The position numbers and the translations under genes were made by a program. Shown here piece after piece: positions 1 through 64,000 of a stretch of 64,000 nt of DNA; within the stretch, counting starts at the first letter, position 1, and each line of letters opens with the position of its first letter. The stretch lies in contig JALHYA010000001.1 of the NCBI GenBank assembly GCA_022868165.1, forward strand, positions 12,937-76,936, written 5' to 3'. The stretch is from Patescibacteria group bacterium. GTDB lineage: Bacteria > Patescibacteriota > Microgenomatia > UBA8517. The notes under the pieces are model-generated. The model had not been told where the DNA came from and ran no database searches. It saw nothing but the letters and a program-made list of their open reading frames with translations.

Positions 1-389
1 TCGTTTTCGCGAACATAAATATTGCCTTTCTTATTAATGCTTGCCCAATTTAAAAATAAAATTTCGTTTTCACCTATTTTTCTCTCGTCTAAGTCATCAA
101 AATAGGAGCACTTAAGGCTGACACCAAACTGGTCGTAGTATTTCTTCAGACTGTCGCGGCTCTGATCATGCAATTTGTTTACGGCAATCCAAACAAACGA
201 GAACTTCTTACCATCAACACGAGAATCAATAAGACGTTTTAAAAATTCGGCCACCATCAATGTTTTACCGGAACCGGTTGGCGATCTGAAAATACAAATT
301 TTGTTTCCCTCCGCGTCTAAAAGATCGTTAACTTCCTGCTTAAGTTTTACAATGGCCTTTTCTTGATAATTTTTGAATTCAATCCACAT
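1..389 (-). CDS. res: Type III restriction enzyme Res subunit (helicase domain), N-terminal fragment truncated by the window edge
   Basis: Reverse-complement translation from ATG at 387-389 gives MWIEFKNYQEKAIVKL...IFRSPTGSGKTLMVAEF (Walker A / helicase motif I) and stays open to position 1. The start lies 5 nt after the mod stop (TAA 395-397), the typical mod-res order. Confidence 0.6.
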   Translation of the reverse strand, partial: MWIEFKNYQEKAIVKLKQEVNDLLDAEGNKICIFRSPTGSGKTLMVAEFLKRLIDSRVDGKKFSFVWIAVNKLHDQSRDSLKKYYDQFGVSLKCSYFDDLDERKIGENEILFLNWASINKKGNIYVREN

Positions 390-394
390 AGCTT

Positions 395-2098
395 TTACTT
401 AAAAATTTCCCTATAAACTTTTAATATTACTTCAGGAATAGCACAAAGAGTTACTTTGTCTTTAACATCGGTAAATTGAATTTCATGGGGATCATCGCCT
501 AGTGAAAACACATAGGTGTTAATATGGCCTTGTATTTTCTGGATAGCCCTCTTGAACTCATCGATTGCTTCTTCATAAAAGATGATACCAAGATAATTGT
601 TGCTATTTTTAAAGATTTTAAAATCACCTTCATCTCGAACCAATTCAAAAGCGTTTTCCCGAATACAGAGCATCTCTGTCGATTCGTTTACTAATTTTCG
701 CTTATTTCGATCGGTCGGTTCGGCTTCTACAAAATCACAAACATAATATTTTAGGTTACCCCCAAGTCCAACAATGCTTTTACCTTCAGTGTCTTTATAA
801 CCGTTTATCGCTTTCTTAATTCTCGGATAACAAATATTTGTGCTTATATCGTTTTCGTTATTTGTACAAAGAATAAATCGACGATTACCACCATCTTCTT
901 TGTTTAGTGCTAAGACTGCATGTCCCGTTGTACCCGAACCCGCAAAGAAATCGAGAATGACAGCATCTTTATTTTCCTTCCCATCGTAGTTAAATTTTAT
1001 AAGCTTCTTAATTAAATTAACCGGCTTCGGAAAAGCAAACAAACGATTACCTAAGATACTGTCTAACTCCCTTGTCCCCTCATGCGTGTAAGGTCCCTCG
1101 AAGAGAGTCGTTGGAGTTGAATTTCTTAATTTTCCGTCTTTATCTTTTAAGTATTGTTTAAATCTTACAGACCATTTTCCGTTTTTCATCTTATTGAACA
1201 CAAGTTCATCATTCTTTATCGCTTCATCGACGCGCCCTTTTGACCATAGCCATTGCTTTTCGGGCCAAATGTTCTCTCCCTTGTATTGGATTGGGTATCG
1301 CAAATTTGGTCTATTTGCCATACTTGTGGTTCCAAGCGCCCATGTTCCGTAAGGACCCCTAATTGAAAAATGTTTATCTTTCTTTTTAAATAGTTTGGTA
1401 TTTGACTCATCATATGGGACACTTACCGACTTGATCAAACTGGAATCTTTTGCGTACATTAAAATATATTCGTGCACGTCAATTAACGCTTTTGGTTTTG
1501 CACCCGCACCAGCCTTATTTTTGAGAACTATTGTAGCCAAGAAATTTACCTGAGAAAATATTTCATCGCATAACATCCTTAATGGAGCCAGTTCATTGTC
1601 GTCAATACTTATAAAAATTACGCCTGTGTTTTTAAGAAGAAGACGAGCCAGTTTTAGCCGTCTTTCCATAAACGAAAGCCATTTACTGTGCCGAAAGGGA
1701 TCTTCAGGATCAACCAATTTGTCATTGTAGATGAAATCGTTATTACCAGTGTTATATGGTGGATCAATGTAAATAAGATCGATGGCTTCTTGATGTGTAA
1801 AATTCAAAACCACAAGTGAGTGGTAATTGTCACCTTCAATGATCAAGTTGACTGGATTATCTTTGTCGCTATATATTTCCTTATCTTTTGCTTCCTTCAA
1901 AATTGGAAAAGGTTTTCCGAACATTTCATTTGGAAACATTTCGTTGGGTGTACGAGCATCGGGATTTATTAGAATATCTATCTTCTCTTCCGGCAAATCT
2001 CTATGCCAAACAAGGCCATATTTTATTTCCTTAATCCGCCGGAGCTCTTTTACTAACTCTTCTCTTGTCCAACTGTCGTAATTAACTTTTCTTGCCAT
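395..2098 (-). CDS. mod: Type III R-M DNA methyltransferase Mod (N6-adenine, DPPY motif)
   Basis: 567-aa ORF with IDPPYNTG (motif IV of N6/N4 methyltransferases), an AdoMet-binding FAGSGTTG-like motif near the C-terminus, and a Res helicase gene immediately downstream. Confidence 0.7.
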   Translation of the reverse strand: MARKVNYDSWTREELVKELRRIKEIKYGLVWHRDLPEEKIDILINPDARTPNEMFPNEMFGKPFPILKEAKDKEIYSDKDNPVNLIIEGDNYHSLVVLNFTHQEAIDLIYIDPPYNTGNNDFIYNDKLVDPEDPFRHSKWLSFMERRLKLARLLLKNTGVIFISIDDNELAPLRMLCDEIFSQVNFLATIVLKNKAGAGAKPKALIDVHEYILMYAKDSSLIKSVSVPYDESNTKLFKKKDKHFSIRGPYGTWALGTTSMANRPNLRYPIQYKGENIWPEKQWLWSKGRVDEAIKNDELVFNKMKNGKWSVRFKQYLKDKDGKLRNSTPTTLFEGPYTHEGTRELDSILGNRLFAFPKPVNLIKKLIKFNYDGKENKDAVILDFFAGSGTTGHAVLALNKEDGGNRRFILCTNNENDISTNICYPRIKKAINGYKDTEGKSIVGLGGNLKYYVCDFVEAEPTDRNKRKLVNESTEMLCIRENAFELVRDEGDFKIFKNSNNYLGIIFYEEAIDEFKRAIQKIQGHINTYVFSLGDDPHEIQFTDVKDKVTLCAIPEVILKVYREIFK

Positions 2099-2132
2099 GC
2101 TAAAATATTTTACTACTTTTGCTGGCTAGAGA

Positions 2133-2169
2133 CTAAAGCTCGGATTTGTCGTACTCGACTTTGAAGATC
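2133..2169. repeat. ~40-bp repeat copy 1 (core GGATTTGTCGTACTCGA-TTT)
   Basis: ctaaagctcggatttgtcgtactcgactttgaagatc. Near-identical copies at 2535-2577 and 2708-2755. Confidence 0.7.
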
Positions 2170-2177
2170 AAAGAGGG

Positions 2178-2495
2178 TTATTCGCGCTTGCCAAGGTTTT
2201 GAATCTTGATGTCGTCAAGTTTCTGCAGGGCGGAAATAAGGGCCATTCTGTCGAGAGGCCACTCCTGCCTCCTTTCCAAAACTGTGTTTTTTAGCCTGTA
2301 AACAATGCGCCGCACCTCGCCTTGGTTAAGACGCAGCTCATTTTCAATTGCCTTATCACTATCGCCCACAAAAACCCCAACCAAAACCCTTTGATCTAAA
2401 TCAGAAAGATGCGGGTCGAAAGAAATCAAAAAACTTTCATCCCCTCTTTCGATTGTCCAGGGATGAGAACCAGTAAATTTATCTTCCGGCGACAT
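2178..2495 (-). CDS. small HTH protein (sigma-70 region-4-like motif); hypothetical regulator
   Basis: 105 aa. Segment DKAIENELRLNQGEVRRIVYRLKN resembles region-4/LuxR-type HTH. Flanked on both sides by the ~40-bp repeats. Confidence 0.4.
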   Translation of the reverse strand: MSPEDKFTGSHPWTIERGDESFLISFDPHLSDLDQRVLVGVFVGDSDKAIENELRLNQGEVRRIVYRLKNTVLERRQEWPLDRMALISALQKLDDIKIQNLGKRE

Positions 2496-2534
2496 ATTTG
2501 CGCCTATTTTAGCACAAAGATTAATTATTACGAT

Positions 2535-2577
2535 GCTGAAGAGTCGGATTTGTCGTACTCGATTTAGGTTTTTCTCG
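2535..2577. repeat. ~40-bp repeat copy 2
   Basis: gctgaagagtcggatttgtcgtactcgatttaggtttttctc, about 40 bp upstream of the 105-aa gene start. Confidence 0.7.
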
Positions 2578-2707
2578 TCCCGAATTGGTGAGGCGTGTGG
2601 TTGGCCTATTTCCCCCTCTTCAAATCTTTAAAAATCCTCGCTCCAACCGCATATCATATATCGATATATGATAATCAACACAGATTATTATTTTATCCAA
2701 TGAAGGC

Positions 2708-2755
2708 GCTGCTACTAAGGGTTAGATCTGTCGTACTCCGTTTAGATATTTCTCT
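2708..2755. repeat. ~40-bp repeat copy 3 (overlaps the 3' end of the NTase-fold gene)
   Basis: gctgctactaagggttagatctgtcgtactccgtttagatatttctc. Confidence 0.6.
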
Positions 2756-3150
2756 ATTACTTTAATATGCCTTTTGTCTTTTGGTCTCCTCATCTCCCTT
2801 TTGTAAGCCAAAACACAGTCTAGTTTTACAAACCTTATCCCTTCGATGACATCTGCATTGTCTATCAATTGGTCGGTTTTGAGGTTTCCTCCGTACATCC
2901 AGGTACTAGCAACCTGAATTTTTTCTCCATAAAAATTAATTACAGTTCCGTTAGACCAAACTTTTTCTTTGTCTTTATGGTTTAATGCGTTTTCCCAAGC
3001 CTTACCTCTGGCAATAATATCTATATCTCTAAGTTGCTTTTTAAGTCCGCAAGCAAACATTGGTCCGGAACCAAAGATGGCAAAGTCCTTTAAAGGCAGA
3101 TTCAAAGAAAGAAGTTTTTTGATAAGTTTGTGTTTTCTTATCGATTCCAC
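2722..3150 (-). CDS. Pol-beta-superfamily nucleotidyltransferase-fold protein
   Basis: 142 aa with FGSGPMFACGLKKQLRDIDI, matching the G[GS]-x9-13-D-x-[DE] nucleotidyltransferase signature. Confidence 0.5.
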   Translation of the reverse strand: MESIRKHKLIKKLLSLNLPLKDFAIFGSGPMFACGLKKQLRDIDIIARGKAWENALNHKDKEKVWSNGTVINFYGEKIQVASTWMYGGNLKTDQLIDNADVIEGIRFVKLDCVLAYKREMRRPKDKRHIKVIEKYLNGVRQI

Positions 3151-3207
3151 GGCCTATTTTACCACGAAGTGGGTTATTCGCACGAAATATTTACTTTGCT
3201 TTTCCAT

Positions 3208-3642
3208 TTAAGTTCCCCTCATTTGCGAAATAATTCTCTTTTGTGCTTCGAAAGGTTCGACTCGCTCCGCTTGAACAACAAACATAGACAATTCGCGCAG
3301 ATACCCGTGCGACGATAATCTCCACGTATTATCCGGGCTGAGGAAATTTCCCTCATTATCCACCGGAATACGAACCTTAGAATCCGCCGGCGCTTGTTTC
3401 AAAAGTACCGCCATAATCGGTCCATTTAATTTATAAAGAAGATTCGGATCGGATATCTGCTCTGGGGAAATTGGGTCTAAGGTTACGTAGTAACCCGGAG
3501 GAACGTGGTGCTCTTGAGCCTTCTCTTTTTTCCTTAAATCCCAAAAATCTACGTGCAGTTGGCTCCCTTCTTTAAATTCTGCCTCAGGCCTTCTACCTTT
3601 AATGTAATCTACTGCATCTAGCAATCGCTCTCTAATACCCAT
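3208..3642 (-). CDS. hypothetical protein (possible partner of the NTase-fold gene)
   Basis: 144-aa ORF in the same orientation, immediately upstream of the NTase gene. No motif recognised. Confidence 0.35.
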   Translation of the reverse strand: MGIRERLLDAVDYIKGRRPEAEFKEGSQLHVDFWDLRKKEKAQEHHVPPGYYVTLDPISPEQISDPNLLYKLNGPIMAVLLKQAPADSKVRIPVDNEGNFLSPDNTWRLSSHGYLRELSMFVVQAERVEPFEAQKRIISQMRGT

Positions 3643-3697
3643 AATGCCCGTATTTTACTACGTATATAATTCTCTTGCGAGAATTTTTCGTAGCAGG

Positions 3698-4087
3698 CTA
3701 CTTTTTGTGCGGATGCAGTCCGGGGCCGCCAAAATAGGGTGTGTGCCAGCTTCTTCCGTCGGCGGCCTTATGGTCGCTTATCGGCCTCCACCAAAGGGTT
3801 CCGTCCGGACAAATCATTCCCGGGTTGGGAAGAGGTTTACCTTCTTTCAAATAGTAATCCAAATCGCAGCGGCAGCTTACCTCGACGCCTCCATTGTGAT
3901 CCTCTATAACCCACCCGCTATGGTTTCCGCAGACATCGCAATAGCGGACATCCATCTCGATAATTTCCATCCCCGGCTGGGGTAAAATTTCTCTACTCAT
4001 GCGGGCTATTTTAGCACTAAAGGGAAGATTTTTTGCGGGGTTCCTTTTTCTGTGGCCTGGGCATGTCGCGGCGGATGTGCCACTCAA
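3698..4087 (-). CDS. hypothetical Cys-rich protein
   Basis: 129-aa ORF with CDVCG...CRCD pattern. The real start may be the internal MSREIL. Confidence 0.3.
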   Translation of the reverse strand: MSGTSAATCPGHRKRNPAKNLPFSAKIARMSREILPQPGMEIIEMDVRYCDVCGNHSGWVIEDHNGGVEVSCRCDLDYYLKEGKPLPNPGMICPDGTLWWRPISDHKAADGRSWHTPYFGGPGLHPHKK

Positions 4088-4252
4088 GTTCTCTGGGTAG
4101 AGATTGGGGTTTGGGCCTCTCTACCTGTTGGTTCCCATTTCCGTTATTTCCGTTTTTCTTTGCACAGACAATTTCTATTGTCATCAGAATGAAAATACAG
4201 AAAGAAGATTATGATTTCAACGGGGAAAAATAACCGTTGATTACCTTGTTTT

Positions 4253-4537
4253 TTAGTAGTCGGGGCAGGAGGCTTTTTCGCCCGGAAGTGTATTATCGTA
4301 GAGAGCAACAGGGGAGTTGCCCTCAGTACAGCCGAGGGAGACGATGTTTTTTCCGTCCCGGTGTCCGAACCTAAGATTCAATCCGTGGCAATGGCCGCAA
4401 AGACCTTCCAAGGCCCTCAGCCTGTTGGCATTATCCAAGGCCGCGTCGCCGTGAATGCGGTGGTGCGGTTTTGAATAGCGGGCAAGCAAATCCCTGATTA
4501 CTTCTTTGGCTTGGGTAACTCTCTTTTCCGTTTCCAT
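4253..4537 (-). CDS. hypothetical protein
   Basis: 94-aa ORF, GHCHGLN motif. No confident family. Confidence 0.3.
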   Translation of the reverse strand: METEKRVTQAKEVIRDLLARYSKPHHRIHGDAALDNANRLRALEGLCGHCHGLNLRFGHRDGKNIVSLGCTEGNSPVALYDNTLPGEKASCPDY

Positions 4538-4836
4538 TTTCGCGGTATTTTACCACGATTTAACAACTTTCTCAATTCCGACTTAGCTTGCTCTAAAACT
4601 CTCTTTCGCTCGGGGTTTAGATTTTTGCCGGCGCGATTGATATAAAAATTAAGCATGGACATTCCCGATTGAAAGGGGGGCGCTTTTCTTCTTAAGGAAT
4701 TTTCCGCAGAGCGCTTCAAGGAAGCGGCGATTTTCTTGGGGTCATCCCAAGTAAATACTCCTTCTTCCAGATCTAGGGCAAAGGAATGTTTTGTTACGTA
4801 CCCCGACCACTTTTTCACCCTGCCCAATTTTAGCAC
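4498..4836 (-). CDS. DUF3175-like small protein
   Basis: FTWDDPKKIAASLKRSAE...RKAPPFQSGMSMLNFYINRAGKNL resembles the DUF3175 family as I recall it. Confidence 0.4.
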   Translation of the reverse strand: MLKLGRVKKWSGYVTKHSFALDLEEGVFTWDDPKKIAASLKRSAENSLRRKAPPFQSGMSMLNFYINRAGKNLNPERKRVLEQAKSELRKLLNRGKIPRKWKRKRELPKPKK

Positions 4837-5122
4837 TGTGCTTCAATATTTAGACGAATTGAGGGGTGATAATAAAGGTCTTTTCTTATCAGATAACTTC
4901 TTGAGTCGGTTTCAAAATTTAATCCAACCTCATACTTCTTTTCTTTGGCTAAATTAATCCCATCCTTGATATAGGTTGCTAAATATTGAGGCCCTTCGGG
5001 AGTTTTAAGAGAAGCCACTCTGGGGCTGGTATCTACAGATTCCACAAGTTTATATTAACACTTTGTGCTTGTTTGATGTTAGCGGGGCAAAAATGTATAA
5101 TTTTGAAGCTTGGACACTTAGC

Positions 5123-5196
5123 ATGGAGCCATAGCTCAGTGGTAGAGCGTTCGCTTGACGTGCGAAAGGTCGTAGGTTCAATCCCTACTGGCTCCA
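5123..5196 (+). tRNA. tRNA-Val (anticodon GAC)
   Basis: Manual cloverleaf: acceptor GGAGCCA/TGGCTCC, D-arm GCTCAGTGGTAGAGC, anticodon loop TTGACGT, T-arm GTAGGTTCAATCCCTAC. Confidence 0.85.
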
Positions 5197-5201
5197 CTCG
5201 A

Positions 5202-5272
5202 GGGCCCGTGGTATACCGGTAACACACTTCCATGGCATGGAAGAGTAGAGGGTTCAATTCCCTCCGGGTCCA
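5202..5272 (+). tRNA. tRNA-Ala (anticodon GGC) with a divergent D-arm
   Basis: Acceptor GGGCCCG/CGGGTCC gives a G3:U70 pair (the Ala identity element). Anticodon stem CTTCC/GGAAG, loop ATGGCAT, T-loop TTCAATT. The D-stem carries one mismatch. Confidence 0.65.
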
Positions 5273-5304
5273 CTCGCGCTGATGCTCGCTTCCTGCCTGG
5301 TTTA

Positions 5305-5682
5305 ATGAAAGAAAGATACGATCCCAAAACAGAGGATATATTTTTGTTTTTGTCTCCCGAAGAATTAACGGAGTTTAATCTAAAAGGAATTGGCGAAATG
5401 CGCCTCATTGTTCCCGAAAAATCGGTCGCGTTCTTTTTGTTTTGCGCTGCGAATTCAGGAGAAATGGACGAAAACTACTTAAGAGTGGATGTTGTCTACG
5501 ACGTTCCTTCCACAGGCTTTGGTAAAGCTCAAAATTTTACTAACTTCTATATTTATCTTAGTGATCGGGCTCGGAAAGATCTTTTATCAAAAAGGGAGTG
5601 CCAGGACCGCTATACGGGAACGACAGGTTCTCAGAAAATCCACATTTTTTTAGGAGAGCCTAACGAAGAAACCTCTTTCTAG
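5305..5682 (+). CDS. hypothetical protein
   Basis: 125-aa ORF 32 nt downstream of tRNA-Ala. Confidence 0.35.
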   Translation: MKERYDPKTEDIFLFLSPEELTEFNLKGIGEMRLIVPEKSVAFFLFCAANSGEMDENYLRVDVVYDVPSTGFGKAQNFTNFYIYLSDRARKDLLSKRECQDRYTGTTGSQKIHIFLGEPNEETSF

Positions 5683-5690
5683 ATAAAAAT

Positions 5691-6323
5691 TTATCCAGCT
5701 GACCTTTGAAGATAATGGTCCGGAGCCAAGAGGAACGAAGAACCCTTTTTCTTGTACATTGTCCAGTAGTTCTTTCTTTCGGCACGCTTATTGCCGGCGT
5801 GCAGCCAGAGACCCGCATCTTCGATTTTCTTTCTGAAGCTTTGGATAAACTCCAAAAGCTTTTCGAAAAATACTACATGGTATTCTCCAGGCTCAACCGG
5901 TGCCTGCATAGCGGCTATTTTTACCTCTTCCGCCAAGCCCTGTGTGCTTTTGGCGAGCTCATAGACTTCTAGGGAAATCGCGTGAAGTTGAAGCCTTAGT
6001 TCACCGGTTTTTTTATCAACGAGTATTCTTTCCTCTTCAACCAGCCTTCGCTCCAAAGCAACCTGTCCTTTTTGCTTTGAAATTTGCTCCTGTTTGCCTG
6101 CAAAAATCTCTGTAAGCTCGACCGTTTCACCCGGCTGAATATCTCCCGAGAATTTTTTGGGTTCGGGGGCGCCAAACATCTGCTTAAAGAATTCTTCGGA
6201 GCCTTGCTTTAAAAGGTCTTCCTTGATGGTTTGGCCGGTGGAGCCGCCGATTTCCTTCAGGGATTCCAAAACATTGGCCCTGCGAAGCTGTTTTGCGAAT
6301 TTGGCTTTCTGTACCTTGTCCAT
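5691..6323 (-). CDS. hypothetical protein
   Basis: 210-aa ORF with charged/coiled composition. Confidence 0.4.
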   Translation of the reverse strand: MDKVQKAKFAKQLRRANVLESLKEIGGSTGQTIKEDLLKQGSEEFFKQMFGAPEPKKFSGDIQPGETVELTEIFAGKQEQISKQKGQVALERRLVEEERILVDKKTGELRLQLHAISLEVYELAKSTQGLAEEVKIAAMQAPVEPGEYHVVFFEKLLEFIQSFRKKIEDAGLWLHAGNKRAERKNYWTMYKKKGSSFLLAPDHYLQRSAG

Positions 6324-6332
6324 GGCGAAATT

Positions 6333-7154
6333 TTACACCTGAGCTATCAGCGAATCAAGCGCGTAGCGCCTCTTTAGAATGGAGCCTATTACCTGCCTTT
6401 GTTCGGGAGTGTCTATGTTGCCTTTGACGTTCGGGTCGGCTTTGGCAGCCTTAATCATATTTTCCACATCTTCCTCTTTAACCTTGATGCTCTCGCTTTC
6501 GGCAATTTTGTTTAGGATTAAATCAAGGGCGATGGCTTCTTTGGCCTGTTTTTCATAGTCTTGCCGCAGCGTTTCCGGGGTTTTGCCGATGGATGTCAAA
6601 TAGCTCTCAAGAGAAAGCCCGAGTTTCTCGATTCTGGCCAGAAGATTGGAAATTCTGGAATCCGCCTCATCATGGATAAGAAGGTGAGGAATATCCAGTT
6701 TTACCGATTCCAACAGGGCCCCAACGACTATCTGCTCCTTTTCCTCCTTTGTCGGTTCTTTAGTAATGCTTTTTGAGCGTAGCTCCCCCGCAATTATCTT
6801 TTTATAATCGCCCAGCTCAACAGCCGGGAGTTCGCAGGTAACTGCCCTCACTTGCCAGACCTCGCCTTCTTTGGCCGAAACAAGCTCGAATTTGGGGTAA
6901 ATGGCCGGTTTAATTTTATATTCTACAATCGAATCGGCCAAAGCCTTTGGTAAAAGCGTTGATAGGGCCTTTTCGATAACCGTATTTTGCGGGATATTCT
7001 TCTCGACCAAATCCACGGGAGCTTTGCCTTTTCTGAACCCCGGAATTTCGGCATCTTTAGACAAAGCCTCAAGAGCCTCTTTTTTGGCTTTTCCGACCAA
7101 AACCCAAGGAAGGCTAAAGGTTATCTGAACATTGCCGTTGGCCTCTTTGGCCAT
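6333..7154 (-). CDS. tig: trigger factor (short form)
   Basis: GFRKGKAP ribosome-binding signature about 40 residues from the internal Met (MAKEANG...). The track ORF extends to 7229. The start was trimmed by aligning the position of GFRKGK. Confidence 0.65.
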   Translation of the reverse strand: MAKEANGNVQITFSLPWVLVGKAKKEALEALSKDAEIPGFRKGKAPVDLVEKNIPQNTVIEKALSTLLPKALADSIVEYKIKPAIYPKFELVSAKEGEVWQVRAVTCELPAVELGDYKKIIAGELRSKSITKEPTKEEKEQIVVGALLESVKLDIPHLLIHDEADSRISNLLARIEKLGLSLESYLTSIGKTPETLRQDYEKQAKEAIALDLILNKIAESESIKVKEEDVENMIKAAKADPNVKGNIDTPEQRQVIGSILKRRYALDSLIAQV

Positions 7155-7350
7155 GGTTGAAGTTATTTTTTCCACGAAAGCGAGTATATCACGATCCGCC
7201 CTTGTGTTGGGTATGAAATTGAGAGGCAATGAACTTGCCCCGCTGAGGCTGGCGCTTGCCTCCGAATTTGGAGCCTCTAAGAAAGTCCGGCGTTCTAAAG
7301 CCTAAAGCTTGGCCTTCCTTTTTCTTTTGAAAATTCTTCATCTTAGGTCA

Positions 7351-7382
7351 ATTGTAAATTGAAAATTGATAATTGTAAATTT
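7351..7382. repeat. direct repeat AATTGTAAATT x2 (7351-7361, 7372-7382)
   Basis: tcAATTGTAAATTgaaaattgatAATTGTAAATTtt in the tig / RRM-gene intergenic region. Confidence 0.6.
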
Positions 7383-7472
7383 TCTTGTTATACTAGATGT
7401 GCCCTGCAAGGTGAGGTAGTCTTCGTCAGAAGCTTCCGATCGCTTCAGAGGTTTAGAAAGGAGCAAAATATT

Positions 7473-7730
7473 ATGGCCACAAAACTTTTCGTAGGAAATT
7501 TGGATTTTACCGTTACCGGAGATGACCTTAGAGATACTTTTTCTAAAGTTGGTACAGTTGTCGACGCCGTTGTTATAAGCGACAAGATGACCGGACGCAG
7601 CCGCGGATTTGGATTCGTTGAAATGTCAAACGAAGATGAAGCCAAAGCAGCTGTAGAGAAATTGAACGGTTCAGATCTTAAAGGCAGAAAGATAAACGTA
7701 AACGAAGCTCGCCCTAAGGCAGAGCACTAA
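7473..7730 (+). CDS. RRM-type RNA-binding protein
   Basis: RNP-2 LFVGNL and RNP-1 RGFGFVEM. RBS AAAGGAG sits 10 nt upstream of the ATG at 7473. Confidence 0.85.
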   Translation: MATKLFVGNLDFTVTGDDLRDTFSKVGTVVDAVVISDKMTGRSRGFGFVEMSNEDEAKAAVEKLNGSDLKGRKINVNEARPKAEH

Positions 7731-7734
7731 AAAC

Positions 7735-8448
7735 CTAGTCGTTTTTGTCTTTGTCCTTATCTTTATCTCTACCTTGACCTTGATTTTGGTGTTGTCCCTG
7801 ATTTCCGGGTTGTATAGACTGTGATTCAGGAACATCTCTAATAATTTCTTGTCTGAGCTCTTCCAATTGGGAGCTGGTTTGGTCAAGATTAGCAATTACC
7901 ACACTAACCGAGGCCGCAGGCGTAGGCTCTGTAGCCGCAGCAGGCGCAGCACTAGGGGCTGGCGTTGACGTGGGTATAAAAGGCGCCACTGTAGGAACAT
8001 AAGGAGTCGCCACCGGAGCCGAGCCCGTAACGGACGAAGGGACAACGGCCGAAGGTTGGGTAGCCAGAACCGCTTTTTTCTCCGCTATACTTTTTTGGTA
8101 ATTTTCAATATTTTGAACAAGAACGGCTGCCTGTTTTACATCCTGTTTTCCGACAATAATATCCTTCGATTGGGATGCTTGAGTAACTAAAAGCGTATAG
8201 CCCAAGGTTGAGCCTTCTTTGGCAAGAAGCCTGTTGGCTTCGCCAAATCGCCTGTCCGTAAAATTTAGGGAAAGCATGGATGCCAGCGGAGTTTTGATTG
8301 TGACGGCCAAAGCCACTTTCTCGAAAGAAGTTTTGGTAGTGTAGAGCGCCTCGCCGGGAAGAGCGTTCCAGCTGGCAAGGATAAGCACGGCGGGGACGGC
8401 CAAGAGAATCGCAATAGAGGTTAGAAAAGCATCGAAAAAGGTTTTCAT
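7735..8448 (-). CDS. membrane-anchored protein with Pro/Ala/Thr-rich linker and DK-repeat tail
   Basis: N-terminal TM helix, a PSAAPAAATEPTPA low-complexity segment, and a C-terminal DKDKDKDK. Confidence 0.5.
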   Translation of the reverse strand: MKTFFDAFLTSIAILLAVPAVLILASWNALPGEALYTTKTSFEKVALAVTIKTPLASMLSLNFTDRRFGEANRLLAKEGSTLGYTLLVTQASQSKDIIVGKQDVKQAAVLVQNIENYQKSIAEKKAVLATQPSAVVPSSVTGSAPVATPYVPTVAPFIPTSTPAPSAAPAAATEPTPAASVSVVIANLDQTSSQLEELRQEIIRDVPESQSIQPGNQGQHQNQGQGRDKDKDKDKND

Positions 8449-8457
8449 TTTTGGGAA

Positions 8458-8805
8458 TTACTCCGACGCCAGTTTGTGTAAGAACCACGAGACCAGCGAA
8501 AGAGCAATCGAGGCAATAATTGCTGTCGTAAACGAGGCAATTTCAAAACCCGGGATTACCCGGCTTGTAAGCAAAAGAAGAAAAACGTTTATTAAAAATG
8601 CGCTGATTCCAAAGGTCAGAATTGAAACAGGAAGGGCAACCAGCTGCAAAATGGGCTTTATTAGAGTATTTACTACCCCGATGGCAACGGCCGCCACAAC
8701 CGCAGTCCAAATGCTTGCCAGGTGAAAGCCGGGAACGACGTATTCCACAACCAGAAGTGCGAAAGTGTTTATAGAGAGCTGCATTATGACTCTGATTAAG
8801 CGCAT
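8458..8805 (-). CDS. DUF360 / phage-holin-family-4-like membrane protein (paralog 1)
   Basis: 115 aa with 3-4 TM helices and VPGF...GF motifs. Paralogs at 26839-27279 and possibly 18691-19074. Confidence 0.5.
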   Translation of the reverse strand: MRLIRVIMQLSINTFALLVVEYVVPGFHLASIWTAVVAAVAIGVVNTLIKPILQLVALPVSILTFGISAFLINVFLLLLTSRVIPGFEIASFTTAIIASIALSLVSWFLHKLASE

Positions 8806-8817
8806 AGATTCATAATG

Positions 8818-9816
8818 TCAGAACCTCTTATAGAAATCAAGGTCGCTTAATATGGCCTGATTCCATAAAGGAAGCATATTGTGGTCGGAAGCGGGGTAGA
8901 GCTGGTAGTTCAAATCCAAGTTCAAGTTCAAGAGAGACTTGGCTAGATCGTCGCTCCATTTTACCGGAACGGATTGGTCGGCGGTCCCCTGGTCAAGCTC
9001 AATAGGAGCTTTTATCCGGTCCAAGTTGCCATGTATCGAGTAAAGATTCGGGTCGTAGAGCTCCTCAAAATTTGCGATTTCCGAGCGCAAGTACTTGCCC
9101 AAGTCCGGGCTGTCGTCAGTGTAATAAAGAATTGAATAGGGAAAGGGCTTTGAAACCGGCGCCCAAAGCACAGTGGGGATGTTTTTACCGGTTATCTCCA
9201 AGACAGTTAAGGCAATTTGGCCTCCGTTTGAATGGGCCCATATGAACGACCTTTTCTTGTCCCACTTTGAAACGGAGTCTAAGGATGCCATAACGCTCAT
9301 TACGGTTGTATATGTTTGAAATCTGGCCTCAAAAGTGCTGTTCGGCTCGGGGTCGGAATCTCCATAGCCCAAAAAGTCGGGCGCAACGGTAATATAGCCT
9401 TTTGAGGCAAAAACCTCGGCGCCGTGTTGGGTTCCCTCCCCTATCGTGTATTTTTCCTTGTCGACGTAGCCCCGAATCATAATAATTATCGGGAAGGGGC
9501 CTTCGCCTTTGGGCATATTTATCATCCCGCTTAGCTTTTTGGCAGGTTTGCCGGTTAATGTCGGGTCGAAATAATGAATGAACTCATAGGAGGTGAAGTT
9601 CGAAGTATCCTGGATAACCTTTCCGAGCTCGATCTTTCCTGCAGGGACATTGGCTTTGGACAAGTTTTCTATAGTGTATTTGTCCAGCGGTCTGGGTACG
9701 ATTTGGGCAATGGATTTTTTAAGTTTGGGTGAGGTAAAAAGAAGATTCAGACTCCAGCCCAGAGAAATAAAGAGAATTGCGCAAAGCGTATATAAAATGA
9801 CCTTTTTCATATTCAT
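8818..9816 (-). CDS. alpha/beta-hydrolase (S9/dienelactone-hydrolase-like) with signal anchor
   Basis: AHSNGG nucleophile elbow (GxSxG) and an N-terminal hydrophobic segment. Confidence 0.55.
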   Translation of the reverse strand: MNMKKVILYTLCAILFISLGWSLNLLFTSPKLKKSIAQIVPRPLDKYTIENLSKANVPAGKIELGKVIQDTSNFTSYEFIHYFDPTLTGKPAKKLSGMINMPKGEGPFPIIIMIRGYVDKEKYTIGEGTQHGAEVFASKGYITVAPDFLGYGDSDPEPNSTFEARFQTYTTVMSVMASLDSVSKWDKKRSFIWAHSNGGQIALTVLEITGKNIPTVLWAPVSKPFPYSILYYTDDSPDLGKYLRSEIANFEELYDPNLYSIHGNLDRIKAPIELDQGTADQSVPVKWSDDLAKSLLNLNLDLNYQLYPASDHNMLPLWNQAILSDLDFYKRF

Positions 9817-10103
9817 AGACCGTTTGTTTTCAACCTTTTTCTGTCCACTTTGTGCTTATGGATTTTTCTTCTTTTTGCGGCTTCGGGTCTTTTCCCTTCC
9901 GCATGGGATTTAGGTTTTCCTTTGTGCTTAGTCAGGTCTTCAAACATTTTAGCAGGGTCTATTTCTTCGCTTTTGTGCCTCCTTAGATACGAATCAACAG
10001 CTCTTTGTGCCCTGTCCTCATCGTTGGCGAAAAATCTTTTTAGATGTCTTGCGAAGTCGCTATGTCCGGGAATAAGTTCCGGTTCCCTCTCTACTGTTGC
10101 CAT
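9813..10103 (-). CDS. small basic hypothetical protein
   Basis: 96-aa Lys/Arg-rich ORF with host-like codon usage, divergent from the dinB operon. Confidence 0.4.
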   Translation of the reverse strand: MATVEREPELIPGHSDFARHLKRFFANDEDRAQRAVDSYLRRHKSEEIDPAKMFEDLTKHKGKPKSHAEGKRPEAAKRRKIHKHKVDRKRLKTNGL

Positions 10104-10156
10104 GCTGGAGGAATTTTAATACATTTTTCGGAAAAAAATAAGCACGGAATTTGTTC

Positions 10157-10185
10157 TTGACTTCGGGTTTTATTCGGATTATACC
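10157..10185 (+). promoter_or_regulatory. promoter of the ORF86-dinB operon with embedded TTCGGG-N5-TTCGG motif (candidate LexA box)
   Basis: TTGACT (10157-10162), spacer containing TTCGGGTTTTATTCGG (10162-10177), -10-like TTATAC (10179-10184). The ATG at 10195 implies a leaderless or very short leader. Confidence 0.5.
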
Positions 10186-10194
10186 AATATTATA

Positions 10195-10455
10195 ATGATA
10201 CAAAAGATTTCGGTACCGGTATCGGTTGAACTGGTTTTCGACCACAAAACCCGCAAGGTCTTTCCGAGAAGGGTTCTCTGGGAAGGCAAGCTCTACCCTA
10301 TCGTCAAGGTTGGCCTTCACCACACGTTTCGTGAGGGTCGCACATTATTTCATGTTTTCTCCGCTTCTTCGCAAACCTTGTTTTTTAGGCTGGTTCTCAA
10401 TACCGACAATTTGCAGTGGAGATTGGAGGAAATTTCCGATGGACTCCCCGACTGA
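10195..10455 (+). CDS. small protein (86 aa) encoded first in the dinB operon; function unknown
   Basis: The ATG lies about 10 nt after the -10 element, the same architecture as lexA. Host-like codon usage. dinB starts 30 nt after its stop. Confidence 0.45.
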   Translation: MIQKISVPVSVELVFDHKTRKVFPRRVLWEGKLYPIVKVGLHHTFREGRTLFHVFSASSQTLFFRLVLNTDNLQWRLEEISDGLPD

Positions 10456-10486
10456 TTTATCGTTCAACCCCAAGCCTTCAACCATT

Positions 10487-11701
10487 ATGCATATGGATTT
10501 GAATTCCTGCTTTGCGACCATCGAGCAGCAGGCAAATCCCCTGCTTCGCGGAAAACCCGTAGTCGTTGCGGCCTATACGACACCCTCGGGTTGTATTGTT
10601 GCCCCATCGGTCGAGGCCAAAAGATTGGGAATTAAGGTCGGAATGAGGGTGAAAGACGGAAGATTTCTCTGCCCGGATTTGATTGTTCTTCCCCCGGACC
10701 CCTGGAAATACAGAAATGTCCACCTGAGTTTAAGAAGAATAGTTTCCGAATATACTAGCAATTTTTCCCCAAAATCGATTGACGAGTTTGTGCTCAATAT
10801 GGAAGGCTACCCGGCCTATCGGAAAGGCATGCTTAAGCTCGCCAGAGAGATTAAGAGGCGGATTAAGGCCGAAGTCGGAGATTGGCTAACGGTTTCCGTG
10901 GGAGTTGCCCCAAACAGGTTCCTGGCCAAAACCGCGGCGGGCTTACACAAACCCGACGGACTCGACGAGATTAATAAAAATAACTATGCGGATGTGTATT
11001 CCAAGCTCTCTTTGACCGATTTATGCGGGATTAAAGAGCGAAATGCCATAAGACTGGGGAGTATGGGCATATATAGTGTTTTGGACTTCTATAACGCACC
11101 ACTTTGGAAGTTGAAGGCGGCTTTTAGCTCAATTTTGGGCTACTACTGGTATTTGCGGCTTCGAGGTTGGGAGATTGACGATGTGGAGTTTGCGAGGCGT
11201 TCTTACGGCAATTCCTTTGCCCTGCCCAAGCCTTTGCAAACGGTCGAGGAGCTCTCCCCTGTTCTTTCCAAACTTGTCGAGAAAATGGGGGCAAGACTGC
11301 GTCATGCGGGGTATAAGGCCAAAGGGGTGCATTTATCCGTAGTTTATCGGGATTGGAGCTTCTGGCATAAAGGTGCTATAACCTCGAAAGTTTTGTTCGA
11401 TTCGCGCGATATTTACAAGGAAGCTTTTAAACTCTTAGTGAGTTGTCCTTACAGAAAACCCGTGCGGCAGCTTGCGGTTTCTTGCTTCAATCTCCTCACG
11501 CGCCCTGAGTTGCAAATGGAACTTTTTGAGGATGTTGTCAAAAAAGAAAAAATTGTAGAGGCGGTGGACAAGGTTAACGAGCGCTGGGGGCACTTTATCA
11601 TAACGCCCGCGAGAATGCTGGGGACCGGCGGGGTTGTAATGGACAGAATTGCCTTTGGAGGCGTAAAAGAACTCGAAGAATTCACCCTAAATTCCGGATA
11701 A
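10487..11701 (+). CDS. dinB: DNA polymerase IV (Y-family, DinB)
   Basis: MHMDLNSCFATIEQ aligns with the DinB N-terminus (MDCFFAAVE), with Y-family motifs throughout. The track ORF begins at 10226, but the conserved N-terminus starts at Met88 (10487). Confidence 0.8.
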   Translation: MHMDLNSCFATIEQQANPLLRGKPVVVAAYTTPSGCIVAPSVEAKRLGIKVGMRVKDGRFLCPDLIVLPPDPWKYRNVHLSLRRIVSEYTSNFSPKSIDEFVLNMEGYPAYRKGMLKLAREIKRRIKAEVGDWLTVSVGVAPNRFLAKTAAGLHKPDGLDEINKNNYADVYSKLSLTDLCGIKERNAIRLGSMGIYSVLDFYNAPLWKLKAAFSSILGYYWYLRLRGWEIDDVEFARRSYGNSFALPKPLQTVEELSPVLSKLVEKMGARLRHAGYKAKGVHLSVVYRDWSFWHKGAITSKVLFDSRDIYKEAFKLLVSCPYRKPVRQLAVSCFNLLTRPELQMELFEDVVKKEKIVEAVDKVNERWGHFIITPARMLGTGGVVMDRIAFGGVKELEEFTLNSG

Positions 11702-12160
11702 GTCGACCGGCGTTCCCTCGACTACTCCGTTTTTGTCCGAAAAACCGGCATTTACTTCCAAAACATAATCAATCGGATCTTTCGGCAATATCAAAGAAAG
11801 TTGCGAGTCCGGCGCACCCTTTTTGGGAGGTTGAACATTTTTATTGATTTGAAAAACCTCGGAATTTTTTATCCAGATAATATCCAAGGGAATTAGCATA
11901 TCTTTCATCCAAAAAGCCGGCTTGACACCCTTTTGGGTAAATACAAAGAACATTCCGCCGTTTGCCTCAAGGCTTGTTCTTCCGGAAAGGCCTTTACGTC
12001 TTAGAGCCTCGGAATTTGCAACCTCGACGCTTATTTTGGTATTGCCTACGGAAACCGTTTTTGTCGTTCGTGCAGGAGAAACGCTAAGTTTTTGGCTCAT
12101 GAGTCCGACGGCTATGATAAATACTGCCGCTGCCGCCAGAAGAAGGAATATTTGCTTCAC
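11687..12160 (-). CDS. DUF192 (COG1430) secreted protein
   Basis: GLSGR...GMFF and FWMKDMLIPLDIIWI motifs with an N-terminal signal. Confidence 0.6.
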   Translation of the reverse strand: MKQIFLLLAAAAVFIIAVGLMSQKLSVSPARTTKTVSVGNTKISVEVANSEALRRKGLSGRTSLEANGGMFFVFTQKGVKPAFWMKDMLIPLDIIWIKNSEVFQINKNVQPPKKGAPDSQLSLILPKDPIDYVLEVNAGFSDKNGVVEGTPVDLSGI

Positions 12161-12357
12161 GGTTGTATGTCTTTACTTGTTTGGGTCTGCTCGCCCAAAA
12201 CGGCCTCACCCTTGAGACTAAGAGAAAATTTAAAGTTTTGGTATAAAACCAGGAACAATATAAGGAAAATACTAAAGGCTATTGCCGGGATAAACAGCAG
12301 GTAGATATTGTGGCTGCGCTTTAAACGATTTTCAAAAATGTGTACGAACTCTTCCAT
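12157..12357 (-). CDS. small hydrophobic protein (possible)
   Basis: 66-aa ORF with one TM helix. Its stop overlaps the start of the next gene. Confidence 0.25.
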   Translation of the reverse strand: MEEFVHIFENRLKRSHNIYLLFIPAIAFSIFLILFLVLYQNFKFSLSLKGEAVLGEQTQTSKDIQP

Positions 12358-12375
12358 AGCAGGACTATTATTAGT

Positions 12376-13140
12376 TTACACTTTAAGTTCAAGGCCATCA
12401 AAGGCGATTCCGAATTTGTCTCCGCCGTGTTCTTTCACAGAAGCTTCCAGCTTGCCATGTGTGTCTGTTTTATGGCCGATATTCGTAAAAAGAACCCTTT
12501 TCGCGTTAACATCCTTGCCAAATCTTAAGCCTTCCTCTATGGTTTCGTGGCCTTTTGCCTGACCATATGATGTTTTGGAAGAGCCGTCCAATATTGCCAC
12601 CTCTATGTCTCCCATCTCTTTTCGGGAAGAAGGGATAATTCTTCTAAATTCCGGTGCATAAACAATAGGCTTCGGGGCTTTGAGTTTTATTGCATAGGCT
12701 TCTTCGGAGCCGTGCTCAACGGGAATCAGCCAGGCATAGGAGTCTTTAGAAAGGCCTATTTTTTCAAAGGGTTTTGCCTCGAGAGTATCGAAAGCCCGCA
12801 TGGAAATTCCTACAAGCCGTCTGGCTTTGGATAAGACTCCGCTTGAGGAAATTAGGGTTATCTTTGGGCCGTTATAGGTATGGCTTAGGTCATAGAGCCC
12901 AAAAATGTGGTCATCGTGGGCATGGGTAAGGATAATATGAGTAATTTTGGTAGGGTCAACATTGTGGGTTTTAATTTCTGTATAAATATCAGGTGAAGCG
13001 TCGAGAAGAATGTTTCGATTTACAAGAAGAGACGGTCTAAGCCGGGTGTCTTTCGGGTCTTGGGAGCTGCAGATTTCGCACTTGCAGCCAAGCCTGGGAA
13101 GAGGCCATCCTGAAGAGGTACCTAAAAAGAGGATTTCCAT
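12376..13140 (-). CDS. MBL-fold metallo-hydrolase
   Basis: HAHDDH motif. Start taken at Met25 (MEILFLG), because the track's N-terminal 24 residues are the reverse translation of tRNA-Leu. Confidence 0.7.
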   Translation of the reverse strand: MEILFLGTSSGWPLPRLGCKCEICSSQDPKDTRLRPSLLVNRNILLDASPDIYTEIKTHNVDPTKITHIILTHAHDDHIFGLYDLSHTYNGPKITLISSSGVLSKARRLVGISMRAFDTLEAKPFEKIGLSKDSYAWLIPVEHGSEEAYAIKLKAPKPIVYAPEFRRIIPSSRKEMGDIEVAILDGSSKTSYGQAKGHETIEEGLRFGKDVNAKRVLFTNIGHKTDTHGKLEASVKEHGGDKFGIAFDGLELKV

Positions 13141-13143
13141 CGG

Positions 13144-13226
13144 TGCTCTCGAGAGGATTCGAACCTCTACAGGATTACTCCCACAGGATCCTAAATCCTG
13201 CGCGTCTACCATTCCGCCACGAGAGC
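13144..13226 (-). tRNA. tRNA-Leu (anticodon TAG), class II
   Basis: Acceptor GCTCTCG/CGAGAGC, D-arm TGGCGGAATGGTAGACGCG, anticodon loop TTTAGGA, long variable arm, T-arm GAGGTTCGAATCCTC. Confidence 0.8.
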
Positions 13227-13323
13227 TTGTAGGTATATTATACCTTTTTATCCCTCTAGGCTGAAAGAAAGTCCGGTAGAATCGATTTTCTTCATAAGCA
13301 GAGCTTGTGCGTCAGATAGGTTC

Positions 13324-13848
13324 TTAAATTGTATAAGCTAAAGGAAGAGAATCTATCTTCCGCATAAAATACTTAACCTTCCATGCCCATGTAGTGCTCG
13401 GAGGAGCGTAACGTCTGGCGATTTGGTCTATAGAAACGGCACCTTTATCCAAATAGTTTTGTCTAAGGGTTTTGGAAACAACCTCAATAGAGGCGTTCCA
13501 AGAAGGAAAGCTGTAGTCTCCGTTTACCCATCCGTACGCATTGTAAGAGTTATACGGAATCTGTTTTCCGAAAGTGGATTCTACACCTGTGATTGAGGCA
13601 ACAAGTCTCCAATCAAGACCGTTTTTGTCGGCCTCGGCTATAAACTTTCCGGCATATGGAGCCAAGGGAGAATTATATTTCTCCAAAAATGCCTTAAGTT
13701 GAGAAACCCTAAGGTCGCCTGTTTCGCCTACAACAGACGTTCTTAATTGAGCGGATTCGTCGGCCACGCGGGAATCGGCCGATATAACTCCGGCCGGTAA
13801 AAACGCCATAGCGGAGGCGATGAATAAAGCTAAGATTAAATTTTTCAT
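13324..13848 (-). CDS. secreted lysozyme-like / SLT-like protein (paralog 1)
   Basis: Signal peptide, ITGVESTFG (ES-x-F SLT-like catalytic motif), and a paralog at 14783-15406. Family assignment is tentative. Confidence 0.45.
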   Translation of the reverse strand: MKNLILALFIASAMAFLPAGVISADSRVADESAQLRTSVVGETGDLRVSQLKAFLEKYNSPLAPYAGKFIAEADKNGLDWRLVASITGVESTFGKQIPYNSYNAYGWVNGDYSFPSWNASIEVVSKTLRQNYLDKGAVSIDQIARRYAPPSTTWAWKVKYFMRKIDSLPLAYTI

Positions 13849-13854
13849 ATTTCT

Positions 13855-13884
13855 CCAAAAAAGAGGTCCCCTTACGGAGACCTC
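13855..13884 (-). terminator. intrinsic-terminator-like hairpin in the leader of the 13324-13848 gene
   Basis: On the minus strand: GAGGTCTCC-GTAA-GGGGACCTC followed by TTTTTTGG, then GGAG and the ATG 12 nt later. A TTGACA-17-TATAGT promoter lies upstream of the hairpin. Confidence 0.5.
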
Positions 13885-14014
13885 AAGTAAAATCCTAACG
13901 CTCGGTGTGCTTGCGCAACCTTGCCTCAGGACGTGCGAGAACTATAGCATAACACTATCGGTTTGTCAAGTCTTTGGAGTCAAAGCCAGAACAGTAGTTA
14001 TACGGGTATTCTGA

Positions 14015-14773
14015 CTAGCTTATCTTTTGTGCTAGAACAAAAATCGACGGGCCGAAGTTTATATAACTTAGGGGTTTTTGGAAAGCGCTTTCCAGAGAGA
14101 TAAGGAGTTCCATAGGTATATATTTCTTAAGAATCCGGTTACGGAAATTGGAAACGGAAAGCTTATCCAAGACCTTAAAACCCGTTTTCTCCAAAATAAG
14201 ACCGACATTCTTTGGGTGATGGTTTAAGAAAGAGATTGTGTGATTGCGAATAGATTTGGGGCTTCTTGCGTCTTTGGGAGAAAGTTCGGAAGAGTAGTTT
14301 ATGTTTCCATGTAGCAGCTCCTTAAAAATAGCCTTAAAATGGAGTTTGTTGGCGAATTCCAAAACAAAAAAACCTCCGGGCTTCAGTAAAGAATTTACGG
14401 CCCGAAAAGCCGATTCCAAAGAAAGCAAATGGTGTGCAACACGCACCATGAGAACCAAATCTGCCCTTCCCTTGGGCACTTTTTCGGAAAGAATCTCAAC
14501 CGACGCCTGTACGAATTCCAGGTTTTGGTAGTTGGTCAGGTTTTTCCGGGCAAGGCTTAGAAGTTTGGCCGAAGGCTCGGCTATAATAACCTTTTTGCCT
14601 CTAAAGGCATAAACGGGAGTAAGTCTCCCAAAACCCGCTCCTATATCTATAATTGTCCCTATTTTCGGGATTTTCTCAAGTATTTTCTTAAGGGCAACGA
14701 CTTCCGAATTGTGTTCGTAGTCGCGTCCTTCCCAGTAGGCAGAGTAATCGTAGGAATCGTATGCTGCTGCCAT
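14015..14773 (-). CDS. class I SAM-dependent methyltransferase
   Basis: IIDIGAGFGRLT motif I. Confidence 0.65.
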   Translation of the reverse strand: MAAAYDSYDYSAYWEGRDYEHNSEVVALKKILEKIPKIGTIIDIGAGFGRLTPVYAFRGKKVIIAEPSAKLLSLARKNLTNYQNLEFVQASVEILSEKVPKGRADLVLMVRVAHHLLSLESAFRAVNSLLKPGGFFVLEFANKLHFKAIFKELLHGNINYSSELSPKDARSPKSIRNHTISFLNHHPKNVGLILEKTGFKVLDKLSVSNFRNRILKKYIPMELLISLESAFQKPLSYINFGPSIFVLAQKIS

Positions 14774-14782
14774 TTTGTGGGT

Positions 14783-15406
14783 TTATTGCATTTCGGACAT
14801 GAAAGTATTTACGCCGTGTGCCCAGGAGCCGTTTGAGGAAGGAGTATATTTGGACATGATTTGGTCCGGAGTAGTAAGCCCCTCGTCTATGTAATTTTCC
14901 TTAAGACCCTGGGAGACTGTTTCAATTCCCTCTTCGTAGGATGAAAAGCCCAAATTTGATTCGCTGTGAATTCCCCAACCCCAGCAATTATGGGAGCCGG
15001 GAGGAATAATTCTGCAAAGATTGGATTCCTGTTGGGCGATGGCCGTAATGAGCCTGAAATCAAGAGAATATTTATCCGCAGTATCCACGATATGCATGGC
15101 GTAAAGAACGAGTGGTGAGCCGTAGGAAGCCAAATATTGGCTTATTATTTCGGGTCTGGCGTCGGCGGCTTTAGCATTGCCTGCAACGGTGGGGATTGTG
15201 TTGGGCAAAGAAGCATAAACCCGCACTCCGGGTTTAGGCTCCACTATAAGATTGACTGAAGTTGGGGCCATCTTGGCCTGTACGTCCTTATTTTTGGCCA
15301 AAGAAACCAACGAAAACAAACTTGTAAGTAGTGCTATAGGGGTTATCGTAAAGAAAAGACTTACAAGAATTAAGTTTTTCCAGAAAGAAAAGTTGTCTTC
15401 CGCCAT
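14783..15406 (-). CDS. secreted lysozyme-like / SLT-like protein (paralog 2)
   Basis: AIAQQESNLC...NCWGWG aligns with paralog 1. Start trimmed to Met62 (MAEDNFSFWKNLIL signal). Confidence 0.45.
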   Translation of the reverse strand: MAEDNFSFWKNLILVSLFFTITPIALLTSLFSLVSLAKNKDVQAKMAPTSVNLIVEPKPGVRVYASLPNTIPTVAGNAKAADARPEIISQYLASYGSPLVLYAMHIVDTADKYSLDFRLITAIAQQESNLCRIIPPGSHNCWGWGIHSESNLGFSSYEEGIETVSQGLKENYIDEGLTTPDQIMSKYTPSSNGSWAHGVNTFMSEMQ

Positions 15407-15473
15407 ATTTCGCCTTTTGTCAGGATGCCACAAAAAGGGGTCTATAGTCAAGTTTTTGAGGCTAAAAATGGCC

Positions 15474-15518
15474 ACAAAAAAAGAGGGCACACCCTTAACT
15501 CGCGTCAGGTATGTGCCC
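15474..15518 (-). terminator. rho-independent terminator (minus strand) after gene 15552-16031
   Basis: Reverse complement: GGGCACA ... TGTGCCC stem followed by TTTTTTTGTG. Confidence 0.55.
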
Positions 15519-15551
15519 CAGCACCTTGTCATCAGATTTTCCCCAGGTTTC

Positions 15552-16031
15552 TTAGGCCTTGGTGAACACCAACAGGAGGGCGAAGACAATGACGATCACG
15601 ATAACAATCACTCTCCTCCTCTTCATATACGGAGAGAGGGGAACCCGTGCAGGCCGTATCGCTTCCCGTTCCTCCACCGTTAGATGTTTGTACTCATCCC
15701 AACCGATCATCTGCCCGGACCTGTCCCTCCTGGGTTCCCACTGCATCATTAAAAACCAACCGATGAATTCGAGGGTGAAACCCAGAAGCCAGCCGATGGC
15801 CGGATGGCGTCCTTTGCCTTTGGCGACTTTTCCACCCAGCCAAGTCCAGGCGGCCAGGTATACCGCAAAACAGCTCGCCTCCGCCAGGCTCCGCCCCAAA
15901 CATAGCCCGTGGGTCTGCCAAACAGGACCGGCTTGGCTGCAGTCTGAGTGGGCACTCGCTGACATGATCCAGAACCAGCAGGCTGTTATGTACAGGATTG
16001 CCGGTGCTGCAAGAACCCATTTCTTCTTCAT
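15552..16031 (-). CDS. high-GC membrane/lipoprotein-like protein (island gene X)
   Basis: RBS AGGAGGG 5 nt upstream of the ATG. N-terminal signal with ITAC lipobox-like segment, C-terminal IVIVIVIV TM helix. Coding GC is markedly higher than the surroundings. Confidence 0.55.
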   Translation of the reverse strand: MKKKWVLAAPAILYITACWFWIMSASAHSDCSQAGPVWQTHGLCLGRSLAEASCFAVYLAAWTWLGGKVAKGKGRHPAIGWLLGFTLEFIGWFLMMQWEPRRDRSGQMIGWDEYKHLTVEEREAIRPARVPLSPYMKRRRVIVIVIVIVFALLLVFTKA

Positions 16032-16134
16032 CACGCCCTCCTTGTGGCGAATTATTTGACCGGATTGTCAAGGTGCACAAAAATGCCCGATGTTTCGGGC
16101 AAGTAGCTATATTGTACTTCAATAGGTCAATTTT

Positions 16135-16190
16135 CACAAAAAAAGAGGGCACTCACCTTTGATGCTTTCGCTTCGCAGGTTTGTGCCCTC
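16135..16190 (-). terminator. rho-independent terminator (minus strand) after gene 16253-16678
   Basis: Reverse complement: GAGGGCAC ... GTGCCCTC stem followed by TTTTTTTGTG. Confidence 0.55.
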
Positions 16191-16252
16191 ATGCACCCTA
16201 TCGGAAGTTTAACCACCCGCACCCTTGCTGGACACCGCATTGAACTGGCGAT

Positions 16253-16678
16253 TCAATGCGCCTCAGCGCTCCACTCCCATTCTCCCAGTTCACATCTTGT
16301 TGTCTGTCCGAACGATAACTCCGGCCTCAGGTCAATCGTTCCACTCGCCTCCGTCGGCGACGTAAACCGACCCTCCGCCTCCCCGATGCTTGACGAGGAG
16401 ACATTAATGCTGCCATCACGAATCGGAAACGGCATTCCGGATGCCTGGCTGGCCCATGACCCGGCTGAAAACCCGTCGCATCGTACGTCCGTAAGGCTGA
16501 AACCCACAAACGTGATGGCCGCTCCGTCGTCCGAAACGGTAAAGGTGAACGTGCCGCTGCTGGCCCCTCCACTGATATCGATAGGACCGCTGAATGTGCT
16601 CCCAGGCTCAGGCATTGAAGTCCCGCCGCATGCAACCAAAAGCACTGCGAGTAGCACGAGATACATATGCCGTTTCAT
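16253..16678 (-). CDS. high-GC lipoprotein (island gene Y)
   Basis: RBS AGGAGGG then ATG. MKRHMYLVLLAVLLVAC with lipobox LVAC. Ser/Gly/Thr-rich mature part. Start taken at Met17 of the track ORF. Confidence 0.55.
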   Translation of the reverse strand: MKRHMYLVLLAVLLVACGGTSMPEPGSTFSGPIDISGGASSGTFTFTVSDDGAAITFVGFSLTDVRCDGFSAGSWASQASGMPFPIRDGSINVSSSSIGEAEGRFTSPTEASGTIDLRPELSFGQTTRCELGEWEWSAEAH

Positions 16679-16767
16679 CTCGCCCTCCTTGTGGCGAATG
16701 TGTGACCGGATTGTCAAGGTGCACAAAAAACCCGCTTATACGGGCAGTTCCTATATTATACTCTTAG

Positions 16768-16840
16768 TGAGCCGCCCGAGACTCGAACTCGGAACCGTTA
16801 CCTTAAGAGGGTACTGCTCTACCGATTGAGCTAGCGGCCC
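16768..16840 (-). tRNA. tRNA-Lys (anticodon CTT)
   Basis: Acceptor GGGCCGC/GCGGCTC, D-arm TAGCTCAATCGGTAGAGCA, anticodon loop CTCTTAA, T-arm CCGAGTTCGAGTCTCGG. Confidence 0.8.
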
Positions 16841-16852
16841 AAACGCACAAAT

Positions 16853-18277
16853 TCAGGCTATTTTACCATTTCGGGGAATCGAAAGCGAAATAATTTTTCT
16901 CAACTCGTCGATAATAATCCAAAAATCGGGCTTCTCGAGCGTTATCATCTGGAATTGAACGGCGTTGGTAAACACTTTGGAATCTTTTGCGAGTCTAAGA
17001 GAACCTACAAAAAAGCCCGAATTTTTGGGCGATGTCCCCCTAAAGAAAAGTATCCCTGTTCTTCTTGGCTCGATCTCGCCGAAAATCGGAATTTGCAAAT
17101 CTATGTTTTTGTTATCCAGCATTAGAGAAAGTTCTCCGTTTTTCCAAATCGATTGTCCCGTATTTTTGGCCAGAGCAATACCCCAAAACGTTTGATTGGA
17201 ACCAAGAAACGGCGGAATAAATAAGGCCATTATCTCCCCCGAGGTTTCCTGTTGGGGTTTCCCCGATTGTTTCGTCAGCGACGACACATCGTCGTAGAAT
17301 TTATAAAATTTTCCTGCGCTTTGTTTCCAACTGAATTGGGCAAAAAGCCCGTCGGTATAGGAAAGAATAAAAGGAGTTACTGCTACCACTCTTTTATCGT
17401 TCCATACGCTTTCGAAAGCAAATTTGAATTTGTCTCCCAAAGAGTCAGGATTTAAAAAGGCCCTTGTTTTCGGGTCGTCCGTTGTATGTGCCCAACCGGT
17501 TTCGGTGATAAAAACCGGCAGCTCTTTTTTAACCCCCAGAGAAGATAAAAGACTCAATTCCCAAACATAAGTTCTTACGGAACCTCGGCCGGTATCCGTT
17601 TCCGAACCGGTAAAATTGGGATTCGGATATGAGTGGGAAGACCATCCGTCAATGTATTTCAGGGCATCCGGAACGCTACTCACCATATTGGTCAAAAAAG
17701 TGGCCTCGTCCGTTGTATCTTTGGAGTTGGGAGCAGAAGCATCGAAACCCGCAGGCAGGACAAAATAATCAGGATTGTCGGCTTTAAGCTTTGAAGAAAA
17801 TGCCAAAAGATACTCTCCGTATTCTTTGGGGTTAACGAAACCTCCCCACTCCTTGGCGTGGTTGGGCTCGTTTCCGATTATGATATAGCGGTTTTTTATT
17901 ACCCAATTGAGACCGTCAAAAAAAGATATCCAGCCGTCTATTTCATCGGTAGAGGGTTTTTCCCAAGTCGAACCGTCTCCTACACCTTGTGTTGCTATTC
18001 GCACGATAGGAATAAGGTGGGCTCTTCTGGCCTGGTCGAATACCTTCTGCCAAGTGTTTATATCTCTTTGATTCTTTTGAATGACTAAAGTGATGTAGCC
18101 CCAATCCCCCCCGGTGGAATTTACCAAATGAGCAGCATCCTGCAAATCGGAAGAGTTTTCTATATGTATCCCGAATTTGTTATTGGGAACGCTTGTAGGG
18201 TCGTAGATTGCTAATGTTGTTGATGGTATTAGAACAAGAAGAGCCAAAGCAATGAAGATGCAAAAGATTTTTTTCAT
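16853..18277 (-). CDS. secreted glycoside hydrolase, GH5-like
   Basis: IIGNEPN (catalytic acid NEP) and ITETGW (nucleophile TE) motifs. Signal peptide MKKIFCIFIALALLVL. Start at Met13 of the track ORF, 7 nt after the tRNA-Arg 3' end. Confidence 0.6.
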   Translation of the reverse strand: MKKIFCIFIALALLVLIPSTTLAIYDPTSVPNNKFGIHIENSSDLQDAAHLVNSTGGDWGYITLVIQKNQRDINTWQKVFDQARRAHLIPIVRIATQGVGDGSTWEKPSTDEIDGWISFFDGLNWVIKNRYIIIGNEPNHAKEWGGFVNPKEYGEYLLAFSSKLKADNPDYFVLPAGFDASAPNSKDTTDEATFLTNMVSSVPDALKYIDGWSSHSYPNPNFTGSETDTGRGSVRTYVWELSLLSSLGVKKELPVFITETGWAHTTDDPKTRAFLNPDSLGDKFKFAFESVWNDKRVVAVTPFILSYTDGLFAQFSWKQSAGKFYKFYDDVSSLTKQSGKPQQETSGEIMALFIPPFLGSNQTFWGIALAKNTGQSIWKNGELSLMLDNKNIDLQIPIFGEIEPRRTGILFFRGTSPKNSGFFVGSLRLAKDSKVFTNAVQFQMITLEKPDFWIIIDELRKIISLSIPRNGKIA

Positions 18278-18284
18278 CAAAATA

Positions 18285-18358
18285 AGTGACCCAGGCGCGA
18301 ATCGAACGCGCAACCTACTCCTTAGAGGGGAGCCGCTCTATCCAATTGAGCTACTGGG
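18285..18358 (-). tRNA. tRNA-Arg (anticodon TCT)
   Basis: Acceptor GACCCAG/CTGGGTC, anticodon stem GCTCC/GGAGT, loop CCTCTAA, T-arm GCGCGTTCGATTCGCGC. Confidence 0.8.
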
Positions 18359-18364
18359 TCTCGG

Positions 18365-18436
18365 AGCGGGCGATGGGAATTGGACCCACTGTCTCTTCCT
18401 TGGCAAGGAAGCGTTTTACCGGTAAACTACGCCCGC
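18365..18436 (-). tRNA. tRNA-Gly (anticodon GCC)
   Basis: Acceptor GCGGGCG/CGCCCGC, anticodon stem CTTCC/GGAAG, loop TTGCCAA, discriminator U. Confidence 0.75.
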
Positions 18437-18439
18437 GCA

Positions 18440-18460
18440 GTGCCGAGGGCGGGACTCGCC
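18440..18460 (-). repeat. orphan copy of the 3' end of tRNA-Leu(TAA)
   Basis: GAGTCCCGCCCTCGGCACT (19 nt) duplicates the T-arm/acceptor 3' strand of the adjacent tRNA-Leu (18523-18609). No matching 5' half is present. Confidence 0.6.
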
Positions 18461-18522
18461 GTGCAAAGCATTATACCTTACCTGGCGCTATCGATCCCGA
18501 CCTTGAGCACGAGTCATCGAGT

Positions 18523-18609
18523 GCCGAGGGCGGGACTCGAACCCACACGAGGGATTTTACCCTCAAGGGATTTTAAGTCCCTTGTGTCTGCCAATTCCAC
18601 CACCTCGGC
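18523..18609 (-). tRNA. tRNA-Leu (anticodon TAA), class II
   Basis: Acceptor GCCGAGG/CCTCGGC, D-arm GTGGAATTGGCAGACAC, anticodon stem AAGGGA, loop CTTAAAA, long variable arm, T-loop TTCGAGT. Confidence 0.8.
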
Positions 18610-18690
18610 TAGCCACGTAATTATACGACATAATTGACAACTTCACACCATTTGCTTAAGCTGGAATAGACAGCGAAGGGGGGTGAAATA

Positions 18691-19074
18691 ATGAAAAAAG
18701 TTCTTCCGTTTGTTCTTTTCTGGATAGTCAATTCTCTATTTCTTTATCTGGCTTCGGTTGTCTATCCGTTCAAATTTGTTTTGGGTAATTTTAGGTTTTC
18801 GATGCTTTCGGCAACAATCTGGGCCGGCCTTTGGATAACTGTTTTGGGTTGGTTGGCTATTTGGCTGATCGGAAAGCTTAAAATCAAACTTTCGGGCGTA
18901 GCCCAGATGTTTATATCTTATTGGATAGTAAATGCCGCGGCCGTTTGGATAACAGCCCGTTTGGCAACTATTACAGGCTTTGGCATATTCAGTTTTTGGT
19001 GGGCTATCGGCTTGGGACTTATTCTGAATATTGTTCAGTCTGCTGTTTGGAAGCTGGGCAAATTTGAGATGTAA
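18691..19074 (+). CDS. polytopic small membrane protein (possibly DUF360-like)
   Basis: 127 aa with 4 predicted TM helices. RBS GAAGGGGGG upstream. Confidence 0.45.
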   Translation: MKKVLPFVLFWIVNSLFLYLASVVYPFKFVLGNFRFSMLSATIWAGLWITVLGWLAIWLIGKLKIKLSGVAQMFISYWIVNAAAVWITARLATITGFGIFSFWWAIGLGLILNIVQSAVWKLGKFEM

Positions 19075-19093
19075 CCCTGGTTGACCTTCGAGG

Positions 19094-19165
19094 TGCGCCT
19101 GGGGGGAATCGAACCCTCATTTTCGGTTCCGAAGACCGACGCTCTATCCGTTGAGCTACAGGCGC
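19094..19165 (-). tRNA. tRNA-Arg (anticodon TCG)
   Basis: Acceptor GCGCCTG/CAGGCGC, anticodon stem TCGGT/ACCGA, loop CTTCGGA, T-arm GAGGGTTCGATTCCCC. Confidence 0.75.
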
Positions 19166-19201
19166 TTTTTGTGTCTAAATTCAGGTATAATTATACCCCA
19201 G

Positions 19202-20296
19202 ATGAGCGACATTCGCGAACAAATCGAATCGATAGAAAAGGAAATTAGGGAAACCCCTTATCACAAGGGTACGGAACACCATATCGGAAAATTGCGGGCG
19301 AGACGTGCCCGACTCATCGATAAAGAGCTGGGTTTGGAAGCAAAAAAGACCGGCGGCGGGAGCGGCGGAGGATATGCTATCAAAAAACAGGGGGATGCAA
19401 CGGTCGTTTTGGTTGGACCTACCTCCGCCGGAAAATCGACACTAATAAATAGATTTACCAATGCCGAATCAAAGGTTGCCGCTTACGCATTTACGACAGT
19501 ATCTGTTATTCCGGGGATGCTTAAGTATCAGGACGCCTATATTCAAATCTTGGATGTTCCGGGACTTTTGGAAGGCGCAAGTGAAGGCAAGGGGCGTGGA
19601 AAAGAGGTTATTTCCGTAGCCCGTGGAGCCGACCTTTTACTTATAATGACGGATGTTGAAAGAGTCGCTTTTTTGGAAAAAGTTAAAGACGAGTTAAACA
19701 AATCCGGCATCAGAATTAATTCTCTTCCTCCCAAGGTAACCATTGTCAAGAAGAGTTATGGCGGAGTAAATGTTGTCACAAACGTCAAACAGCCGTTGGC
19801 CAAATCGACAATTGCCGAAATGGCCCGTGAATTCGGATTAAGAAATGCAGACATTACGCTAAAGGAATCCGTGAATTTTGAAGATATAATCGACGCTTTT
19901 TCCGGAAACAGGGTCTATTTGCCGGCAATATTTATTATAAACAAAATCGATCAAGAAAAGGATGGTCTCCGATACACCGATACAGATCACGATATCAATA
20001 TTCTAAAGATTAGTGCAGAGAAGGGAACAGGGCTTGATGAGCTCAAAAAGACTCTCTGGGATAAACTGGGTCTAATCAGAGTTTTTCTGGTCGGTCCGGA
20101 CGAGAAACCAAACTTGGACAAACCAATAATTGCAAAAAGCGGCGAGAATTTGGCCAAAGTTGCGGAAAAGCTCTCCACAGATATATTGGAAAGAAAGAAA
20201 CTTGCAAAAATTTGGGGCAATGGAGCACAGTTTCCCGGACAGGAAGTGCCGTTAACCACACCGGCACAGGAGGGAATGCAGGTTAGATTCATTTGA
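19202..20296 (+). CDS. DRG-type (developmentally regulated GTP-binding protein-like) OBG-family GTPase with TGS domain
   Basis: N-terminal IEKEIRETPYHKGTEHHIGKLRARRARL, G1 GPTSAGKST, and FTTVSVIPGMLKYQDAYIQILDVPGLLEGASEGKGRGKEV closely match the eukaryotic/archaeal DRG signature. Start at Met18 of the track ORF. Confidence 0.6.
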   Translation: MSDIREQIESIEKEIRETPYHKGTEHHIGKLRARRARLIDKELGLEAKKTGGGSGGGYAIKKQGDATVVLVGPTSAGKSTLINRFTNAESKVAAYAFTTVSVIPGMLKYQDAYIQILDVPGLLEGASEGKGRGKEVISVARGADLLLIMTDVERVAFLEKVKDELNKSGIRINSLPPKVTIVKKSYGGVNVVTNVKQPLAKSTIAEMAREFGLRNADITLKESVNFEDIIDAFSGNRVYLPAIFIINKIDQEKDGLRYTDTDHDINILKISAEKGTGLDELKKTLWDKLGLIRVFLVGPDEKPNLDKPIIAKSGENLAKVAEKLSTDILERKKLAKIWGNGAQFPGQEVPLTTPAQEGMQVRFI

Positions 20297-20324
20297 GCAG
20301 CCTTTTTGATATAATAAATGACTT

Positions 20325-20410
20325 GCAGGTGTGGCGGAATGGTAGACGCGCACGGTTCAGGGCCGTGTGCCCCTTATACGGGCGTGGAGGTTCAAATCCT
20401 CCCATCTGCA
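20325..20410 (+). tRNA. tRNA-Leu (anticodon CAG), class II
   Basis: Acceptor GCAGGTG/CATCTGC, D-arm TGGCGGAATGGTAGACGCG, anticodon loop TTCAGGG, long variable arm, T-arm GGAGGTTCAAATCCTCC. Confidence 0.8.
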
Positions 20411-20413
20411 CAG

Positions 20414-20497
20414 CGCACTCGTGGCGGAATTGGCATACGCGATAGCTTGAGGAGCTATGCCCGTAAGGGCGTGGGAGTTCGAGTCTCCCCGAGTGCA
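20414..20497 (+). tRNA. tRNA-Leu (anticodon GAG), class II
   Basis: Acceptor GCACTCG/CGAGTGC, anticodon stem ATAGC/GCTAT, loop TTGAGGA, T-arm GGGAGTTCGAGTCTCCC. Confidence 0.8.
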
Positions 20498-20704
20498 CTG
20501 CGTCGGAGCTCGACTTTAGCGCTTTGTTTCTCTTAAAGAAACTTCGCTGTTTTCAGTCGGCTCCTCCTTTCAAAATTGCTGCGCAATTTTGGTAAAGCGT
20601 TATACAAAAATCCGTAGGATTTTTGAGAGGAGGAACAAGCGAGCGGAAAAGATTTGTGCTTCGCAAGAAGCCAAATCGAAATAAGCAAGCTTCGTTCTGA
20701 CGAA

Positions 20705-20778
20705 GGTCGCTTAGCTCAGTTGGTTAGAGCGTGCGGTTTACATCCGCAAGGTCGGGGGTTCGAGACCCTCAGCGACCA
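20705..20778 (+). tRNA. tRNA-Val (anticodon TAC)
   Basis: Acceptor GGTCGCT/AGCGACC, D-arm GCTCAGTTGGTTAGAGC, anticodon stem TGCGG/CCGCA, loop TTTACAT, T-arm GGGGGTTCGAGACCCTC. Confidence 0.85.
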
Positions 20779-20782
20779 CTCA

Positions 20783-20855
20783 GCCGAGGTAGCCAAGGTG
20801 GTCACGGCGGGCGCCTGAAGAGCGTCAGATATGTGTTCGACTCACATCCTCGGCA
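20783..20855 (+). tRNA. tRNA-Phe (anticodon GAA), tentative
   Basis: Acceptor GCCGAGG/CCTCGGC, anticodon stem GGCGC/GCGTC, loop CTGAAGA, T-arm ATGTGTTCGACTCACAT. The D-stem has only 3 clean pairs. Confidence 0.55.
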
Positions 20856-20877
20856 CTTCTGCAAAGCAGAATGGCCC

Positions 20878-21141
20878 ATGTATAAAGTTTATTTGCTTAG
20901 AAGCAAAAAGATAGCAAGCAAATCATACATTGGAATAACTATTAAGTCTGTACATGAACGCTTACAAGAACATAATGAAGGTTTATCTAGATATACCAAA
21001 TCGTTCAGACCTTGGGAGATAATTTACTATGAAAATTTTTATTGTAAAACATGCGCAAAACAAAGAGAAAAGTTTTTGAAGTCAGGATTTGGGTATCGTT
21101 TTAGAAAATTGATCCTAGAGAGTTATACTAAACTTAGATAA
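20878..21141 (+). CDS. GIY-YIG nuclease-domain small protein
   Basis: MYKVYLL...YIGITIKSVHERLQEHNEG (GIY-YIG/URI motifs), 87 aa. The track ORF upstream of this Met is read-through of tRNA genes. Confidence 0.65.
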   Translation: MYKVYLLRSKKIASKSYIGITIKSVHERLQEHNEGLSRYTKSFRPWEIIYYENFYCKTCAKQREKFLKSGFGYRFRKLILESYTKLR

Positions 21142-21160
21142 TTAATTCTTCTTTGAAGAA

Positions 21161-21233
21161 CGGAGCGTGGCTCAGCTGGTAGAGCGCCTGGTTTGGGACC
21201 AGGAGGTCCCCGGTTCGAATCCGGGCGCTCCGA
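21161..21233 (+). tRNA. tRNA-Pro (anticodon TGG)
   Basis: Acceptor CGGAGCG/CGCTCCG, D-arm GCTCAGCTGGTAGAGC, anticodon stem CCTGG/CCAGG, loop TTTGGGA, T-loop TTCGAAT. Confidence 0.85.
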
Positions 21234-21252
21234 CAAGATAATAGGTTTTTAA

Positions 21253-21323
21253 GCGGGATTAGTTAATCGGCTTAACAACAGCTTTCCAAGCTGTGAAGAG
21301 GGGTTCGACTCCCCTATCCCGCT
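21253..21323 (+). tRNA. tRNA-Gly (anticodon TCC)
   Basis: Acceptor GCGGGAT/ATCCCGC, anticodon stem ACAGC/GCTGT, loop TTTCCAA, discriminator U. I first misread it as Trp and corrected the call on re-folding. Confidence 0.75.
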
Positions 21324-21356
21324 CCGAGTCTTCGAGGAGAGGGTCAAGGTAATCCT

Positions 21357-21371
21357 TATCCCGCTCCGAAT
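21357..21371 (+). repeat. orphan duplicate of the tRNA-Gly(TCC) 3' end
   Basis: CTTATCCCGCTCCGA repeats CTATCCCGCTCCGA (21314-21327), 35 bp downstream of the tRNA. Confidence 0.5.
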
Positions 21372-21373
21372 AT

Positions 21374-22090
21374 TTATTGAGCCGCTTTGGAGCTTCCTAC
21401 AAGTACTATCACATCAGAAGTTTCACCCGAAGGCAGAGACTGAGTTTTAGGATCCACCGAATACTTTTTGGACAAGGTTTCGGATAATTTCGTTACGAAA
21501 ACCGAGTCTATGCTTGTTCGGGTCTGTAAAACAGTATCCGTAAAATTATAACTATCCGCATTTCCTGTACCGGAGACTTTAAAACCTGCGGTTGTCAATA
21601 AATCTTGAACCTTTCCTGCTTCCCCTGCTATTCCGCTACCGTTTAAGACTTTAATTTGATATTTGGCTAAGTCAACCTCAGCTGAAGGAGAAGACGAAGG
21701 AGTCGGCAGAGATGACTCTATAGGCGTAGGGGTGGACGAAGAAGCATTTTTGTTTACGGAGTTAAGAAAATAAAAGACACCACCAGCCAAAGCACCAACT
21801 ATTATTGCAACAGGAATCATTATCCAGAATATGTACCAAAGAGATTTTTTCTCTTCGGTGGCTTTGGGAGATTCGGATTTGGGTTCTTTGGCTTCCTCTT
21901 TTTTCTCTTCTTTCGGTTTCTCCGGCTCGGGAGATTTATTCTCCTCCGTGGATTCTTCCTTTACCTCTTCGGCGGGAAGCTCGTCTATCTTTGCTGGCAT
22001 TTGGGCTTCTTCCGCTTCGGCGGTTTCTTGAGGCTCCTTAATCTCTTCTACCACCACTCTTTTTCTGTGTTCTTCGTCCTTTTTTGGCAT
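21374..22090 (-). CDS. LytR_C (cell-envelope-related attenuator C-terminal) domain protein with acidic N-terminus and TM helix
   Basis: VLNGSGIAGEAGKVQDLLTTAGFKVSGTGNADSYNFTDTVLQ matches the LytR_C pattern. Glu/Lys-rich N-terminus, one TM helix. Confidence 0.55.
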   Translation of the reverse strand: MPKKDEEHRKRVVVEEIKEPQETAEAEEAQMPAKIDELPAEEVKEESTEENKSPEPEKPKEEKKEEAKEPKSESPKATEEKKSLWYIFWIMIPVAIIVGALAGGVFYFLNSVNKNASSSTPTPIESSLPTPSSSPSAEVDLAKYQIKVLNGSGIAGEAGKVQDLLTTAGFKVSGTGNADSYNFTDTVLQTRTSIDSVFVTKLSETLSKKYSVDPKTQSLPSGETSDVIVLVGSSKAAQ

Positions 22091-22112
22091 AACTAAATAG
22101 AGTATAAACTAT

Positions 22113-23069
22113 TCAACTTTTGTTGGAAATGACAATTCCCTGTCTTACCGTTTTATCCTCAAGCTCGTACCATTGGTCGATAAAATCCTTGATTTTGACC
22201 ATCCTGTAACCTGCCTCCTCCGCAGGGTCGGAAAGAATAAAGTATTTGTCGTTAAATCCGACAATAACGGAGTAATGACCTTCACCGAATTTGTGCTTGT
22301 ACTGAAAATTGGCGATTACGGGATTACCCTTTTTTATCAAATCTTTAACCTCGTTTGCAGTCATTCCGACTTTATGATAGGCGTTAAAGTTCATCTTTTT
22401 TGCGGCCTCAACGATTTCTTGCGGGGTAGTTCCCTTTTTGGGAGTGCATTTGGTCAGCTTGACAAGATAGGGTTCTGATACCGGCCAACGAAGGTAATCC
22501 AAAACGATTTTCATTGCAGCAGGTCCGCAGGTCCAAACGACACTTTGCCGATATGTGCCTACGGGCAAGATAAAATAACTTCCCTCTTTGAGCAAAATTT
22601 CCAAATGCGAAGCCGTTGTGTGAGCGGTATTGTAGTCTTGCCCCTTCTGCATCAGGCCCCGCTCGATATATTCATGCCAGATAATTGACCACAACTCTTT
22701 TGTGCCTTTGTAAAGCTCGTCTATCCAGATTTCATAACGCGGTACATAAAGATAACGGTAGTCGTGGCCTCCCATTGTAAAATCCACATCTCCGGCCTTA
22801 AGCCCGCTGCGTAGCTTCTCTCCGTTGATAAACCAGACGGAAAGTCCCTGTAAGTTTGTGAATTTTTCTTGTTTGTAACTTAAAAACTTCTTTCCCCGTT
22901 CGGTTTCAAAGAATTTGCGCTTTTGGGCATGATATTCCTTCAGATTTTTGACCTTATCTATCCTCAAGGTTTCTTCCTGAATTTGGTATATTTTTGACAA
23001 TTCCTTAGGCACGAAGACGATTTTGTTTGGCCGAGGTTTGTTTGTGGAAACCCATTTTCTGCTTGGCAT
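22113..23069 (-). CDS. putative papain-like (C39-like) cysteine peptidase domain protein
   Basis: C-terminal VVWTCGPAAMKIVLDYL ... GEGHYSVIVGFND (Cys/His pair in a C39-like arrangement). Confidence 0.35.
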   Translation of the reverse strand: MPSRKWVSTNKPRPNKIVFVPKELSKIYQIQEETLRIDKVKNLKEYHAQKRKFFETERGKKFLSYKQEKFTNLQGLSVWFINGEKLRSGLKAGDVDFTMGGHDYRYLYVPRYEIWIDELYKGTKELWSIIWHEYIERGLMQKGQDYNTAHTTASHLEILLKEGSYFILPVGTYRQSVVWTCGPAAMKIVLDYLRWPVSEPYLVKLTKCTPKKGTTPQEIVEAAKKMNFNAYHKVGMTANEVKDLIKKGNPVIANFQYKHKFGEGHYSVIVGFNDKYFILSDPAEEAGYRMVKIKDFIDQWYELEDKTVRQGIVISNKS

Positions 23070-23141
23070 AGGTCAAATTATACCTGAGAAGCCGTTTTAT
23101 GGCAAAGAATCGGCTTTTGAAGTATAATTTCACTGTTATTT

Positions 23142-23214
23142 GGTGGGCGTAGCTCAATGGTAGAGCGCGAGCTTGTGGAGCTTGAGGTTGCGGGTTCGAT
23201 ACCCGTCGCCCACC
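23142..23214 (+). tRNA. tRNA-His (anticodon GTG) with encoded G-1
   Basis: G-1 then acceptor GTGGGCG/CGCCCAC, discriminator C73, anticodon stem CGAGC/GCTTG, loop TTGTGGA. Confidence 0.85.
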
Positions 23215-23307
23215 CTTAATTCGTTCGGTTGTTATAAATTGCCTCAATTGCCCCTCCCTAGCGAAATTTGACTATCTGTATGTAGAGATCTATTATTACG
23301 GTCCATC

Positions 23308-23970
23308 ATGTCAAAAGGCCCCGAAATTCTTGTAACTGGTGGGGAAGATATCCCCGAAGAGTATAAAAATAACCCCAATAGTCCTGAACTTCTTACTCAA
23401 TTTATGCGTGTATTTTGGCAAGAAGCGGGCCAAAGGATAGGGAAATGCTATGTTGTCGATGAATTTCCTTTGACAGCTGAAGATCTTGGAGAAAGACAAA
23501 AAGAGGACCGTATGGCTATTTTTGTACCACACGACGTAACGAGACACGACCTGGTTGAAATGTTCCCAAAAATGGGAAGTTTGGCAACTCAACAAAGTTT
23601 ATCCATCGACAATAAGGCTGGAGCCGGTTGTTGGCTTTGGATTGAATCCTCTGATTACAACCTCAGAAAATATTTAAATTCGGAAGAAATATCCAAAGGA
23701 TTTCTAGGACAATCTTTAAGAACATACATTATCGGGGGCCAGATTCGTAAATTATTAACCCGTAGGTATTTTGACCAAGCAGGATCAGATGTCTCACGAC
23801 TGACCGGACACAGCCCTTGGGAATTCCGGACTTTGCTCGCCAAATTTAGTTACGATGGGCATTTAAGTGTCTGGAGTCTAAGTGAGTGGAGTTGTAGAGG
23901 CGCTAGTTCTGACCTGGAAATCTCGGGTTATCGTACGGAGCAGTTGGTTAAGCCACCTTCAGTGGCATAA
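23308..23970 (+). CDS. hypothetical protein
   Basis: 220-aa ORF with no recognised motif. Confidence 0.4.
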   Translation: MSKGPEILVTGGEDIPEEYKNNPNSPELLTQFMRVFWQEAGQRIGKCYVVDEFPLTAEDLGERQKEDRMAIFVPHDVTRHDLVEMFPKMGSLATQQSLSIDNKAGAGCWLWIESSDYNLRKYLNSEEISKGFLGQSLRTYIIGGQIRKLLTRRYFDQAGSDVSRLTGHSPWEFRTLLAKFSYDGHLSVWSLSEWSCRGASSDLEISGYRTEQLVKPPSVA

Positions 23971-24038
23971 AACAGAAGTCAATCGTACCTTCATAGACTG
24001 CGGATTCTTAAAAATTAGTATCAGGTATAATATCTCCA

Positions 24039-24983
24039 ATGCTTATAGATGAGATTGCTGTGGTTTTCAAAGGAGGAGATGGTGGAAATGGAAAAGTATC
24101 CTTTGGAAAGATGCTTCGATCTGGTCCAGATGGTGGAAATGGTGGAGATGGAGGAGATTTGTATCTGGAAGCTGCCTCAGATTTAACCTTACTTAATCAA
24201 TTCTCAGCTAAGGACGAGATTCAAGCCCAAAATGGTGAGTCTGGGCGTAAAAACAAAATGTCTGGAGTCAAAGGTTCAGATATTGTTTTATTTGTTCCTT
24301 TTGGAACAAACATTAAAGATGTAGAAACTCTTGAGGAGTGGAATTTGGAGAAGGTACACGAAAGAATTCTTCTTTGTAAGGGAGGGGTACGGGGAAAAGG
24401 AAATTGGGAATTTAGAAGTCCAACCAATACTACCCCAAGGTATGCAGAGTCAGGTGAAAGGGGGCAAAAAAGAAATCTTTTTCTTACTTTGAAGTTTATT
24501 GCAGACTTTGGCCTTATTGGTCTACCTAATACAGGAAAAAGCAGTTTACTCAAGGAACTAACAAATGCCAAACCCAAAATTGCCAGTTATGCATTTACTA
24601 CTCTTTCTCCTAATTTGGGGGTGATAGAAAATGGCAAGATAATTACAGATATTCCTGGCCTTATTGAAGGAGCCCATTTAGGTAAGGGGCTAGGTATTAG
24701 ATTTTTGAAACACATTGAGAAAGTAAGACTCCTTCTTCACTGCATTTCTTCCGATTCGAAAGACGCAATCAAAGATTATCAGGTCGTAAGAAATGAGCTC
24801 GGAAGCTACAACAAATTGCTTCTCACAAAAAGGGAGATTATTCTTCTGACGAAATCCGACCTCCTTGATTCATCTGAATTAAAAAAGAAACTTAAAGAGT
24901 TGTCTAAAACAACTAAAACTGTAATAAAACTTTCAATCTATGACCACCCAAGTTTGGAAGCGCTCAAGAAGGTGTTAATATAG
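24039..24983 (+). CDS. obg: GTPase Obg
   Basis: Gly-rich Obg fold (VVFKGGDGGNGKVSF, GGNGGDGGDLYL) followed by a G domain. Confidence 0.85.
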   Translation: MLIDEIAVVFKGGDGGNGKVSFGKMLRSGPDGGNGGDGGDLYLEAASDLTLLNQFSAKDEIQAQNGESGRKNKMSGVKGSDIVLFVPFGTNIKDVETLEEWNLEKVHERILLCKGGVRGKGNWEFRSPTNTTPRYAESGERGQKRNLFLTLKFIADFGLIGLPNTGKSSLLKELTNAKPKIASYAFTTLSPNLGVIENGKIITDIPGLIEGAHLGKGLGIRFLKHIEKVRLLLHCISSDSKDAIKDYQVVRNELGSYNKLLLTKREIILLTKSDLLDSSELKKKLKELSKTTKTVIKLSIYDHPSLEALKKVLI

Positions 24984-25274
24984 TTAAACGGTCTTTAGTT
25001 AATTCTGGCTTCGGCAATATGTTCTTGGCGGGCTTGTTCCCGAAGCTCGGCTTCGTGTTTTTGAACGTTTCTTCTGTCGGTTTCTCGCTGAAGATCACTT
25101 TCAACCTTTTTTTGGCATGAAGCATCGGGACATGAAGTTTGCGTGTAAACTAAGATTCCGGAAATAGATTTTTCTTCCCAGGTCTTAATTACAATTCTGT
25201 CTTTTCCGCAGCGTGGGCAGGGGTTTGAGACGAGTGTGCGTGTGATAGCCTATTATACCACCAATTTGCCTTTA

Positions 25275-26591
25275 TTACCTCGCCATTGTGTACGTTGTAG
25301 GATGATAAATAAAAACGGCTGGGCAATCTTCGACCAAAAATCTCTGGAAATCCCAATAAATTTTCTTCCTGTTTTCCTGATTCAACTCAACCCTTCCGTC
25401 TTCCAAAAGCTTGTCGATTCTGGGACTTTGATAGTGGGATATGTTCGTACTTGTTTGGGTAGAGTGCCAAATTGCATATTGGTCGGGGTCCTTGGGAGTA
25501 TCGAATATTGCCAAGAAAGCCTGATAATCGGTAGGAATTCCGGAAACGACTTGAATAGTTGTTTTTACTCCAATTCCCTCCCAATCTTTGGCTATTTTTT
25601 CAGCATCTTTCAAAAGAATGGGGGTCGTTGAAAGTTTTAGAGTTAAGTTTGCCTTCATTTCCTTAGGCAGATCGTTCAAAAGCTCTTTGGCTCTTGCGGG
25701 GTCGTACGAATAAGGTTTTACCTGGGGGTTATAAGCCCATGAGTCGGGCGAAATGGGTCCCAATGCTCTAGGCCCGTCAAAATTGTCCTTATTTATGGCA
25801 TAATCGAGAGCCTGTCTGAAGTTTTTCCCTTTCAAAAGATTGTCTTGGGTGTTGAAAAAGATAACTACATATCTCGTTTGGTCTACTTCTTTTTCGATAT
25901 TTGTGGTTTTCCAGTTTTCAAATTCCGAAGTGCTGAAAATATCCTCTATTTTATCTACCTGACCGAGCTTAAATGCAATTTTCGTTTGCTTTTCGGTCGG
26001 ATAGAACTTATAAATGGTTCTCTCGCCTTTTTTGCCTTTTAAATCCAATTCCTGAACGTTGCCTGCTGCAAGAATAATTGTGGAAACTTTCCAGTCGCCC
26101 GTGCCCAAAAGTCCTTTTCTGAAAGTAGGTTTAGATACAACAGAAGGAAAAGGTGCATACGGAGTTTTTAACTTAAAAACCAAAGTATTTGCGTCGGGGC
26201 GGTCTATTGTAAGGTCTGAAAATTGGTAAACGATGGATTGGGACGTGACCCTTTTTCCGTCCTGCCAATAAGCCTCTTTAAGATGAAATGTCCATGTTTT
26301 ACCGTCTTCCGAAGATTCCCAGCTTGAGGATAAATTCGGAGTTACTTCGCCGGCGTTGTCCGTTTGCGTAAGGCCGTCCCCGACCATTTCCAAAATATTG
26401 TTCGGGAGAGAATCCGGGGTGAATCTGCCAGTAATTCCAATTCTTACAGTACTTGCACCAAGTAAGTTCGGGCCAAGTGCACGGATAATGAAAAAACCCG
26501 CCAAACCCAGAAAAGCGCTTAGAAGAATTATACCTTTAAAACGAGAAATAAAAGCTCCGATAAGGCGAAAAAAGTATCTTACCTTAAGCAT
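25275..26591 (-). CDS. ABC-transporter substrate-binding protein, family 5 (OppA/DppA-like)
   Basis: SWE.S.DGKTWTF.L ... KGLLGTGDWKV ... ALDYAINKD pattern of SBP_bac_5. N-terminal anchor. Confidence 0.6.
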   Translation of the reverse strand: MLKVRYFFRLIGAFISRFKGIILLSAFLGLAGFFIIRALGPNLLGASTVRIGITGRFTPDSLPNNILEMVGDGLTQTDNAGEVTPNLSSSWESSEDGKTWTFHLKEAYWQDGKRVTSQSIVYQFSDLTIDRPDANTLVFKLKTPYAPFPSVVSKPTFRKGLLGTGDWKVSTIILAAGNVQELDLKGKKGERTIYKFYPTEKQTKIAFKLGQVDKIEDIFSTSEFENWKTTNIEKEVDQTRYVVIFFNTQDNLLKGKNFRQALDYAINKDNFDGPRALGPISPDSWAYNPQVKPYSYDPARAKELLNDLPKEMKANLTLKLSTTPILLKDAEKIAKDWEGIGVKTTIQVVSGIPTDYQAFLAIFDTPKDPDQYAIWHSTQTSTNISHYQSPRIDKLLEDGRVELNQENRKKIYWDFQRFLVEDCPAVFIYHPTTYTMAR

Positions 26592-26594
26592 AAA

Positions 26595-26807
26595 TCAAAT
26601 GAAAAGCGAGAGAATCGAAATAATAACGAAGATTGTAGCGAATAAGAAAGTTGCACGAAAAATGATTTTTTCCAATCCACGTCTTGTGAAGCTGGATTGG
26701 CCGGCCCCCCACGCACGGCTTAAACCCTTGCCGCGAGCCTGGACCAAGACAGTGCCAACCAAAAATATTGAAACGATAACCTGAATAACCAGCAAAGTTT
26801 CCTTCAT
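26595..26807 (-). CDS. secG: preprotein translocase subunit SecG
   Basis: 70 aa: LLVIQVIVSIFLVGTVLVQARGKGLSRAWGAGQ, the typical SecG pattern. Confidence 0.7.
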   Translation of the reverse strand: MKETLLVIQVIVSIFLVGTVLVQARGKGLSRAWGAGQSSFTRRGLEKIIFRATFLFATIFVIISILSLFI

Positions 26808-26838
26808 CCTAGAGAAACATTATACCCCAAAGAGGCCG

Positions 26839-27279
26839 CTATTTAATAATCCAGTAGATTAAAGAGCTGAAAAAGGACAAAACAAAGGAAAAGGCTACGA
26901 AAGCCAGAATTCCCGTAAAGGAGACTGCAGGAATATCGAACCATTTCGTAGTAAATCCAACAAAGCTGAAACTGAGAATTGTAAATCCCGGAACGATTAA
27001 AGTAACAATATAAAGAGTAATGGCCGAGGAGACCCACCTAAAAAGCCCGAACGTAAGAAGATTTATAGGCAGAAGTAAAATGCCGATAACGGGTTTGGCC
27101 AAGAGCGAAACAATAGTTAATCCCACACCGGCCAAAAACAAGTCTTCCCAGCCTTTGGCAAAAATCATCCCCTGCGCAATGCGCGAAACAACGAAAAGGG
27201 AAAATGTATCTATGACATAGTGCCGGATTATTCTCTTCAAGCTATTTTTAAGTATCGCCCGCAAAGTATGGCGTGTCAA
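26839..27279 (-). CDS. DUF360 / phage-holin-family-4-like membrane protein (paralog 2)
   Basis: 146 aa, multi-TM, VPGF/GF motifs similar to the 8458-8805 gene. Confidence 0.5.
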   Translation of the reverse strand: MTRHTLRAILKNSLKRIIRHYVIDTFSLFVVSRIAQGMIFAKGWEDLFLAGVGLTIVSLLAKPVIGILLLPINLLTFGLFRWVSSAITLYIVTLIVPGFTILSFSFVGFTTKWFDIPAVSFTGILAFVAFSFVLSFFSSLIYWIIK

Positions 27280-28619
27280 GAATTCGAGACAAACTCTACG
27301 AGACTTTTCTTAACAAGTTTGTGGTGATACATTCGGGCAAATCTGTGGGCCTCGTTTCTTATTCTTTGCAAAAGATTTAGGGCGGGCCCCTTCGAAAGAG
27401 CAATTTGGGCGAAACCATTATCGCTTGGAATTATTAATGTTTCGAACATTTTTGCCAACCCGACAATGGGAATATTTAGCTTGTCAAATATCAGGCGGAA
27501 AGCGTTTACTTGAGCTTTTCCTCCGTCGACAACTATCAAATCGGGTTTTCCCCAGCCCCTTAAGTTTGCGGCCCTTCTTCGTGCGACCTCCCTCATAGAA
27601 GAAATATCGTCCTGGCCTTTTGTTTGTTTTATTCTAAAATGTCGGTAAAAACTTTTGTCGGCCTCACCTGCGATAAAAGTTACCATGGAAGCGGTGGGAA
27701 AAGTTCCCGTAAGGTGGGCAACGTCAAAACACTCAATTCTGGAAATTTTCCCTGGTAATTTAACATGTTTGGAAATTATCGACGTTAAAACTTGAAGCTC
27801 TTGCTCGCGGATATCCTCTGCAAGATTTGGATTTTGCAAAAACCGGGAAACTTCGGTAACAGGCTGGGTAATGTAATCAAGACGTTCGACCTGCGAACGA
27901 ACGAGGACGGCATCTTCATATTTTTCCTTTGCCGAAAATTCCCTCATTTCTCTAGTCAGATCGTTTCTGACACTATGCATCTCTCCCTGAAGAATTTTTC
28001 TTATTCTGGCAATATTTTTTCTGTATTTTCCTCTCAACAATTCCTTATCCTTGCCGTCTTTAAATAACTCTATGGCGTTTGGACAGGGGTTGCATAATCC
28101 TATGTGGTTGTATAAACAGGGCCTCTTGCCTAATTTATGGTCGGAAAACGGAAAGATTTTCCTGACCATTTTTAAGACTCCCCGAACGGCTGTTGATGAA
28201 GGAAAGGGACCGAAATAATCGACGACTTTTTCGTTCTCTTCGATTTTCCTTGAAGTAAGAACCCTGGGATATTTTTCTTTGGTTATCTTTATATAGAGAG
28301 GGTGCTTATCGTCTTTTAGTGCAAAGTTGTATCTCGGCTTATTGGCACGGATTAGTTTGGCTTCAAGAAGCAGAGCCTCCAGTTCCGAACCAACGACAAT
28401 AAAAGAAAAGGTATCGGCCTCACTTACCATTTTAGAGGTTTTGGGCGCCAGATTTATTGTGAAGTAGGAATTGAGCCTGCTTTTGAGATTAACTGCCTTA
28501 CCTATATATAACGGTGTGTTTTTCTGCCAGAAGATATATATTCCGGCGTTTTCCGGAATTTTCCTAAGGCTTTGTTTGAGGTTGGGAAACCTCCGGAGGA
28601 TTTTTAATTGATTGCGCAT
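27276..28619 (-). CDS. uvrC: excinuclease ABC subunit C (short form)
   Basis: N-terminal GIY-YIG (GIYIFW...LYIGKAVNLKSRLNSYF) and UvrC endonuclease domain (RIECFDVAHLTG). The track start overlaps the upstream gene by about 56 bp, so the true start may be later. Confidence 0.8.
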   Translation of the reverse strand: MRNQLKILRRFPNLKQSLRKIPENAGIYIFWQKNTPLYIGKAVNLKSRLNSYFTINLAPKTSKMVSEADTFSFIVVGSELEALLLEAKLIRANKPRYNFALKDDKHPLYIKITKEKYPRVLTSRKIEENEKVVDYFGPFPSSTAVRGVLKMVRKIFPFSDHKLGKRPCLYNHIGLCNPCPNAIELFKDGKDKELLRGKYRKNIARIRKILQGEMHSVRNDLTREMREFSAKEKYEDAVLVRSQVERLDYITQPVTEVSRFLQNPNLAEDIREQELQVLTSIISKHVKLPGKISRIECFDVAHLTGTFPTASMVTFIAGEADKSFYRHFRIKQTKGQDDISSMREVARRRAANLRGWGKPDLIVVDGGKAQVNAFRLIFDKLNIPIVGLAKMFETLIIPSDNGFAQIALSKGPALNLLQRIRNEAHRFARMYHHKLVKKSLVEFVSNS

Positions 28620-30459
28620 TTTTTAGAAAAAACTTGGCGTAAATTTTAAATAAAGAAACCCTTTTTATTCTCAACACTACTATCCCGACGAGAATGGCAA
28701 AAATGAGAAATATTGCCAAAAGATTATAGATTATAACTTGACTCTTGAATGTGGGAATCTCAACCTTCTGGTCGAGAAGCAAAATCGTTATTTTATCGGG
28801 AGTTTTATTTCCCAAAAAGCTGAAAGGCACGCTAAGAACCATATCATAGGTAGCATATGGAGGAAAGACATCGATTGTTGTTCCTTGTGAACTTTTTGAA
28901 TCAAAATCAATTTCCGGAGTGAGATTATAGAGCGCAACCGGTCCCGGATTATATACCTTGACAAGAATTTTATTGTTGAAAAAAGGTAAAGGCTGATTGT
29001 TTACGTATGAAATTTGCGGATAACTTACTCTTTTGTCCGGCAAATTACCGAAATTTACAAAGACGTCTTTCTGCGGATTTGTCCCAAGTTTATAAGAGCC
29101 CGGCGGATAGGGCTTAACGGGGCTTTCGCCGTGAATTACAAAGGTGAAGTGTCTAAGATCCAGCTTACTAAAGTAGTCGATACCTTTGGTTGTCGAGCCC
29201 CATGTGGGGTCAACCGGAATCCAGACCTGTTTTTCTTTATCCCAATATTCCGGCCATGCGTGCAAAACATCGGCAACTAAAGAAAGCGGTTGGATTTGGG
29301 GATTTTCAGTATATGCATAGCCGTTAATTTCTCTTGCGGGAATGCCTGCCGCCCTAGAAAGAGCAATAAATAGGTCCGTGAATTCCATACATATTGCATT
29401 TTTGGGATTGAGGAGTGCCTTTTTGGCCCCTAATCTCTCAACATTCGGTTTAACCCTGCCGTAATCATAAGAAAGAGTTGTAGTTACATAGTCGTAAAGG
29501 AATTTTGGCGTCTGTAAACGTTTTGCCAACTCGACTATTTGAGGGTCGCTGCTTTGCCAATATTGGGTCTCATTGAGGTCGGTTTTTAAAACATCTTCGG
29601 AAGATTTCATAAACGGTCTAAATCCCGAAAATATTTGAACGCTGCCGGTTGCTTTAACGTCAATTCTTTCCCGAGGTTTTAATTCATAGGAAGCAATCCA
29701 ATTGCCGTCCGGGTCTAAGGAAATTTTTATTGGAGCAGGAGAAATTGTCGAGTAATACATCTTTTGGAAGGCGGTATCGGGAGGAATTGCGATATCCGCA
29801 AGAGAGCTTTTGCCCAGTGGATTTTCGAGGTGATAATTTAAAACGAAAGAAAAAACCTGAAAATCTCCGAATCCGGCTGTGACACCGCTTCTTCCCATAT
29901 CTTCCTGGCCGTATGAATAAACCAAAAAATTACCCTGGGGACTTACCTTTGCGGGCTTTGGAGAAATGTACGCTTCCTTTCCAAAAGAATTCGGGACATA
30001 AATATTTACAGCGTAGCTGCGGTACGATGTGCCGGTGGCTATTCTCGGGATTGAGATTTCCCAAATCTCCCCGGTTTTGACTGCAAAAGAGTCTTCGTCA
30101 AAAGAAACAGAGAAGGTCCGCGAATTTCCTTTACCCACAACGGAATCGGGGAAGTTTATTGTGATATCGTCCTTTCCGCCCATTTTATTTTCAGAAAACG
30201 GCAGTGGGGCCCCGTTTTGCAAAGCTTGGATATTTTTCGGAGAAAGATTTTCCAAGGAGAGAGTATAGGATGTGGCGTAAATGTTGGTCAGGGCATTGAT
30301 AAGTGTTACGTTGTTAACTACGGTGGTTTTACCACTGGGAGCGATCTTATAATCAACCCTGACATCCGTTACAAATTCCCCTTCGGCTTGGACAAAAGAA
30401 GGTTTAATCGCCAGTGCCGTGAGAAAAAAAAGGAGAAAAAGAATAATTTTCTTTAACAT
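28564..30459 (-). CDS. secreted transglutaminase-like domain protein
   Basis: NAICMEFTDLFIALSRAAGIPAR (transglutaminase-like Cys motif). Signal peptide from Met46 of the track ORF. Confidence 0.55.
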   Translation of the reverse strand: MLKKIILFLLFFLTALAIKPSFVQAEGEFVTDVRVDYKIAPSGKTTVVNNVTLINALTNIYATSYTLSLENLSPKNIQALQNGAPLPFSENKMGGKDDITINFPDSVVGKGNSRTFSVSFDEDSFAVKTGEIWEISIPRIATGTSYRSYAVNIYVPNSFGKEAYISPKPAKVSPQGNFLVYSYGQEDMGRSGVTAGFGDFQVFSFVLNYHLENPLGKSSLADIAIPPDTAFQKMYYSTISPAPIKISLDPDGNWIASYELKPRERIDVKATGSVQIFSGFRPFMKSSEDVLKTDLNETQYWQSSDPQIVELAKRLQTPKFLYDYVTTTLSYDYGRVKPNVERLGAKKALLNPKNAICMEFTDLFIALSRAAGIPAREINGYAYTENPQIQPLSLVADVLHAWPEYWDKEKQVWIPVDPTWGSTTKGIDYFSKLDLRHFTFVIHGESPVKPYPPGSYKLGTNPQKDVFVNFGNLPDKRVSYPQISYVNNQPLPFFNNKILVKVYNPGPVALYNLTPEIDFDSKSSQGTTIDVFPPYATYDMVLSVPFSFLGNKTPDKITILLLDQKVEIPTFKSQVIIYNLLAIFLIFAILVGIVVLRIKRVSLFKIYAKFFLKNAQSIKNPPEVSQPQTKP

Positions 30460-30464
30460 CAACT

Positions 30465-33440
30465 TTAGTATATTAGATTGCGCAGAAGTTGCCCAGTATA
30501 CGACTTCTGGGACTTTGCAATATCTCTTGTTGTCCCTTTTGCGACAACCTCTCCCCCATTGTCCCCTCCTTCCGGGCCCAAATCTATAATCCAATCGGCA
30601 TTTTTAATTACATCCGGATTATGCTCGATGATAAATACCGAATTACCCCTCGAAACCAGAAGCTTAAGTACCTTCAAAAGTTTTTCGATATCGGCAAAAT
30701 GAAGACCGGTGGTGGGTTCGTCGAGAATATAAACCGTCGAACCGGTGGCCTTTTTGGAAAGTTCGGAAGCAAGTTTTACCCTTTGTGCCTCTCCACCCGA
30801 CAGAGTTGTAGCCGGCTGGCCCAGTTCCATGTAGCCTAGGCCGACTTCTTCCAAGGTCTCGAGTTTGCCAACTATTTGGGAGTGGGCATGGAAAAATTCC
30901 TTTGCTTCCGTTACGGTCAAGTTTAAAACTTCGGAAATATTTTTGCCTTTATATGAAATTTCCAGCGTTTGATTGTTGTATCTTTTTGCTTGGCAGACTT
31001 CGCAGGTCACCCAAATATCGCTCATAAACTGCATTTCTATCTTTATTTGCCCCTGGCCTTCACAAGCTTCGCACCTTCCGCCTTTGACGTTGAAAGAAAA
31101 TCTTCCTTTCTTAAATCCCAAGGACTTGGCATCTTTTGTTAACGCATAAACATCGCGGATGGGGCCAAAAACCCCCGTATATGTTGCGGGATTGCTTCTG
31201 GGAGTTCTTCCGATTGGCGACTGGTCAATTAAAATTACCTTGTCGACATTATCTACACCTTCCATAGATTTAAACTTTCCCAACTCTCCCCTATAAAAAG
31301 GATTTAACTTTTCCGAAAGAGCAGGAAAAAGAGTTTCAACCAGTAATGTGGACTTACCGCTCCCCGAAACTCCTGTAATTACAACAAATTTTGAAAGAGG
31401 AAACTCTACATTTATGTTTTTAAGATTAAATTGATTGCAGCCGACAAGGGTGAGAGAAGCTGGAAGATTGAGATTAGAGGCTGGATTCTGAAGTTGGAAG
31501 TTAGAGCGAATCGAACTTCTAGCCTCGTCATCAAACATCCAGTTTCCAACATCTATCTTCCTTTTTCCCGACAAATACTGTCCTGTTAAAGACTTTGGAT
31601 TTTTTGATATTTGAGACGGCGTCCCTTCGGCAACAAGAATTCCTCCGTCTCGTCCGGCTCCGGGTCCAAAATCAAAAACATGGTCTGCCTGTTCAATCAT
31701 TTGCCTGTCGTGTTCGACAACAATTACAGTGTTTCCCAGATCCCTGAGCCTTTTAAGGGTATCGATAAGTTTTTGGTTGTCGCGCATATGAAGACCGATT
31801 GTTGGCTCATCCAATACATACAATACTCCCGTAAGGCCGGAGCCGATTTGAGAGGCGAGACGGATTCTCTGCGCCTCCCCGCCCGAAAGCGTTCCTGCTT
31901 CTCTGGAAAGAGTTAAATATTCAAGACCCACTGCTTTGAGAAAATTGAGTCGGGAAGAAATTTCCTTATGAATTAATCTTGCAATTTCTTTTTCTCTTTC
32001 GTTCAATATAGAAGGAAGCTTTTCTATCCACTCGGCGGCTTTTGTTATCGAGAAATCCGTAACTTGGGAAATGGAAAGCTCATTAATGGTTATTCCCAAA
32101 GCTTCCTTTTTAAGTCTTGCTCCGTTGCATACTTCGCACAATCTTTCCCTCATATACTTCTCTATTGCCATTCTTATGTAATCGGATGTAGACTCCACGT
32201 GCCTTCTTTCGAGTTCGGGAACGACTCCGAGCCATTTTGCCCAAATAAAAGTGTCTTTCCCGAAACGATTTCTTCCAAAAACCTGATAAAGTTTGTCTCC
32301 GGTTCCGTAAAGAAGAATAATTTTTTGCTCTTTTGTATAGGAAGAAATTGGAGCCCGCGGGTTTATTCCGTTTTCCTCACACATCTTAAAAACTATCCGG
32401 GAAAACCACGTTTCGTGTTCAAACATAGAAGCAAACGGCAAAATTCCTCCTTCGGTTATCGATAGCATCTCGGAAAAGATGAGATGAGGTTCGACTTTGA
32501 GTATTTTTCCCAGACCCGAACAATTCGGACAAGCTCCGTATGGGGAATTAAATGAAAATGTTCTCGGTTCGACCTCCGGAATTTGAATATTGTCTACCGG
32601 ACAGGCGAATTTTTCGGAAAAAAGATGGTCCGTGAATTTTTTTGGATATTCCGGCAATTCAAATCCTTTGTCTAATATTTGAGAAAGAATTATGTTTCCG
32701 TCGGACAGTTTAAGGGCTTGTTCTATGGAATCGGAGATTCTTGATTTAAGATTTTCTTTAAAAATTGGGTCCTTGAGGTTGCTTAGGCTTAGACTTAATC
32801 TGTCGACCACCGCTTCGATTGAATGTTTGTTGGTTTTAATTAAAAGGAAATCCTCGGAGAGCGACTTAACTTGTCCGTCAACCCTTACTTGTCTGAATCC
32901 TTTTGCTTTGAGGTTTTCAAACAAAGAAGAAAATTCGCCTTTTCTTCCGGAAACAATAGGAGAAAGGACCAAAAACCAGGCTTTTTTGTCGGTTTTGGCA
33001 GTTTGTTCGATTAAAGTAAGACCTGCATTTACTATTTGGTCAACCGATTGTGAAGAAATTTCCCGTCCGCAAATAGGACAATGAGGATGACCGACTCGGG
33101 CAAATAATAGCCTCATATAATCGTAAATTTCCGTAATCGTTCCGACGATTGAACGCGGGTTTCGCGAAGTTGTCTTTTGGTCAATCGAAATCGCTGGGGA
33201 AAGACCTTCTATTGCATCCACATCGGGCTTTTCCATAACACCCAAAAACTGCCGGGCATAGGTGGAAAGGCTTTCTACATATCTTCTTTGACCTTCGGCA
33301 TAAATTGTGTCAAAAGCAAGCGAGCTTTTTCCACTACCCGAAACTCCCGTAAAAACAATCAATTTGTTTTTCGGAATATCCAAATTGATATTTTTGAGAT
33401 TATGCTGTCTGGCGCCCCTTATTTTGATTACGTTTTCCAT
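30465..33440 (-). CDS. uvrA: excinuclease ABC subunit A
   Basis: Two ABC ATPase modules (GVSGSGKSSL; LSGGEAQR), zinc-finger CxxC pairs. Start at Met15 (MENVIKIRGARQHNLKNI). Confidence 0.9.
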   Translation of the reverse strand: MENVIKIRGARQHNLKNINLDIPKNKLIVFTGVSGSGKSSLAFDTIYAEGQRRYVESLSTYARQFLGVMEKPDVDAIEGLSPAISIDQKTTSRNPRSIVGTITEIYDYMRLLFARVGHPHCPICGREISSQSVDQIVNAGLTLIEQTAKTDKKAWFLVLSPIVSGRKGEFSSLFENLKAKGFRQVRVDGQVKSLSEDFLLIKTNKHSIEAVVDRLSLSLSNLKDPIFKENLKSRISDSIEQALKLSDGNIILSQILDKGFELPEYPKKFTDHLFSEKFACPVDNIQIPEVEPRTFSFNSPYGACPNCSGLGKILKVEPHLIFSEMLSITEGGILPFASMFEHETWFSRIVFKMCEENGINPRAPISSYTKEQKIILLYGTGDKLYQVFGRNRFGKDTFIWAKWLGVVPELERRHVESTSDYIRMAIEKYMRERLCEVCNGARLKKEALGITINELSISQVTDFSITKAAEWIEKLPSILNEREKEIARLIHKEISSRLNFLKAVGLEYLTLSREAGTLSGGEAQRIRLASQIGSGLTGVLYVLDEPTIGLHMRDNQKLIDTLKRLRDLGNTVIVVEHDRQMIEQADHVFDFGPGAGRDGGILVAEGTPSQISKNPKSLTGQYLSGKRKIDVGNWMFDDEARSSIRSNFQLQNPASNLNLPASLTLVGCNQFNLKNINVEFPLSKFVVITGVSGSGKSTLLVETLFPALSEKLNPFYRGELGKFKSMEGVDNVDKVILIDQSPIGRTPRSNPATYTGVFGPIRDVYALTKDAKSLGFKKGRFSFNVKGGRCEACEGQGQIKIEMQFMSDIWVTCEVCQAKRYNNQTLEISYKGKNISEVLNLTVTEAKEFFHAHSQIVGKLETLEEVGLGYMELGQPATTLSGGEAQRVKLASELSKKATGSTVYILDEPTTGLHFADIEKLLKVLKLLVSRGNSVFIIEHNPDVIKNADWIIDLGPEGGDNGGEVVAKGTTRDIAKSQKSYTGQLLRNLIY

Positions 33441-33496
33441 TTCCACGCAAAAAACGCATCGGATGGTACCGAAGCACTCCATTATATAACTAAATC

Positions 33497-35569
33497 TTAG
33501 AGATTTGTCTCTATTTCTTTTATCTTGTCCCTAACCTGCGCTGCCAATTCAAAATTCAAATCCTGCGCTGCAAGGCGCATTTCGGTTTTGAGTGTACGGA
33601 CTAAACGGTTTTTCTCCATCGGCGTTAAGGCTTCCATATCTAAATCCGGCAAAGTATCGTAAACGGAAGGTTTGCCGCCGAACATCCATGAATATTTGGG
33701 TTCTTCATCTTTTTCTATAAGTTTCTCTCGAATAGGTTTTTCGATGCTTCGGGGAGTTATGTGATACTTCTTATTCATCGCCAGCTGATACGCTCGCCTC
33801 CTTTCGACTTCGCTCAAGGCGCGCCGCATCGAGCCGGTAATTACATCGGCATACATAATTACGCGTCCCTCAACGTGTCTGGCGGCCCTACCCATTGTTT
33901 GGATTAATGTCACATCGCTTCTCAAAAATCCTTCCTTGTCCGCATCGAGAATTGCGACCAGAGAAACCTCGGGCAAATCAAGCCCCTCTCTAAGTAAATT
34001 GATTCCCACCAGAACATCATATTTTCCGGCTCTTAAATCGTCCAAAATATCCGTTCTGTCTAAAGTTTTAACATCCGAGTGAAGATAATGAACTTTTAGT
34101 CCCTGTTCGGCCAAATAAGCGGACAAGTCCTCCGCTGTTCTTTTTGTCAGAGTGGTAACCAGTGTCCTTTGCTTTTTGGCCGTTTGCTTTTTAATTTCTT
34201 CTATCGCGTCAGCCACCTGATTTTTCGTCGGTCTTATTTCCACTACCGGGTCCGGAATTCCGGTAGGTCGAAGAAGTTGTTCTACAACTCCGTTGTATGA
34301 TATATCATTATATGAGACATTGGCTTTCTTCGCTGAGTCTTTGGCCATTGATAGCTCCCATTCGTCGGGTGTTGCGCTTGTCGCAATAAAATTGGGAATC
34401 CTCCTCATAAACTCGTCGAACTTAAGAGGTCTATTGTCTATTGCTGCCGGCAAACGAAACCCGTAATCAACCAGGGTTTGCTTTCTTGATAAATCTCCCG
34501 CGTACATTCCGCGAATTTGAGGAAAAGTCATATGGCTTTCGTCAACAATAACCAGCCAATCCTTTCCGTAAGGATGGGTAAAGTAATCCAAAAGGGAATA
34601 CGGAGCATCTCCGGGAGCCCGTCCGTCGAAATATCTGGAATAATTTTCGATTCCCTTTACATACCCTACTTCCTGTATCATTTCCAAATCATACGTTACA
34701 CGCTGTTTTAACCTATGTGCCTCGAGTTCTTTTCCTTTTTTTGTGAGTTTGGCGACCTGTTTTTCCAAATCGCAATGGATTTGGGAAAAAACATCTTTGT
34801 TTTTTGAAGGGTCCGTCATAAAATGCTTAGCGGGGTAAAGAGTGAAATTGCAAGACGGATGTTGGAAGTTTGAAATTTCTTCCCCGCTAACAGGATTTAT
34901 ATATTTGGCTTCCTCAATTCTATCTTTTCCCAATTCGATCCTGATTCCTTCGTCTTGATATGCGGGGAAAATATCTATCGTGTCTCCGCGAACCCTGAAT
35001 GTTCCTCTGTGAAATCCGAAATCTCCCCTTTCGTACTGCAAATCGATTAAGCGGTCGATAATCTGTTCACGATTTATCTTCATTCCCTTTGAAAATTCAA
35101 AAACAAAATGGCCGTATTCTATTGGAGAGCCGATGTTATAAATACACGATACCGAAGCGACAACTATAGTGTCACTCCTTGTCAAAAGATTAGCGGTTGC
35201 CGCTAAACGAAGTTTATCGATAAGCTCGTTTATATCCGAATCTTTTTCGATATATGTATCAGTACTTGGGATATACGCTTCCGGCTGATAAAAATCGTAG
35301 TAAGAAACAAAGTAAGAAACGGCATTTTCAGGGAAAAAGTCCCTTAGCTCCTGATAAAGCTGTGCCGCCAGAGTTTTGTTGTGGGAAATAATTAAAGTAG
35401 GCCTCTGAAGTTTTTCGATAACATTGGCCATCGTAAATGTTTTTCCCGAGCCAGTAACACCCAAGAGGACCTGATATTTTTTGTTATCCATTACACCCTT
35501 GACCAATTTTTGAATGGCCTGGACTTGGTCAGGAATGGTTTTAAAACTCGAACGAAGTTTAAATTTCAT
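33497..35569 (-). CDS. uvrB: excinuclease ABC subunit B
   Basis: MKFKLRSSFK...LLGVTGSGKTF aligns with UvrB from its N-terminus. Confidence 0.9.
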   Translation of the reverse strand: MKFKLRSSFKTIPDQVQAIQKLVKGVMDNKKYQVLLGVTGSGKTFTMANVIEKLQRPTLIISHNKTLAAQLYQELRDFFPENAVSYFVSYYDFYQPEAYIPSTDTYIEKDSDINELIDKLRLAATANLLTRSDTIVVASVSCIYNIGSPIEYGHFVFEFSKGMKINREQIIDRLIDLQYERGDFGFHRGTFRVRGDTIDIFPAYQDEGIRIELGKDRIEEAKYINPVSGEEISNFQHPSCNFTLYPAKHFMTDPSKNKDVFSQIHCDLEKQVAKLTKKGKELEAHRLKQRVTYDLEMIQEVGYVKGIENYSRYFDGRAPGDAPYSLLDYFTHPYGKDWLVIVDESHMTFPQIRGMYAGDLSRKQTLVDYGFRLPAAIDNRPLKFDEFMRRIPNFIATSATPDEWELSMAKDSAKKANVSYNDISYNGVVEQLLRPTGIPDPVVEIRPTKNQVADAIEEIKKQTAKKQRTLVTTLTKRTAEDLSAYLAEQGLKVHYLHSDVKTLDRTDILDDLRAGKYDVLVGINLLREGLDLPEVSLVAILDADKEGFLRSDVTLIQTMGRAARHVEGRVIMYADVITGSMRRALSEVERRRAYQLAMNKKYHITPRSIEKPIREKLIEKDEEPKYSWMFGGKPSVYDTLPDLDMEALTPMEKNRLVRTLKTEMRLAAQDLNFELAAQVRDKIKEIETNL

Positions 35570-35588
35570 ACCCGAATCTCGCCCGAAA
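35570..35588 (-). promoter_or_regulatory. TTCGGG-N5-TTCGGG motif between the -10 and the uvrB ATG (candidate LexA box)
   Basis: In coding orientation: TCGTGATATAATTTTCGGGCGAGATTCGGGT immediately followed by ATG. Confidence 0.5.
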
Positions 35589-35612
35589 ATTATATCACGA
35601 AGCCCTTTCAGC

Positions 35613-36770
35613 CTAGAGCCTGTTAAGAAGAACGTCGATGGCGGATATTACTTCCTGTTTCTTTCTCTCCGGCCAGGAAGATTTGCTGATTCGGCCCCTT
35701 ATATTCCTAAGAACGCCTCGTATGTCCTGTCCCAAAGCCAGTTCCTTTGTTCTGTCGCTTTCTCTTGTATGGCGTTCAGGAAAAACAGGAATATGTTTTA
35801 TCGTGAAAGAATCTTTATTAGGCACAGCGATTCTCTGTAACTCGTTTTTTACTGTTTGTTCGTTGTGGTGCTCTAATTTTCGTAACGAGTCGACAAGCCA
35901 GGCTATCTGCGGCGTAGTAAGCCCACATCGATTGGAGTACTCGGCTATTGCTCTTTGTGCCTGAAAATTGTTCGGGAATCCGTCAACTATCTTATTAAAC
36001 TGCGGGGGTGTCAACGCCAAACCTCCTTTTATAAAACTGCCTGTCCTTACCCTTAAAACAAGATACGGGTCGGCCATATCCAAGGTCCTGAGCTGAAAAT
36101 ATATGTTTCCGGGCTCCATAAGCCAAGCTGATGCTTTACGACGAACCCACTCTTTTATTAAATCTGCATCGTTTCTTTCAAGACCGAGCTTGAAACCAGA
36201 GCTGTCATTTGTAGCAATTCCGAAAGCTTGGGTTACCGATATTAAATCTTTCCAGAGAGTTTCCCTCCAAGCTCCTTTCATCCAATAGGCAAGTCTTGCA
36301 AACCTCACGCTTTTTACCGAATTCACGGCAAGAATTCTTTGGTCGTATTTCTCTTCTTCGCTACATCCATATAAGACCGTGGAGCGAAGGGGTGTTTGCT
36401 TCCATAAGGCAACGGCTCTTGACAACTTTTCCCGGGAAATCGGATCCAGAAAGGAGCTTATTTCTGCCGTTACCATTTTAAGTCCGGCAACTCTGTGAAA
36501 TCCGTCGAGTGTCTCATAGCTCACCCCAAACTCTCCACTGCCTTCGATTGCCCTGTGAAGAGTATCTTGAGTCTGCCCCCACTCCCCGGTCATAGCCCGA
36601 CCTAAATCAAGAGCGTGCGCTTCGTCTATTGGAGTATCTTCGACAATAACGTCGGAAACCGGAATCCATTCCGTCCTGCTTACTTTTTCGCCCGTTCTTA
36701 TGCACTCACGAAGCAAATCCCTGGGGGAAAGTTCATACAAACTGGGATTGGTTTCTATTATCTCAGGCAT
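35613..36770 (-). CDS. ParB/Srx-like nuclease-domain protein, upstream of uvrB and divergent from lexA
   Basis: 385 aa. TLDGFHRVAGLKMV matches the DG.HR..A ParB/sulfiredoxin-fold motif. The rest is unassigned. Confidence 0.45.
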   Translation of the reverse strand: MPEIIETNPSLYELSPRDLLRECIRTGEKVSRTEWIPVSDVIVEDTPIDEAHALDLGRAMTGEWGQTQDTLHRAIEGSGEFGVSYETLDGFHRVAGLKMVTAEISSFLDPISREKLSRAVALWKQTPLRSTVLYGCSEEEKYDQRILAVNSVKSVRFARLAYWMKGAWRETLWKDLISVTQAFGIATNDSSGFKLGLERNDADLIKEWVRRKASAWLMEPGNIYFQLRTLDMADPYLVLRVRTGSFIKGGLALTPPQFNKIVDGFPNNFQAQRAIAEYSNRCGLTTPQIAWLVDSLRKLEHHNEQTVKNELQRIAVPNKDSFTIKHIPVFPERHTRESDRTKELALGQDIRGVLRNIRGRISKSSWPERKKQEVISAIDVLLNRL

Positions 36771-36822
36771 AAGTAAAATTTTTTGGATTATATACTAGCC
36801 TTACTTAAAAATAAAATGGCGC

Positions 36823-36851
36823 TTGACATCTTCGGGTTTTATTCGTATTGT
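36823..36851 (+). promoter_or_regulatory. lexA promoter with embedded TTCGGG-N5-TTCG motif (candidate LexA autoregulatory box); leaderless
   Basis: TTGACA (36823-36828), 17-bp spacer containing TTCGGGTTTTATTCG (36831-36845), -10-like TATTGT, and ATG at 36857 only 5-6 nt after the -10. Confidence 0.55.
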
Positions 36852-36856
36852 TAATT

Positions 36857-37480
36857 ATGGCGCCAATAATATACAAAAGGCAATCTCAAATACTTGATTT
36901 CATTAAGCAACACATCCAAACTACGGGCGGCGCTCCCACTTTAAGAGAAATTGCCGAAGCAATCGGCGTTTCATCTCTGGCTACCGTTCACGAACACCTT
37001 GAAGCGCTTGAGGCAAAAGGTTTAATAAAACGAAAAGCCGGCAAGGTCAGAACCATTGAACTCACTCAAGTGACCGAAGAGTTCTCGTCCGACGGAATGA
37101 ATGTTCCTATTCTCGGTTTTATTGCGGCCGGTGCTCCTATCGAGCCTTATACCGACCCAAATGCTTCTATGGAGATTCCTTCACCTTTTGTTTCGGGCAA
37201 AAAAAGGGTATATGTTCTTCAGGTGCGGGGCGAATCGATGATTGAGGAACAAATAAGAGACGGAGATTATGTTGTAATTGAGCAAACCGATAATGCGACC
37301 AACGGGGAAATCGTCGTTGCTTTACTCGATAACGGCATGGCTACCCTCAAAAGGTTCTTCAAGGAAGCCACCAGGATTCGCCTTGAGCCCGCCAACGCCA
37401 AAATGAGCCCCATATTCGTTAAAAACGTAAGAATACAGGGGAAAGTTGTTGGGCTTATCAGGAAATACGGGAGAAATTAA
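36857..37480 (+). CDS. lexA: LexA repressor
   Basis: MAPIIYKRQSQILDFIKQHIQ...LREIAEAIG (wHTH) and C-terminal S24 peptidase domain (VRGESM ... K). The track start at 36848 is a TTG, and the ATG is at 36857. Confidence 0.85.
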   Translation: MAPIIYKRQSQILDFIKQHIQTTGGAPTLREIAEAIGVSSLATVHEHLEALEAKGLIKRKAGKVRTIELTQVTEEFSSDGMNVPILGFIAAGAPIEPYTDPNASMEIPSPFVSGKKRVYVLQVRGESMIEEQIRDGDYVVIEQTDNATNGEIVVALLDNGMATLKRFFKEATRIRLEPANAKMSPIFVKNVRIQGKVVGLIRKYGRN

Positions 37481-38094
37481 TCTTCTTTTCTTCTTTGGAG
37501 GTGCTGTCGGACATACCAGACAACAGCCAGAACAAATAGTCCCACAATTATAAATTGAAACTTTCTGAAAAATGGTTCAATAGCTACCCAGTTCTGACCT
37601 AGTTTTAGCCCGACATACGCTAAAACTCCCGACCACAACAAAGAACCGATAAATGTATATGCGCCAAATGAAACTACTTCCATTCTGGCAATTCCTGCCG
37701 GAAGAGAAATAAAAGTCCTGACTACGGGTAAAAGTCTGGAAGCAAAAGTAATTCCATGTCCGTATTTAAGATACCAAGCCTTTGCCCTGTCGTATTCCGA
37801 CTCCCTCATAAGAAGCCATTTTCCCCATTTTTTAATCGCAAATCGCACCCACTCTTCGCCTTTGTAATATCCGAGTGCATAGGCAAGAAGGGAACCGACA
37901 AGGTTGCCGAAAGCCCCAACAATAATTGCGAGCCAAAAGTTCATAATTCCCAATCCCGCCAAAAAGCCCGCGAAAGGCATGGTTACTTCCGAAGGAATAG
38001 GAATAAGTGCCGATTCCAATGTCATTAATCCGAAAACGGCAAAAAGTCCGTAATGGGTTATAAATGCAGTCAGCCAATTAACGATTATTTCCAC
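37477..38094 (-). CDS. DedA/VTT-family membrane protein
   Basis: YGLFAVFGLMTLESALIPIPSEV... is typical of DedA. Confidence 0.65.
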   Translation of the reverse strand: MEIIVNWLTAFITHYGLFAVFGLMTLESALIPIPSEVTMPFAGFLAGLGIMNFWLAIIVGAFGNLVGSLLAYALGYYKGEEWVRFAIKKWGKWLLMRESEYDRAKAWYLKYGHGITFASRLLPVVRTFISLPAGIARMEVVSFGAYTFIGSLLWSGVLAYVGLKLGQNWVAIEPFFRKFQFIIVGLFVLAVVWYVRQHLQRRKED

Positions 38095-39749
38095 AAAGGC
38101 TCCAGTAAATTTCTCCCCGTCATTGAGTCGGGAACTTGTAATCCTAACAGATAAAGAATAGTCGGCGCAATATCGGCCAAAATTCCTTGCGTTAGTGTTT
38201 GCGGATGGCCCAAAAGATTTTTGGAAACTGCAATAAAAGGAACGGGGTTTGCGTTATGTTCCGTATCGATTGCGCCGCTTTTTGGATTAATCATTTCTTC
38301 AGCATTTCCATGGTCGGCCGTGATTAACAAAACCCCATCGTAAGCCAAAACAAAACTTGAAATCTTCCCTAAGCATTCATCAACAACTTCGCAGGCCTTG
38401 GCCGTAGGCCCTATAGAACCGGTATGACCGACCATGTCCGGATTGGCAAAATTCACTAGAACCATTTTATAATCGGGGAATTCCCTCATTTTTTCCAGCA
38501 AAGTATCGGTTATTTCCAAGGCCGCCATTTCGGGTTTTAAGTCGTATGTGGCAACCTTTGGAGAAGGAATTGTGATTCTGTCTTCTTGTGCAAATGGCAA
38601 CTCTTGCTGACCGTTAAAATAGAAAGTTACAAATCTCTCTTTTTCCGACTCGGACATTCTAAGCTGCTTTAGACCTGCATCCGAGACAACCTTGCCTATA
38701 GGCAACCGCACAATTTCGGGAGGAAAAGCAACTTTCGCTCCTTCATCCATAAGCCCTTTTCCATATTCTGTCATCATGCAGAAATAGAGGTTACTTAGTG
38801 CGGGGCCTCGTTGAAAAACCGGTTGGGTTGCAACCGGTTGAGCCAAATGTGATTTTTGATATTTAACGGCATAGGGGTCGTAGCCCCAACCAAGCGCGGC
38901 TTTTGAAAAATCCTTATACACAAAGGCCCTGCAAAGTTGGCGCGGCCTATCGATTCTAAAATTAAAGAAAATTATGGAATCGTTACTTTTAATAAGGGAA
39001 AGCGGCGCGCCGTCCTGCCCTACAACAATTGAGGGTTCGATAAATTCATCGGTCCTTCCAATCGAATACGATTTTTGGATTGCTTCTTCCGGCGTCTTAA
39101 CCAAATTTCCCTTTCCAAGCGTAAATGCTTCATAAGCCTTTTGAGTTCTATCCCACCTTAAATCCCTGTCCATGGGCCAATAGCGCCCCATAAGACTCGA
39201 TATCTGCCCGACTCCTTCTTTCTGTGCAACATTTCTTACCTGCGTTATGTAAGTTAGTGCGCTGGTTGGAGGAGAATCTCTTCCGTCTGTAAATAAATCC
39301 AGAAATACATTTTTTAGTCCCGCCTTGGAGGCCATTCTGATAAGAGCAAAAAGGTGCTCGAGGTTAGAGTGAACACCTCCGGCCCCAACCAATCCCATCA
39401 AGTGAAGGTTCGAACCGTTCTGTTTTGCGTGTTCCAGTGCCGCCAAAAGTGCAGGATTTTCAAAAAAGGAACCGTCGGCGATAGACACATTAATTCTGGC
39501 CAAATCCTGATATACAATCCTTCCGGCTCCCAAATTTAAGTGCCCCGTTTCCGTATTTCCGGGCTCTCCGTGAGGAAGACCAACCGATTCTCCAAAGGCA
39601 AGAAGTTGTGTATGGGGGTAAGAAGCCCAAAAACGGTTCATATTGACCGTTTGGCCCAAAGAAACTGCATTGCCGGGACCGGGTGGAGCCAAACCCCATC
39701 CGTCCAAAATAACCAGCATTACAAATTTGGGGGGCGGAAGCGGGTTCAT
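38085..39749 (-). CDS. gpmI: 2,3-bisphosphoglycerate-independent phosphoglycerate mutase
   Basis: VMLVILDGWG...NTETGHLNLGAGR and the iPGM metal-binding motifs. Confidence 0.85.
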   Translation of the reverse strand: MNPLPPPKFVMLVILDGWGLAPPGPGNAVSLGQTVNMNRFWASYPHTQLLAFGESVGLPHGEPGNTETGHLNLGAGRIVYQDLARINVSIADGSFFENPALLAALEHAKQNGSNLHLMGLVGAGGVHSNLEHLFALIRMASKAGLKNVFLDLFTDGRDSPPTSALTYITQVRNVAQKEGVGQISSLMGRYWPMDRDLRWDRTQKAYEAFTLGKGNLVKTPEEAIQKSYSIGRTDEFIEPSIVVGQDGAPLSLIKSNDSIIFFNFRIDRPRQLCRAFVYKDFSKAALGWGYDPYAVKYQKSHLAQPVATQPVFQRGPALSNLYFCMMTEYGKGLMDEGAKVAFPPEIVRLPIGKVVSDAGLKQLRMSESEKERFVTFYFNGQQELPFAQEDRITIPSPKVATYDLKPEMAALEITDTLLEKMREFPDYKMVLVNFANPDMVGHTGSIGPTAKACEVVDECLGKISSFVLAYDGVLLITADHGNAEEMINPKSGAIDTEHNANPVPFIAVSKNLLGHPQTLTQGILADIAPTILYLLGLQVPDSMTGRNLLEPLWK

Positions 39750-41017
39750 TTCTTTATTCTGGAAAGCTCACCTTCGATGGATGAAAGGCGGTTATACTTT
39801 GCCACCCTTTCACCTCTGGCCGGAGCGCCGAATTTAACATAATCGGAACCGGTTCCTACGCCGAAATCGGCAATAAAGGTGTCGTTGGTTTCCCCCGAGC
39901 GGTGCGAAGTTATAACTTTCCAGCCCGCATCTCTCGACATTTTAATTACTTTTAAGGTTTCTGTAACTGTTCCTATTTGATTCGGCTTTACCAAAATGGC
40001 ATTGCAGGCGTTTTCCGCTATAGCTTTCTGAACCCTCTTCGGATTTGTTGCCAAAAGGTCGTCGCCCACGACCGTCACCTGGTCCTGAAAAGTTTCTCTC
40101 AGTTTTTTCCAAGATTCCCAGGCATCCTCCTGAAAAGGGTCCTCAATAAGCGCAAGGTGATATTGATTGTTGAGGGATTTGTAAAATTCTAGGAGGCCGT
40201 TATCGTCCAATGGCGAAGATTTATCCCGAATAATGTATTCTCCGTCCTTATAAAATGAGTCCGCGGCGACATCGAGACCCAGAAAAACATCTCTGCCTAT
40301 CGAATATTTGGTGTCTCTAATGCTTTCGACAAAAACTTCCAAGGCATCCGCATTGGTAAATAAGTTGGGAGCATACCCGCCTTCGTTTCCTACGGAATGA
40401 ATTGCTCCTCTGCGGGCGAGATTCTCACCGATTGTTTGATAGATTTCAACGCCCATTTGAAGTCCCTGGCTATAAGGCTTGGTACTGGCCGGAATTACGT
40501 GGAATTCCTGAAAATCCAAATTTCCGGCTCCGTGAAGTCCGCCGTTAATCATATTAAAAAGCGGGGTGGGAACACGAACAACGGGTTTTAATCCCACCTG
40601 TTGCGCCAAGGCTAAAATCCACATATATAGGGGTAGCCTTTGCTCCATAGAGCCCGCTTTACAGACGGCTTGGGATACGGCAAGAATCGCATTTGCCCCG
40701 TATTTGGACTTATTTTCTGTCCCATCGATTTCTATAAGTTTTGCATCACTAGCCTGCTGATTGCTCGGGTCTATTCCGACAAGAGCAGGTCCCAAAACAC
40801 TGTTTACGTTACCTACGGCTTTGAGAACGCCTTTACCCAAATACCTCGGGCTGTCGGTATCCCTTAATTCCAAAGCTTCGTGCGTACCCGTGGATGTGCC
40901 GGCTGGCGCAGAGGATACGCTCAACATACCGCTGTCCAGTTGGCATGCGGCCTCCACCGTGGGAAGGCCCCTAGAATCTAAAATTTCCCTAGCCCAAATT
41001 CTTGCAATTTTTGCCAT
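39746..41017 (-). CDS. eno: enolase
   Basis: IARIWAREILDSRGLPTVE ... SHRSGETED-like motifs. Start at Met14 of the track ORF, whose first codon is TTG. Confidence 0.9.
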   Translation of the reverse strand: MAKIARIWAREILDSRGLPTVEAACQLDSGMLSVSSAPAGTSTGTHEALELRDTDSPRYLGKGVLKAVGNVNSVLGPALVGIDPSNQQASDAKLIEIDGTENKSKYGANAILAVSQAVCKAGSMEQRLPLYMWILALAQQVGLKPVVRVPTPLFNMINGGLHGAGNLDFQEFHVIPASTKPYSQGLQMGVEIYQTIGENLARRGAIHSVGNEGGYAPNLFTNADALEVFVESIRDTKYSIGRDVFLGLDVAADSFYKDGEYIIRDKSSPLDDNGLLEFYKSLNNQYHLALIEDPFQEDAWESWKKLRETFQDQVTVVGDDLLATNPKRVQKAIAENACNAILVKPNQIGTVTETLKVIKMSRDAGWKVITSHRSGETNDTFIADFGVGTGSDYVKFGAPARGERVAKYNRLSSIEGELSRIKK

Positions 41018-41018
41018 A

Positions 41019-43289
41019 TTATTTTGCCGAAACCAAATCTTTCTCTGCGGATGCAATGACCCCTCGAACTCTATTTATAGCATCCGGATTAACCGATATG
41101 CTAGTAATTCCCCAAGAAACGAGCTTATGTACCAAGTCGTCGTAAATCGAAGGGGCCTGTCCGCAAATTGAGGAAGTAACACCGTATTTGTTGCATCGCT
41201 TTATCACCCGACGCAGTGCCCACAAAACAGCGGGACTTCTTTCGTCGAATGCTTTGGCAACCTCGGAATTGTCACGGTCGGTACCCTGAATAAGCATGGT
41301 TAGGTCATTGGAACCGATAGACACGCCGTCTATTCCGACTTTAATAAAATCCTCCAGTAAAATTACATTTACAGGGAGTTCAACCATCATCAAAAACTTG
41401 AAGGTCGGACTTTCAAAAAGACCTTCTGAGGATACGATTCTTCTTACCTTGGCAAGCTCGTCTGGAGACCGCACAAAGGGTACCATGAGCCAGAGATTTT
41501 TGTACTTTTCTCTGACCTTTTTGATGGCCGACAACTCCAGCGAGAATACATCGGGATTGGCAACATAGCGAAAAGCCCCCCTGAGGCCTAAAAGAGGATT
41601 CGGTTCTTCGGGTTCCCAGTATTTTCCCCCGGGCAGGGCCCTGTACTCGTTGGTTTTAAAATCCGTTGCCCTATAAATTACGGGTCGGGGGTCGAAAGCC
41701 TGGGCAAAAATTTCCAAACCCTTGGATAATTTCTCAATAAATTTCCCTTGCTCTTTCCTTTTTATAGCTTCTTTAGGATGAATCCCTATGTTGGCTATCA
41801 TAAACTCTGCACGCAAAAGTCCCACCCCGTCAACATTCGTCTCAGCGACTTCTCTTACCCTTTCCGGCTCTCCCAAATTTACATAAAGCTTTGTAGCGGT
41901 TTTTGTAGAAACAAGTTTTTCCGTCTTGACAGGCATTTTCGCAGCCGTCACTTTTCCACCCAAGTAAATTTCACCTTTTGCGCCGTCGACCGTAACAATA
42001 GCACCATCTTTCAAAACTTTTGTGGCTTCTTTTGTACCAACGACGCAAGGCACTCCAAGTTCTCGCGAAACGATTGCGGCGTGAGAAGTTTCGCCGCCCT
42101 GATCGGTAATTATTGCGATTGCCTTCTTCATCGCGGGAACGAAGTCGGGAGAGGTCATCGGCGCAACCAAAACGTCTCCCTTTTCAACCTTTCCGACTTC
42201 TTTGGCGCTGGTTAGAATTTTCACCGGTCCGATGCCAATTCCCGGAGACGCGGCGCTACCGGACAATATCGGCGTAGCTGCAATAGCTAAGTTTTCTTCT
42301 CCCTTCGTTTCCTTTACTTTTACTTTTTGGATTGTAGTAACTGGTCGGGTCTGGACAATGAAAATTTTGCCTTTCTCTTTGGCCCATTCGGCATCTTGCG
42401 GAAAGTAGTAATGCTTCTGAAGTCCGTCTGCAATTCTAGCGAGATGGATTATCTCCTTATCGGAAATTTTTTGAGAGCTTTTGATTTTGGCGGGGACGGG
42501 GGCTTCCTTTGTCTCTTTTCCGATTCTGGTTAGTTGTATGCTCTGGTCTGCAATTACCTTTGAGAGTAAATAAAAAGTGTCTTTTTGCACAACATAATGG
42601 TCCGGAACAACAGAGCCTTGAACTATCATTTCTCCCAACCCCCAAACCGCCTCAATAATAATTTTGTCTTTCTCGTTATTTACCGGGTCTATGGAAAACA
42701 TAACACCGGAAACTTCCGATTGAACCATTTTTTGAACAATCACGGATATTTTTACTTTTTCGTGCGGAATTTTATTTTCGACTCTATAGAAAATCGAGCG
42801 GGGCATAAACAAAGAAGCCCAGCATTCCCTTACGGCATTTAGTAAATTGGCGTCTCCTTTTACGTTTAGCAAGGTTACTTGCTGTCCGGCAAAAGACGTA
42901 TCTCCCATATCCTCGGCCGTAGCGGAAGAGCGAACGGCAACGAGAGCACTTTTAAAAAGTCCCGAAAGTTTTTTGTAAGAATAAATTATTTCTCGGGCAA
43001 GTTCTTCGGGAAGATTTCCGGCCACAATTCTTTTTCTGATTGCCTTGGAAACCGAATCAAGTTGTACGGGGTCGTTTACATCAACGACCTTCAATTGGTC
43101 GTTTATTTGCTTCGTAAGCTGATTCTCTTTTAAAAACAAATCGTAGCCCGCGACTGTAATGGCAAAGCCTGGAGGAACGGGGATGCCTATTTTTATCATC
43201 TCTCCCAAATTGGCTCCTTTTCCGCCGACTTTTGGAGAATCGTCTTTATCTATATCCTTGAAGAAAATTGTATATTTCAGGGCAGACAT
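41019..43289 (-). CDS. ppsA: phosphoenolpyruvate synthase / PEP-utilising dikinase
   Basis: N-terminal ATP-grasp (VGGKGANLGEM), phosphohistidine domain (GGETSHAAIVSRELGVPCVVG), C-terminal PEP-utilising domain. Confidence 0.75.
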   Translation of the reverse strand: MSALKYTIFFKDIDKDDSPKVGGKGANLGEMIKIGIPVPPGFAITVAGYDLFLKENQLTKQINDQLKVVDVNDPVQLDSVSKAIRKRIVAGNLPEELAREIIYSYKKLSGLFKSALVAVRSSATAEDMGDTSFAGQQVTLLNVKGDANLLNAVRECWASLFMPRSIFYRVENKIPHEKVKISVIVQKMVQSEVSGVMFSIDPVNNEKDKIIIEAVWGLGEMIVQGSVVPDHYVVQKDTFYLLSKVIADQSIQLTRIGKETKEAPVPAKIKSSQKISDKEIIHLARIADGLQKHYYFPQDAEWAKEKGKIFIVQTRPVTTIQKVKVKETKGEENLAIAATPILSGSAASPGIGIGPVKILTSAKEVGKVEKGDVLVAPMTSPDFVPAMKKAIAIITDQGGETSHAAIVSRELGVPCVVGTKEATKVLKDGAIVTVDGAKGEIYLGGKVTAAKMPVKTEKLVSTKTATKLYVNLGEPERVREVAETNVDGVGLLRAEFMIANIGIHPKEAIKRKEQGKFIEKLSKGLEIFAQAFDPRPVIYRATDFKTNEYRALPGGKYWEPEEPNPLLGLRGAFRYVANPDVFSLELSAIKKVREKYKNLWLMVPFVRSPDELAKVRRIVSSEGLFESPTFKFLMMVELPVNVILLEDFIKVGIDGVSIGSNDLTMLIQGTDRDNSEVAKAFDERSPAVLWALRRVIKRCNKYGVTSSICGQAPSIYDDLVHKLVSWGITSISVNPDAINRVRGVIASAEKDLVSAK

Positions 43290-43316
43290 TTCTATTTCAT
43301 TTTAGAACAAACGAAG

Positions 43317-44384
43317 TTACTCCGCCAGCTTATTCTTGAAGTAATCGACCCAAGGTATCGGTGCGGGATTGATGCCGTATAAAATTGCCAAATAAAAGCT
43401 CACATAAGAAGAAAGAACGAGCATCTCGTAGACCTGCATAACCCTGCTTGTTCCCATAAGTTCAAAAATCTCTGCCGATATATCGTTTTTCTCAACAACT
43501 TCTTTTGTTAAAGCATATCTTTTCCCGATATTTTCCGGATAGAGCTTGCTCGTAAAGAAAATAAAGTGTAGCAACGGTTTCAAACTCCTTGGATTGGATA
43601 ATCCCTCCATCAGATGATGATTCAGCTCGGGAATGTCAAAATTAGTTGCAAATGTTTTGGAATTTTCGTTGAGCTGGTTTTTGAAAACGTGGGTGCTGCC
43701 TACGAGGTGTTCGCTAGCAACAAGAACGGGAGATTTCCCCAAAAGTCTTTCGGACAACTTTTTTGCCAGGTTTTCGCTGCTTCGAGATAAAACATCATAT
43801 TCTTTTACTAAACTACGCATCATATCTACTGATTTTTCGATTTCGTCTGCGTCTACAGTTATAAATCCGCACCTATGCATCAAATTCAAAATCGCCGTAA
43901 GAGAATACCCAAGCCCCATTCGGGGCTGTGCAGAAGGATTGTGGACGGGATTATAAATATATGCGGGAAGTTTTTCTTTTGAAGCAAAATCGGCCAGTTT
44001 TCCTCCGCTTGCAAGAATAAAACTGCATGCGTTTCTTTTCCTTGCTTCATTGGCGTTCTCAAGCGTTTCCTTGGTATTTCCCGAATAAGAAGAAAGAATC
44101 ACAAGAGTTTCCGGACCGACATAATCGGGAACGCTGTATCCGGTAAAAACTTCAATCGAGCCCCGTAGCGAATCGGTAAAAAGGCAGTCAACTATTCTTC
44201 CGCCAAGAGCCGAGCCTCCCATCCCGCAAATAACTACATTGCGGGTCCTTTTGTAATCTTCAGGAAGTTTTACTTTACTTATTTCTTCCCAACACTGCTT
44301 TACCTGCTCCGGCAAATCCCGTATTGAGCCCAAAATGTTCCCCTTATCCAGCTCTCTTACTTTATCTATCTCGTCTAAAATCAT
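43317..44384 (-). CDS. bifunctional phosphoglucose/phosphomannose isomerase (SIS domain, archaeal-type)
   Basis: VVICGMGGSALGGRIV ... SYSGNTKET pattern. Confidence 0.6.
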   Translation of the reverse strand: MILDEIDKVRELDKGNILGSIRDLPEQVKQCWEEISKVKLPEDYKRTRNVVICGMGGSALGGRIVDCLFTDSLRGSIEVFTGYSVPDYVGPETLVILSSYSGNTKETLENANEARKRNACSFILASGGKLADFASKEKLPAYIYNPVHNPSAQPRMGLGYSLTAILNLMHRCGFITVDADEIEKSVDMMRSLVKEYDVLSRSSENLAKKLSERLLGKSPVLVASEHLVGSTHVFKNQLNENSKTFATNFDIPELNHHLMEGLSNPRSLKPLLHFIFFTSKLYPENIGKRYALTKEVVEKNDISAEIFELMGTSRVMQVYEMLVLSSYVSFYLAILYGINPAPIPWVDYFKNKLAE

Positions 44385-45169
44385 TCTTTAACAAGTTTCA
44401 GGAGCGTATCAACTAATTCAAGTCCCCCCAAATGTTCGGAGCCTTCGGTTTGGAAATCCCCCCCAACCGATTTCGGGTCTGTAGTTACACCAATGCCAGC
44501 AGCATCAATCATATCTTTATCATTCGGGCCATTACCAATAGCAATAGTTTGGCTAAGATTAATTCCCAGTTGGTCCGCCAAGTGTTTTAACCCAGCGCCC
44601 TTATTCAATCTTTTCGGTGCAATGTCAAACGCTTCGCCGTTCCACCAGGTGTAAAATTCTCCCTCTGGATCGTGTTTTTTGACAATCTCGTAGACCTCGG
44701 GCATCTCGGCCCAAGCATGAAGTGTAATTAAAAATTGTTTCGGCTCAAAGGCCCTAAAATTCTTGCTTTTGCCCTCCAGACCCTTAAGGTCAACCACAAT
44801 TGCTGCCATTTTCGCAAGAGTTTTGTCGTCAAAATATTCATGCTGTAGGAGCTTGCCTGAAAGTAATGTAAAAATCCCATTTTCGCTGATTAGGGCGCAA
44901 TTTTCCCACAAGAGTTCAGCATAAACTTTAGTTAAATAAAGCGAGCTTCTACCGCTAGATACTGCTATGAAAAAATATTTCTTGAGTTCAATCAGCTTAT
45001 CTCTCATCTCATCCGAAAGGTTCGAAGTTTTGACCGTCAGAGTAGTATTTTCAGGAGTTTTAACCTCGCTAATGTCCGTTCCTTTTTTTATGGTAACGCC
45101 GTCAACATCGAAACAAACAAGTTTAATCTCCCTGATATCGCCTTTTGTAAGTTCAGACAGTTTTCTCAC
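44381..45169 (-). CDS. HAD-superfamily (Cof-like) hydrolase
   Basis: LVCFDVDGV motif I and GNGPNDKDM motif IV. Confidence 0.6.
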   Translation of the reverse strand: MRKLSELTKGDIREIKLVCFDVDGVTIKKGTDISEVKTPENTTLTVKTSNLSDEMRDKLIELKKYFFIAVSSGRSSLYLTKVYAELLWENCALISENGIFTLLSGKLLQHEYFDDKTLAKMAAIVVDLKGLEGKSKNFRAFEPKQFLITLHAWAEMPEVYEIVKKHDPEGEFYTWWNGEAFDIAPKRLNKGAGLKHLADQLGINLSQTIAIGNGPNDKDMIDAAGIGVTTDPKSVGGDFQTEGSEHLGGLELVDTLLKLVKE

Positions 45170-45173
45170 ATAA

Positions 45174-45851
45174 TCATTCTAGTTTGGTAAGTATAATAAG
45201 GTCAAGAAGCGTGGTGATATTCGCATCGCCGGTTTTTGCCCGAACATCGGCTTCAGACATTTGTGCAATTAGCTTTTCCAATTTGTCACCCGTGAATTTT
45301 GCCGCTTGGGACTTCAAAATATTTTTTCTCCAGGATGGATAATCCAAACTATTCGGAGCACGTTTAATCCAGTAAAGCTCTTTTAGTCTTTTTGCAATAA
45401 GATTAAATAAAAGTTCGGGCGGCTCTGTACTCAGAAGTTTATGAAAAAAAGTTATTGTGGATTTTGAATTTCCTGGATAAATTCCGTCCAAAAATTTAAA
45501 TATTATTTTGGGAAGCTTGAACTCTTCGAACTTTGTATCTTTGGACAGGAAATTTTTCGTCGGTATGGGAATAAAATCTTCAAAATAAATTGCAAGGTTG
45601 CCTTCGAATTTTTTGGCATTTATTTTCAGCCATTCAAGGTCCTTTTTGGGAATCGTCTTGCCGCTTTCTACAACAAACAATCTTTTCTCGGTGAAAAGAC
45701 TCACAGACGATAAAAGTTCGGAGAGTAAAAGCTTTTGGGTGGCATCAAACTTTAATATTTCCCAACTTCTTACCTTTGCCACCTCAATGATTTTTTTAAG
45801 TCTGGCCCAGCTTTTTTCACTGTCGTCTCCATGTATAACAACAATTTTCAT
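45174..45851 (-). CDS. holA: DNA polymerase III delta subunit (HolA-like)
   Basis: N-terminal IVVIHGDD..., 225 aa. Family call is tentative. Confidence 0.45.
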   Translation of the reverse strand: MKIVVIHGDDSEKSWARLKKIIEVAKVRSWEILKFDATQKLLLSELLSSVSLFTEKRLFVVESGKTIPKKDLEWLKINAKKFEGNLAIYFEDFIPIPTKNFLSKDTKFEEFKLPKIIFKFLDGIYPGNSKSTITFFHKLLSTEPPELLFNLIAKRLKELYWIKRAPNSLDYPSWRKNILKSQAAKFTGDKLEKLIAQMSEADVRAKTGDANITTLLDLIILTKLE

Positions 45852-45865
45852 TTCATTAGTACCTT

Positions 45866-46282
45866 TTAGGCGTTTTTGCGATACTTTTCAAGAAGAATCG
45901 ACACCCTCCTGTGGAAGCTTGATTTTCCGCGTCTTGTATGCGGCATAAGACTCCCGGAAAAATTGTGGGGAATATGGTTTAATTCGTGAATCAAAACACT
46001 ATCTTTTTCGTGTTCGGAAAGCCCATCATATCTTTCCGAAATAACTTCTACCACATACGAAGGACCAATCATAAGTGCCTGTTGCCAGATTCTGGATAGA
46101 CCCCAAATTCTGGCTATTGCACGAGTATTTGCGTTTATCGACCTGAAGCAGAAAATATTGTCTTTCTTTAGCCAGTCCAAACCAAGAAGAGATGCAAGCT
46201 TAACTATCTTTTTATGAATGTCGGGCGCGTTCGACCATTCGATTCGTCCTCGCCTTTTACGAAACTTTGTAAACCTCCGCAC
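45866..46282 (-). CDS. HExxH zinc-metallopeptidase-like protein (SprT/DUF45-like)
   Basis: HELNHIPH motif. Confidence 0.4.
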   Translation of the reverse strand: MRRFTKFRKRRGRIEWSNAPDIHKKIVKLASLLGLDWLKKDNIFCFRSINANTRAIARIWGLSRIWQQALMIGPSYVVEVISERYDGLSEHEKDSVLIHELNHIPHNFSGSLMPHTRRGKSSFHRRVSILLEKYRKNA

Positions 46283-46511
46283 CTTCTTTTACCTCCGAGC
46301 TAACTTTTAATCCTACCACTTCGCCCTTGCCTGCGGAATCTTTCTTTTCGTGCTCCACTTGGATAGATTCTACCGGTTGTTCAAACAAATCTTCCCCGCC
46401 CCTGCTAAACTTAATCTTGTCTCCGACAGCCAGCGCTCCGCTTAGTTCAACAACCGCTACCCCGATTTTGTCGTAATAATGCGTAACCTTGCCGATTTTG
46501 AAATCTGCCAT
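46257..46511 (-). CDS. small conserved hypothetical protein (beta-barrel-like)
   Basis: 84 aa, MADFKIGKVTHYYDKIGVAVVEL. Confidence 0.4.
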   Translation of the reverse strand: MADFKIGKVTHYYDKIGVAVVELSGALAVGDKIKFSRGGEDLFEQPVESIQVEHEKKDSAGKGEVVGLKVSSEVKEGAEVYKVS

Positions 46512-47009
46512 CTATCTCACCCCCTTTACACTGTAAGCATGACATAAAGCGACCGCCAATGCATCTGCCGCATTATCAAAATGAGTTTTTTTGTGCGCCT
46601 TGCTCCTTATGGCATTTCCCAAAATTTTTCTAACCGCCTTCTGCATCATTTTTTTATCCGCGCGTCCGTCTCCACCTACCATCTTCTTAATCGTTCCAGG
46701 AGCATATTCAAAAACATCGACTTTTTGCTTTGCCGCAGAAAAAATCAGAACTCCTTTTGCCTCGCCTACACTCATTGCGGTCTTTGCGTTCGCGGCAAAA
46801 AAAAGTCGTTCGATTGCTACAACATCGGGATTATGTTTTTTGAGAAGAAAAGTCATCTGTTTGTGAATACTTATAAGTCTCTTTCCCGGATTTCCGTTTC
46901 TTTCGGTTTCAATAAGGCCATACTCTACGGCTTCAAATTTTTTTAGGGAAACCTTAAGAAGCCCATACCCTGTTGTGGCCGTTCCGGGATCAATGCCTAA
47001 AATAAGCAT
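46512..47009 (-). CDS. ruvC: Holliday junction resolvase RuvC
   Basis: MLILGIDPGTATTGYG matches RuvC. The track ORF starts at a TTG (47027), and the ATG is at 47007-47009 with TATAAT 6 nt upstream (leaderless). Confidence 0.8.
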   Translation of the reverse strand: MLILGIDPGTATTGYGLLKVSLKKFEAVEYGLIETERNGNPGKRLISIHKQMTFLLKKHNPDVVAIERLFFAANAKTAMSVGEAKGVLIFSAAKQKVDVFEYAPGTIKKMVGGDGRADKKMMQKAVRKILGNAIRSKAHKKTHFDNAADALAVALCHAYSVKGVR

Positions 47010-47033
47010 AGGCTGATTATACAACAAGCGCTA

Positions 47034-47249
47034 TCACTTTTTGACCTTTTTCTGGAAAAACGCCAGATAGACTATTTCCAAAAGTCCGACTGTATTAACT
47101 ATCAATAGCGCCACAAACCAATACCTTTGATTATTTCTGGCTGACTTCCAAAGAGCCAAACCCTTCCAGATTAAAGACCAAACCAAGGCAACAATAAGAA
47201 GAAAGCTGGGAAAATTGGCGGCCGGTCCGTAAAGAAGTGTTTTCAACAT
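47034..47249 (-). CDS. small membrane protein
   Basis: Start at Met25 (MLKTLLYG) preceded by RBS GGGAGGTG. Two TM helices. Confidence 0.45.
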   Translation of the reverse strand: MLKTLLYGPAANFPSFLLIVALVWSLIWKGLALWKSARNNQRYWFVALLIVNTVGLLEIVYLAFFQKKVKK

Positions 47250-47289
47250 TATTATCACCTCCCTCATGTTTTTATGATACAACAAAAAG

Positions 47290-47549
47290 AGCAGGCGCTG
47301 CGAGAAAACTAGTGAGGACAATCCTCAGCTACAAGCAGCAACCTGCCCCGAGTATTTATGCCGACGGCACAACCTGTGGAGACAACCCGCCTCGCAGAAT
47401 GAGGTAAGTTGTGCAACCCATGCACCGCCGGCAGGAAACCGCCTAGGACGCGCGCTGCCATGAACAGCTGTCACCGAAACACCGAGAGGGGCGGCGTTTC
47501 GGCCAAGTGTCCTAGACGGTCGCCGTTCCGGCAGGATGCCGGAACAGCT
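47290..47549 (-). ncRNA. GC-rich structured RNA-like region downstream of the atypical tRNA-like gene; unclassified
   Basis: By eye about 60% GC versus low-to-mid 40s elsewhere. On the minus strand there is a perfect 8-bp hairpin TTCCGGCA-TCC-TGCCGGAA and a 7-bp hairpin CCGAAAC...GTTTCGG. It ends with two hairpin+T-run elements at about 47290-47330. Track ORFs 47325-47621 and 47409-47666 lie on opposite strands with no RBS. I found no match to RNase P, SRP or tmRNA motifs. Confidence 0.35.
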
Positions 47550-47636
47550 ATGCTGACGCCAGGATTTGAACCTGGAACCTTCCGGGTGCGCACCGAGCGA
47601 GTTACCCGAACGCTCTTCCAATTGAGCTACGTCAGC
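47550..47636 (-). tRNA. atypical 87-nt tRNA-like gene (anticodon arm non-canonical; identity unresolved)
   Basis: Canonical acceptor GCTGACG/CGTCAGC, D-arm TAGCTCAATTGGAAGAGC and T-arm CCAGGTTCAAATCCTGG. The 36 nt between is GTTCGGGTAACTCGCTCGGTGCGCACCCGGAAGGTT, which has no standard 5-bp/7-nt anticodon arm; best alternative folds are given in the corresponding finding. TTGACA-17-TATATT promoter upstream. Confidence 0.4.
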
Positions 47637-47706
47637 GTCTTACAAAGTGCAACGAACAGAATTTGAAATATACTTTAGTCTTACTATCATGTCAATTCTC
47701 AACTTT

Positions 47707-48333
47707 TTAGTAGTTTATGAAATAATTTATCTTTGCTTTTGATTTGAGGTCTTGAATCCAAATCATATATGCATCGCGAAGTTTTTGCTGCTTGAGCTGG
47801 CCAATTATTTGGTCTTTGACGTCGGCAAGTTTTGCATTTTTATCAAACACGTCTTTGTTTTTCGTAAAGTAATCCTGAATTTCTGCGTCTGTCACTGTCA
47901 GTTTGTCTGCCAATAATTTTTCCAACATCATTTGAATCTTAATTTGGTCTCTCCAGTCTGCCATTGTGAGCCCCTGAGAGGTAAGCGCATCCTGCAAATT
48001 GGTACCCTGCTCCTTCAGAAGGCCCTCGACTCGGGTAACTTCGTTATCTACGTCAGCGGTTGGTATAACTATGTTTTTCTTGAAGGCCTCTTGCAAAATA
48101 AGTTGGTTGGAAACCAAACTGTCCAGAGCAGTTTTCCCAGACTGTTTTTCAAGTTCGCTAATCACTTGGACACGAAAAACAGGGCGACCGTTAACCAAAG
48201 CGGCTACAAAGAGGGACCGAAAGATAAATGCCAGGCCCAAAATTCCAAGGACTACAATCAAAATAATCCCCCAGCGGGGGAGTCTCAAAAATTTTAATTC
48301 CGAGACTTTTATTTTTGGAAATTTTAATTTCAT
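47707..48333 (-). CDS. membrane-anchored SurA-N/PpiD-like chaperone domain protein
   Basis: N-terminal TM helix followed by a SurA_N-like helical domain (QLILQEAFKKNIVI...). Confidence 0.5.
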   Translation of the reverse strand: MKLKFPKIKVSELKFLRLPRWGIILIVVLGILGLAFIFRSLFVAALVNGRPVFRVQVISELEKQSGKTALDSLVSNQLILQEAFKKNIVIPTADVDNEVTRVEGLLKEQGTNLQDALTSQGLTMADWRDQIKIQMMLEKLLADKLTVTDAEIQDYFTKNKDVFDKNAKLADVKDQIIGQLKQQKLRDAYMIWIQDLKSKAKINYFINY

Positions 48334-48348
48334 ACTTCTCCGATGATA

Positions 48349-48930
48349 TCAGTCAACCGTTAACATAGCAATATTAAAGGCTTCCCCATGACCGGGATAA
48401 ATAACTGTGGACGAAGGAAGTTTCTTAATTTTCTTTAGAGATTTTACTAGAGTTTTCTTGTCGGAATAATCAAAATCCGTCCTACCGAATGTCCCATCTG
48501 CAAAGTAGATGTCCCCCACCACTACAAATTTTGAGGATGTGCAATACAGAGAGATGCTGCCTGGAGTATGTCCCGGAGTTTCGATTATTTTTATTTTGCC
48601 TTTGCCAATCACTAGTGAATCTCCGTCAGATATGTCAGTTGCGATTTTGGGAGAAGGACGAAATCTTCTAAAAAGGAATTCATCGCCCTTGTTAATTAAT
48701 ACCGGAACATTATAAGCAAGAGATAGTTCCAACACTGCATCCGTATGGTCCCAATGTCCATGGGTCAAAATTATTTTTATCGGATTAATAGATAAATCGG
48801 CGACAACTACCTCGATATAATCGGCGCTATCCCCAGGGTCTACCAAGATTGCATCCTTTGTCTTTTCGTCCCAAATCAAGTAGCAATTTGTTGCCGATTC
48901 CCCTACTTTAATCGAATGAATTTTTAGCAT
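48349..48930 (-). CDS. MBL-fold metallo-hydrolase (glyoxalase II-like)
   Basis: THGHWDH motif. Confidence 0.7.
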   Translation of the reverse strand: MLKIHSIKVGESATNCYLIWDEKTKDAILVDPGDSADYIEVVVADLSINPIKIILTHGHWDHTDAVLELSLAYNVPVLINKGDEFLFRRFRPSPKIATDISDGDSLVIGKGKIKIIETPGHTPGSISLYCTSSKFVVVGDIYFADGTFGRTDFDYSDKKTLVKSLKKIKKLPSSTVIYPGHGEAFNIAMLTVD

Positions 48931-49307
48931 ACGGTGACTACTTTTGAGGATACTGCCTTTCCGTTTTCAACTTCAAGTCCTACAACTTGGATTAAAAGTT
49001 TTTTTGGAAGTTCGGGATGAATAAGAGAATAATACTCGGCGGTTTTGGTTATCTTTCTGATTTTCCAGGGAGTCACGGCTTCAAATGGATTTCCAAATCT
49101 TTTGCTAAAACGTGTCTTAACCTCAATAAAAATAAGACAATTATCTTTCAAAGATACTATATCGATTTCTCCAAACCGGCTCCTGAAATTCCTGTCAATA
49201 ATTTTATATCCCTGTTGTAATAAAAACCTGACAGCGAAGTCCTCACCCGATTTCCCTAGAGGACTATTTCCTTTTCTTGAAGACTTTTCTTTTCTTTGGG
49301 ACGGCAA
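48924..49307 (-). CDS. yraN: YraN-family (UPF0102) endonuclease
   Basis: [31 protein letters not shown]...EVK. The track start overlaps rplS, so the real start is probably downstream. Confidence 0.6.
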
Positions 49308-49653
49308 CTTGCCCCTTTCTGGCTGCCCTTGTATAAATTTCCTCTATTTCTTTGGCGCTTTTTCCCCGCGTGTAATAGAGTTTTGCATGTCTGACCCCGC
49401 TCGTTCCTTTTTTTACAACTTCAATTTTTTCCAATGTTGGAGAAGATAACGGAAATATCCGCTCTATTCCTATATTTTGTTCTCCGATTCGGCGGACGGT
49501 TGCGCTCTTGCCTTCGCCGGAGCCGTGTATAGAAATTACCATTCCCTCAAAGACGACCGATCTCTCTTTGCCGCCTTCCTCAATTTTCTGAGTTACGCGA
49601 ACTTTGTCGCCTACTCCAAAAGGAGCTTCTTTATGTACAAATGTTAATGCCAT
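49264..49653 (-). CDS. rplS: 50S ribosomal protein L19
   Basis: [30 protein letters not shown]...[12 protein letters not shown]...[10 protein letters not shown]. Confidence 0.85.
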
Positions 49654-49689
49654 GATAATGGGATATTTTACAATATAAAACTCAAGCTC

Positions 49690-52600
49690 TCAAGACTTGT
49701 TATAAGAGTGGAAAATTTCGGATATTTTGCGGGCCAATTCTTCGTTCCAAGCAATCCTTTGCCCAAGCGTGATTTTACCCTTTTTACCTTCGAAGACTAA
49801 AGTTACACTTTGCCCTCCCGGGTTATCGGTTACCAATTTTTTAAGTGCCGAAAGTTCCGGCGCCCTTGCTGTTTTGGGAACCTTTACATAGACCGTGTGA
49901 TCCCCGAAACTGTCGGTCTCACCCACCAAATCCGTCTGAATAGCCTCCACAAGAAGCGAGGGAGTATCTTCGCGGGAATCAACACGCCCGGCAATAAGAA
50001 GAGGTTTATAATCTACCCAGACATTCCTGGTTGCCTTGAATATTTTGGGGAAAACGACCAGCTCGATTGAACCGGTTCCGTCGTCAACTTTAACAAATGC
50101 CATTTCCGCGCCGCTGGTTTTGGTCACTACTACCCTCACTTCCGTAACTACGGCGGCTATTTTAACTTTCGTTCCGCTCTCCTGCTCGCCTATCTCGAAA
50201 ATTTTATGGGTTGCTTCCGATTCCAAGGGTCCAATAAGCTCTATAATGGGCTTGGCGGATAATGAAAAGCCCAAAAGCTGACGCTCCAAGCTTTGAAGTT
50301 CCTCTTGGGTAAATTCGGGAACAGCCAAATTCTGCTCAAATGTTACTACCTCTTTGGGGTCCTTTTCTTTTTCCTCACCAAAAAGGCCCTGCTGACCTTG
50401 CATAGCTTTGGGCTTTACAACCTTGCTCCTAATCTCCTCCATTGACGCCAATAAAGCAGCCCTTGTTCCATAGGCCGAAAGGCCGCCGACTTTGATTAAA
50501 CTTTCCACGACCTTTTTATTTACCCTTCGGCTGTCAACCCTGGCCAGGAAATCTCCGAAGGAAACAAATTTTCTCTCTTCCCTTGCTTCCAAAATCGCTT
50601 CTATTGCCGCTTCGCCAACATTTTTTATGGCACTTAGCCCAAACCTTATGGCACGCCGTTCAAGGGAATCTTTGTCGGGAACAATGGTAAAACCTATATT
50701 GCTCTCGTTGATATCGGGCGGAAGAACCTTAATCTTCATTCTCCGGCATTCGTTAACCGCCGCCGATATCTTTTCTGTGTCGTTTGACTCCGCAGTAAGA
50801 AGCGCATTCATAAACTCCACAGGATAATTGGCTTTCATATATGCAGTCTGATAAGCAACCATCCCGTAGGATGTGGCGTGGGCCTTATTAAATCCATAAC
50901 CCGAAAACGGCTCAATTAGCTTAAAAAGCTCTTCGGCTTTGGGTCTTTCCATACCGTTTGCAACTGCTCCGTCTATAAATTTCTGTTTTTGCTTTTCCAT
51001 CTCGGAAGGAATTTTCTTTCCAACCGCTTTTCTGAATTTATCCGCCTCTTCCCAGGAATATCCGGCAATCTTTATGGCGGTCATTAAAACATCATCCTGA
51101 TAAACAATCAAGCCGTAGGTCTTATTAAGATATTCCTTCATTCTCGGGTCGAAGTAATTGACTTCCGAAGGATGATTTTTTCTTTCGATGTATAAGGGAA
51201 TTTGAGACATCGGCCCGGGACGATATAAGGCAACCATGGCCATTAAATCCTCGATACGGGTAGGCTTAAGTTCTTTCAAATATCTCGTCATTCCGTTTCC
51301 GGAAAGCTGAAAAACCCCCATCGTGTCTACTTTGGAAAGCATTTCAAAAGTCTTCCCGTCGCCCAATGGAAGATCTTGAATATTGATATCGATTCCTCTG
51401 GCTTCTTTAACGATTTGTATGGCAGCTCCGAGAATCGAAAGATTTCTTAGCCCCAGCAAATCAAATTTAAGAAGCCCCACGGCTTCTCCGGGTGAAACGT
51501 TCGGGTCCAGTGCATCCATATCGTATTGGGTAATTATCTTTTTGCCTTCGGGGTCAAATTGAATGGGCGTAAAGTCGGTAATTTCGGATGGGGCGATAAC
51601 AAGACCCGCTGCGTGAACGGAAATATGTCGTGCATTACCTTCAACCTCTTTTGATAAATCGATAATTTTTTTGGCGTCAGCATCGGAATCGTATAAAAGC
51701 TTTAAGTCATTCGACACGGCCAAAGCTTTTTCGATAGTCATAGGAAAGCCTTGCGAACCGATAGGAATAAGTTTTGAGATTCTGTCTCCTGTCGCGTATG
51801 GATAGCCCAGAACCCTGGCAATATCCCTGACCGAGCCCCTGGCCAGCATTCTTCCGAAAGTACAGATTTGTGCAACCTTCTCGTGCCCGTATTTTTCTCC
51901 CATGTAGTTGATAATTTCTTCCCTTCTATCGTCCGCTATGTCAAAGTCGATATCGGGGGGCGAAGGTCGCCAAGGAGTTAAAAAACGCTCAAAAGGAAGC
52001 CCGTACTTCAGAGGATTAACGTTCACTATTCCCAAACAATACGAAACAAGAGAGCCCGCAGCACTTCCTCTGGTATTGGTGACTATGCCCTGTTCGGTAG
52101 CCCATCTGGCCATGTCGGAAACTATCAAAAAGTATGTGGCATAACCTTTTTTCTTAATAATTTCAAGTTCATAATCAAGTCTTTGCGTAAGTTCCTTCGT
52201 AACATTGTCGAATCTTTCCTTAATGCCCGCCTTTGCCCTTTCCACCATTTCCTGGTCTGCGGTTTTGCCTTTCTCGAGAGGATAAATGGGGAAAAACCAT
52301 TTATCCAAGGTCAAGTTGACATCGCATTTTTCCGAAATTTTGACCGTATTTTCTATTGCGTCGGGCAAATCACGGAAAAGTTCAGACATCTCCTGCGGGG
52401 AGTTTATGTAATAGGAAGGTGCGTCGATAAATCTTAAGCGTTTCACTTCTGAAACATTCTTGCCGGTTGCAATACAAACAAGGGCGTCTTGGGCCGTGGC
52501 ATCCTCTTTTCTTATATAGTGGGCGTCGTTGGTTGCAACAATCGGAATTCCCAACTCCCTTGAAATTTTGACTACCCCTTTAATAATTTTCTCCTCATTG

Positions 52601-53202
52601 TCTGACATTTCGACAAGCTCCTGTTTAATTTCCTGGTTTGAGGCTGTCGAAATATAGTCCTTGTATTTATGCCTTTGGACCTCGAGATAATAATCCTTGC
52701 CGAATACATCAGAAAACCACATGGCTACTTCTTTGGCTTTGTCATAATCGTTTACGATAAGGGCTTGGGCCAGTTCTCCTTGGGGGCATGCGGATGTGCA
52801 GAGAAGTCCTTTAGAGTACTTCCGCAAAGTTTCCCTGTCCACCCTGGGGCGATAGTAATAACCTTCTATATGTGCGATTGATGTAAGCTTCATCAAATTT
52901 TTGTATCCCTCTTTGTCTTTAGCAAGAAGTAGGAGGTGGAAATTCTGGAACTTCCCGCGCTCGGGGCGCTCTTTGTGATTTATATTTGTGGTATATCCTT
53001 CCATTCCCAGAATAGGTTTTACTCCCTCCCTTAAGGCTTTTTTGTAAAACTCGATAATTCCATACATTACTCCATGGTCGGTTGCCGCAATCGTCTCCAT
53101 TCCCAACTCTTTTACGTGTCCCATCAGGGTGCTTATTTTGGAAAGACCGTCCAAAAGCGAATATTCTGTATGAACATGAAGATGCACAAACTTTTGTTTC
53201 AT
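49690..53202 (-). CDS. dnaE: DNA polymerase III alpha subunit
   Basis: N-terminal PHP domain ([14 protein letters not shown]), polymerase core, OB fold. 1170 aa. Confidence 0.9.
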
Positions 53203-54500
53203 CTAAGTTCTTCCTCAAGAATTTGGCTGATAGCTCTAGGGTTTCCTTTACCTTTCAATTTTTTCTGTACCATACCAATAAGATATCCTATCACTTGTCC
53301 CTTGCCTTTTCTGTAATCTTCAACCGCGCTCTTCTCTTGGCTTACTACGGCTTTTGCGGCATCTTTCACCTGACTTACGCCGGCAAATTCTTTGGTCGTC
53401 AACTCCACAACCTTTGCAACCAGCCCGGCCGGTTCGGGGAAATCCCTGTCGAACTTTTTATTCACTATTAAATCGGCAATCGCCGAAGCAGATATCCTGT
53501 ACCGGCTTCCCAGCTCTACAGCTTTATCAAAATAATCGGCCGTTTGCCCCGACGATGCCAAGATAAAAGCGAATTCCGGTTTTATGCCGAAATCTTTAAT
53601 GAATCTTTCTCTTTTTTGGGCCGGAAGTTCGGGAGTATCAAGTTTAATCTTTTCGATTTCGTCCTTGGTAAAGCTCATCGGGGGGATATCCGGTTCCGGA
53701 AAATATCGATAATCTTTTGCTTCTTCCTTGCTCCGCTGCGATACGGTAGAGCCGATTTTTTCGCTATAACCCCTCGTTTCCTGTTCTATCTTTTTTCCTT
53801 TGGACAAAAGCTGTTTCTGCCTCTCGATTTCGGAATTTATTGCTTTCGATAAAAATCTGAACGAGTTGATGTTTTTGAGTTCCACTTTGTAGTCCGGCAA
53901 TTCCTTGGATGTCGAAACCGAGATATTTGCCTCTAGGCGCATTGAGCCCTTTTCCATATCGGCACTCGAGATTTCCAGATATCTAACGACAGTCTGAACT
54001 TCTTTCAAAAACTCGATAACCGTTTCCGCGTCCTTAAAATCCGGCTCCGTTACCAGCTCAACCAGAGGAACACCACTTCGATTGAAATCCACCAAGGAGA
54101 CGTCTTGCCCGTCAACTACTTCATGTATCATCTTGGCAGTATCTTCCTCAAGATGAATTCTTCTAACACGGACGCTGTTCCACTTACCCTTGGTGCATAA
54201 AGGCAAATCGTACTGGCTAATCTGATAGGCCTTTGGCAAGTCGGGATAAAAATAATGTTTTCTGTCGAACTTTGAAAATTCGGAAATCGTGCAGCCAAAA
54301 GCCAATCCCAGTTTAACCGTATCCAAAATCGCTTCTCTGTTTGCGTACGGCAATGCGCCGGGAAGACCCAGACAAACCGGACAAACTTGAGTGTTTGGCT
54401 TCTTTGCAAAATGGTCCGAAGCACATCTGCAAAACATTTTGGACTTCGTGTTGAGCTCGATATGAACTTCCAAACCAATTATGGGGTTTAAGTTTTTCAT
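53199..54500 (-). CDS. gatB: Asp/Glu-tRNA amidotransferase subunit B
   Basis: [20 protein letters not shown]... N-terminus of GatB. Confidence 0.85.
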
Positions 54501-55765
54501 TCTTCTTTTAATCTGAATTCAAAACCGTTGCTGATAAATTTTTCTCCAAACTTGGTCGAAAAAAATAGAGCCGTAGCCGCAACTCCGGCCAATATTAACA
54601 TCACAAGTTTCACTCCGAATATTTCCGTGATTGTTCCGGAGAAAATAACAGGAACAATTGTTGCAACTGTCACAATAAACCAAAAGTTGCCGAAAACTCG
54701 ACCGCGCAATCCTCCGGGAGTCGTTTCCTGCAAATACGTTTGAGAAGGAATTACTACTCCGACAAACGAAAGCGCCGCAAATAAAATCAGCACGGGCCCC
54801 AGTATCAATCTAATATTTGTAGGAACTTCCGGCACGACAAAAATGAGGAGAAGAATTGAAGCAACGATAGTGCCAAGGAATGTTTCAATTGCTCTTTTCT
54901 TTCTCCAACCTTTTTTCAGTAGCCTTGAAACCAGAAATGCGCCGGTTATGGCTCCAATTGCCGCGGGAACTACTATCAATATTCCCCCCGCATTAATATT
55001 TATTTTGAAAATGTCTCTTGCCAAAACAGGAACGTTGACCACTACGATAGTGGAGGAAATTTGAACACCTACCAACATAAGAAAAGGCAACAAAACGTTC
55101 TTATGTTCTTTAAGGAAATGATATCCGCCAAAAAGCTTTTCAAAGAATTTTTCGGATGCCTGCTCAAAGCCGGAGGGTAAAACTTCTTTGGCTTTTAGTT
55201 CGGGTAGAAAAGTGACGCTGACAAAGGCCAAAAACAAAAAGAGAGCGCCCAAAAAAAGCGTATTATCAAAACCCACAAGCTGATTCAAAAAGCCAGCAGT
55301 TCCAAACCCGATAACGAGTGAGCTTTGTTGGGTTAAAAGAAATAAAGCATTGGCATGTGGGAGCTGGTCTTTTTTTACCAAAGAGGGCAACGACGCGGAT
55401 TCCGCCGGAACGTAAAACTGATCCAAAAGAGAATAGGTAAATGCGACTCCATAAAGCAGAAAAAGAGTAGTATGGTGAAGAAACGCATAAAGAAAGATTG
55501 TCAGCGCTTGCAAAAAGTTTGTTACGATTAGCATCCTTCGCCTAGAAGTCAAATCTACCGTGGCCGACGCAAACGGCCCAATTAAAATTGCGGGAATAGA
55601 ATACGCTACCCAGAGAAGCGAGGTTGCAATTGACGAACCCGTCAAAGTAAAAAGCCTGATCAGAAGTGTAAAGTTCATTATGCTTATGGTTACCTGCGAC
55701 AGAACCTGAGAAGTCCATAGCTTCAAAAAATTTTTATTTGACACCAATAATTTGTAATCGTTCAT
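54497..55765 (-). CDS. MFS transporter
   Basis: 12-TM profile, 422 aa. Confidence 0.6.
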
Positions 55766-57171
55766 AATTTTGCGACTTTTGGTTTATATTCCGTCTCCTT
55801 TTCAAATTCTTTTCCTAAGGCAAACAAAACCTCTTCCGAGAATCTTGGACCCATCAACTGGAAGCCCAACGGCAACCCCTTTGAGTTAAATCCGAATGGC
55901 ATTGCAAGCCCCGGCAGTCCGGCAACATTCGCGGAAACTGTAAGTATGTCAGCCAGATACATCTGTAAAGGATTTCCGGCCTTTTCCCCCAATTTAAACG
56001 GGGGAGTCGGTGAAACGGGGGCCAAAATTGCATCTACATTTTCAAAAGCTATTAAGAAATCCTGAATAATTTTCGACCTGACTTTCATTGCCTTGAGATA
56101 GTACGCATCATAATACCCTGCCGAAAGAACATAGGTTCCAAGCATTATTCTTCTTTTTGCTTCCGCACCAAAGCTGGCTCTCGGATTCCCAAACCGTGTC
56201 CCGTCGTATCTGCCCAAATTGGAAGATACTTCTGCCGGCTGAACGATGTAGTAAACGGAAATTGCGTATTTCGTATGTGGCAAAGAGATATCGACAAGTT
56301 CAACTCCCATTTTTTTGAAAACTTTGGCTGCATCCAAAACTGCCTTTTCCGCCTCCCTGTCCAATCCCTCGCCGAAATATTCCTTTGGAATACCCAGTTT
56401 TAAATGGGGTTTGATTTCGGCTGCATCGTCAGGAAAATCCTTGGCGGTCGAGTCGTAGTCGTCGGCACCTTTTGTAACTTGAAAAACTTTTTCCGAGTCT
56501 CCGACAGTTCTGGTAAAATGCCCTATCGAGTCAAGCGAAGAAGCCATTGCCACAATTCCATAGCGCGAAACCGCTCCATAAGTAGGTTTTAGTCCCACAA
56601 TCGAGCAGAAATTTGCCGGCTGCCTAATGGAGCCGCCGGTATCAGTGCCCGTAGAAATTAACGAAAAATTAGCGGCCAGTGCCGCTGCGGATCCGCTCGA
56701 GGAACCTCCCGGCACATATTCCAAATTCCAAGGATTCTTTGTGGGCCCGAAATCGGAATTTTCTCCGGAGGCTCCGTGTGCCCAGGCATCACAATTGGTT
56801 TTTCCGATGGATATCGTTCCCGCATCCTGCAATTTTCTTACAACCGTCGCGGAATAAGCGGGGACATAGCTTTCCAAAACTTTGGAAGATGCAGTCGTTC
56901 GTATCCCCTTGGTAAGAAACAAGTCTTTAAAGGCTACTACTACTCCCAAAAGCGGATGGACCTTAACGGCATCTTTACCCAACCCTGCGACGGCTTTGTC
57001 GGTGCTTTTGGCCTGTTCGTAGGCTACTTCATCGGAAACCGTAAGAAAGCTATTCAACTTGCCGTCCTTGGCTTTAATTTGCTTAAGATATGAGTCCACC
57101 AGTTCGACCGCGCTGAACTTCTTTCCGATTAATCCTTTATGGGTTTCCTCAATCGTTAACGGGGTTTCCAT
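55762..57171 (-). CDS. gatA: Asp/Glu-tRNA amidotransferase subunit A
   Basis: Amidase signature GGSSGGSAAALAA. Confidence 0.9.
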   Translation of the reverse strand: METPLTIEETHKGLIGKKFSAVELVDSYLKQIKAKDGKLNSFLTVSDEVAYEQAKSTDKAVAGLGKDAVKVHPLLGVVVAFKDLFLTKGIRTTASSKVLESYVPAYSATVVRKLQDAGTISIGKTNCDAWAHGASGENSDFGPTKNPWNLEYVPGGSSSGSAAALAANFSLISTGTDTGGSIRQPANFCSIVGLKPTYGAVSRYGIVAMASSLDSIGHFTRTVGDSEKVFQVTKGADDYDSTAKDFPDDAAEIKPHLKLGIPKEYFGEGLDREAEKAVLDAAKVFKKMGVELVDISLPHTKYAISVYYIVQPAEVSSNLGRYDGTRFGNPRASFGAEAKRRIMLGTYVLSAGYYDAYYLKAMKVRSKIIQDFLIAFENVDAILAPVSPTPPFKLGEKAGNPLQMYLADILTVSANVAGLPGLAMPFGFNSKGLPLGFQLMGPRFSEEVLFALGKEFEKETEYKPKVAKL

Positions 57172-57471
57172 CTATTTTTTTATTACTCTGCCGACCACAA
57201 AATAACCGTTATGTGTTTTATCGGTCCCACTTAATGCTTCTTCTTGGGGAAGACAGTTTTGGGGAGCAACTTCGTCTATACGCAAAACGTTTTCGAGTCC
57301 CATTGTCTGGCTTGTAGGTTCGACATCGTCGGTATTAACTTCCGAAAGCTGACCGACATAATCTACTACTTCCAATAGTTGGTTCTGCAAAATTGGAAGT
57401 TCTTTGTCGCCTATATCGAGGCGGGCGAGTTTGGCTACATGTAGGACATCTTTTTCCGAAAGTTTTGCCAT
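57172..57471 (-). CDS. gatC: Asp/Glu-tRNA amidotransferase subunit C
   Basis: MAKLSEKDVLHVAKLARLDI..., 99 aa. Confidence 0.8.
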   Translation of the reverse strand: MAKLSEKDVLHVAKLARLDIGDKELPILQNQLLEVVDYVGQLSEVNTDDVEPTSQTMGLENVLRIDEVAPQNCLPQEEALSGTDKTHNGYFVVGRVIKK

Positions 57472-57509
57472 ATTTTTGCTACTTTACCATTTCTTTTGAA
57501 ATGGCAAGC

Positions 57510-59291
57510 TCAGCTTATCATTTTTTCGAACTCCTTCAAGCTCCTTGTATTTACAATATCATCTTTGGTTGCCCAGCCTCTTCTGGCCACGGTAATCCCA
57601 TATTGCATATTATCTAAACCGTTCTTGTGGTGGGCATCGGTACCCATGCTCAGCATAATTCCTTCTTTCACGGCTTCTTTCACCAAAGTATCGGGTAAAT
57701 CCAGCCTGATAGGGTCGGCATTTATTTCCAACCATTTGTCGTTTTTTAAGCAAAAATCGAATATCTTGGGCCAATCGACTTCAACACCTTCCCTTTCGTT
57801 CAATTTTCTGGCGGTAGGGTGGGCGAATACCCTAACTTTTGGGTGCTCTAATGCCTTTAATACGCGCGATGTCATCTTCTCGCGGGGAAGATCAAAGCTT
57901 GAATGAATCGAAACAAGGGCAAAATCCAAAGTATCCATTCCTTCATCCGGAACAGGCAATCCGCCTTCGGGCAAAATGTCGATTTCGAGGCTATTGAACA
58001 CTTTTTGTACGCTTTTACAATGACTTTTCACAAATGAGTAATTTAATTTGTCTACAGCCTCACGCTTACGCATGAGTAAATCTATTATCTGTTTCTCGTT
58101 ATGTCTGCTTTTGCTTGGGTTATGCTCCGTGAAAGCTATATATTCATAATTAAGCGAATCCGCTCTCTCGATTACTTCCTCCATTGTGGATGCACCAATA
58201 TCGTGGCTTGTTTCTATGTCGAAGCTTGAGTGTATCTGAAGGTCGGCTTTGATGTCGGCGAGTTCGACCAGGACAGGGAGTTTTTGGGATAAAGCGGACT
58301 CAATCTCCCCCGAATCTTCCCTAAGCTCTGGAGGAATCCATTCCATGCCCAAGAATTTATAGAAACTTTCCTCGTCGTTAAACTTTCGAATTTCGTGCTT
58401 CGAATTTCGTGCTTCGCGAATACCGTATTCGCTTAAGCTCAAGCCTTTCTTAAGCGCGTATTCGCGTAGGGCAATATTATGGTGCTTTGAGCCCGTAAAG
58501 TGCTGCAAAAGAGCTCCGTATGCCTCGGGAGACTGAACCATGAGGTCAACCTGAATATCGCTGGGAACGATAATTGAGGCTGTCCGGTCCCCTTTTTCGA
58601 TAATTCTTGTCAACTTCGGATACTTTGTGAAGTGCCCCAAAACCTCTTCCGGCTTTTTGGTGGCAACAGCAATATCGATATCTCCGACTGTTGCTGCCTC
58701 GCGTCTAAGGCTACCCAGCGTATTAATCTCCATAACCGACTTGTTTTGTTTCATCCATTCAATTACACCTTCAGCCGTAGCTTTGGCATATGGAAGAAGC
58801 ATTCTGCGGGTTTTTCCTTTGGACTCCTCCAAGGCCGTGAGAATTTTACTCTGGGACTCCTCCCCAAAACCTTCCAATTTTGCTATTTTGCCCGACTTTG
58901 CGGCCTTTTCAAGGTCGGCCAAACTCTTTATCCCAAGCTCCTTGGCAAGCCTGAAGCCGGTTTTTGCTCCCACGCCGGGAAGCTCCATAAATTCGAACAT
59001 TGCGGGAGGCAAACCTTTCATAACAGCCTCGAAATGTTTGGACTTTCCGGTTCTGAATAGCTCGTCCAAATGTTCGGCGATAGATTTTCCTATTCCGGGT
59101 ACCTCATCAAGCTTTGCGTCGTCCCAAAGGTCCTTAAGCTCGCTGGAGGCGTGTTCTATGGCATCCGCGGCCCTTTGGTAGGCAATAATCCTGAATTTGT
59201 TCCTATCGGCATCTTTTAGCTCGTAAGCTGCGGCTACTGAGCGCAGAAGCTCCGCAATCTGAAGATTATTCATCTCTTTGGAAGTCTTCAT
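57510..59291 (-). CDS. polX: family X DNA polymerase with C-terminal PHP domain
   Basis: Pol-beta-like HhH N-terminus (NNLQIAELLRS...GIGKSIAEHLDE), NTase core, C-terminal PHP motifs. Confidence 0.8.
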   Translation of the reverse strand: MKTSKEMNNLQIAELLRSVAAAYELKDADRNKFRIIAYQRAADAIEHASSELKDLWDDAKLDEVPGIGKSIAEHLDELFRTGKSKHFEAVMKGLPPAMFEFMELPGVGAKTGFRLAKELGIKSLADLEKAAKSGKIAKLEGFGEESQSKILTALEESKGKTRRMLLPYAKATAEGVIEWMKQNKSVMEINTLGSLRREAATVGDIDIAVATKKPEEVLGHFTKYPKLTRIIEKGDRTASIIVPSDIQVDLMVQSPEAYGALLQHFTGSKHHNIALREYALKKGLSLSEYGIREARNSKHEIRKFNDEESFYKFLGMEWIPPELREDSGEIESALSQKLPVLVELADIKADLQIHSSFDIETSHDIGASTMEEVIERADSLNYEYIAFTEHNPSKSRHNEKQIIDLLMRKREAVDKLNYSFVKSHCKSVQKVFNSLEIDILPEGGLPVPDEGMDTLDFALVSIHSSFDLPREKMTSRVLKALEHPKVRVFAHPTARKLNEREGVEVDWPKIFDFCLKNDKWLEINADPIRLDLPDTLVKEAVKEGIMLSMGTDAHHKNGLDNMQYGITVARRGWATKDDIVNTRSLKEFEKMIS

Positions 59292-59293
59292 AC

Positions 59294-59314
59294 AAATCCA
59301 TTATATATGGATTT
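59294..59314. promoter_or_regulatory. perfect 8-bp-arm palindrome AAATCCAT-N5-ATGGATTT between tRNA-Asp and the polX start
   Basis: aaatccattatatatggattt; it ends 2-3 nt before the polX ATG. It could be an operator, or an RNA hairpin in a tRNA-Asp-polX co-transcript. Confidence 0.5.
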
Positions 59315-59330
59315 CGTGGATATTTTGAGG

Positions 59331-59404
59331 CGGGGCTGACGAGACTCGGACTCGCGACCTTCCGCGTGACAGGCGGACGCTCTAACCAACTGAGCTACAG
59401 CCCC
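59331..59404 (-). tRNA. tRNA-Asp (anticodon GTC)
   Basis: Acceptor GGGGCTG/CAGCCCC, discriminator G73, anticodon stem TCCGC/GCGGA, loop CTGTCAC. Confidence 0.8.
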
Positions 59405-59571
59405 AAACCGCTTGTATTTTATCATCCCAAGTAATTACGGTCAAAATGCCCTTGACTTATAGCATATGATACTTTAAATTCAGCACACATCTTCCTGCCT
59501 TAAGGAGGTGAACAAATCTGAATATAAAAGACACTCTTAAGGCAATCAAACTCAACGAATCTACTATCAGC

Positions 59572-60066
59572 ATGATATTGGGAGCATTGGTTATTGTTGT
59601 TGTCGCTGTTTTGGTAGTCAATTATTTCAAAGACCAAAAAGGGACTTCCCTACCCTTCCTTTCTAAGCAAGGCACCGAACAAACCGAGCAAACAGGCGCA
59701 AAAACCCACACGGTAGTCCAAGGAGAAAATCTTTGGCAAATAGCCGAACAATATTACGGTTCGGGTTATAACTGGGTTGATATTGCCAATGCAAATAATA
59801 TTGCCGATGCCAACCAAATCGAAGTCGGACAAAAACTAAATATTCCCGATGTTACGCCTAAACAGGCAACTACAACCGCTGTTGAACAAAAGGCTCCAAA
59901 TGCAATAACCGGAGCTACATATACTGTCGTTCACGGAGATAATCTATGGAATATTGCAGTCCGAGCTTACGGAGACGGTTATAAATGGGTAGAAATTGCG
60001 AAAGAAAACAAACTGGTTAATCCCAATATCATCCACGCAGGAAACGTTCTAACGCTTTCTAGATAG
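59572..60066 (+). CDS. LysM-domain protein (2 LysM repeats) with N-terminal TM anchor
   Basis: Two copies of the H/YTVV.G.NLW.IA...YG.G..W..IA..N pattern. The start may be an upstream non-ATG codon in the same frame. Confidence 0.7.
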   Translation: MILGALVIVVVAVLVVNYFKDQKGTSLPFLSKQGTEQTEQTGAKTHTVVQGENLWQIAEQYYGSGYNWVDIANANNIADANQIEVGQKLNIPDVTPKQATTTAVEQKAPNAITGATYTVVHGDNLWNIAVRAYGDGYKWVEIAKENKLVNPNIIHAGNVLTLSR

Positions 60067-60098
60067 GTGCATATGGCTGGTGTATAATTCGCATAGTT

Positions 60099-60169
60099 GC
60101 GGGATTAGTACACCGGTAGTACGCCACCTTCCCAAGGTGGAGAAGCGAGTTCAATTCTCGTATCCCGCT
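60099..60169 (+). tRNA. tRNA-Gly (anticodon CCC)
   Basis: Acceptor GCGGGAT/ATCCCGC, D-arm GTACACCGGTAGTAC, anticodon stem CCACC/GGTGG, loop TTCCCAA. TATAAT promoter at 60083-60088. Confidence 0.8.
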
Positions 60170-60176
60170 CAGTTGT

Positions 60177-60794
60177 ATGATTGAAAGAATTACTTTGCCA
60201 GGAGAAATAGATGGACATGGGTTCCTCGAAATGTACTTACGAGAATGTATCTATTTAAACTGTGATAGTGGTATTAATTATTTACCAAAACCCTACGAGT
60301 ATGCTGATATTCAACAAGCAAGAATTGATCCATCAGAAGTAAAACCAACGGCAAAATATGTCTTGCGAAGCAATCTGGCAACAATTGAAGCTTTGGACAA
60401 AGAGCTGTCAACACAAGGAATAGATATATTTAATCTCCACGGTGTTATAAAGATAGATGACAATAACTATATTTGTCCTCCTATTTTAGAGGTTTGGAAA
60501 GAAAAACCTTACAACGGAATTCCTGTCATAGTTGACGGACTCCATCGCTTATATATTGCCAGAAAAAGAGGCATTGAGATAAATTGCGTCCTAATTTCCG
60601 GTGAAATCTCCAGTATGCTTCCTGTATTACCACTGACAGGTTGGCATGAAGTGGTTGAACAAGACGCTGTACCCAAAGATAAACGTAACTATCACCCGGG
60701 AATACCGGCTCATTGGAAACCTCACGAGTTATATAGACGGAGATTTCATGGTTCTACGGGTCCAAGAATAGTTTTGAGTACAAGTAATACCTGA
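60177..60794 (+). CDS. ParB/Srx-like nuclease-domain protein (second paralog)
   Basis: 205 aa with VIVDGLHRLYIARKRG (DG.HR..A motif). The ATG is 7 nt after the tRNA-Gly(CCC) 3' end. Confidence 0.45.
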   Translation: MIERITLPGEIDGHGFLEMYLRECIYLNCDSGINYLPKPYEYADIQQARIDPSEVKPTAKYVLRSNLATIEALDKELSTQGIDIFNLHGVIKIDDNNYICPPILEVWKEKPYNGIPVIVDGLHRLYIARKRGIEINCVLISGEISSMLPVLPLTGWHEVVEQDAVPKDKRNYHPGIPAHWKPHELYRRRFHGSTGPRIVLSTSNT

Positions 60795-60887
60795 TTCTAA
60801 ATTTAACAAGGCCCGACCTGAGTACGCTTTCCAGCTCAGAAGATGGCGGAGAATAACCAATTTTGCTCTCAAAATTGTTGACTCCGC

Positions 60888-61430
60888 TCAGCCGCCTATT
60901 ACTCCTCCTAAGTGAATTTCTGCATCTCTCCACAAAGGATTTAGATAGGCGCGGGCTACTGCCTTCTCGAACAGTACGGGTTCCAAGTCTTCGTCGTAAG
61001 ACTTTAGTAGTTCTGACTTTGCTCCAAAAATTTCAAACCGTTCTCCAAAACCCGACTCGTTTCCCGCGTACCACCAAACCGCAATTTTCCAAGCACCAGG
61101 TTGGACTCCGGGTAAAACGTTGTCAGTGGCCATAATCAACCTTTTCTCTCCAGGCCAAATTAGATGTAAGGATATCTTACTTGCATCTTCGACTAATTCT
61201 TGTTGCTCCACTTCTACCCCTCTCAATCTTTTTATAACTATAAGCTCTCCCAACAGAGCCTCCAGGCGTGTATGCTCCAGAAATCTATCAAAGGAAACAA
61301 GGTTCTTTTTCCTAGCCCGGGCAAGTAACTCCGCATTTTCCTGCACCTTTGTGTCCTCTTTCCTCGCTCCGAGTGCTTGCTTCTGTCTTTCCTCCCCTTC
61401 AAGGCGATGTAATATTTCAGCTAATGACAT
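60888..61430 (-). CDS. hypothetical protein, convergent partner of the ParB-like gene
   Basis: 180-aa ORF, no recognised motif. Confidence 0.4.
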   Translation of the reverse strand: MSLAEILHRLEGEERQKQALGARKEDTKVQENAELLARARKKNLVSFDRFLEHTRLEALLGELIVIKRLRGVEVEQQELVEDASKISLHLIWPGEKRLIMATDNVLPGVQPGAWKIAVWWYAGNESGFGERFEIFGAKSELLKSYDEDLEPVLFEKAVARAYLNPLWRDAEIHLGGVIGG

Positions 61431-61492
61431 TTAATTCACCTCCTTATTATGTTTGCAGTATTATTATATGATAGTCATGACAAAGTCAATAT

Positions 61493-61518
61493 TGGTTCTA
61501 CTCCCATATCCCGCTCCG
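61493..61518 (+). repeat. orphan tRNA-Gly(TCC)-like 3' fragment (T-arm plus acceptor 3' strand)
   Basis: GGTTCTACTCCCATATCCCGCTCCGG versus the tRNA-Gly(TCC) 3' end GGTTCGACTCCCCTATCCCGCTCCGA, about 23/25 identical. There is no matching 5' half. Confidence 0.6.
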
Positions 61519-61556
61519 GCTTTGACTTCTCGATTTCTTCGTGATATTTTGTGCGT

Positions 61557-61754
61557 ATGGAAAGAGACAGAAATAGCGCTAGATTCGGCGTTTTAGAAGT
61601 CTTGGATAAAACCGGGGCGGATGCCGCTTCCAAAGGAGCAAGAAACGCTGCCAACTTTTTATTCGAAGTATCCAGAAAACTTAGTGCAAAATGGTGGCCA
61701 CGACGCATAGAAGATCCCAAAGCTGAAAGAGTTGCAGACGCTCACATCCCCTAA
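61557..61754 (+). CDS. small hypothetical protein (65 aa), leaderless
   Basis: TTGACT-17-TATTTT promoter ending 6 nt before the ATG. Host-like codon usage. Start at Met3 of the track ORF. Confidence 0.4.
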   Translation: MERDRNSARFGVLEVLDKTGADAASKGARNAANFLFEVSRKLSAKWWPRRIEDPKAERVADAHIP

Positions 61755-61820
61755 TTATTTGGGGTGCTTCTTAATCACAACCTCGTCAGCCTCATTGATG
61801 ATATAATTCGAGTTAGTTAA

Positions 61821-61892
61821 GCCAACGTAGCTCAGCGGTAGAGCAGTCCCTTCGTAAGGGAAAGGTCGGTGGTTCAATCCCACCCGTTGGCT
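61821..61892 (+). tRNA. tRNA-Thr (anticodon CGT)
   Basis: Acceptor GCCAACG/CGTTGGC, D-arm GCTCAGCGGTAGAGC, anticodon loop TTCGTAA, T-arm GGTGGTTCAATCCCACC. Confidence 0.8.
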
Positions 61893-61895
61893 CAG

Positions 61896-62612
61896 ATGGC
61901 AAGGTATTACTCAAGGTTGGCATCGGTTGAAGAAAAGCGCAACATTCGCCGGGCTTTTATATTTGGAGTCCTCACAATCGCGGCGATTGTTTTTTTGTTC
62001 ACAATCGGCCTTAACGTACTTACAAAATTCGTGGGAGTTATTTCCGACTTAAGAAAAACGTCCACTCCAATCGAAAAAACGGATACCACTCCTCCACCGC
62101 CCCCACGACTTGATACTCTTCCGGATGCAACCAATAATTCCAAAATTCAGATAACAGGAAGCTCCGAACCCGGCTCCACGGTTGAACTTTTTGTTAACGG
62201 AGCAAAAAACGAATCTTTAGCCGGAAACGACGGTGTATTTTCTTTCGATATCTATTTGGATAACGGCTCAAATAACATTTATGCCACGGCGAAAGACTCG
62301 GCCGGCAACGAAAGCGGTAAAACTCCCACTTATGAAGTCATATATTCGAAAAATCCTCCCAAAATAGACATCTCCAGCCCAAGCGACGGGGCAAAATTCT
62401 ATGGTAATAAGCAGCAGCAGATTACTATTTCCGGCAAGACCTCTCCCGACTCTTCGGTTACCATAAACGATAGAATCGTCGGCCTCCAAGATGACGGCTC
62501 CTTTTCCTCGTCGGTTTTCCTCAATGATGGCGACAATACATTTAAGATAAAGGTTCAGGATAAGGCTGGAAATACGGCCGAAAAATCAATTACGGTTAAC
62601 TATTCTCCCTAA
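61896..62612 (+). CDS. membrane-anchored protein with tandem Ig-like domains
   Basis: Start at Met10 (MARYYSRL...TM helix), 3 nt after tRNA-Thr. A PPPPP linker, then two ~90-aa beta-rich repeats (…GSTVELFVNG…; …SVTINDRIVG…). Confidence 0.55.
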   Translation: MARYYSRLASVEEKRNIRRAFIFGVLTIAAIVFLFTIGLNVLTKFVGVISDLRKTSTPIEKTDTTPPPPPRLDTLPDATNNSKIQITGSSEPGSTVELFVNGAKNESLAGNDGVFSFDIYLDNGSNNIYATAKDSAGNESGKTPTYEVIYSKNPPKIDISSPSDGAKFYGNKQQQITISGKTSPDSSVTINDRIVGLQDDGSFSSSVFLNDGDNTFKIKVQDKAGNTAEKSITVNYSP

Positions 62613-63774
62613 AGGAAGCTCCAAGGATTAACGCCATCCAGCCCAACACCCAAGGGTAAAAAAGACTGTTGGTAAAAAGACTATGGACAAAAACAGCAAC
62701 GATGCTTGATTTAAAAAACAATCCGTAAATGTCGGCAGAACTTCTGGTCCAAACAACAAAAATCAAATAAGAGAAAATTATGAGACCGAAAATTCCGGTT
62801 GTCGCCCAAATCATCAGAACACTCGAATCCAATCCTGTACAGGAATGCGAATCTTGGCCGACTTGTCCCAAGTACTTTATTTTTGCCTCGCACAGATTGT
62901 TGTAGCCTACTCCAAATAAAGGTGATTTTTTAATAATCTCAAAGGACTCGCTATAATTTTTAAGACGCGGATAGATGCTGCTTACTCTTTCCAATTTTAC
63001 TCCTTCGCTGGATGGCCTTGGAAGAGATACGGCAATTAAGACCAACCCCGCCAAAATCAATGCGAAAATCTTAATTTTCTTTTTAAGAAACAGAACTACA
63101 ACGCTGCCCGCAAGAAGTGCCAAATATGCCGCCCTTGCATAAGTAAACGCCGTGGTAATCAGAAGAAATGCTAAGGCAATCAAAAAGATTTTCTTCTTTT
63201 CTTGGAAAAATTTGACCAGGGCAATCAAAAAACCCAAAGCCAAAATTATTCCCGTAAATCCGGGGTCCAGGAACGTCGAAACCAGTCTATACAAATGGTC
63301 GTCCCAGCCGAGAAATTTTAACGAGGTAAGGTCGGGATATCTAAAATACTGGTACCATCCGAAGATTCCGACGACAACCGCCTCCAAAAGCAAGGCTTTC
63401 AAAACAAGTTCCTTAAATCCTTTTTTGTTTTTTGATAGGTTCCAGGCAAGAATAAACAAAAAGTAGTAAGCGACAAGACGCAGGAAATAAAGTGTGCCCG
63501 GCAAAAGACGCGAAACCTTAAAAAAGACAATCGAGAAGGCAAACGAATAGAGAAGCGATACAAAGAAAGCCCTAAAAGCTATAGTTCTCGGCTTGTCCGT
63601 TTTAGAAAATAAAACCAGTAAAAGCACAAAGCCTGCGATTAAATCGATAGGTTGAAGAACAACGCTCTGTCCGAAGATATTGAATACCAAACGGATGAGT
63701 TGTCCGAAGGGAAACAAGACCAACAAAATAAAAATTAGTTTTTCGCCTAGTGCGAGTGCTTTTGTTCTACCCAT
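62596..63774 (-). CDS. O-antigen ligase/polymerase-family (Wzy_C-like) polytopic membrane protein
   Basis: About 10 TM helices and a TYARAAYLALLAGSVVV motif. Start trimmed to Met41, though the track ORF runs to 63894. Confidence 0.5.
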   Translation of the reverse strand: MGRTKALALGEKLIFILLVLFPFGQLIRLVFNIFGQSVVLQPIDLIAGFVLLLVLFSKTDKPRTIAFRAFFVSLLYSFAFSIVFFKVSRLLPGTLYFLRLVAYYFLFILAWNLSKNKKGFKELVLKALLLEAVVVGIFGWYQYFRYPDLTSLKFLGWDDHLYRLVSTFLDPGFTGIILALGFLIALVKFFQEKKKIFLIALAFLLITTAFTYARAAYLALLAGSVVVLFLKKKIKIFALILAGLVLIAVSLPRPSSEGVKLERVSSIYPRLKNYSESFEIIKKSPLFGVGYNNLCEAKIKYLGQVGQDSHSCTGLDSSVLMIWATTGIFGLIIFSYLIFVVWTRSSADIYGLFFKSSIVAVFVHSLFTNSLFYPWVLGWMALILGASFRENS

Positions 63775-64000
63775 AACTTGCTCCAGGACAGAAATGAATG
63801 GAAACTCATCATTAAGGCTATAATAATTCCTTGCGTGCCATCCAAGAAACCAAAACGAAATTTCCAGTTCCAAACAAACTTCCCCGCCGGCCAAAAAATA
63901 ATTTTTTGTAAAGATGAAGGTTTCCTCTCATCAATTTTAGCTCTGACGTCAATGTCGGACATCATATTTATATCATCTATAAATTCGTGAAGCGTTTGGT

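Follow-up and report, generated by a model that had tools for sequence, protein, structure and literature searches.

A strain-variable tRNA-Gly–tRNA-Thr interval in a reduced Patescibacteria genome and the probable scar of an old tRNA-targeted integration

Degenerate islets and prophage remnants occur at tRNA genes, where tyrosine integrases enter the tRNA 3' end and the attachment sites attL and attR are duplicated. A more general concept is that of chromosomal hotspots of horizontal gene transfer (HGT), or "defence islets," situated between conserved core genes. The mobile-element and defence biology of Patescibacteria is poorly known, and here we describe a locus from a member of this group, a Microgenomates-type lineage with a reduced genome. 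In the stretch that was analysed (contig JALHYA010000001.1, 64,000 nucleotides; hereafter, the window), an insertion hotspot that varies between strains lies between tRNA-Gly(CCC) and tRNA-Thr(CGT). It is occupied by three small accessory genes and contains a tRNA-Gly 3' fragment that was most likely left behind by site-specific integration in the past. An earlier note, made from the letters alone, had placed a tRNA-Gly(CCC) at 60099, a ParB/Srx-like gene at 60177-60794 and a convergent 180-aa gene of no recognised type at 60888-61430. All three are confirmed: ARAGORN calls the tRNA at 60099-60170 on the plus strand (Rfam, 61.8 bits), the first gene matches the Pfam family PF24392 (E 1.7e-14), and the second is an open reading frame as described, without a family. 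The features of the locus, in window positions, are listed below.

60060-60088, plus strand: promoter-like site TAGATA-17-TATAAT upstream of tRNA-Gly(CCC) (consensus scan, 10/12; sequence kept in L008 and L005)
60099-60170, plus strand: tRNA-Gly(CCC), "type B" allele; bounds the hotspot on the left and is the presumed attB/attL (ARAGORN; Rfam tRNA at 60099-60169)
60171-61820, no strand: inter-tRNA insertion zone of 1650 bp (gap sizes and ORF clusters in relatives)
60177-60794, plus strand: ParB-CE gene (PF24392, ParB/Srx fold), 205 aa, with its start codon 7 nt past the tRNA (ORF and Pfam)
60195-60691, no strand: divergent allele block within the ParB-CE gene (nucleotide identity across three strains)
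60846-61511, no strand: strain-variable cassette of the 180-aa gene, its own promoter and 3' region (three-way alignment)
60888-61430, minus strand: 180-aa orphan gene, convergent to ParB-CE (ORF)
61460-61489, minus strand: TTGACT-18-AATAAT, a promoter-like site for the 180-aa gene, with the Shine-Dalgarno sequence AAGGAGGTG after it (consensus scan, 10/12)
61494-61517, plus strand: orphan tRNA-Gly 3' fragment (T-arm and acceptor 3' strand), probable att-like scar (alignment, shuffles, direct repeat)
61522-61764, plus strand: putative small ORF of 65-67 aa (ATG 61557 or GTG 61551, stop 61754); the feature also takes in a promoter-like site (61522-61550) and a hairpin resembling a terminator (61749-61764)
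61821-61893, plus strand: tRNA-Thr(CGT); right boundary of the hotspot, adjoining Ig-like and Wzy genes in relatives too (ARAGORN, Rfam)

About 70 related Patescibacteria loci share the order LysM, tRNA-Gly(CCC), gap, tRNA-Thr(CGT), Ig-like, Wzy, with gaps that range from 3 bp to more than 6.5 kb. The empty sites that the earlier note suggested looking for are among them: tRNA-Thr follows tRNA-Gly(CCC) after 3 bp in L068, 23 in L070, 47 in L058 and 89 in L025, L036 and L069, with LysM upstream and Ig-like/Wzy downstream as in the window, and the interval is missing there in its entirety, also on the right-hand side of the fragment. Gap genes differ in nearly every lineage (115 ORF clusters, mostly singletons), and the gaps of L016, L017, L018 and L020 each hold different genes or almost none. 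Known defence genes among the gap contents include SoFic, a type I restriction-modification specificity subunit and AbiEii. No integrase or recombinase was found: the interval, the top Pfam hits of the window and all tRNA-Gly–tRNA-Thr gaps surveyed are free of them, the sole transposase seen being one IS110 in L031. A look around the inverted tRNA-Asp yielded no tRNA-Asp 3' fragments. The left boundary, tRNA-Gly(CCC), is identical in 10 related contigs. Two co-varying alleles of this tRNA, A and B, occur across the clade, and all of the resident copy, the D-arm too, is of type B.

The tRNA-Gly 3' piece that had been noticed as 26 nt at 61493-61518 is trimmed here to 24 nt at 61494-61517 (GGTTCTACTCCCATATCCCGCTCC), with 22 of 24 positions identical to the last 24 nt of tRNA-Gly(TCC) (21302-21325). 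None of 100 dinucleotide-shuffled windows gave such a match at three or fewer mismatches, and the longest direct repeat in 59900-62000 pairs 60149-60170 with 61495-61516 (22 nt, 82% identity; the 10-nt TATCCCGCTC is exact). The resemblance to tRNA-Gly(TCC) stands, but the fragment is equally near, at two mismatches, to the type A tRNA-Gly(CCC) allele of sister lineages (GGTTCAACTCCCGTATCCCGCTC), so an origin from tRNA-Gly(TCC) is not required. We dropped the argument that the nearest relatives carry the type A tRNA, as the closeness of L055 and L028 amounts to 35-43 aa of LysM only. Encoded CCA was also considered as a marker of ancestral versus element-borne 3' ends but gives no information, since resident genes come in both kinds. 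The earlier observation that the 5' half is absent holds: upstream of the fragment lies the promoter of the 180-aa gene, which is AT-rich, and no tRNA is detected at this position by ARAGORN or by Rfam with E values up to 10. Together with the alignment, these searches rule out a complete tRNA pseudogene at 61445-61525, and the fragment belongs to no degenerate but complete copy. It sits between two divergent -35 boxes and is kept, with one change, in L004-L007; the homology breakpoint with L008 falls inside it.

Same-strand pieces of the tRNA-Gly 3' end lie downstream of tRNA-Gly(CCC) in at least six independent lineages (the window, L020, L026, L044, L049 and L092). A 32-nt probe found matches in 4 of 62 non-redundant loci, where shuffles predict 0.185; of these, the match in L070 falls on the T-arm of the neighbouring tRNA-Thr. 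Cases beyond the probe matches are those of the window lineage, L020 and L092. In L020, a 13-nt exact repeat stands 4 nt before tRNA-Thr; in L092, a 14-nt exact repeat occurs at +26; and in L026 and L049 the pieces begin some 40-65 nt past the tRNA. Those of L020 and L092 carry the unusual acceptor sequence of their own lineage, CGCTCACCCGCTC and CCCTTACCCGCTCC, respectively. In L044 (Ga0182027_10000637), a T-arm and acceptor piece at +1.29 kb, which carries an indel, brackets together with the tRNA a single full-length SoFic gene (PADLOC, E 1.9e-50). This mini-island repeats the plan of the window, with tRNA-Gly(CCC), accessory cargo and a tRNA-Gly 3' fragment in the absence of an integrase, but its one gene is a recognised single-gene defence system (Fic and wHTH), whereas the cargo of the window is unrelated and uncharacterised. 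The L020 mini-island holds a 267-aa orphan. From the variable gap and the tRNA-Gly 3' pieces that recur in at least six lineages, we regard the site as a recurrent integration target and the fragment of the window as an att-like scar. Pieces some 26-65 nt from the tRNA (L092, L026 and L049) could also come from local partial duplication.

The ParB-CE protein scores 54.5 bits against PF24392, "ParB CE domain" (cut-off 23), its invariant motifs include PPxxE and DGxHR, and it has the ParB/Srx fold. Its identity to sulfiredoxin, Atu1540, the free serine kinases SerK and SbnI, PadC and the pNOB8 ParB N-domain is only 10-17%. It has neither a helix-turn-helix or other DNA-binding domain nor a fused partner, and its N- and C-terminal parts are family-specific. 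Kinases and a reductase are equally close neighbours; what is shown is the fold and a DGxHR motif only, and a nuclease role is putative and unproven. The literature searched contained no mention of PF24392 or ParB-CE in this sense. Between strains, the gene reads as an allelic mosaic produced by recombination: the left flank (59899-60194) is 96-100% identical across the window, L008 and L005; over 60195-60591 the window is only 77-81% identical to L008 and L005, which match each other at 94-100%; and over 60692-60891 identity between the window and L005 is again 94-99%. GC content falls to 36% in the divergent block. A relative with 67% amino acid identity is present in the distant genome L092, where it occupies the same inter-tRNA gap, on the right-hand side of the fragment that L092 itself carries.

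The 180-aa protein has no match in Pfam, NCBIfam, PADLOC, PHROG or PDB, and profile searches against PDB and Pfam, of the kind that the earlier note had recommended, came back empty. It is predicted to have a long N-terminal helix followed by a beta-rich part and a C-terminal ARAYLNPxW motif; the AF2 model is poor (pLDDT 49). The family comprises only 12 clusters among 1.84 billion representatives, and one apparent profile match, to the 1712-aa P0040, was set aside as a repeat-protein artefact. A 183-aa protein in L008 is a homologue with 26% identity. In the three-way alignment, identity between the window and L008 stops after CGCTTTCCAGCT (60845) and restarts at CGCTCCGGCTTTGAC (61512), and an unrelated 101-aa ORF stands in L008 in place of 60846-61511. 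The 183-aa gene has moved: L008 5579-6190 is 91.6% identical in nucleotides to L099, against only about 68% in the flanking LysM DNA, and this mobile cassette has no att-like ends and differs in its position in the gap. Judged from these alignments, the 180-aa gene is a promoter-bearing cassette that has been exchanged between diverged genomes. The small ORF (61557/61551-61754) is 93-96% conserved in amino acids and present in L005 and L008 only; its coding status is uncertain because an 81-aa ORF overlaps it on the other strand. PADLOC (ParB-CE, the 180-aa protein and the small ORFs) and NCBIfam (the window genes) gave nothing significant. PHROGs matched neither these proteins nor the L008 101-aa ORF, and the L008 183-aa homologue drew insignificant matches only (E about 0.1). 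A phage origin was rejected, as neither an exact attP-like match nor a relative of ParB-CE turned up among the phage and viral contigs of IMG/VR, and the PHROGs searches gave no significant match.

Taken as a whole, the locus is probably best explained by a hotspot whose present content began with integration, followed by later loss and by independent exchange of cassettes and alleles. The ancestral state was likely one in which tRNA-Gly(CCC) and tRNA-Thr(CGT) were adjacent, and foreign DNA has entered repeatedly at the 3' end of the former, at least in some cases presumably by means of a tRNA-targeting site-specific integrase of the tyrosine type. The attP of such an integrase would carry the tRNA-Gly 3' half and is predicted to contain GTTCAAYTCYCGTATCCCGCTC, so that integration would rebuild the tRNA and shift the old 3' end downstream. 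The piece at 61494-61517 would then be this displaced or duplicated 3' end (attR-like), and the integrase, with most of the element, would have been deleted later, leaving an immobile remnant. Subsequent changes have taken other routes: the self-contained 180-aa promoter–SD–gene cassette is exchanged among strains and has travelled between diverged genomes, and homologous recombination has put a divergent allele in place of the first two-thirds of the ParB-CE gene. The cargo (ParB-CE, the 180-aa orphan and the 65-67-aa ORF) is accessory and independently assorted and, by analogy with SoFic in the parallel mini-island, plausibly related to conflict or defence. It counts against integration that the fragment and relatives of ParB-CE are missing from the phage and viral contigs searched. 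Since the resident tRNA is type B throughout, a simple crossover in the T-loop does not alone explain the other allele type of the fragment, and the strain breakpoints (60845/60846 and 61511/61512) are out of register with a common core. The earlier proposal of an integrative element or its decayed remnant is partly upheld: the empty sites, the recurrent tRNA-Gly 3' repeats and the lack of a complete pseudogene speak for it, the missing integrase against it. Its equation of that element with the stretch from tRNA to fragment fails, as close strains swap only 60846-61511 and, at larger distance, all of 60171-61820 varies.

Other origins of the fragment were weighed against this account. A chance match has nothing but the shortness of the piece in its favour and is refuted by the shuffles and the lineage survey, with retention in sister strains and parallels in other lineages; its probability is negligible. 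It is unlikely that the fragment is left over from a second tRNA-Gly, either a tandem duplicate or a former TCC or GCC copy, whose 5' part was destroyed by unrelated insertions, with no site-specific integration. This reading would accommodate the absence of an integrase from the interval, the top Pfam hits and the surveyed gaps, a fragment as close to the genome's own tRNA-Gly(TCC) as to any tRNA-Gly(CCC) allele, and a resident tRNA that throughout is of another type than the fragment. However, none of the roughly 70 loci has a second intact tRNA-Gly before tRNA-Thr, and six lineages show the 3' part only, always on the same strand and, in L020 and L092, with the lineage's own acceptor sequence, a pattern that fits att duplication rather than random pseudogene decay. 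Somewhat less credible still are small integrase-less cassettes that a recombinase from another part of the genome or from a phage inserts at the tRNA-Gly 3' end, with the 3' repeats as live sites. Three independent mini-islands of one or two genes, each lying between the tRNA and a 3' repeat and devoid of an integrase (the window, L044 and L020), would agree with such a process, as would the left strain breakpoint TTTCCAGCTCAG, which matches the tRNA end TATCCCGCTCAG at 10 of 12 positions. That match, though, was found post hoc, with about 0.08 expected in a 2.1-kb region, and a tandem-cassette model with a second core at this point was not adopted, since the breakpoints are out of register and the sequence belongs to a hairpin after ParB-CE. 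Moreover, the fragments show divergence and partial decay (82% in the window, an indel in L044), the breakpoints share no register, and the only cassette shown to move, that of the 183-aa gene, lacks att-like ends and varies in its place in the gap. Nor does the locus look like an integron array: an integrase is absent, and the cassette ends have neither a shared repeat nor an attC-like hairpin. We likewise give little credence to the broader idea that a trans-acting recombinase loads single promoter-bearing accessory or defence genes at the tRNA-Gly(CCC) 3' end, ParB-CE and the 180-aa family being new stand-alone defence genes; were it true, the window, the L044 SoFic island and the L020 267-aa island would belong to a tRNA-anchored cassette system, a functional analogue of the integron.

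Having preferred integration and decay for the fragment, we turn to the suggestion that the convergent pair is a small toxin/immunity or defence module, the joint cargo of one element. The pair does recur elsewhere, adjacent and convergent in L005 as in the window, and L008 holds both families, though in another order; the hotspot carries defence genes in other lineages, such as SoFic in L044, and both genes diverge strongly between strains. Yet the families stand apart in five loci. ParB-CE occurs without a 180-aa relative in L011 (beside Obg), L093 (beside TsaD/VanW), L095 (WWE3) and L092, and a 180/183-aa member occurs without ParB-CE in L099; the 183-aa cassette has moved alone, and neither protein has a PADLOC or PHROG match. 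As each gene is found without the other, the convergent pair is not a module, and we consider the joint-cargo reading very improbable.

Finally, the architecture, a degraded tRNA-linked islet, is of a classical and ordinary kind. Like other islets at tRNA genes, the locus has an intact tRNA at one boundary, a T-arm/acceptor 3' direct repeat at the other and accessory cargo between them, with empty sites in relatives and reuse of the same tRNA in several lineages. It differs from them in that no integrase or mobility gene lies inside, the island measures only 1.3 kb, variability ends on the far side at another tRNA gene (tRNA-Thr), and the unit that varies between strains is not the att-bounded one. 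With HGT hotspots it shares conserved flanks (LysM/tRNA-Gly on one side, tRNA-Thr/Ig-like/Wzy on the other), lineage-specific gap content and single-gene cassettes with their own promoters; unlike these, it is very small (0-6 kb across loci), resides in a reduced Patescibacteria host and has cargo of its own without a known defence family. What the comparison adds is that, in Patescibacteria with reduced genomes, one particular pair of tRNAs serves as a recurrent entry point for accessory genes, documented by empty sites and independent parallels, one of which holds a defence gene of a recognised kind. Two uncharacterised families restricted to the clade also come to notice, PF24392 (ParB-CE) and the orphan family of about 180 aa, which vary sharply between near-identical strains and are therefore candidates for conflict-related functions.

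The arrangement described in the earlier note, in which tRNA-Gly(CCC) is followed by a ParB/Srx-like gene, a convergent 180-aa gene and a tRNA-Gly 3' piece, was recovered in full by ARAGORN, Rfam, Pfam and alignment:

60099-60170: tRNA-Gly(CCC) (ARAGORN, Rfam)
60177-60794, + strand: ParB-CE ORF, 205 aa, starting 7 nt past the end of tRNA-Gly(CCC)
60888-61430, - strand: 180-aa ORF, convergent with the ParB-CE ORF
61494-61517: tRNA-Gly 3' fragment, GGTTCTACTCCCATATCCCGCTCC, matching 22 of the last 24 nt of the same genome's tRNA-Gly(TCC)
61551/61557-61754: putative small ORF, kept only in close strains
61821-61893: tRNA-Thr(CGT) (ARAGORN, Rfam)

ParB-CE matches the Pfam family PF24392, 'ParB CE domain' (E 1.7e-14; 54.5 bits, cut-off 23), and the Pfam scan of the 180-aa protein gave no match. 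The resemblance of the fragment to a tRNA-Gly(TCC) 3' end lacking its 5' half was likewise borne out. None of 100 shuffles produced a match at three or fewer mismatches, and no direct repeat in the region is longer than the one that the fragment forms with the adjacent tRNA-Gly(CCC) (22 nt, 82%; TATCCCGCTC exact). Upstream lies the promoter of the 180-aa gene (TTGACT-18-AATAAT), then AAGGAGGTG; a 5' tRNA half is absent, and ARAGORN and the Rfam tRNA models are silent there. Because two divergent -35-like hexamers flank the fragment, it is probably not transcribed within an RNA.

The interval itself varies widely among relatives. A PolX-based scan of species genomes, together with an exact-pattern metagenome scan using the tRNA-Gly(CCC) 3' half, added about 75 related Patescibacteria loci (L numbers), most with LysM upstream of tRNA-Gly(CCC) and many with tRNA-Thr(CGT), Ig-like and Wzy genes downstream. 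The gap between tRNA-Gly and tRNA-Thr measures 3 bp (L068), 23 bp (L070), 47 bp (L058), 89 bp (L025, L036, L069), about 6.6 kb (L086, L088), and 387, 427, 765 bp or 1.1-2.7 kb in the remaining loci. Its ORFs fall into 115 clusters, almost all specific to one lineage; thus the entire interval 60171-61820 is an insertion zone. The empty site looked for in relatives exists insofar as tRNA-Gly is directly followed by tRNA-Thr, but the small ORF is missing there. Cargo includes inositol monophosphatase, an EEP-family enzyme, an ExoX-like exonuclease, a radical-SAM protein, membrane proteins, Bro-N proteins, an IS110 transposase and, by PADLOC, the defence-type proteins SoFic, a type I specificity subunit and AbiEii. 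Apart from the window's own lineage, L091/L092 alone have ParB-CE in this gap. The IS110-family transposase (DEDD_Tnp_IS110 plus Transposase_20; L031, 420-1622) lies on one metagenome contig, ~300 nt downstream of tRNA-Gly(CCC). The 6.6-kb gap of L088 (~6093-12400), which resembles what is left of a larger mobile element, holds two Bro-N proteins, a HhH-GPD-like protein and a 561-aa ORF; the latter may correspond to a PIF1-like helicase match in the cargo survey.

Close strains capture this turnover at finer scale. Four of them (L004-L007) share the window's layout, the L005 fragment differing by 1 base. L008 and L009, with flanks ~90-94% identical in nucleotides, retain PolX, LysM, tRNA-Gly(CCC) and ParB-CE (84% aa). 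Identity between the window and L008 stops 51 nt past the ParB-CE stop codon, at ...CGCTTTCCAGCT (60845), and restarts at CGCTCCGGCTTTGAC (61512), within the fragment. An unrelated 101-aa ORF occupies the position of the 180-aa gene in L008, and an additional 183-aa gene, whose product is a homologue of the 180-aa protein (26% identity), separates the small ORF from the tRNA-Thr promoter. ParB-CE is mosaic: 59899-60194 is 96-100% identical across the window, L008 and L005; over 60195-60591 the window is 77-81% identical to both, whereas L008 and L005 share 94-100%; and at 60692-60891 the window and L005 are again 94-99% identical. GC content falls to 36% at the divergent block. Two processes therefore reshuffle the locus: homologous recombination inside genes and replacement of whole cassettes.

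The 180-aa family is confined to 12 clusters among 1.84 billion representatives, all of 172-193 aa; profile searches found no relatives in Pfam or PDB, and the structure model is of unusable quality. In L099 the 183-aa gene sits in the same hotspot without ParB-CE, so the two genes do not form the single module suggested in the earlier note. The DNA of this gene and its promoter is 91.6% identical between L008 (5579-6190) and L099 (reverse strand, 4986-5625 in reverse-complement coordinates), compared with ~68% for the flanking LysM DNA. This difference is direct evidence for movement of a single-gene cassette between diverged genomes and indicates recent horizontal exchange of one promoter-bearing gene. 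The cassette ends carry no att-like repeat.

ParB-CE homologues form 29 clusters, all Patescibacteria or WWE3, at 34-84% identity, with invariant residues including P101-P102, E105, D120-G121-x-H123-R124, W156 and R197. The gene is found in the same hotspot with HIT and peptide deformylase genes around it (L091/L092), adjoining Obg (L011), between TsaD and a VanW protein (L093), and among small ORFs (L095, WWE3); it is therefore a stand-alone gene whose location changes between genomes. Fold comparison returned sulfiredoxin (7.7), Atu1540 (7.4), the free serine kinase SerK (7.3), SbnI (7.1), PadC (6.6), pNOB8 ParB-N (6.3) and KorB (5.8), and Foldseek agrees. The ParB/Srx fold of the proposed "ParB-like nuclease" stands, but the nuclease label is unjustified.

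Other lineages, too, carry copies of the tRNA-Gly(CCC) 3' end on the same strand, downstream of that tRNA:

L020, 5102-5114: 13 nt exact, CGCTCACCCGCTC, 4 nt upstream of tRNA-Thr and 1.1 kb from tRNA-Gly
L044, +1.29 kb: T-arm/acceptor piece carrying a 5-nt indel, enclosing one 351-aa gene
L026 and L049: starting about 40-65 nt past the tRNA
L092, +26: 14 nt exact

The L020 repeat matches that genome's own tRNA-Gly(CCC) 3' end and encloses one 267-aa orphan (5272-6075) without a match in Pfam or PADLOC. In L044 (Ga0182027_10000637, about 1605-2977), the gene between tRNA and fragment (1698-2753) is a full-length SoFic (PADLOC E 1.9e-50; Pfam Fic plus wHTH), and this mini-island has no integrase. 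A 32-nt probe gave four matches in 62 non-redundant loci against 0.185 expected from shuffles; one (L070) is the T-arm of the adjoining tRNA-Thr, and further cases, not counted in these four, come from the window lineage, L020 and L092. A tRNA-targeting integrase duplicates the tRNA 3' end as attL/attR, and such duplication would yield 3' repeats bearing the acceptor of their own lineage. The L020 and L092 repeats bear their lineage's unusual acceptor sequence, in keeping with that pattern. Decay of a tandem tRNA gene is an unlikely source of the fragment, given this pattern and the lack of a second intact tRNA-Gly between tRNA-Gly and tRNA-Thr at any surveyed locus. Across L001-L090, tRNA-Gly(CCC) occurs as two co-varying alleles, type A (D-arm GTTAAGCGGCCTAAC, T-arm ACGGGTTCAACTCCCGT) and type B (D-arm GTACACCGGTAGTAY, T-arm GCGAGTTCAATTCTCGT), and CCA is encoded in about 11 of these resident genes and absent from the others.

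A simple island leaves several observations unaccounted for. Neither the interval nor any surveyed gap yielded an integrase, and nothing related turned up among viral contigs; the resident tRNA-Gly(CCC) is type B over its full length (D-arm and T-arm co-vary in the clade) and the fragment is closer to type A; strain breakpoints are out of register with a common core; and in L092 ParB-CE lies to the right of that locus's own fragment. The fragment is accordingly taken here for an old scar, left in a zone that was later reworked, rather than an active boundary of the cargo now present. Three mini-islands without an integrase suggest a system of tRNA-anchored single-gene cassettes mobilised in trans, but the decay of the repeats and the att-less ends of the sole cassette shown to move weaken this reading, which is improbable.

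Elsewhere, the window carries core genes (GatA/B, enolase, DnaE, Obg, UvrC, RuvC), and the named genomes nearest to it by PolX are MAGs of Woesebacteria and Levyibacteriota. No integrase is among its top Pfam families; a DNA methylase ORF (N6_N4_Mtase, 395-2098) and two 'Phage_holin_4_2' ORFs (bulk Pfam scan) are present. Of its 19 tRNA genes, 15 are grouped within 5125-23215, where they form small clusters and occupy both strands. tRNA-Asp(GTC) with ~17 nt upstream (59329-59421; L008 2845-2938) is inverted relative to L008 within flanks of ~92% identity, and an additional 186-aa ORF of L008 (2981-3541) lies directly 3' of it. Related metagenome loci have this tRNA in either orientation; no tRNA-Asp fragments or inverted repeats were found flanking it.

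Overall, the "integrative-element footprint" of the earlier note is sound in general outline: the site is a target of repeated integration, and both its att-like scar and the empty sites are genuine. In its details it fails: an integrase is missing, the boundaries differ and the two genes do not belong together. The islet bears two uncharacterised gene families that vary fast. The locus is a degraded tRNA-linked islet or hotspot of horizontal gene transfer, of a well-known kind, and a fresh example in a little-studied phylum.
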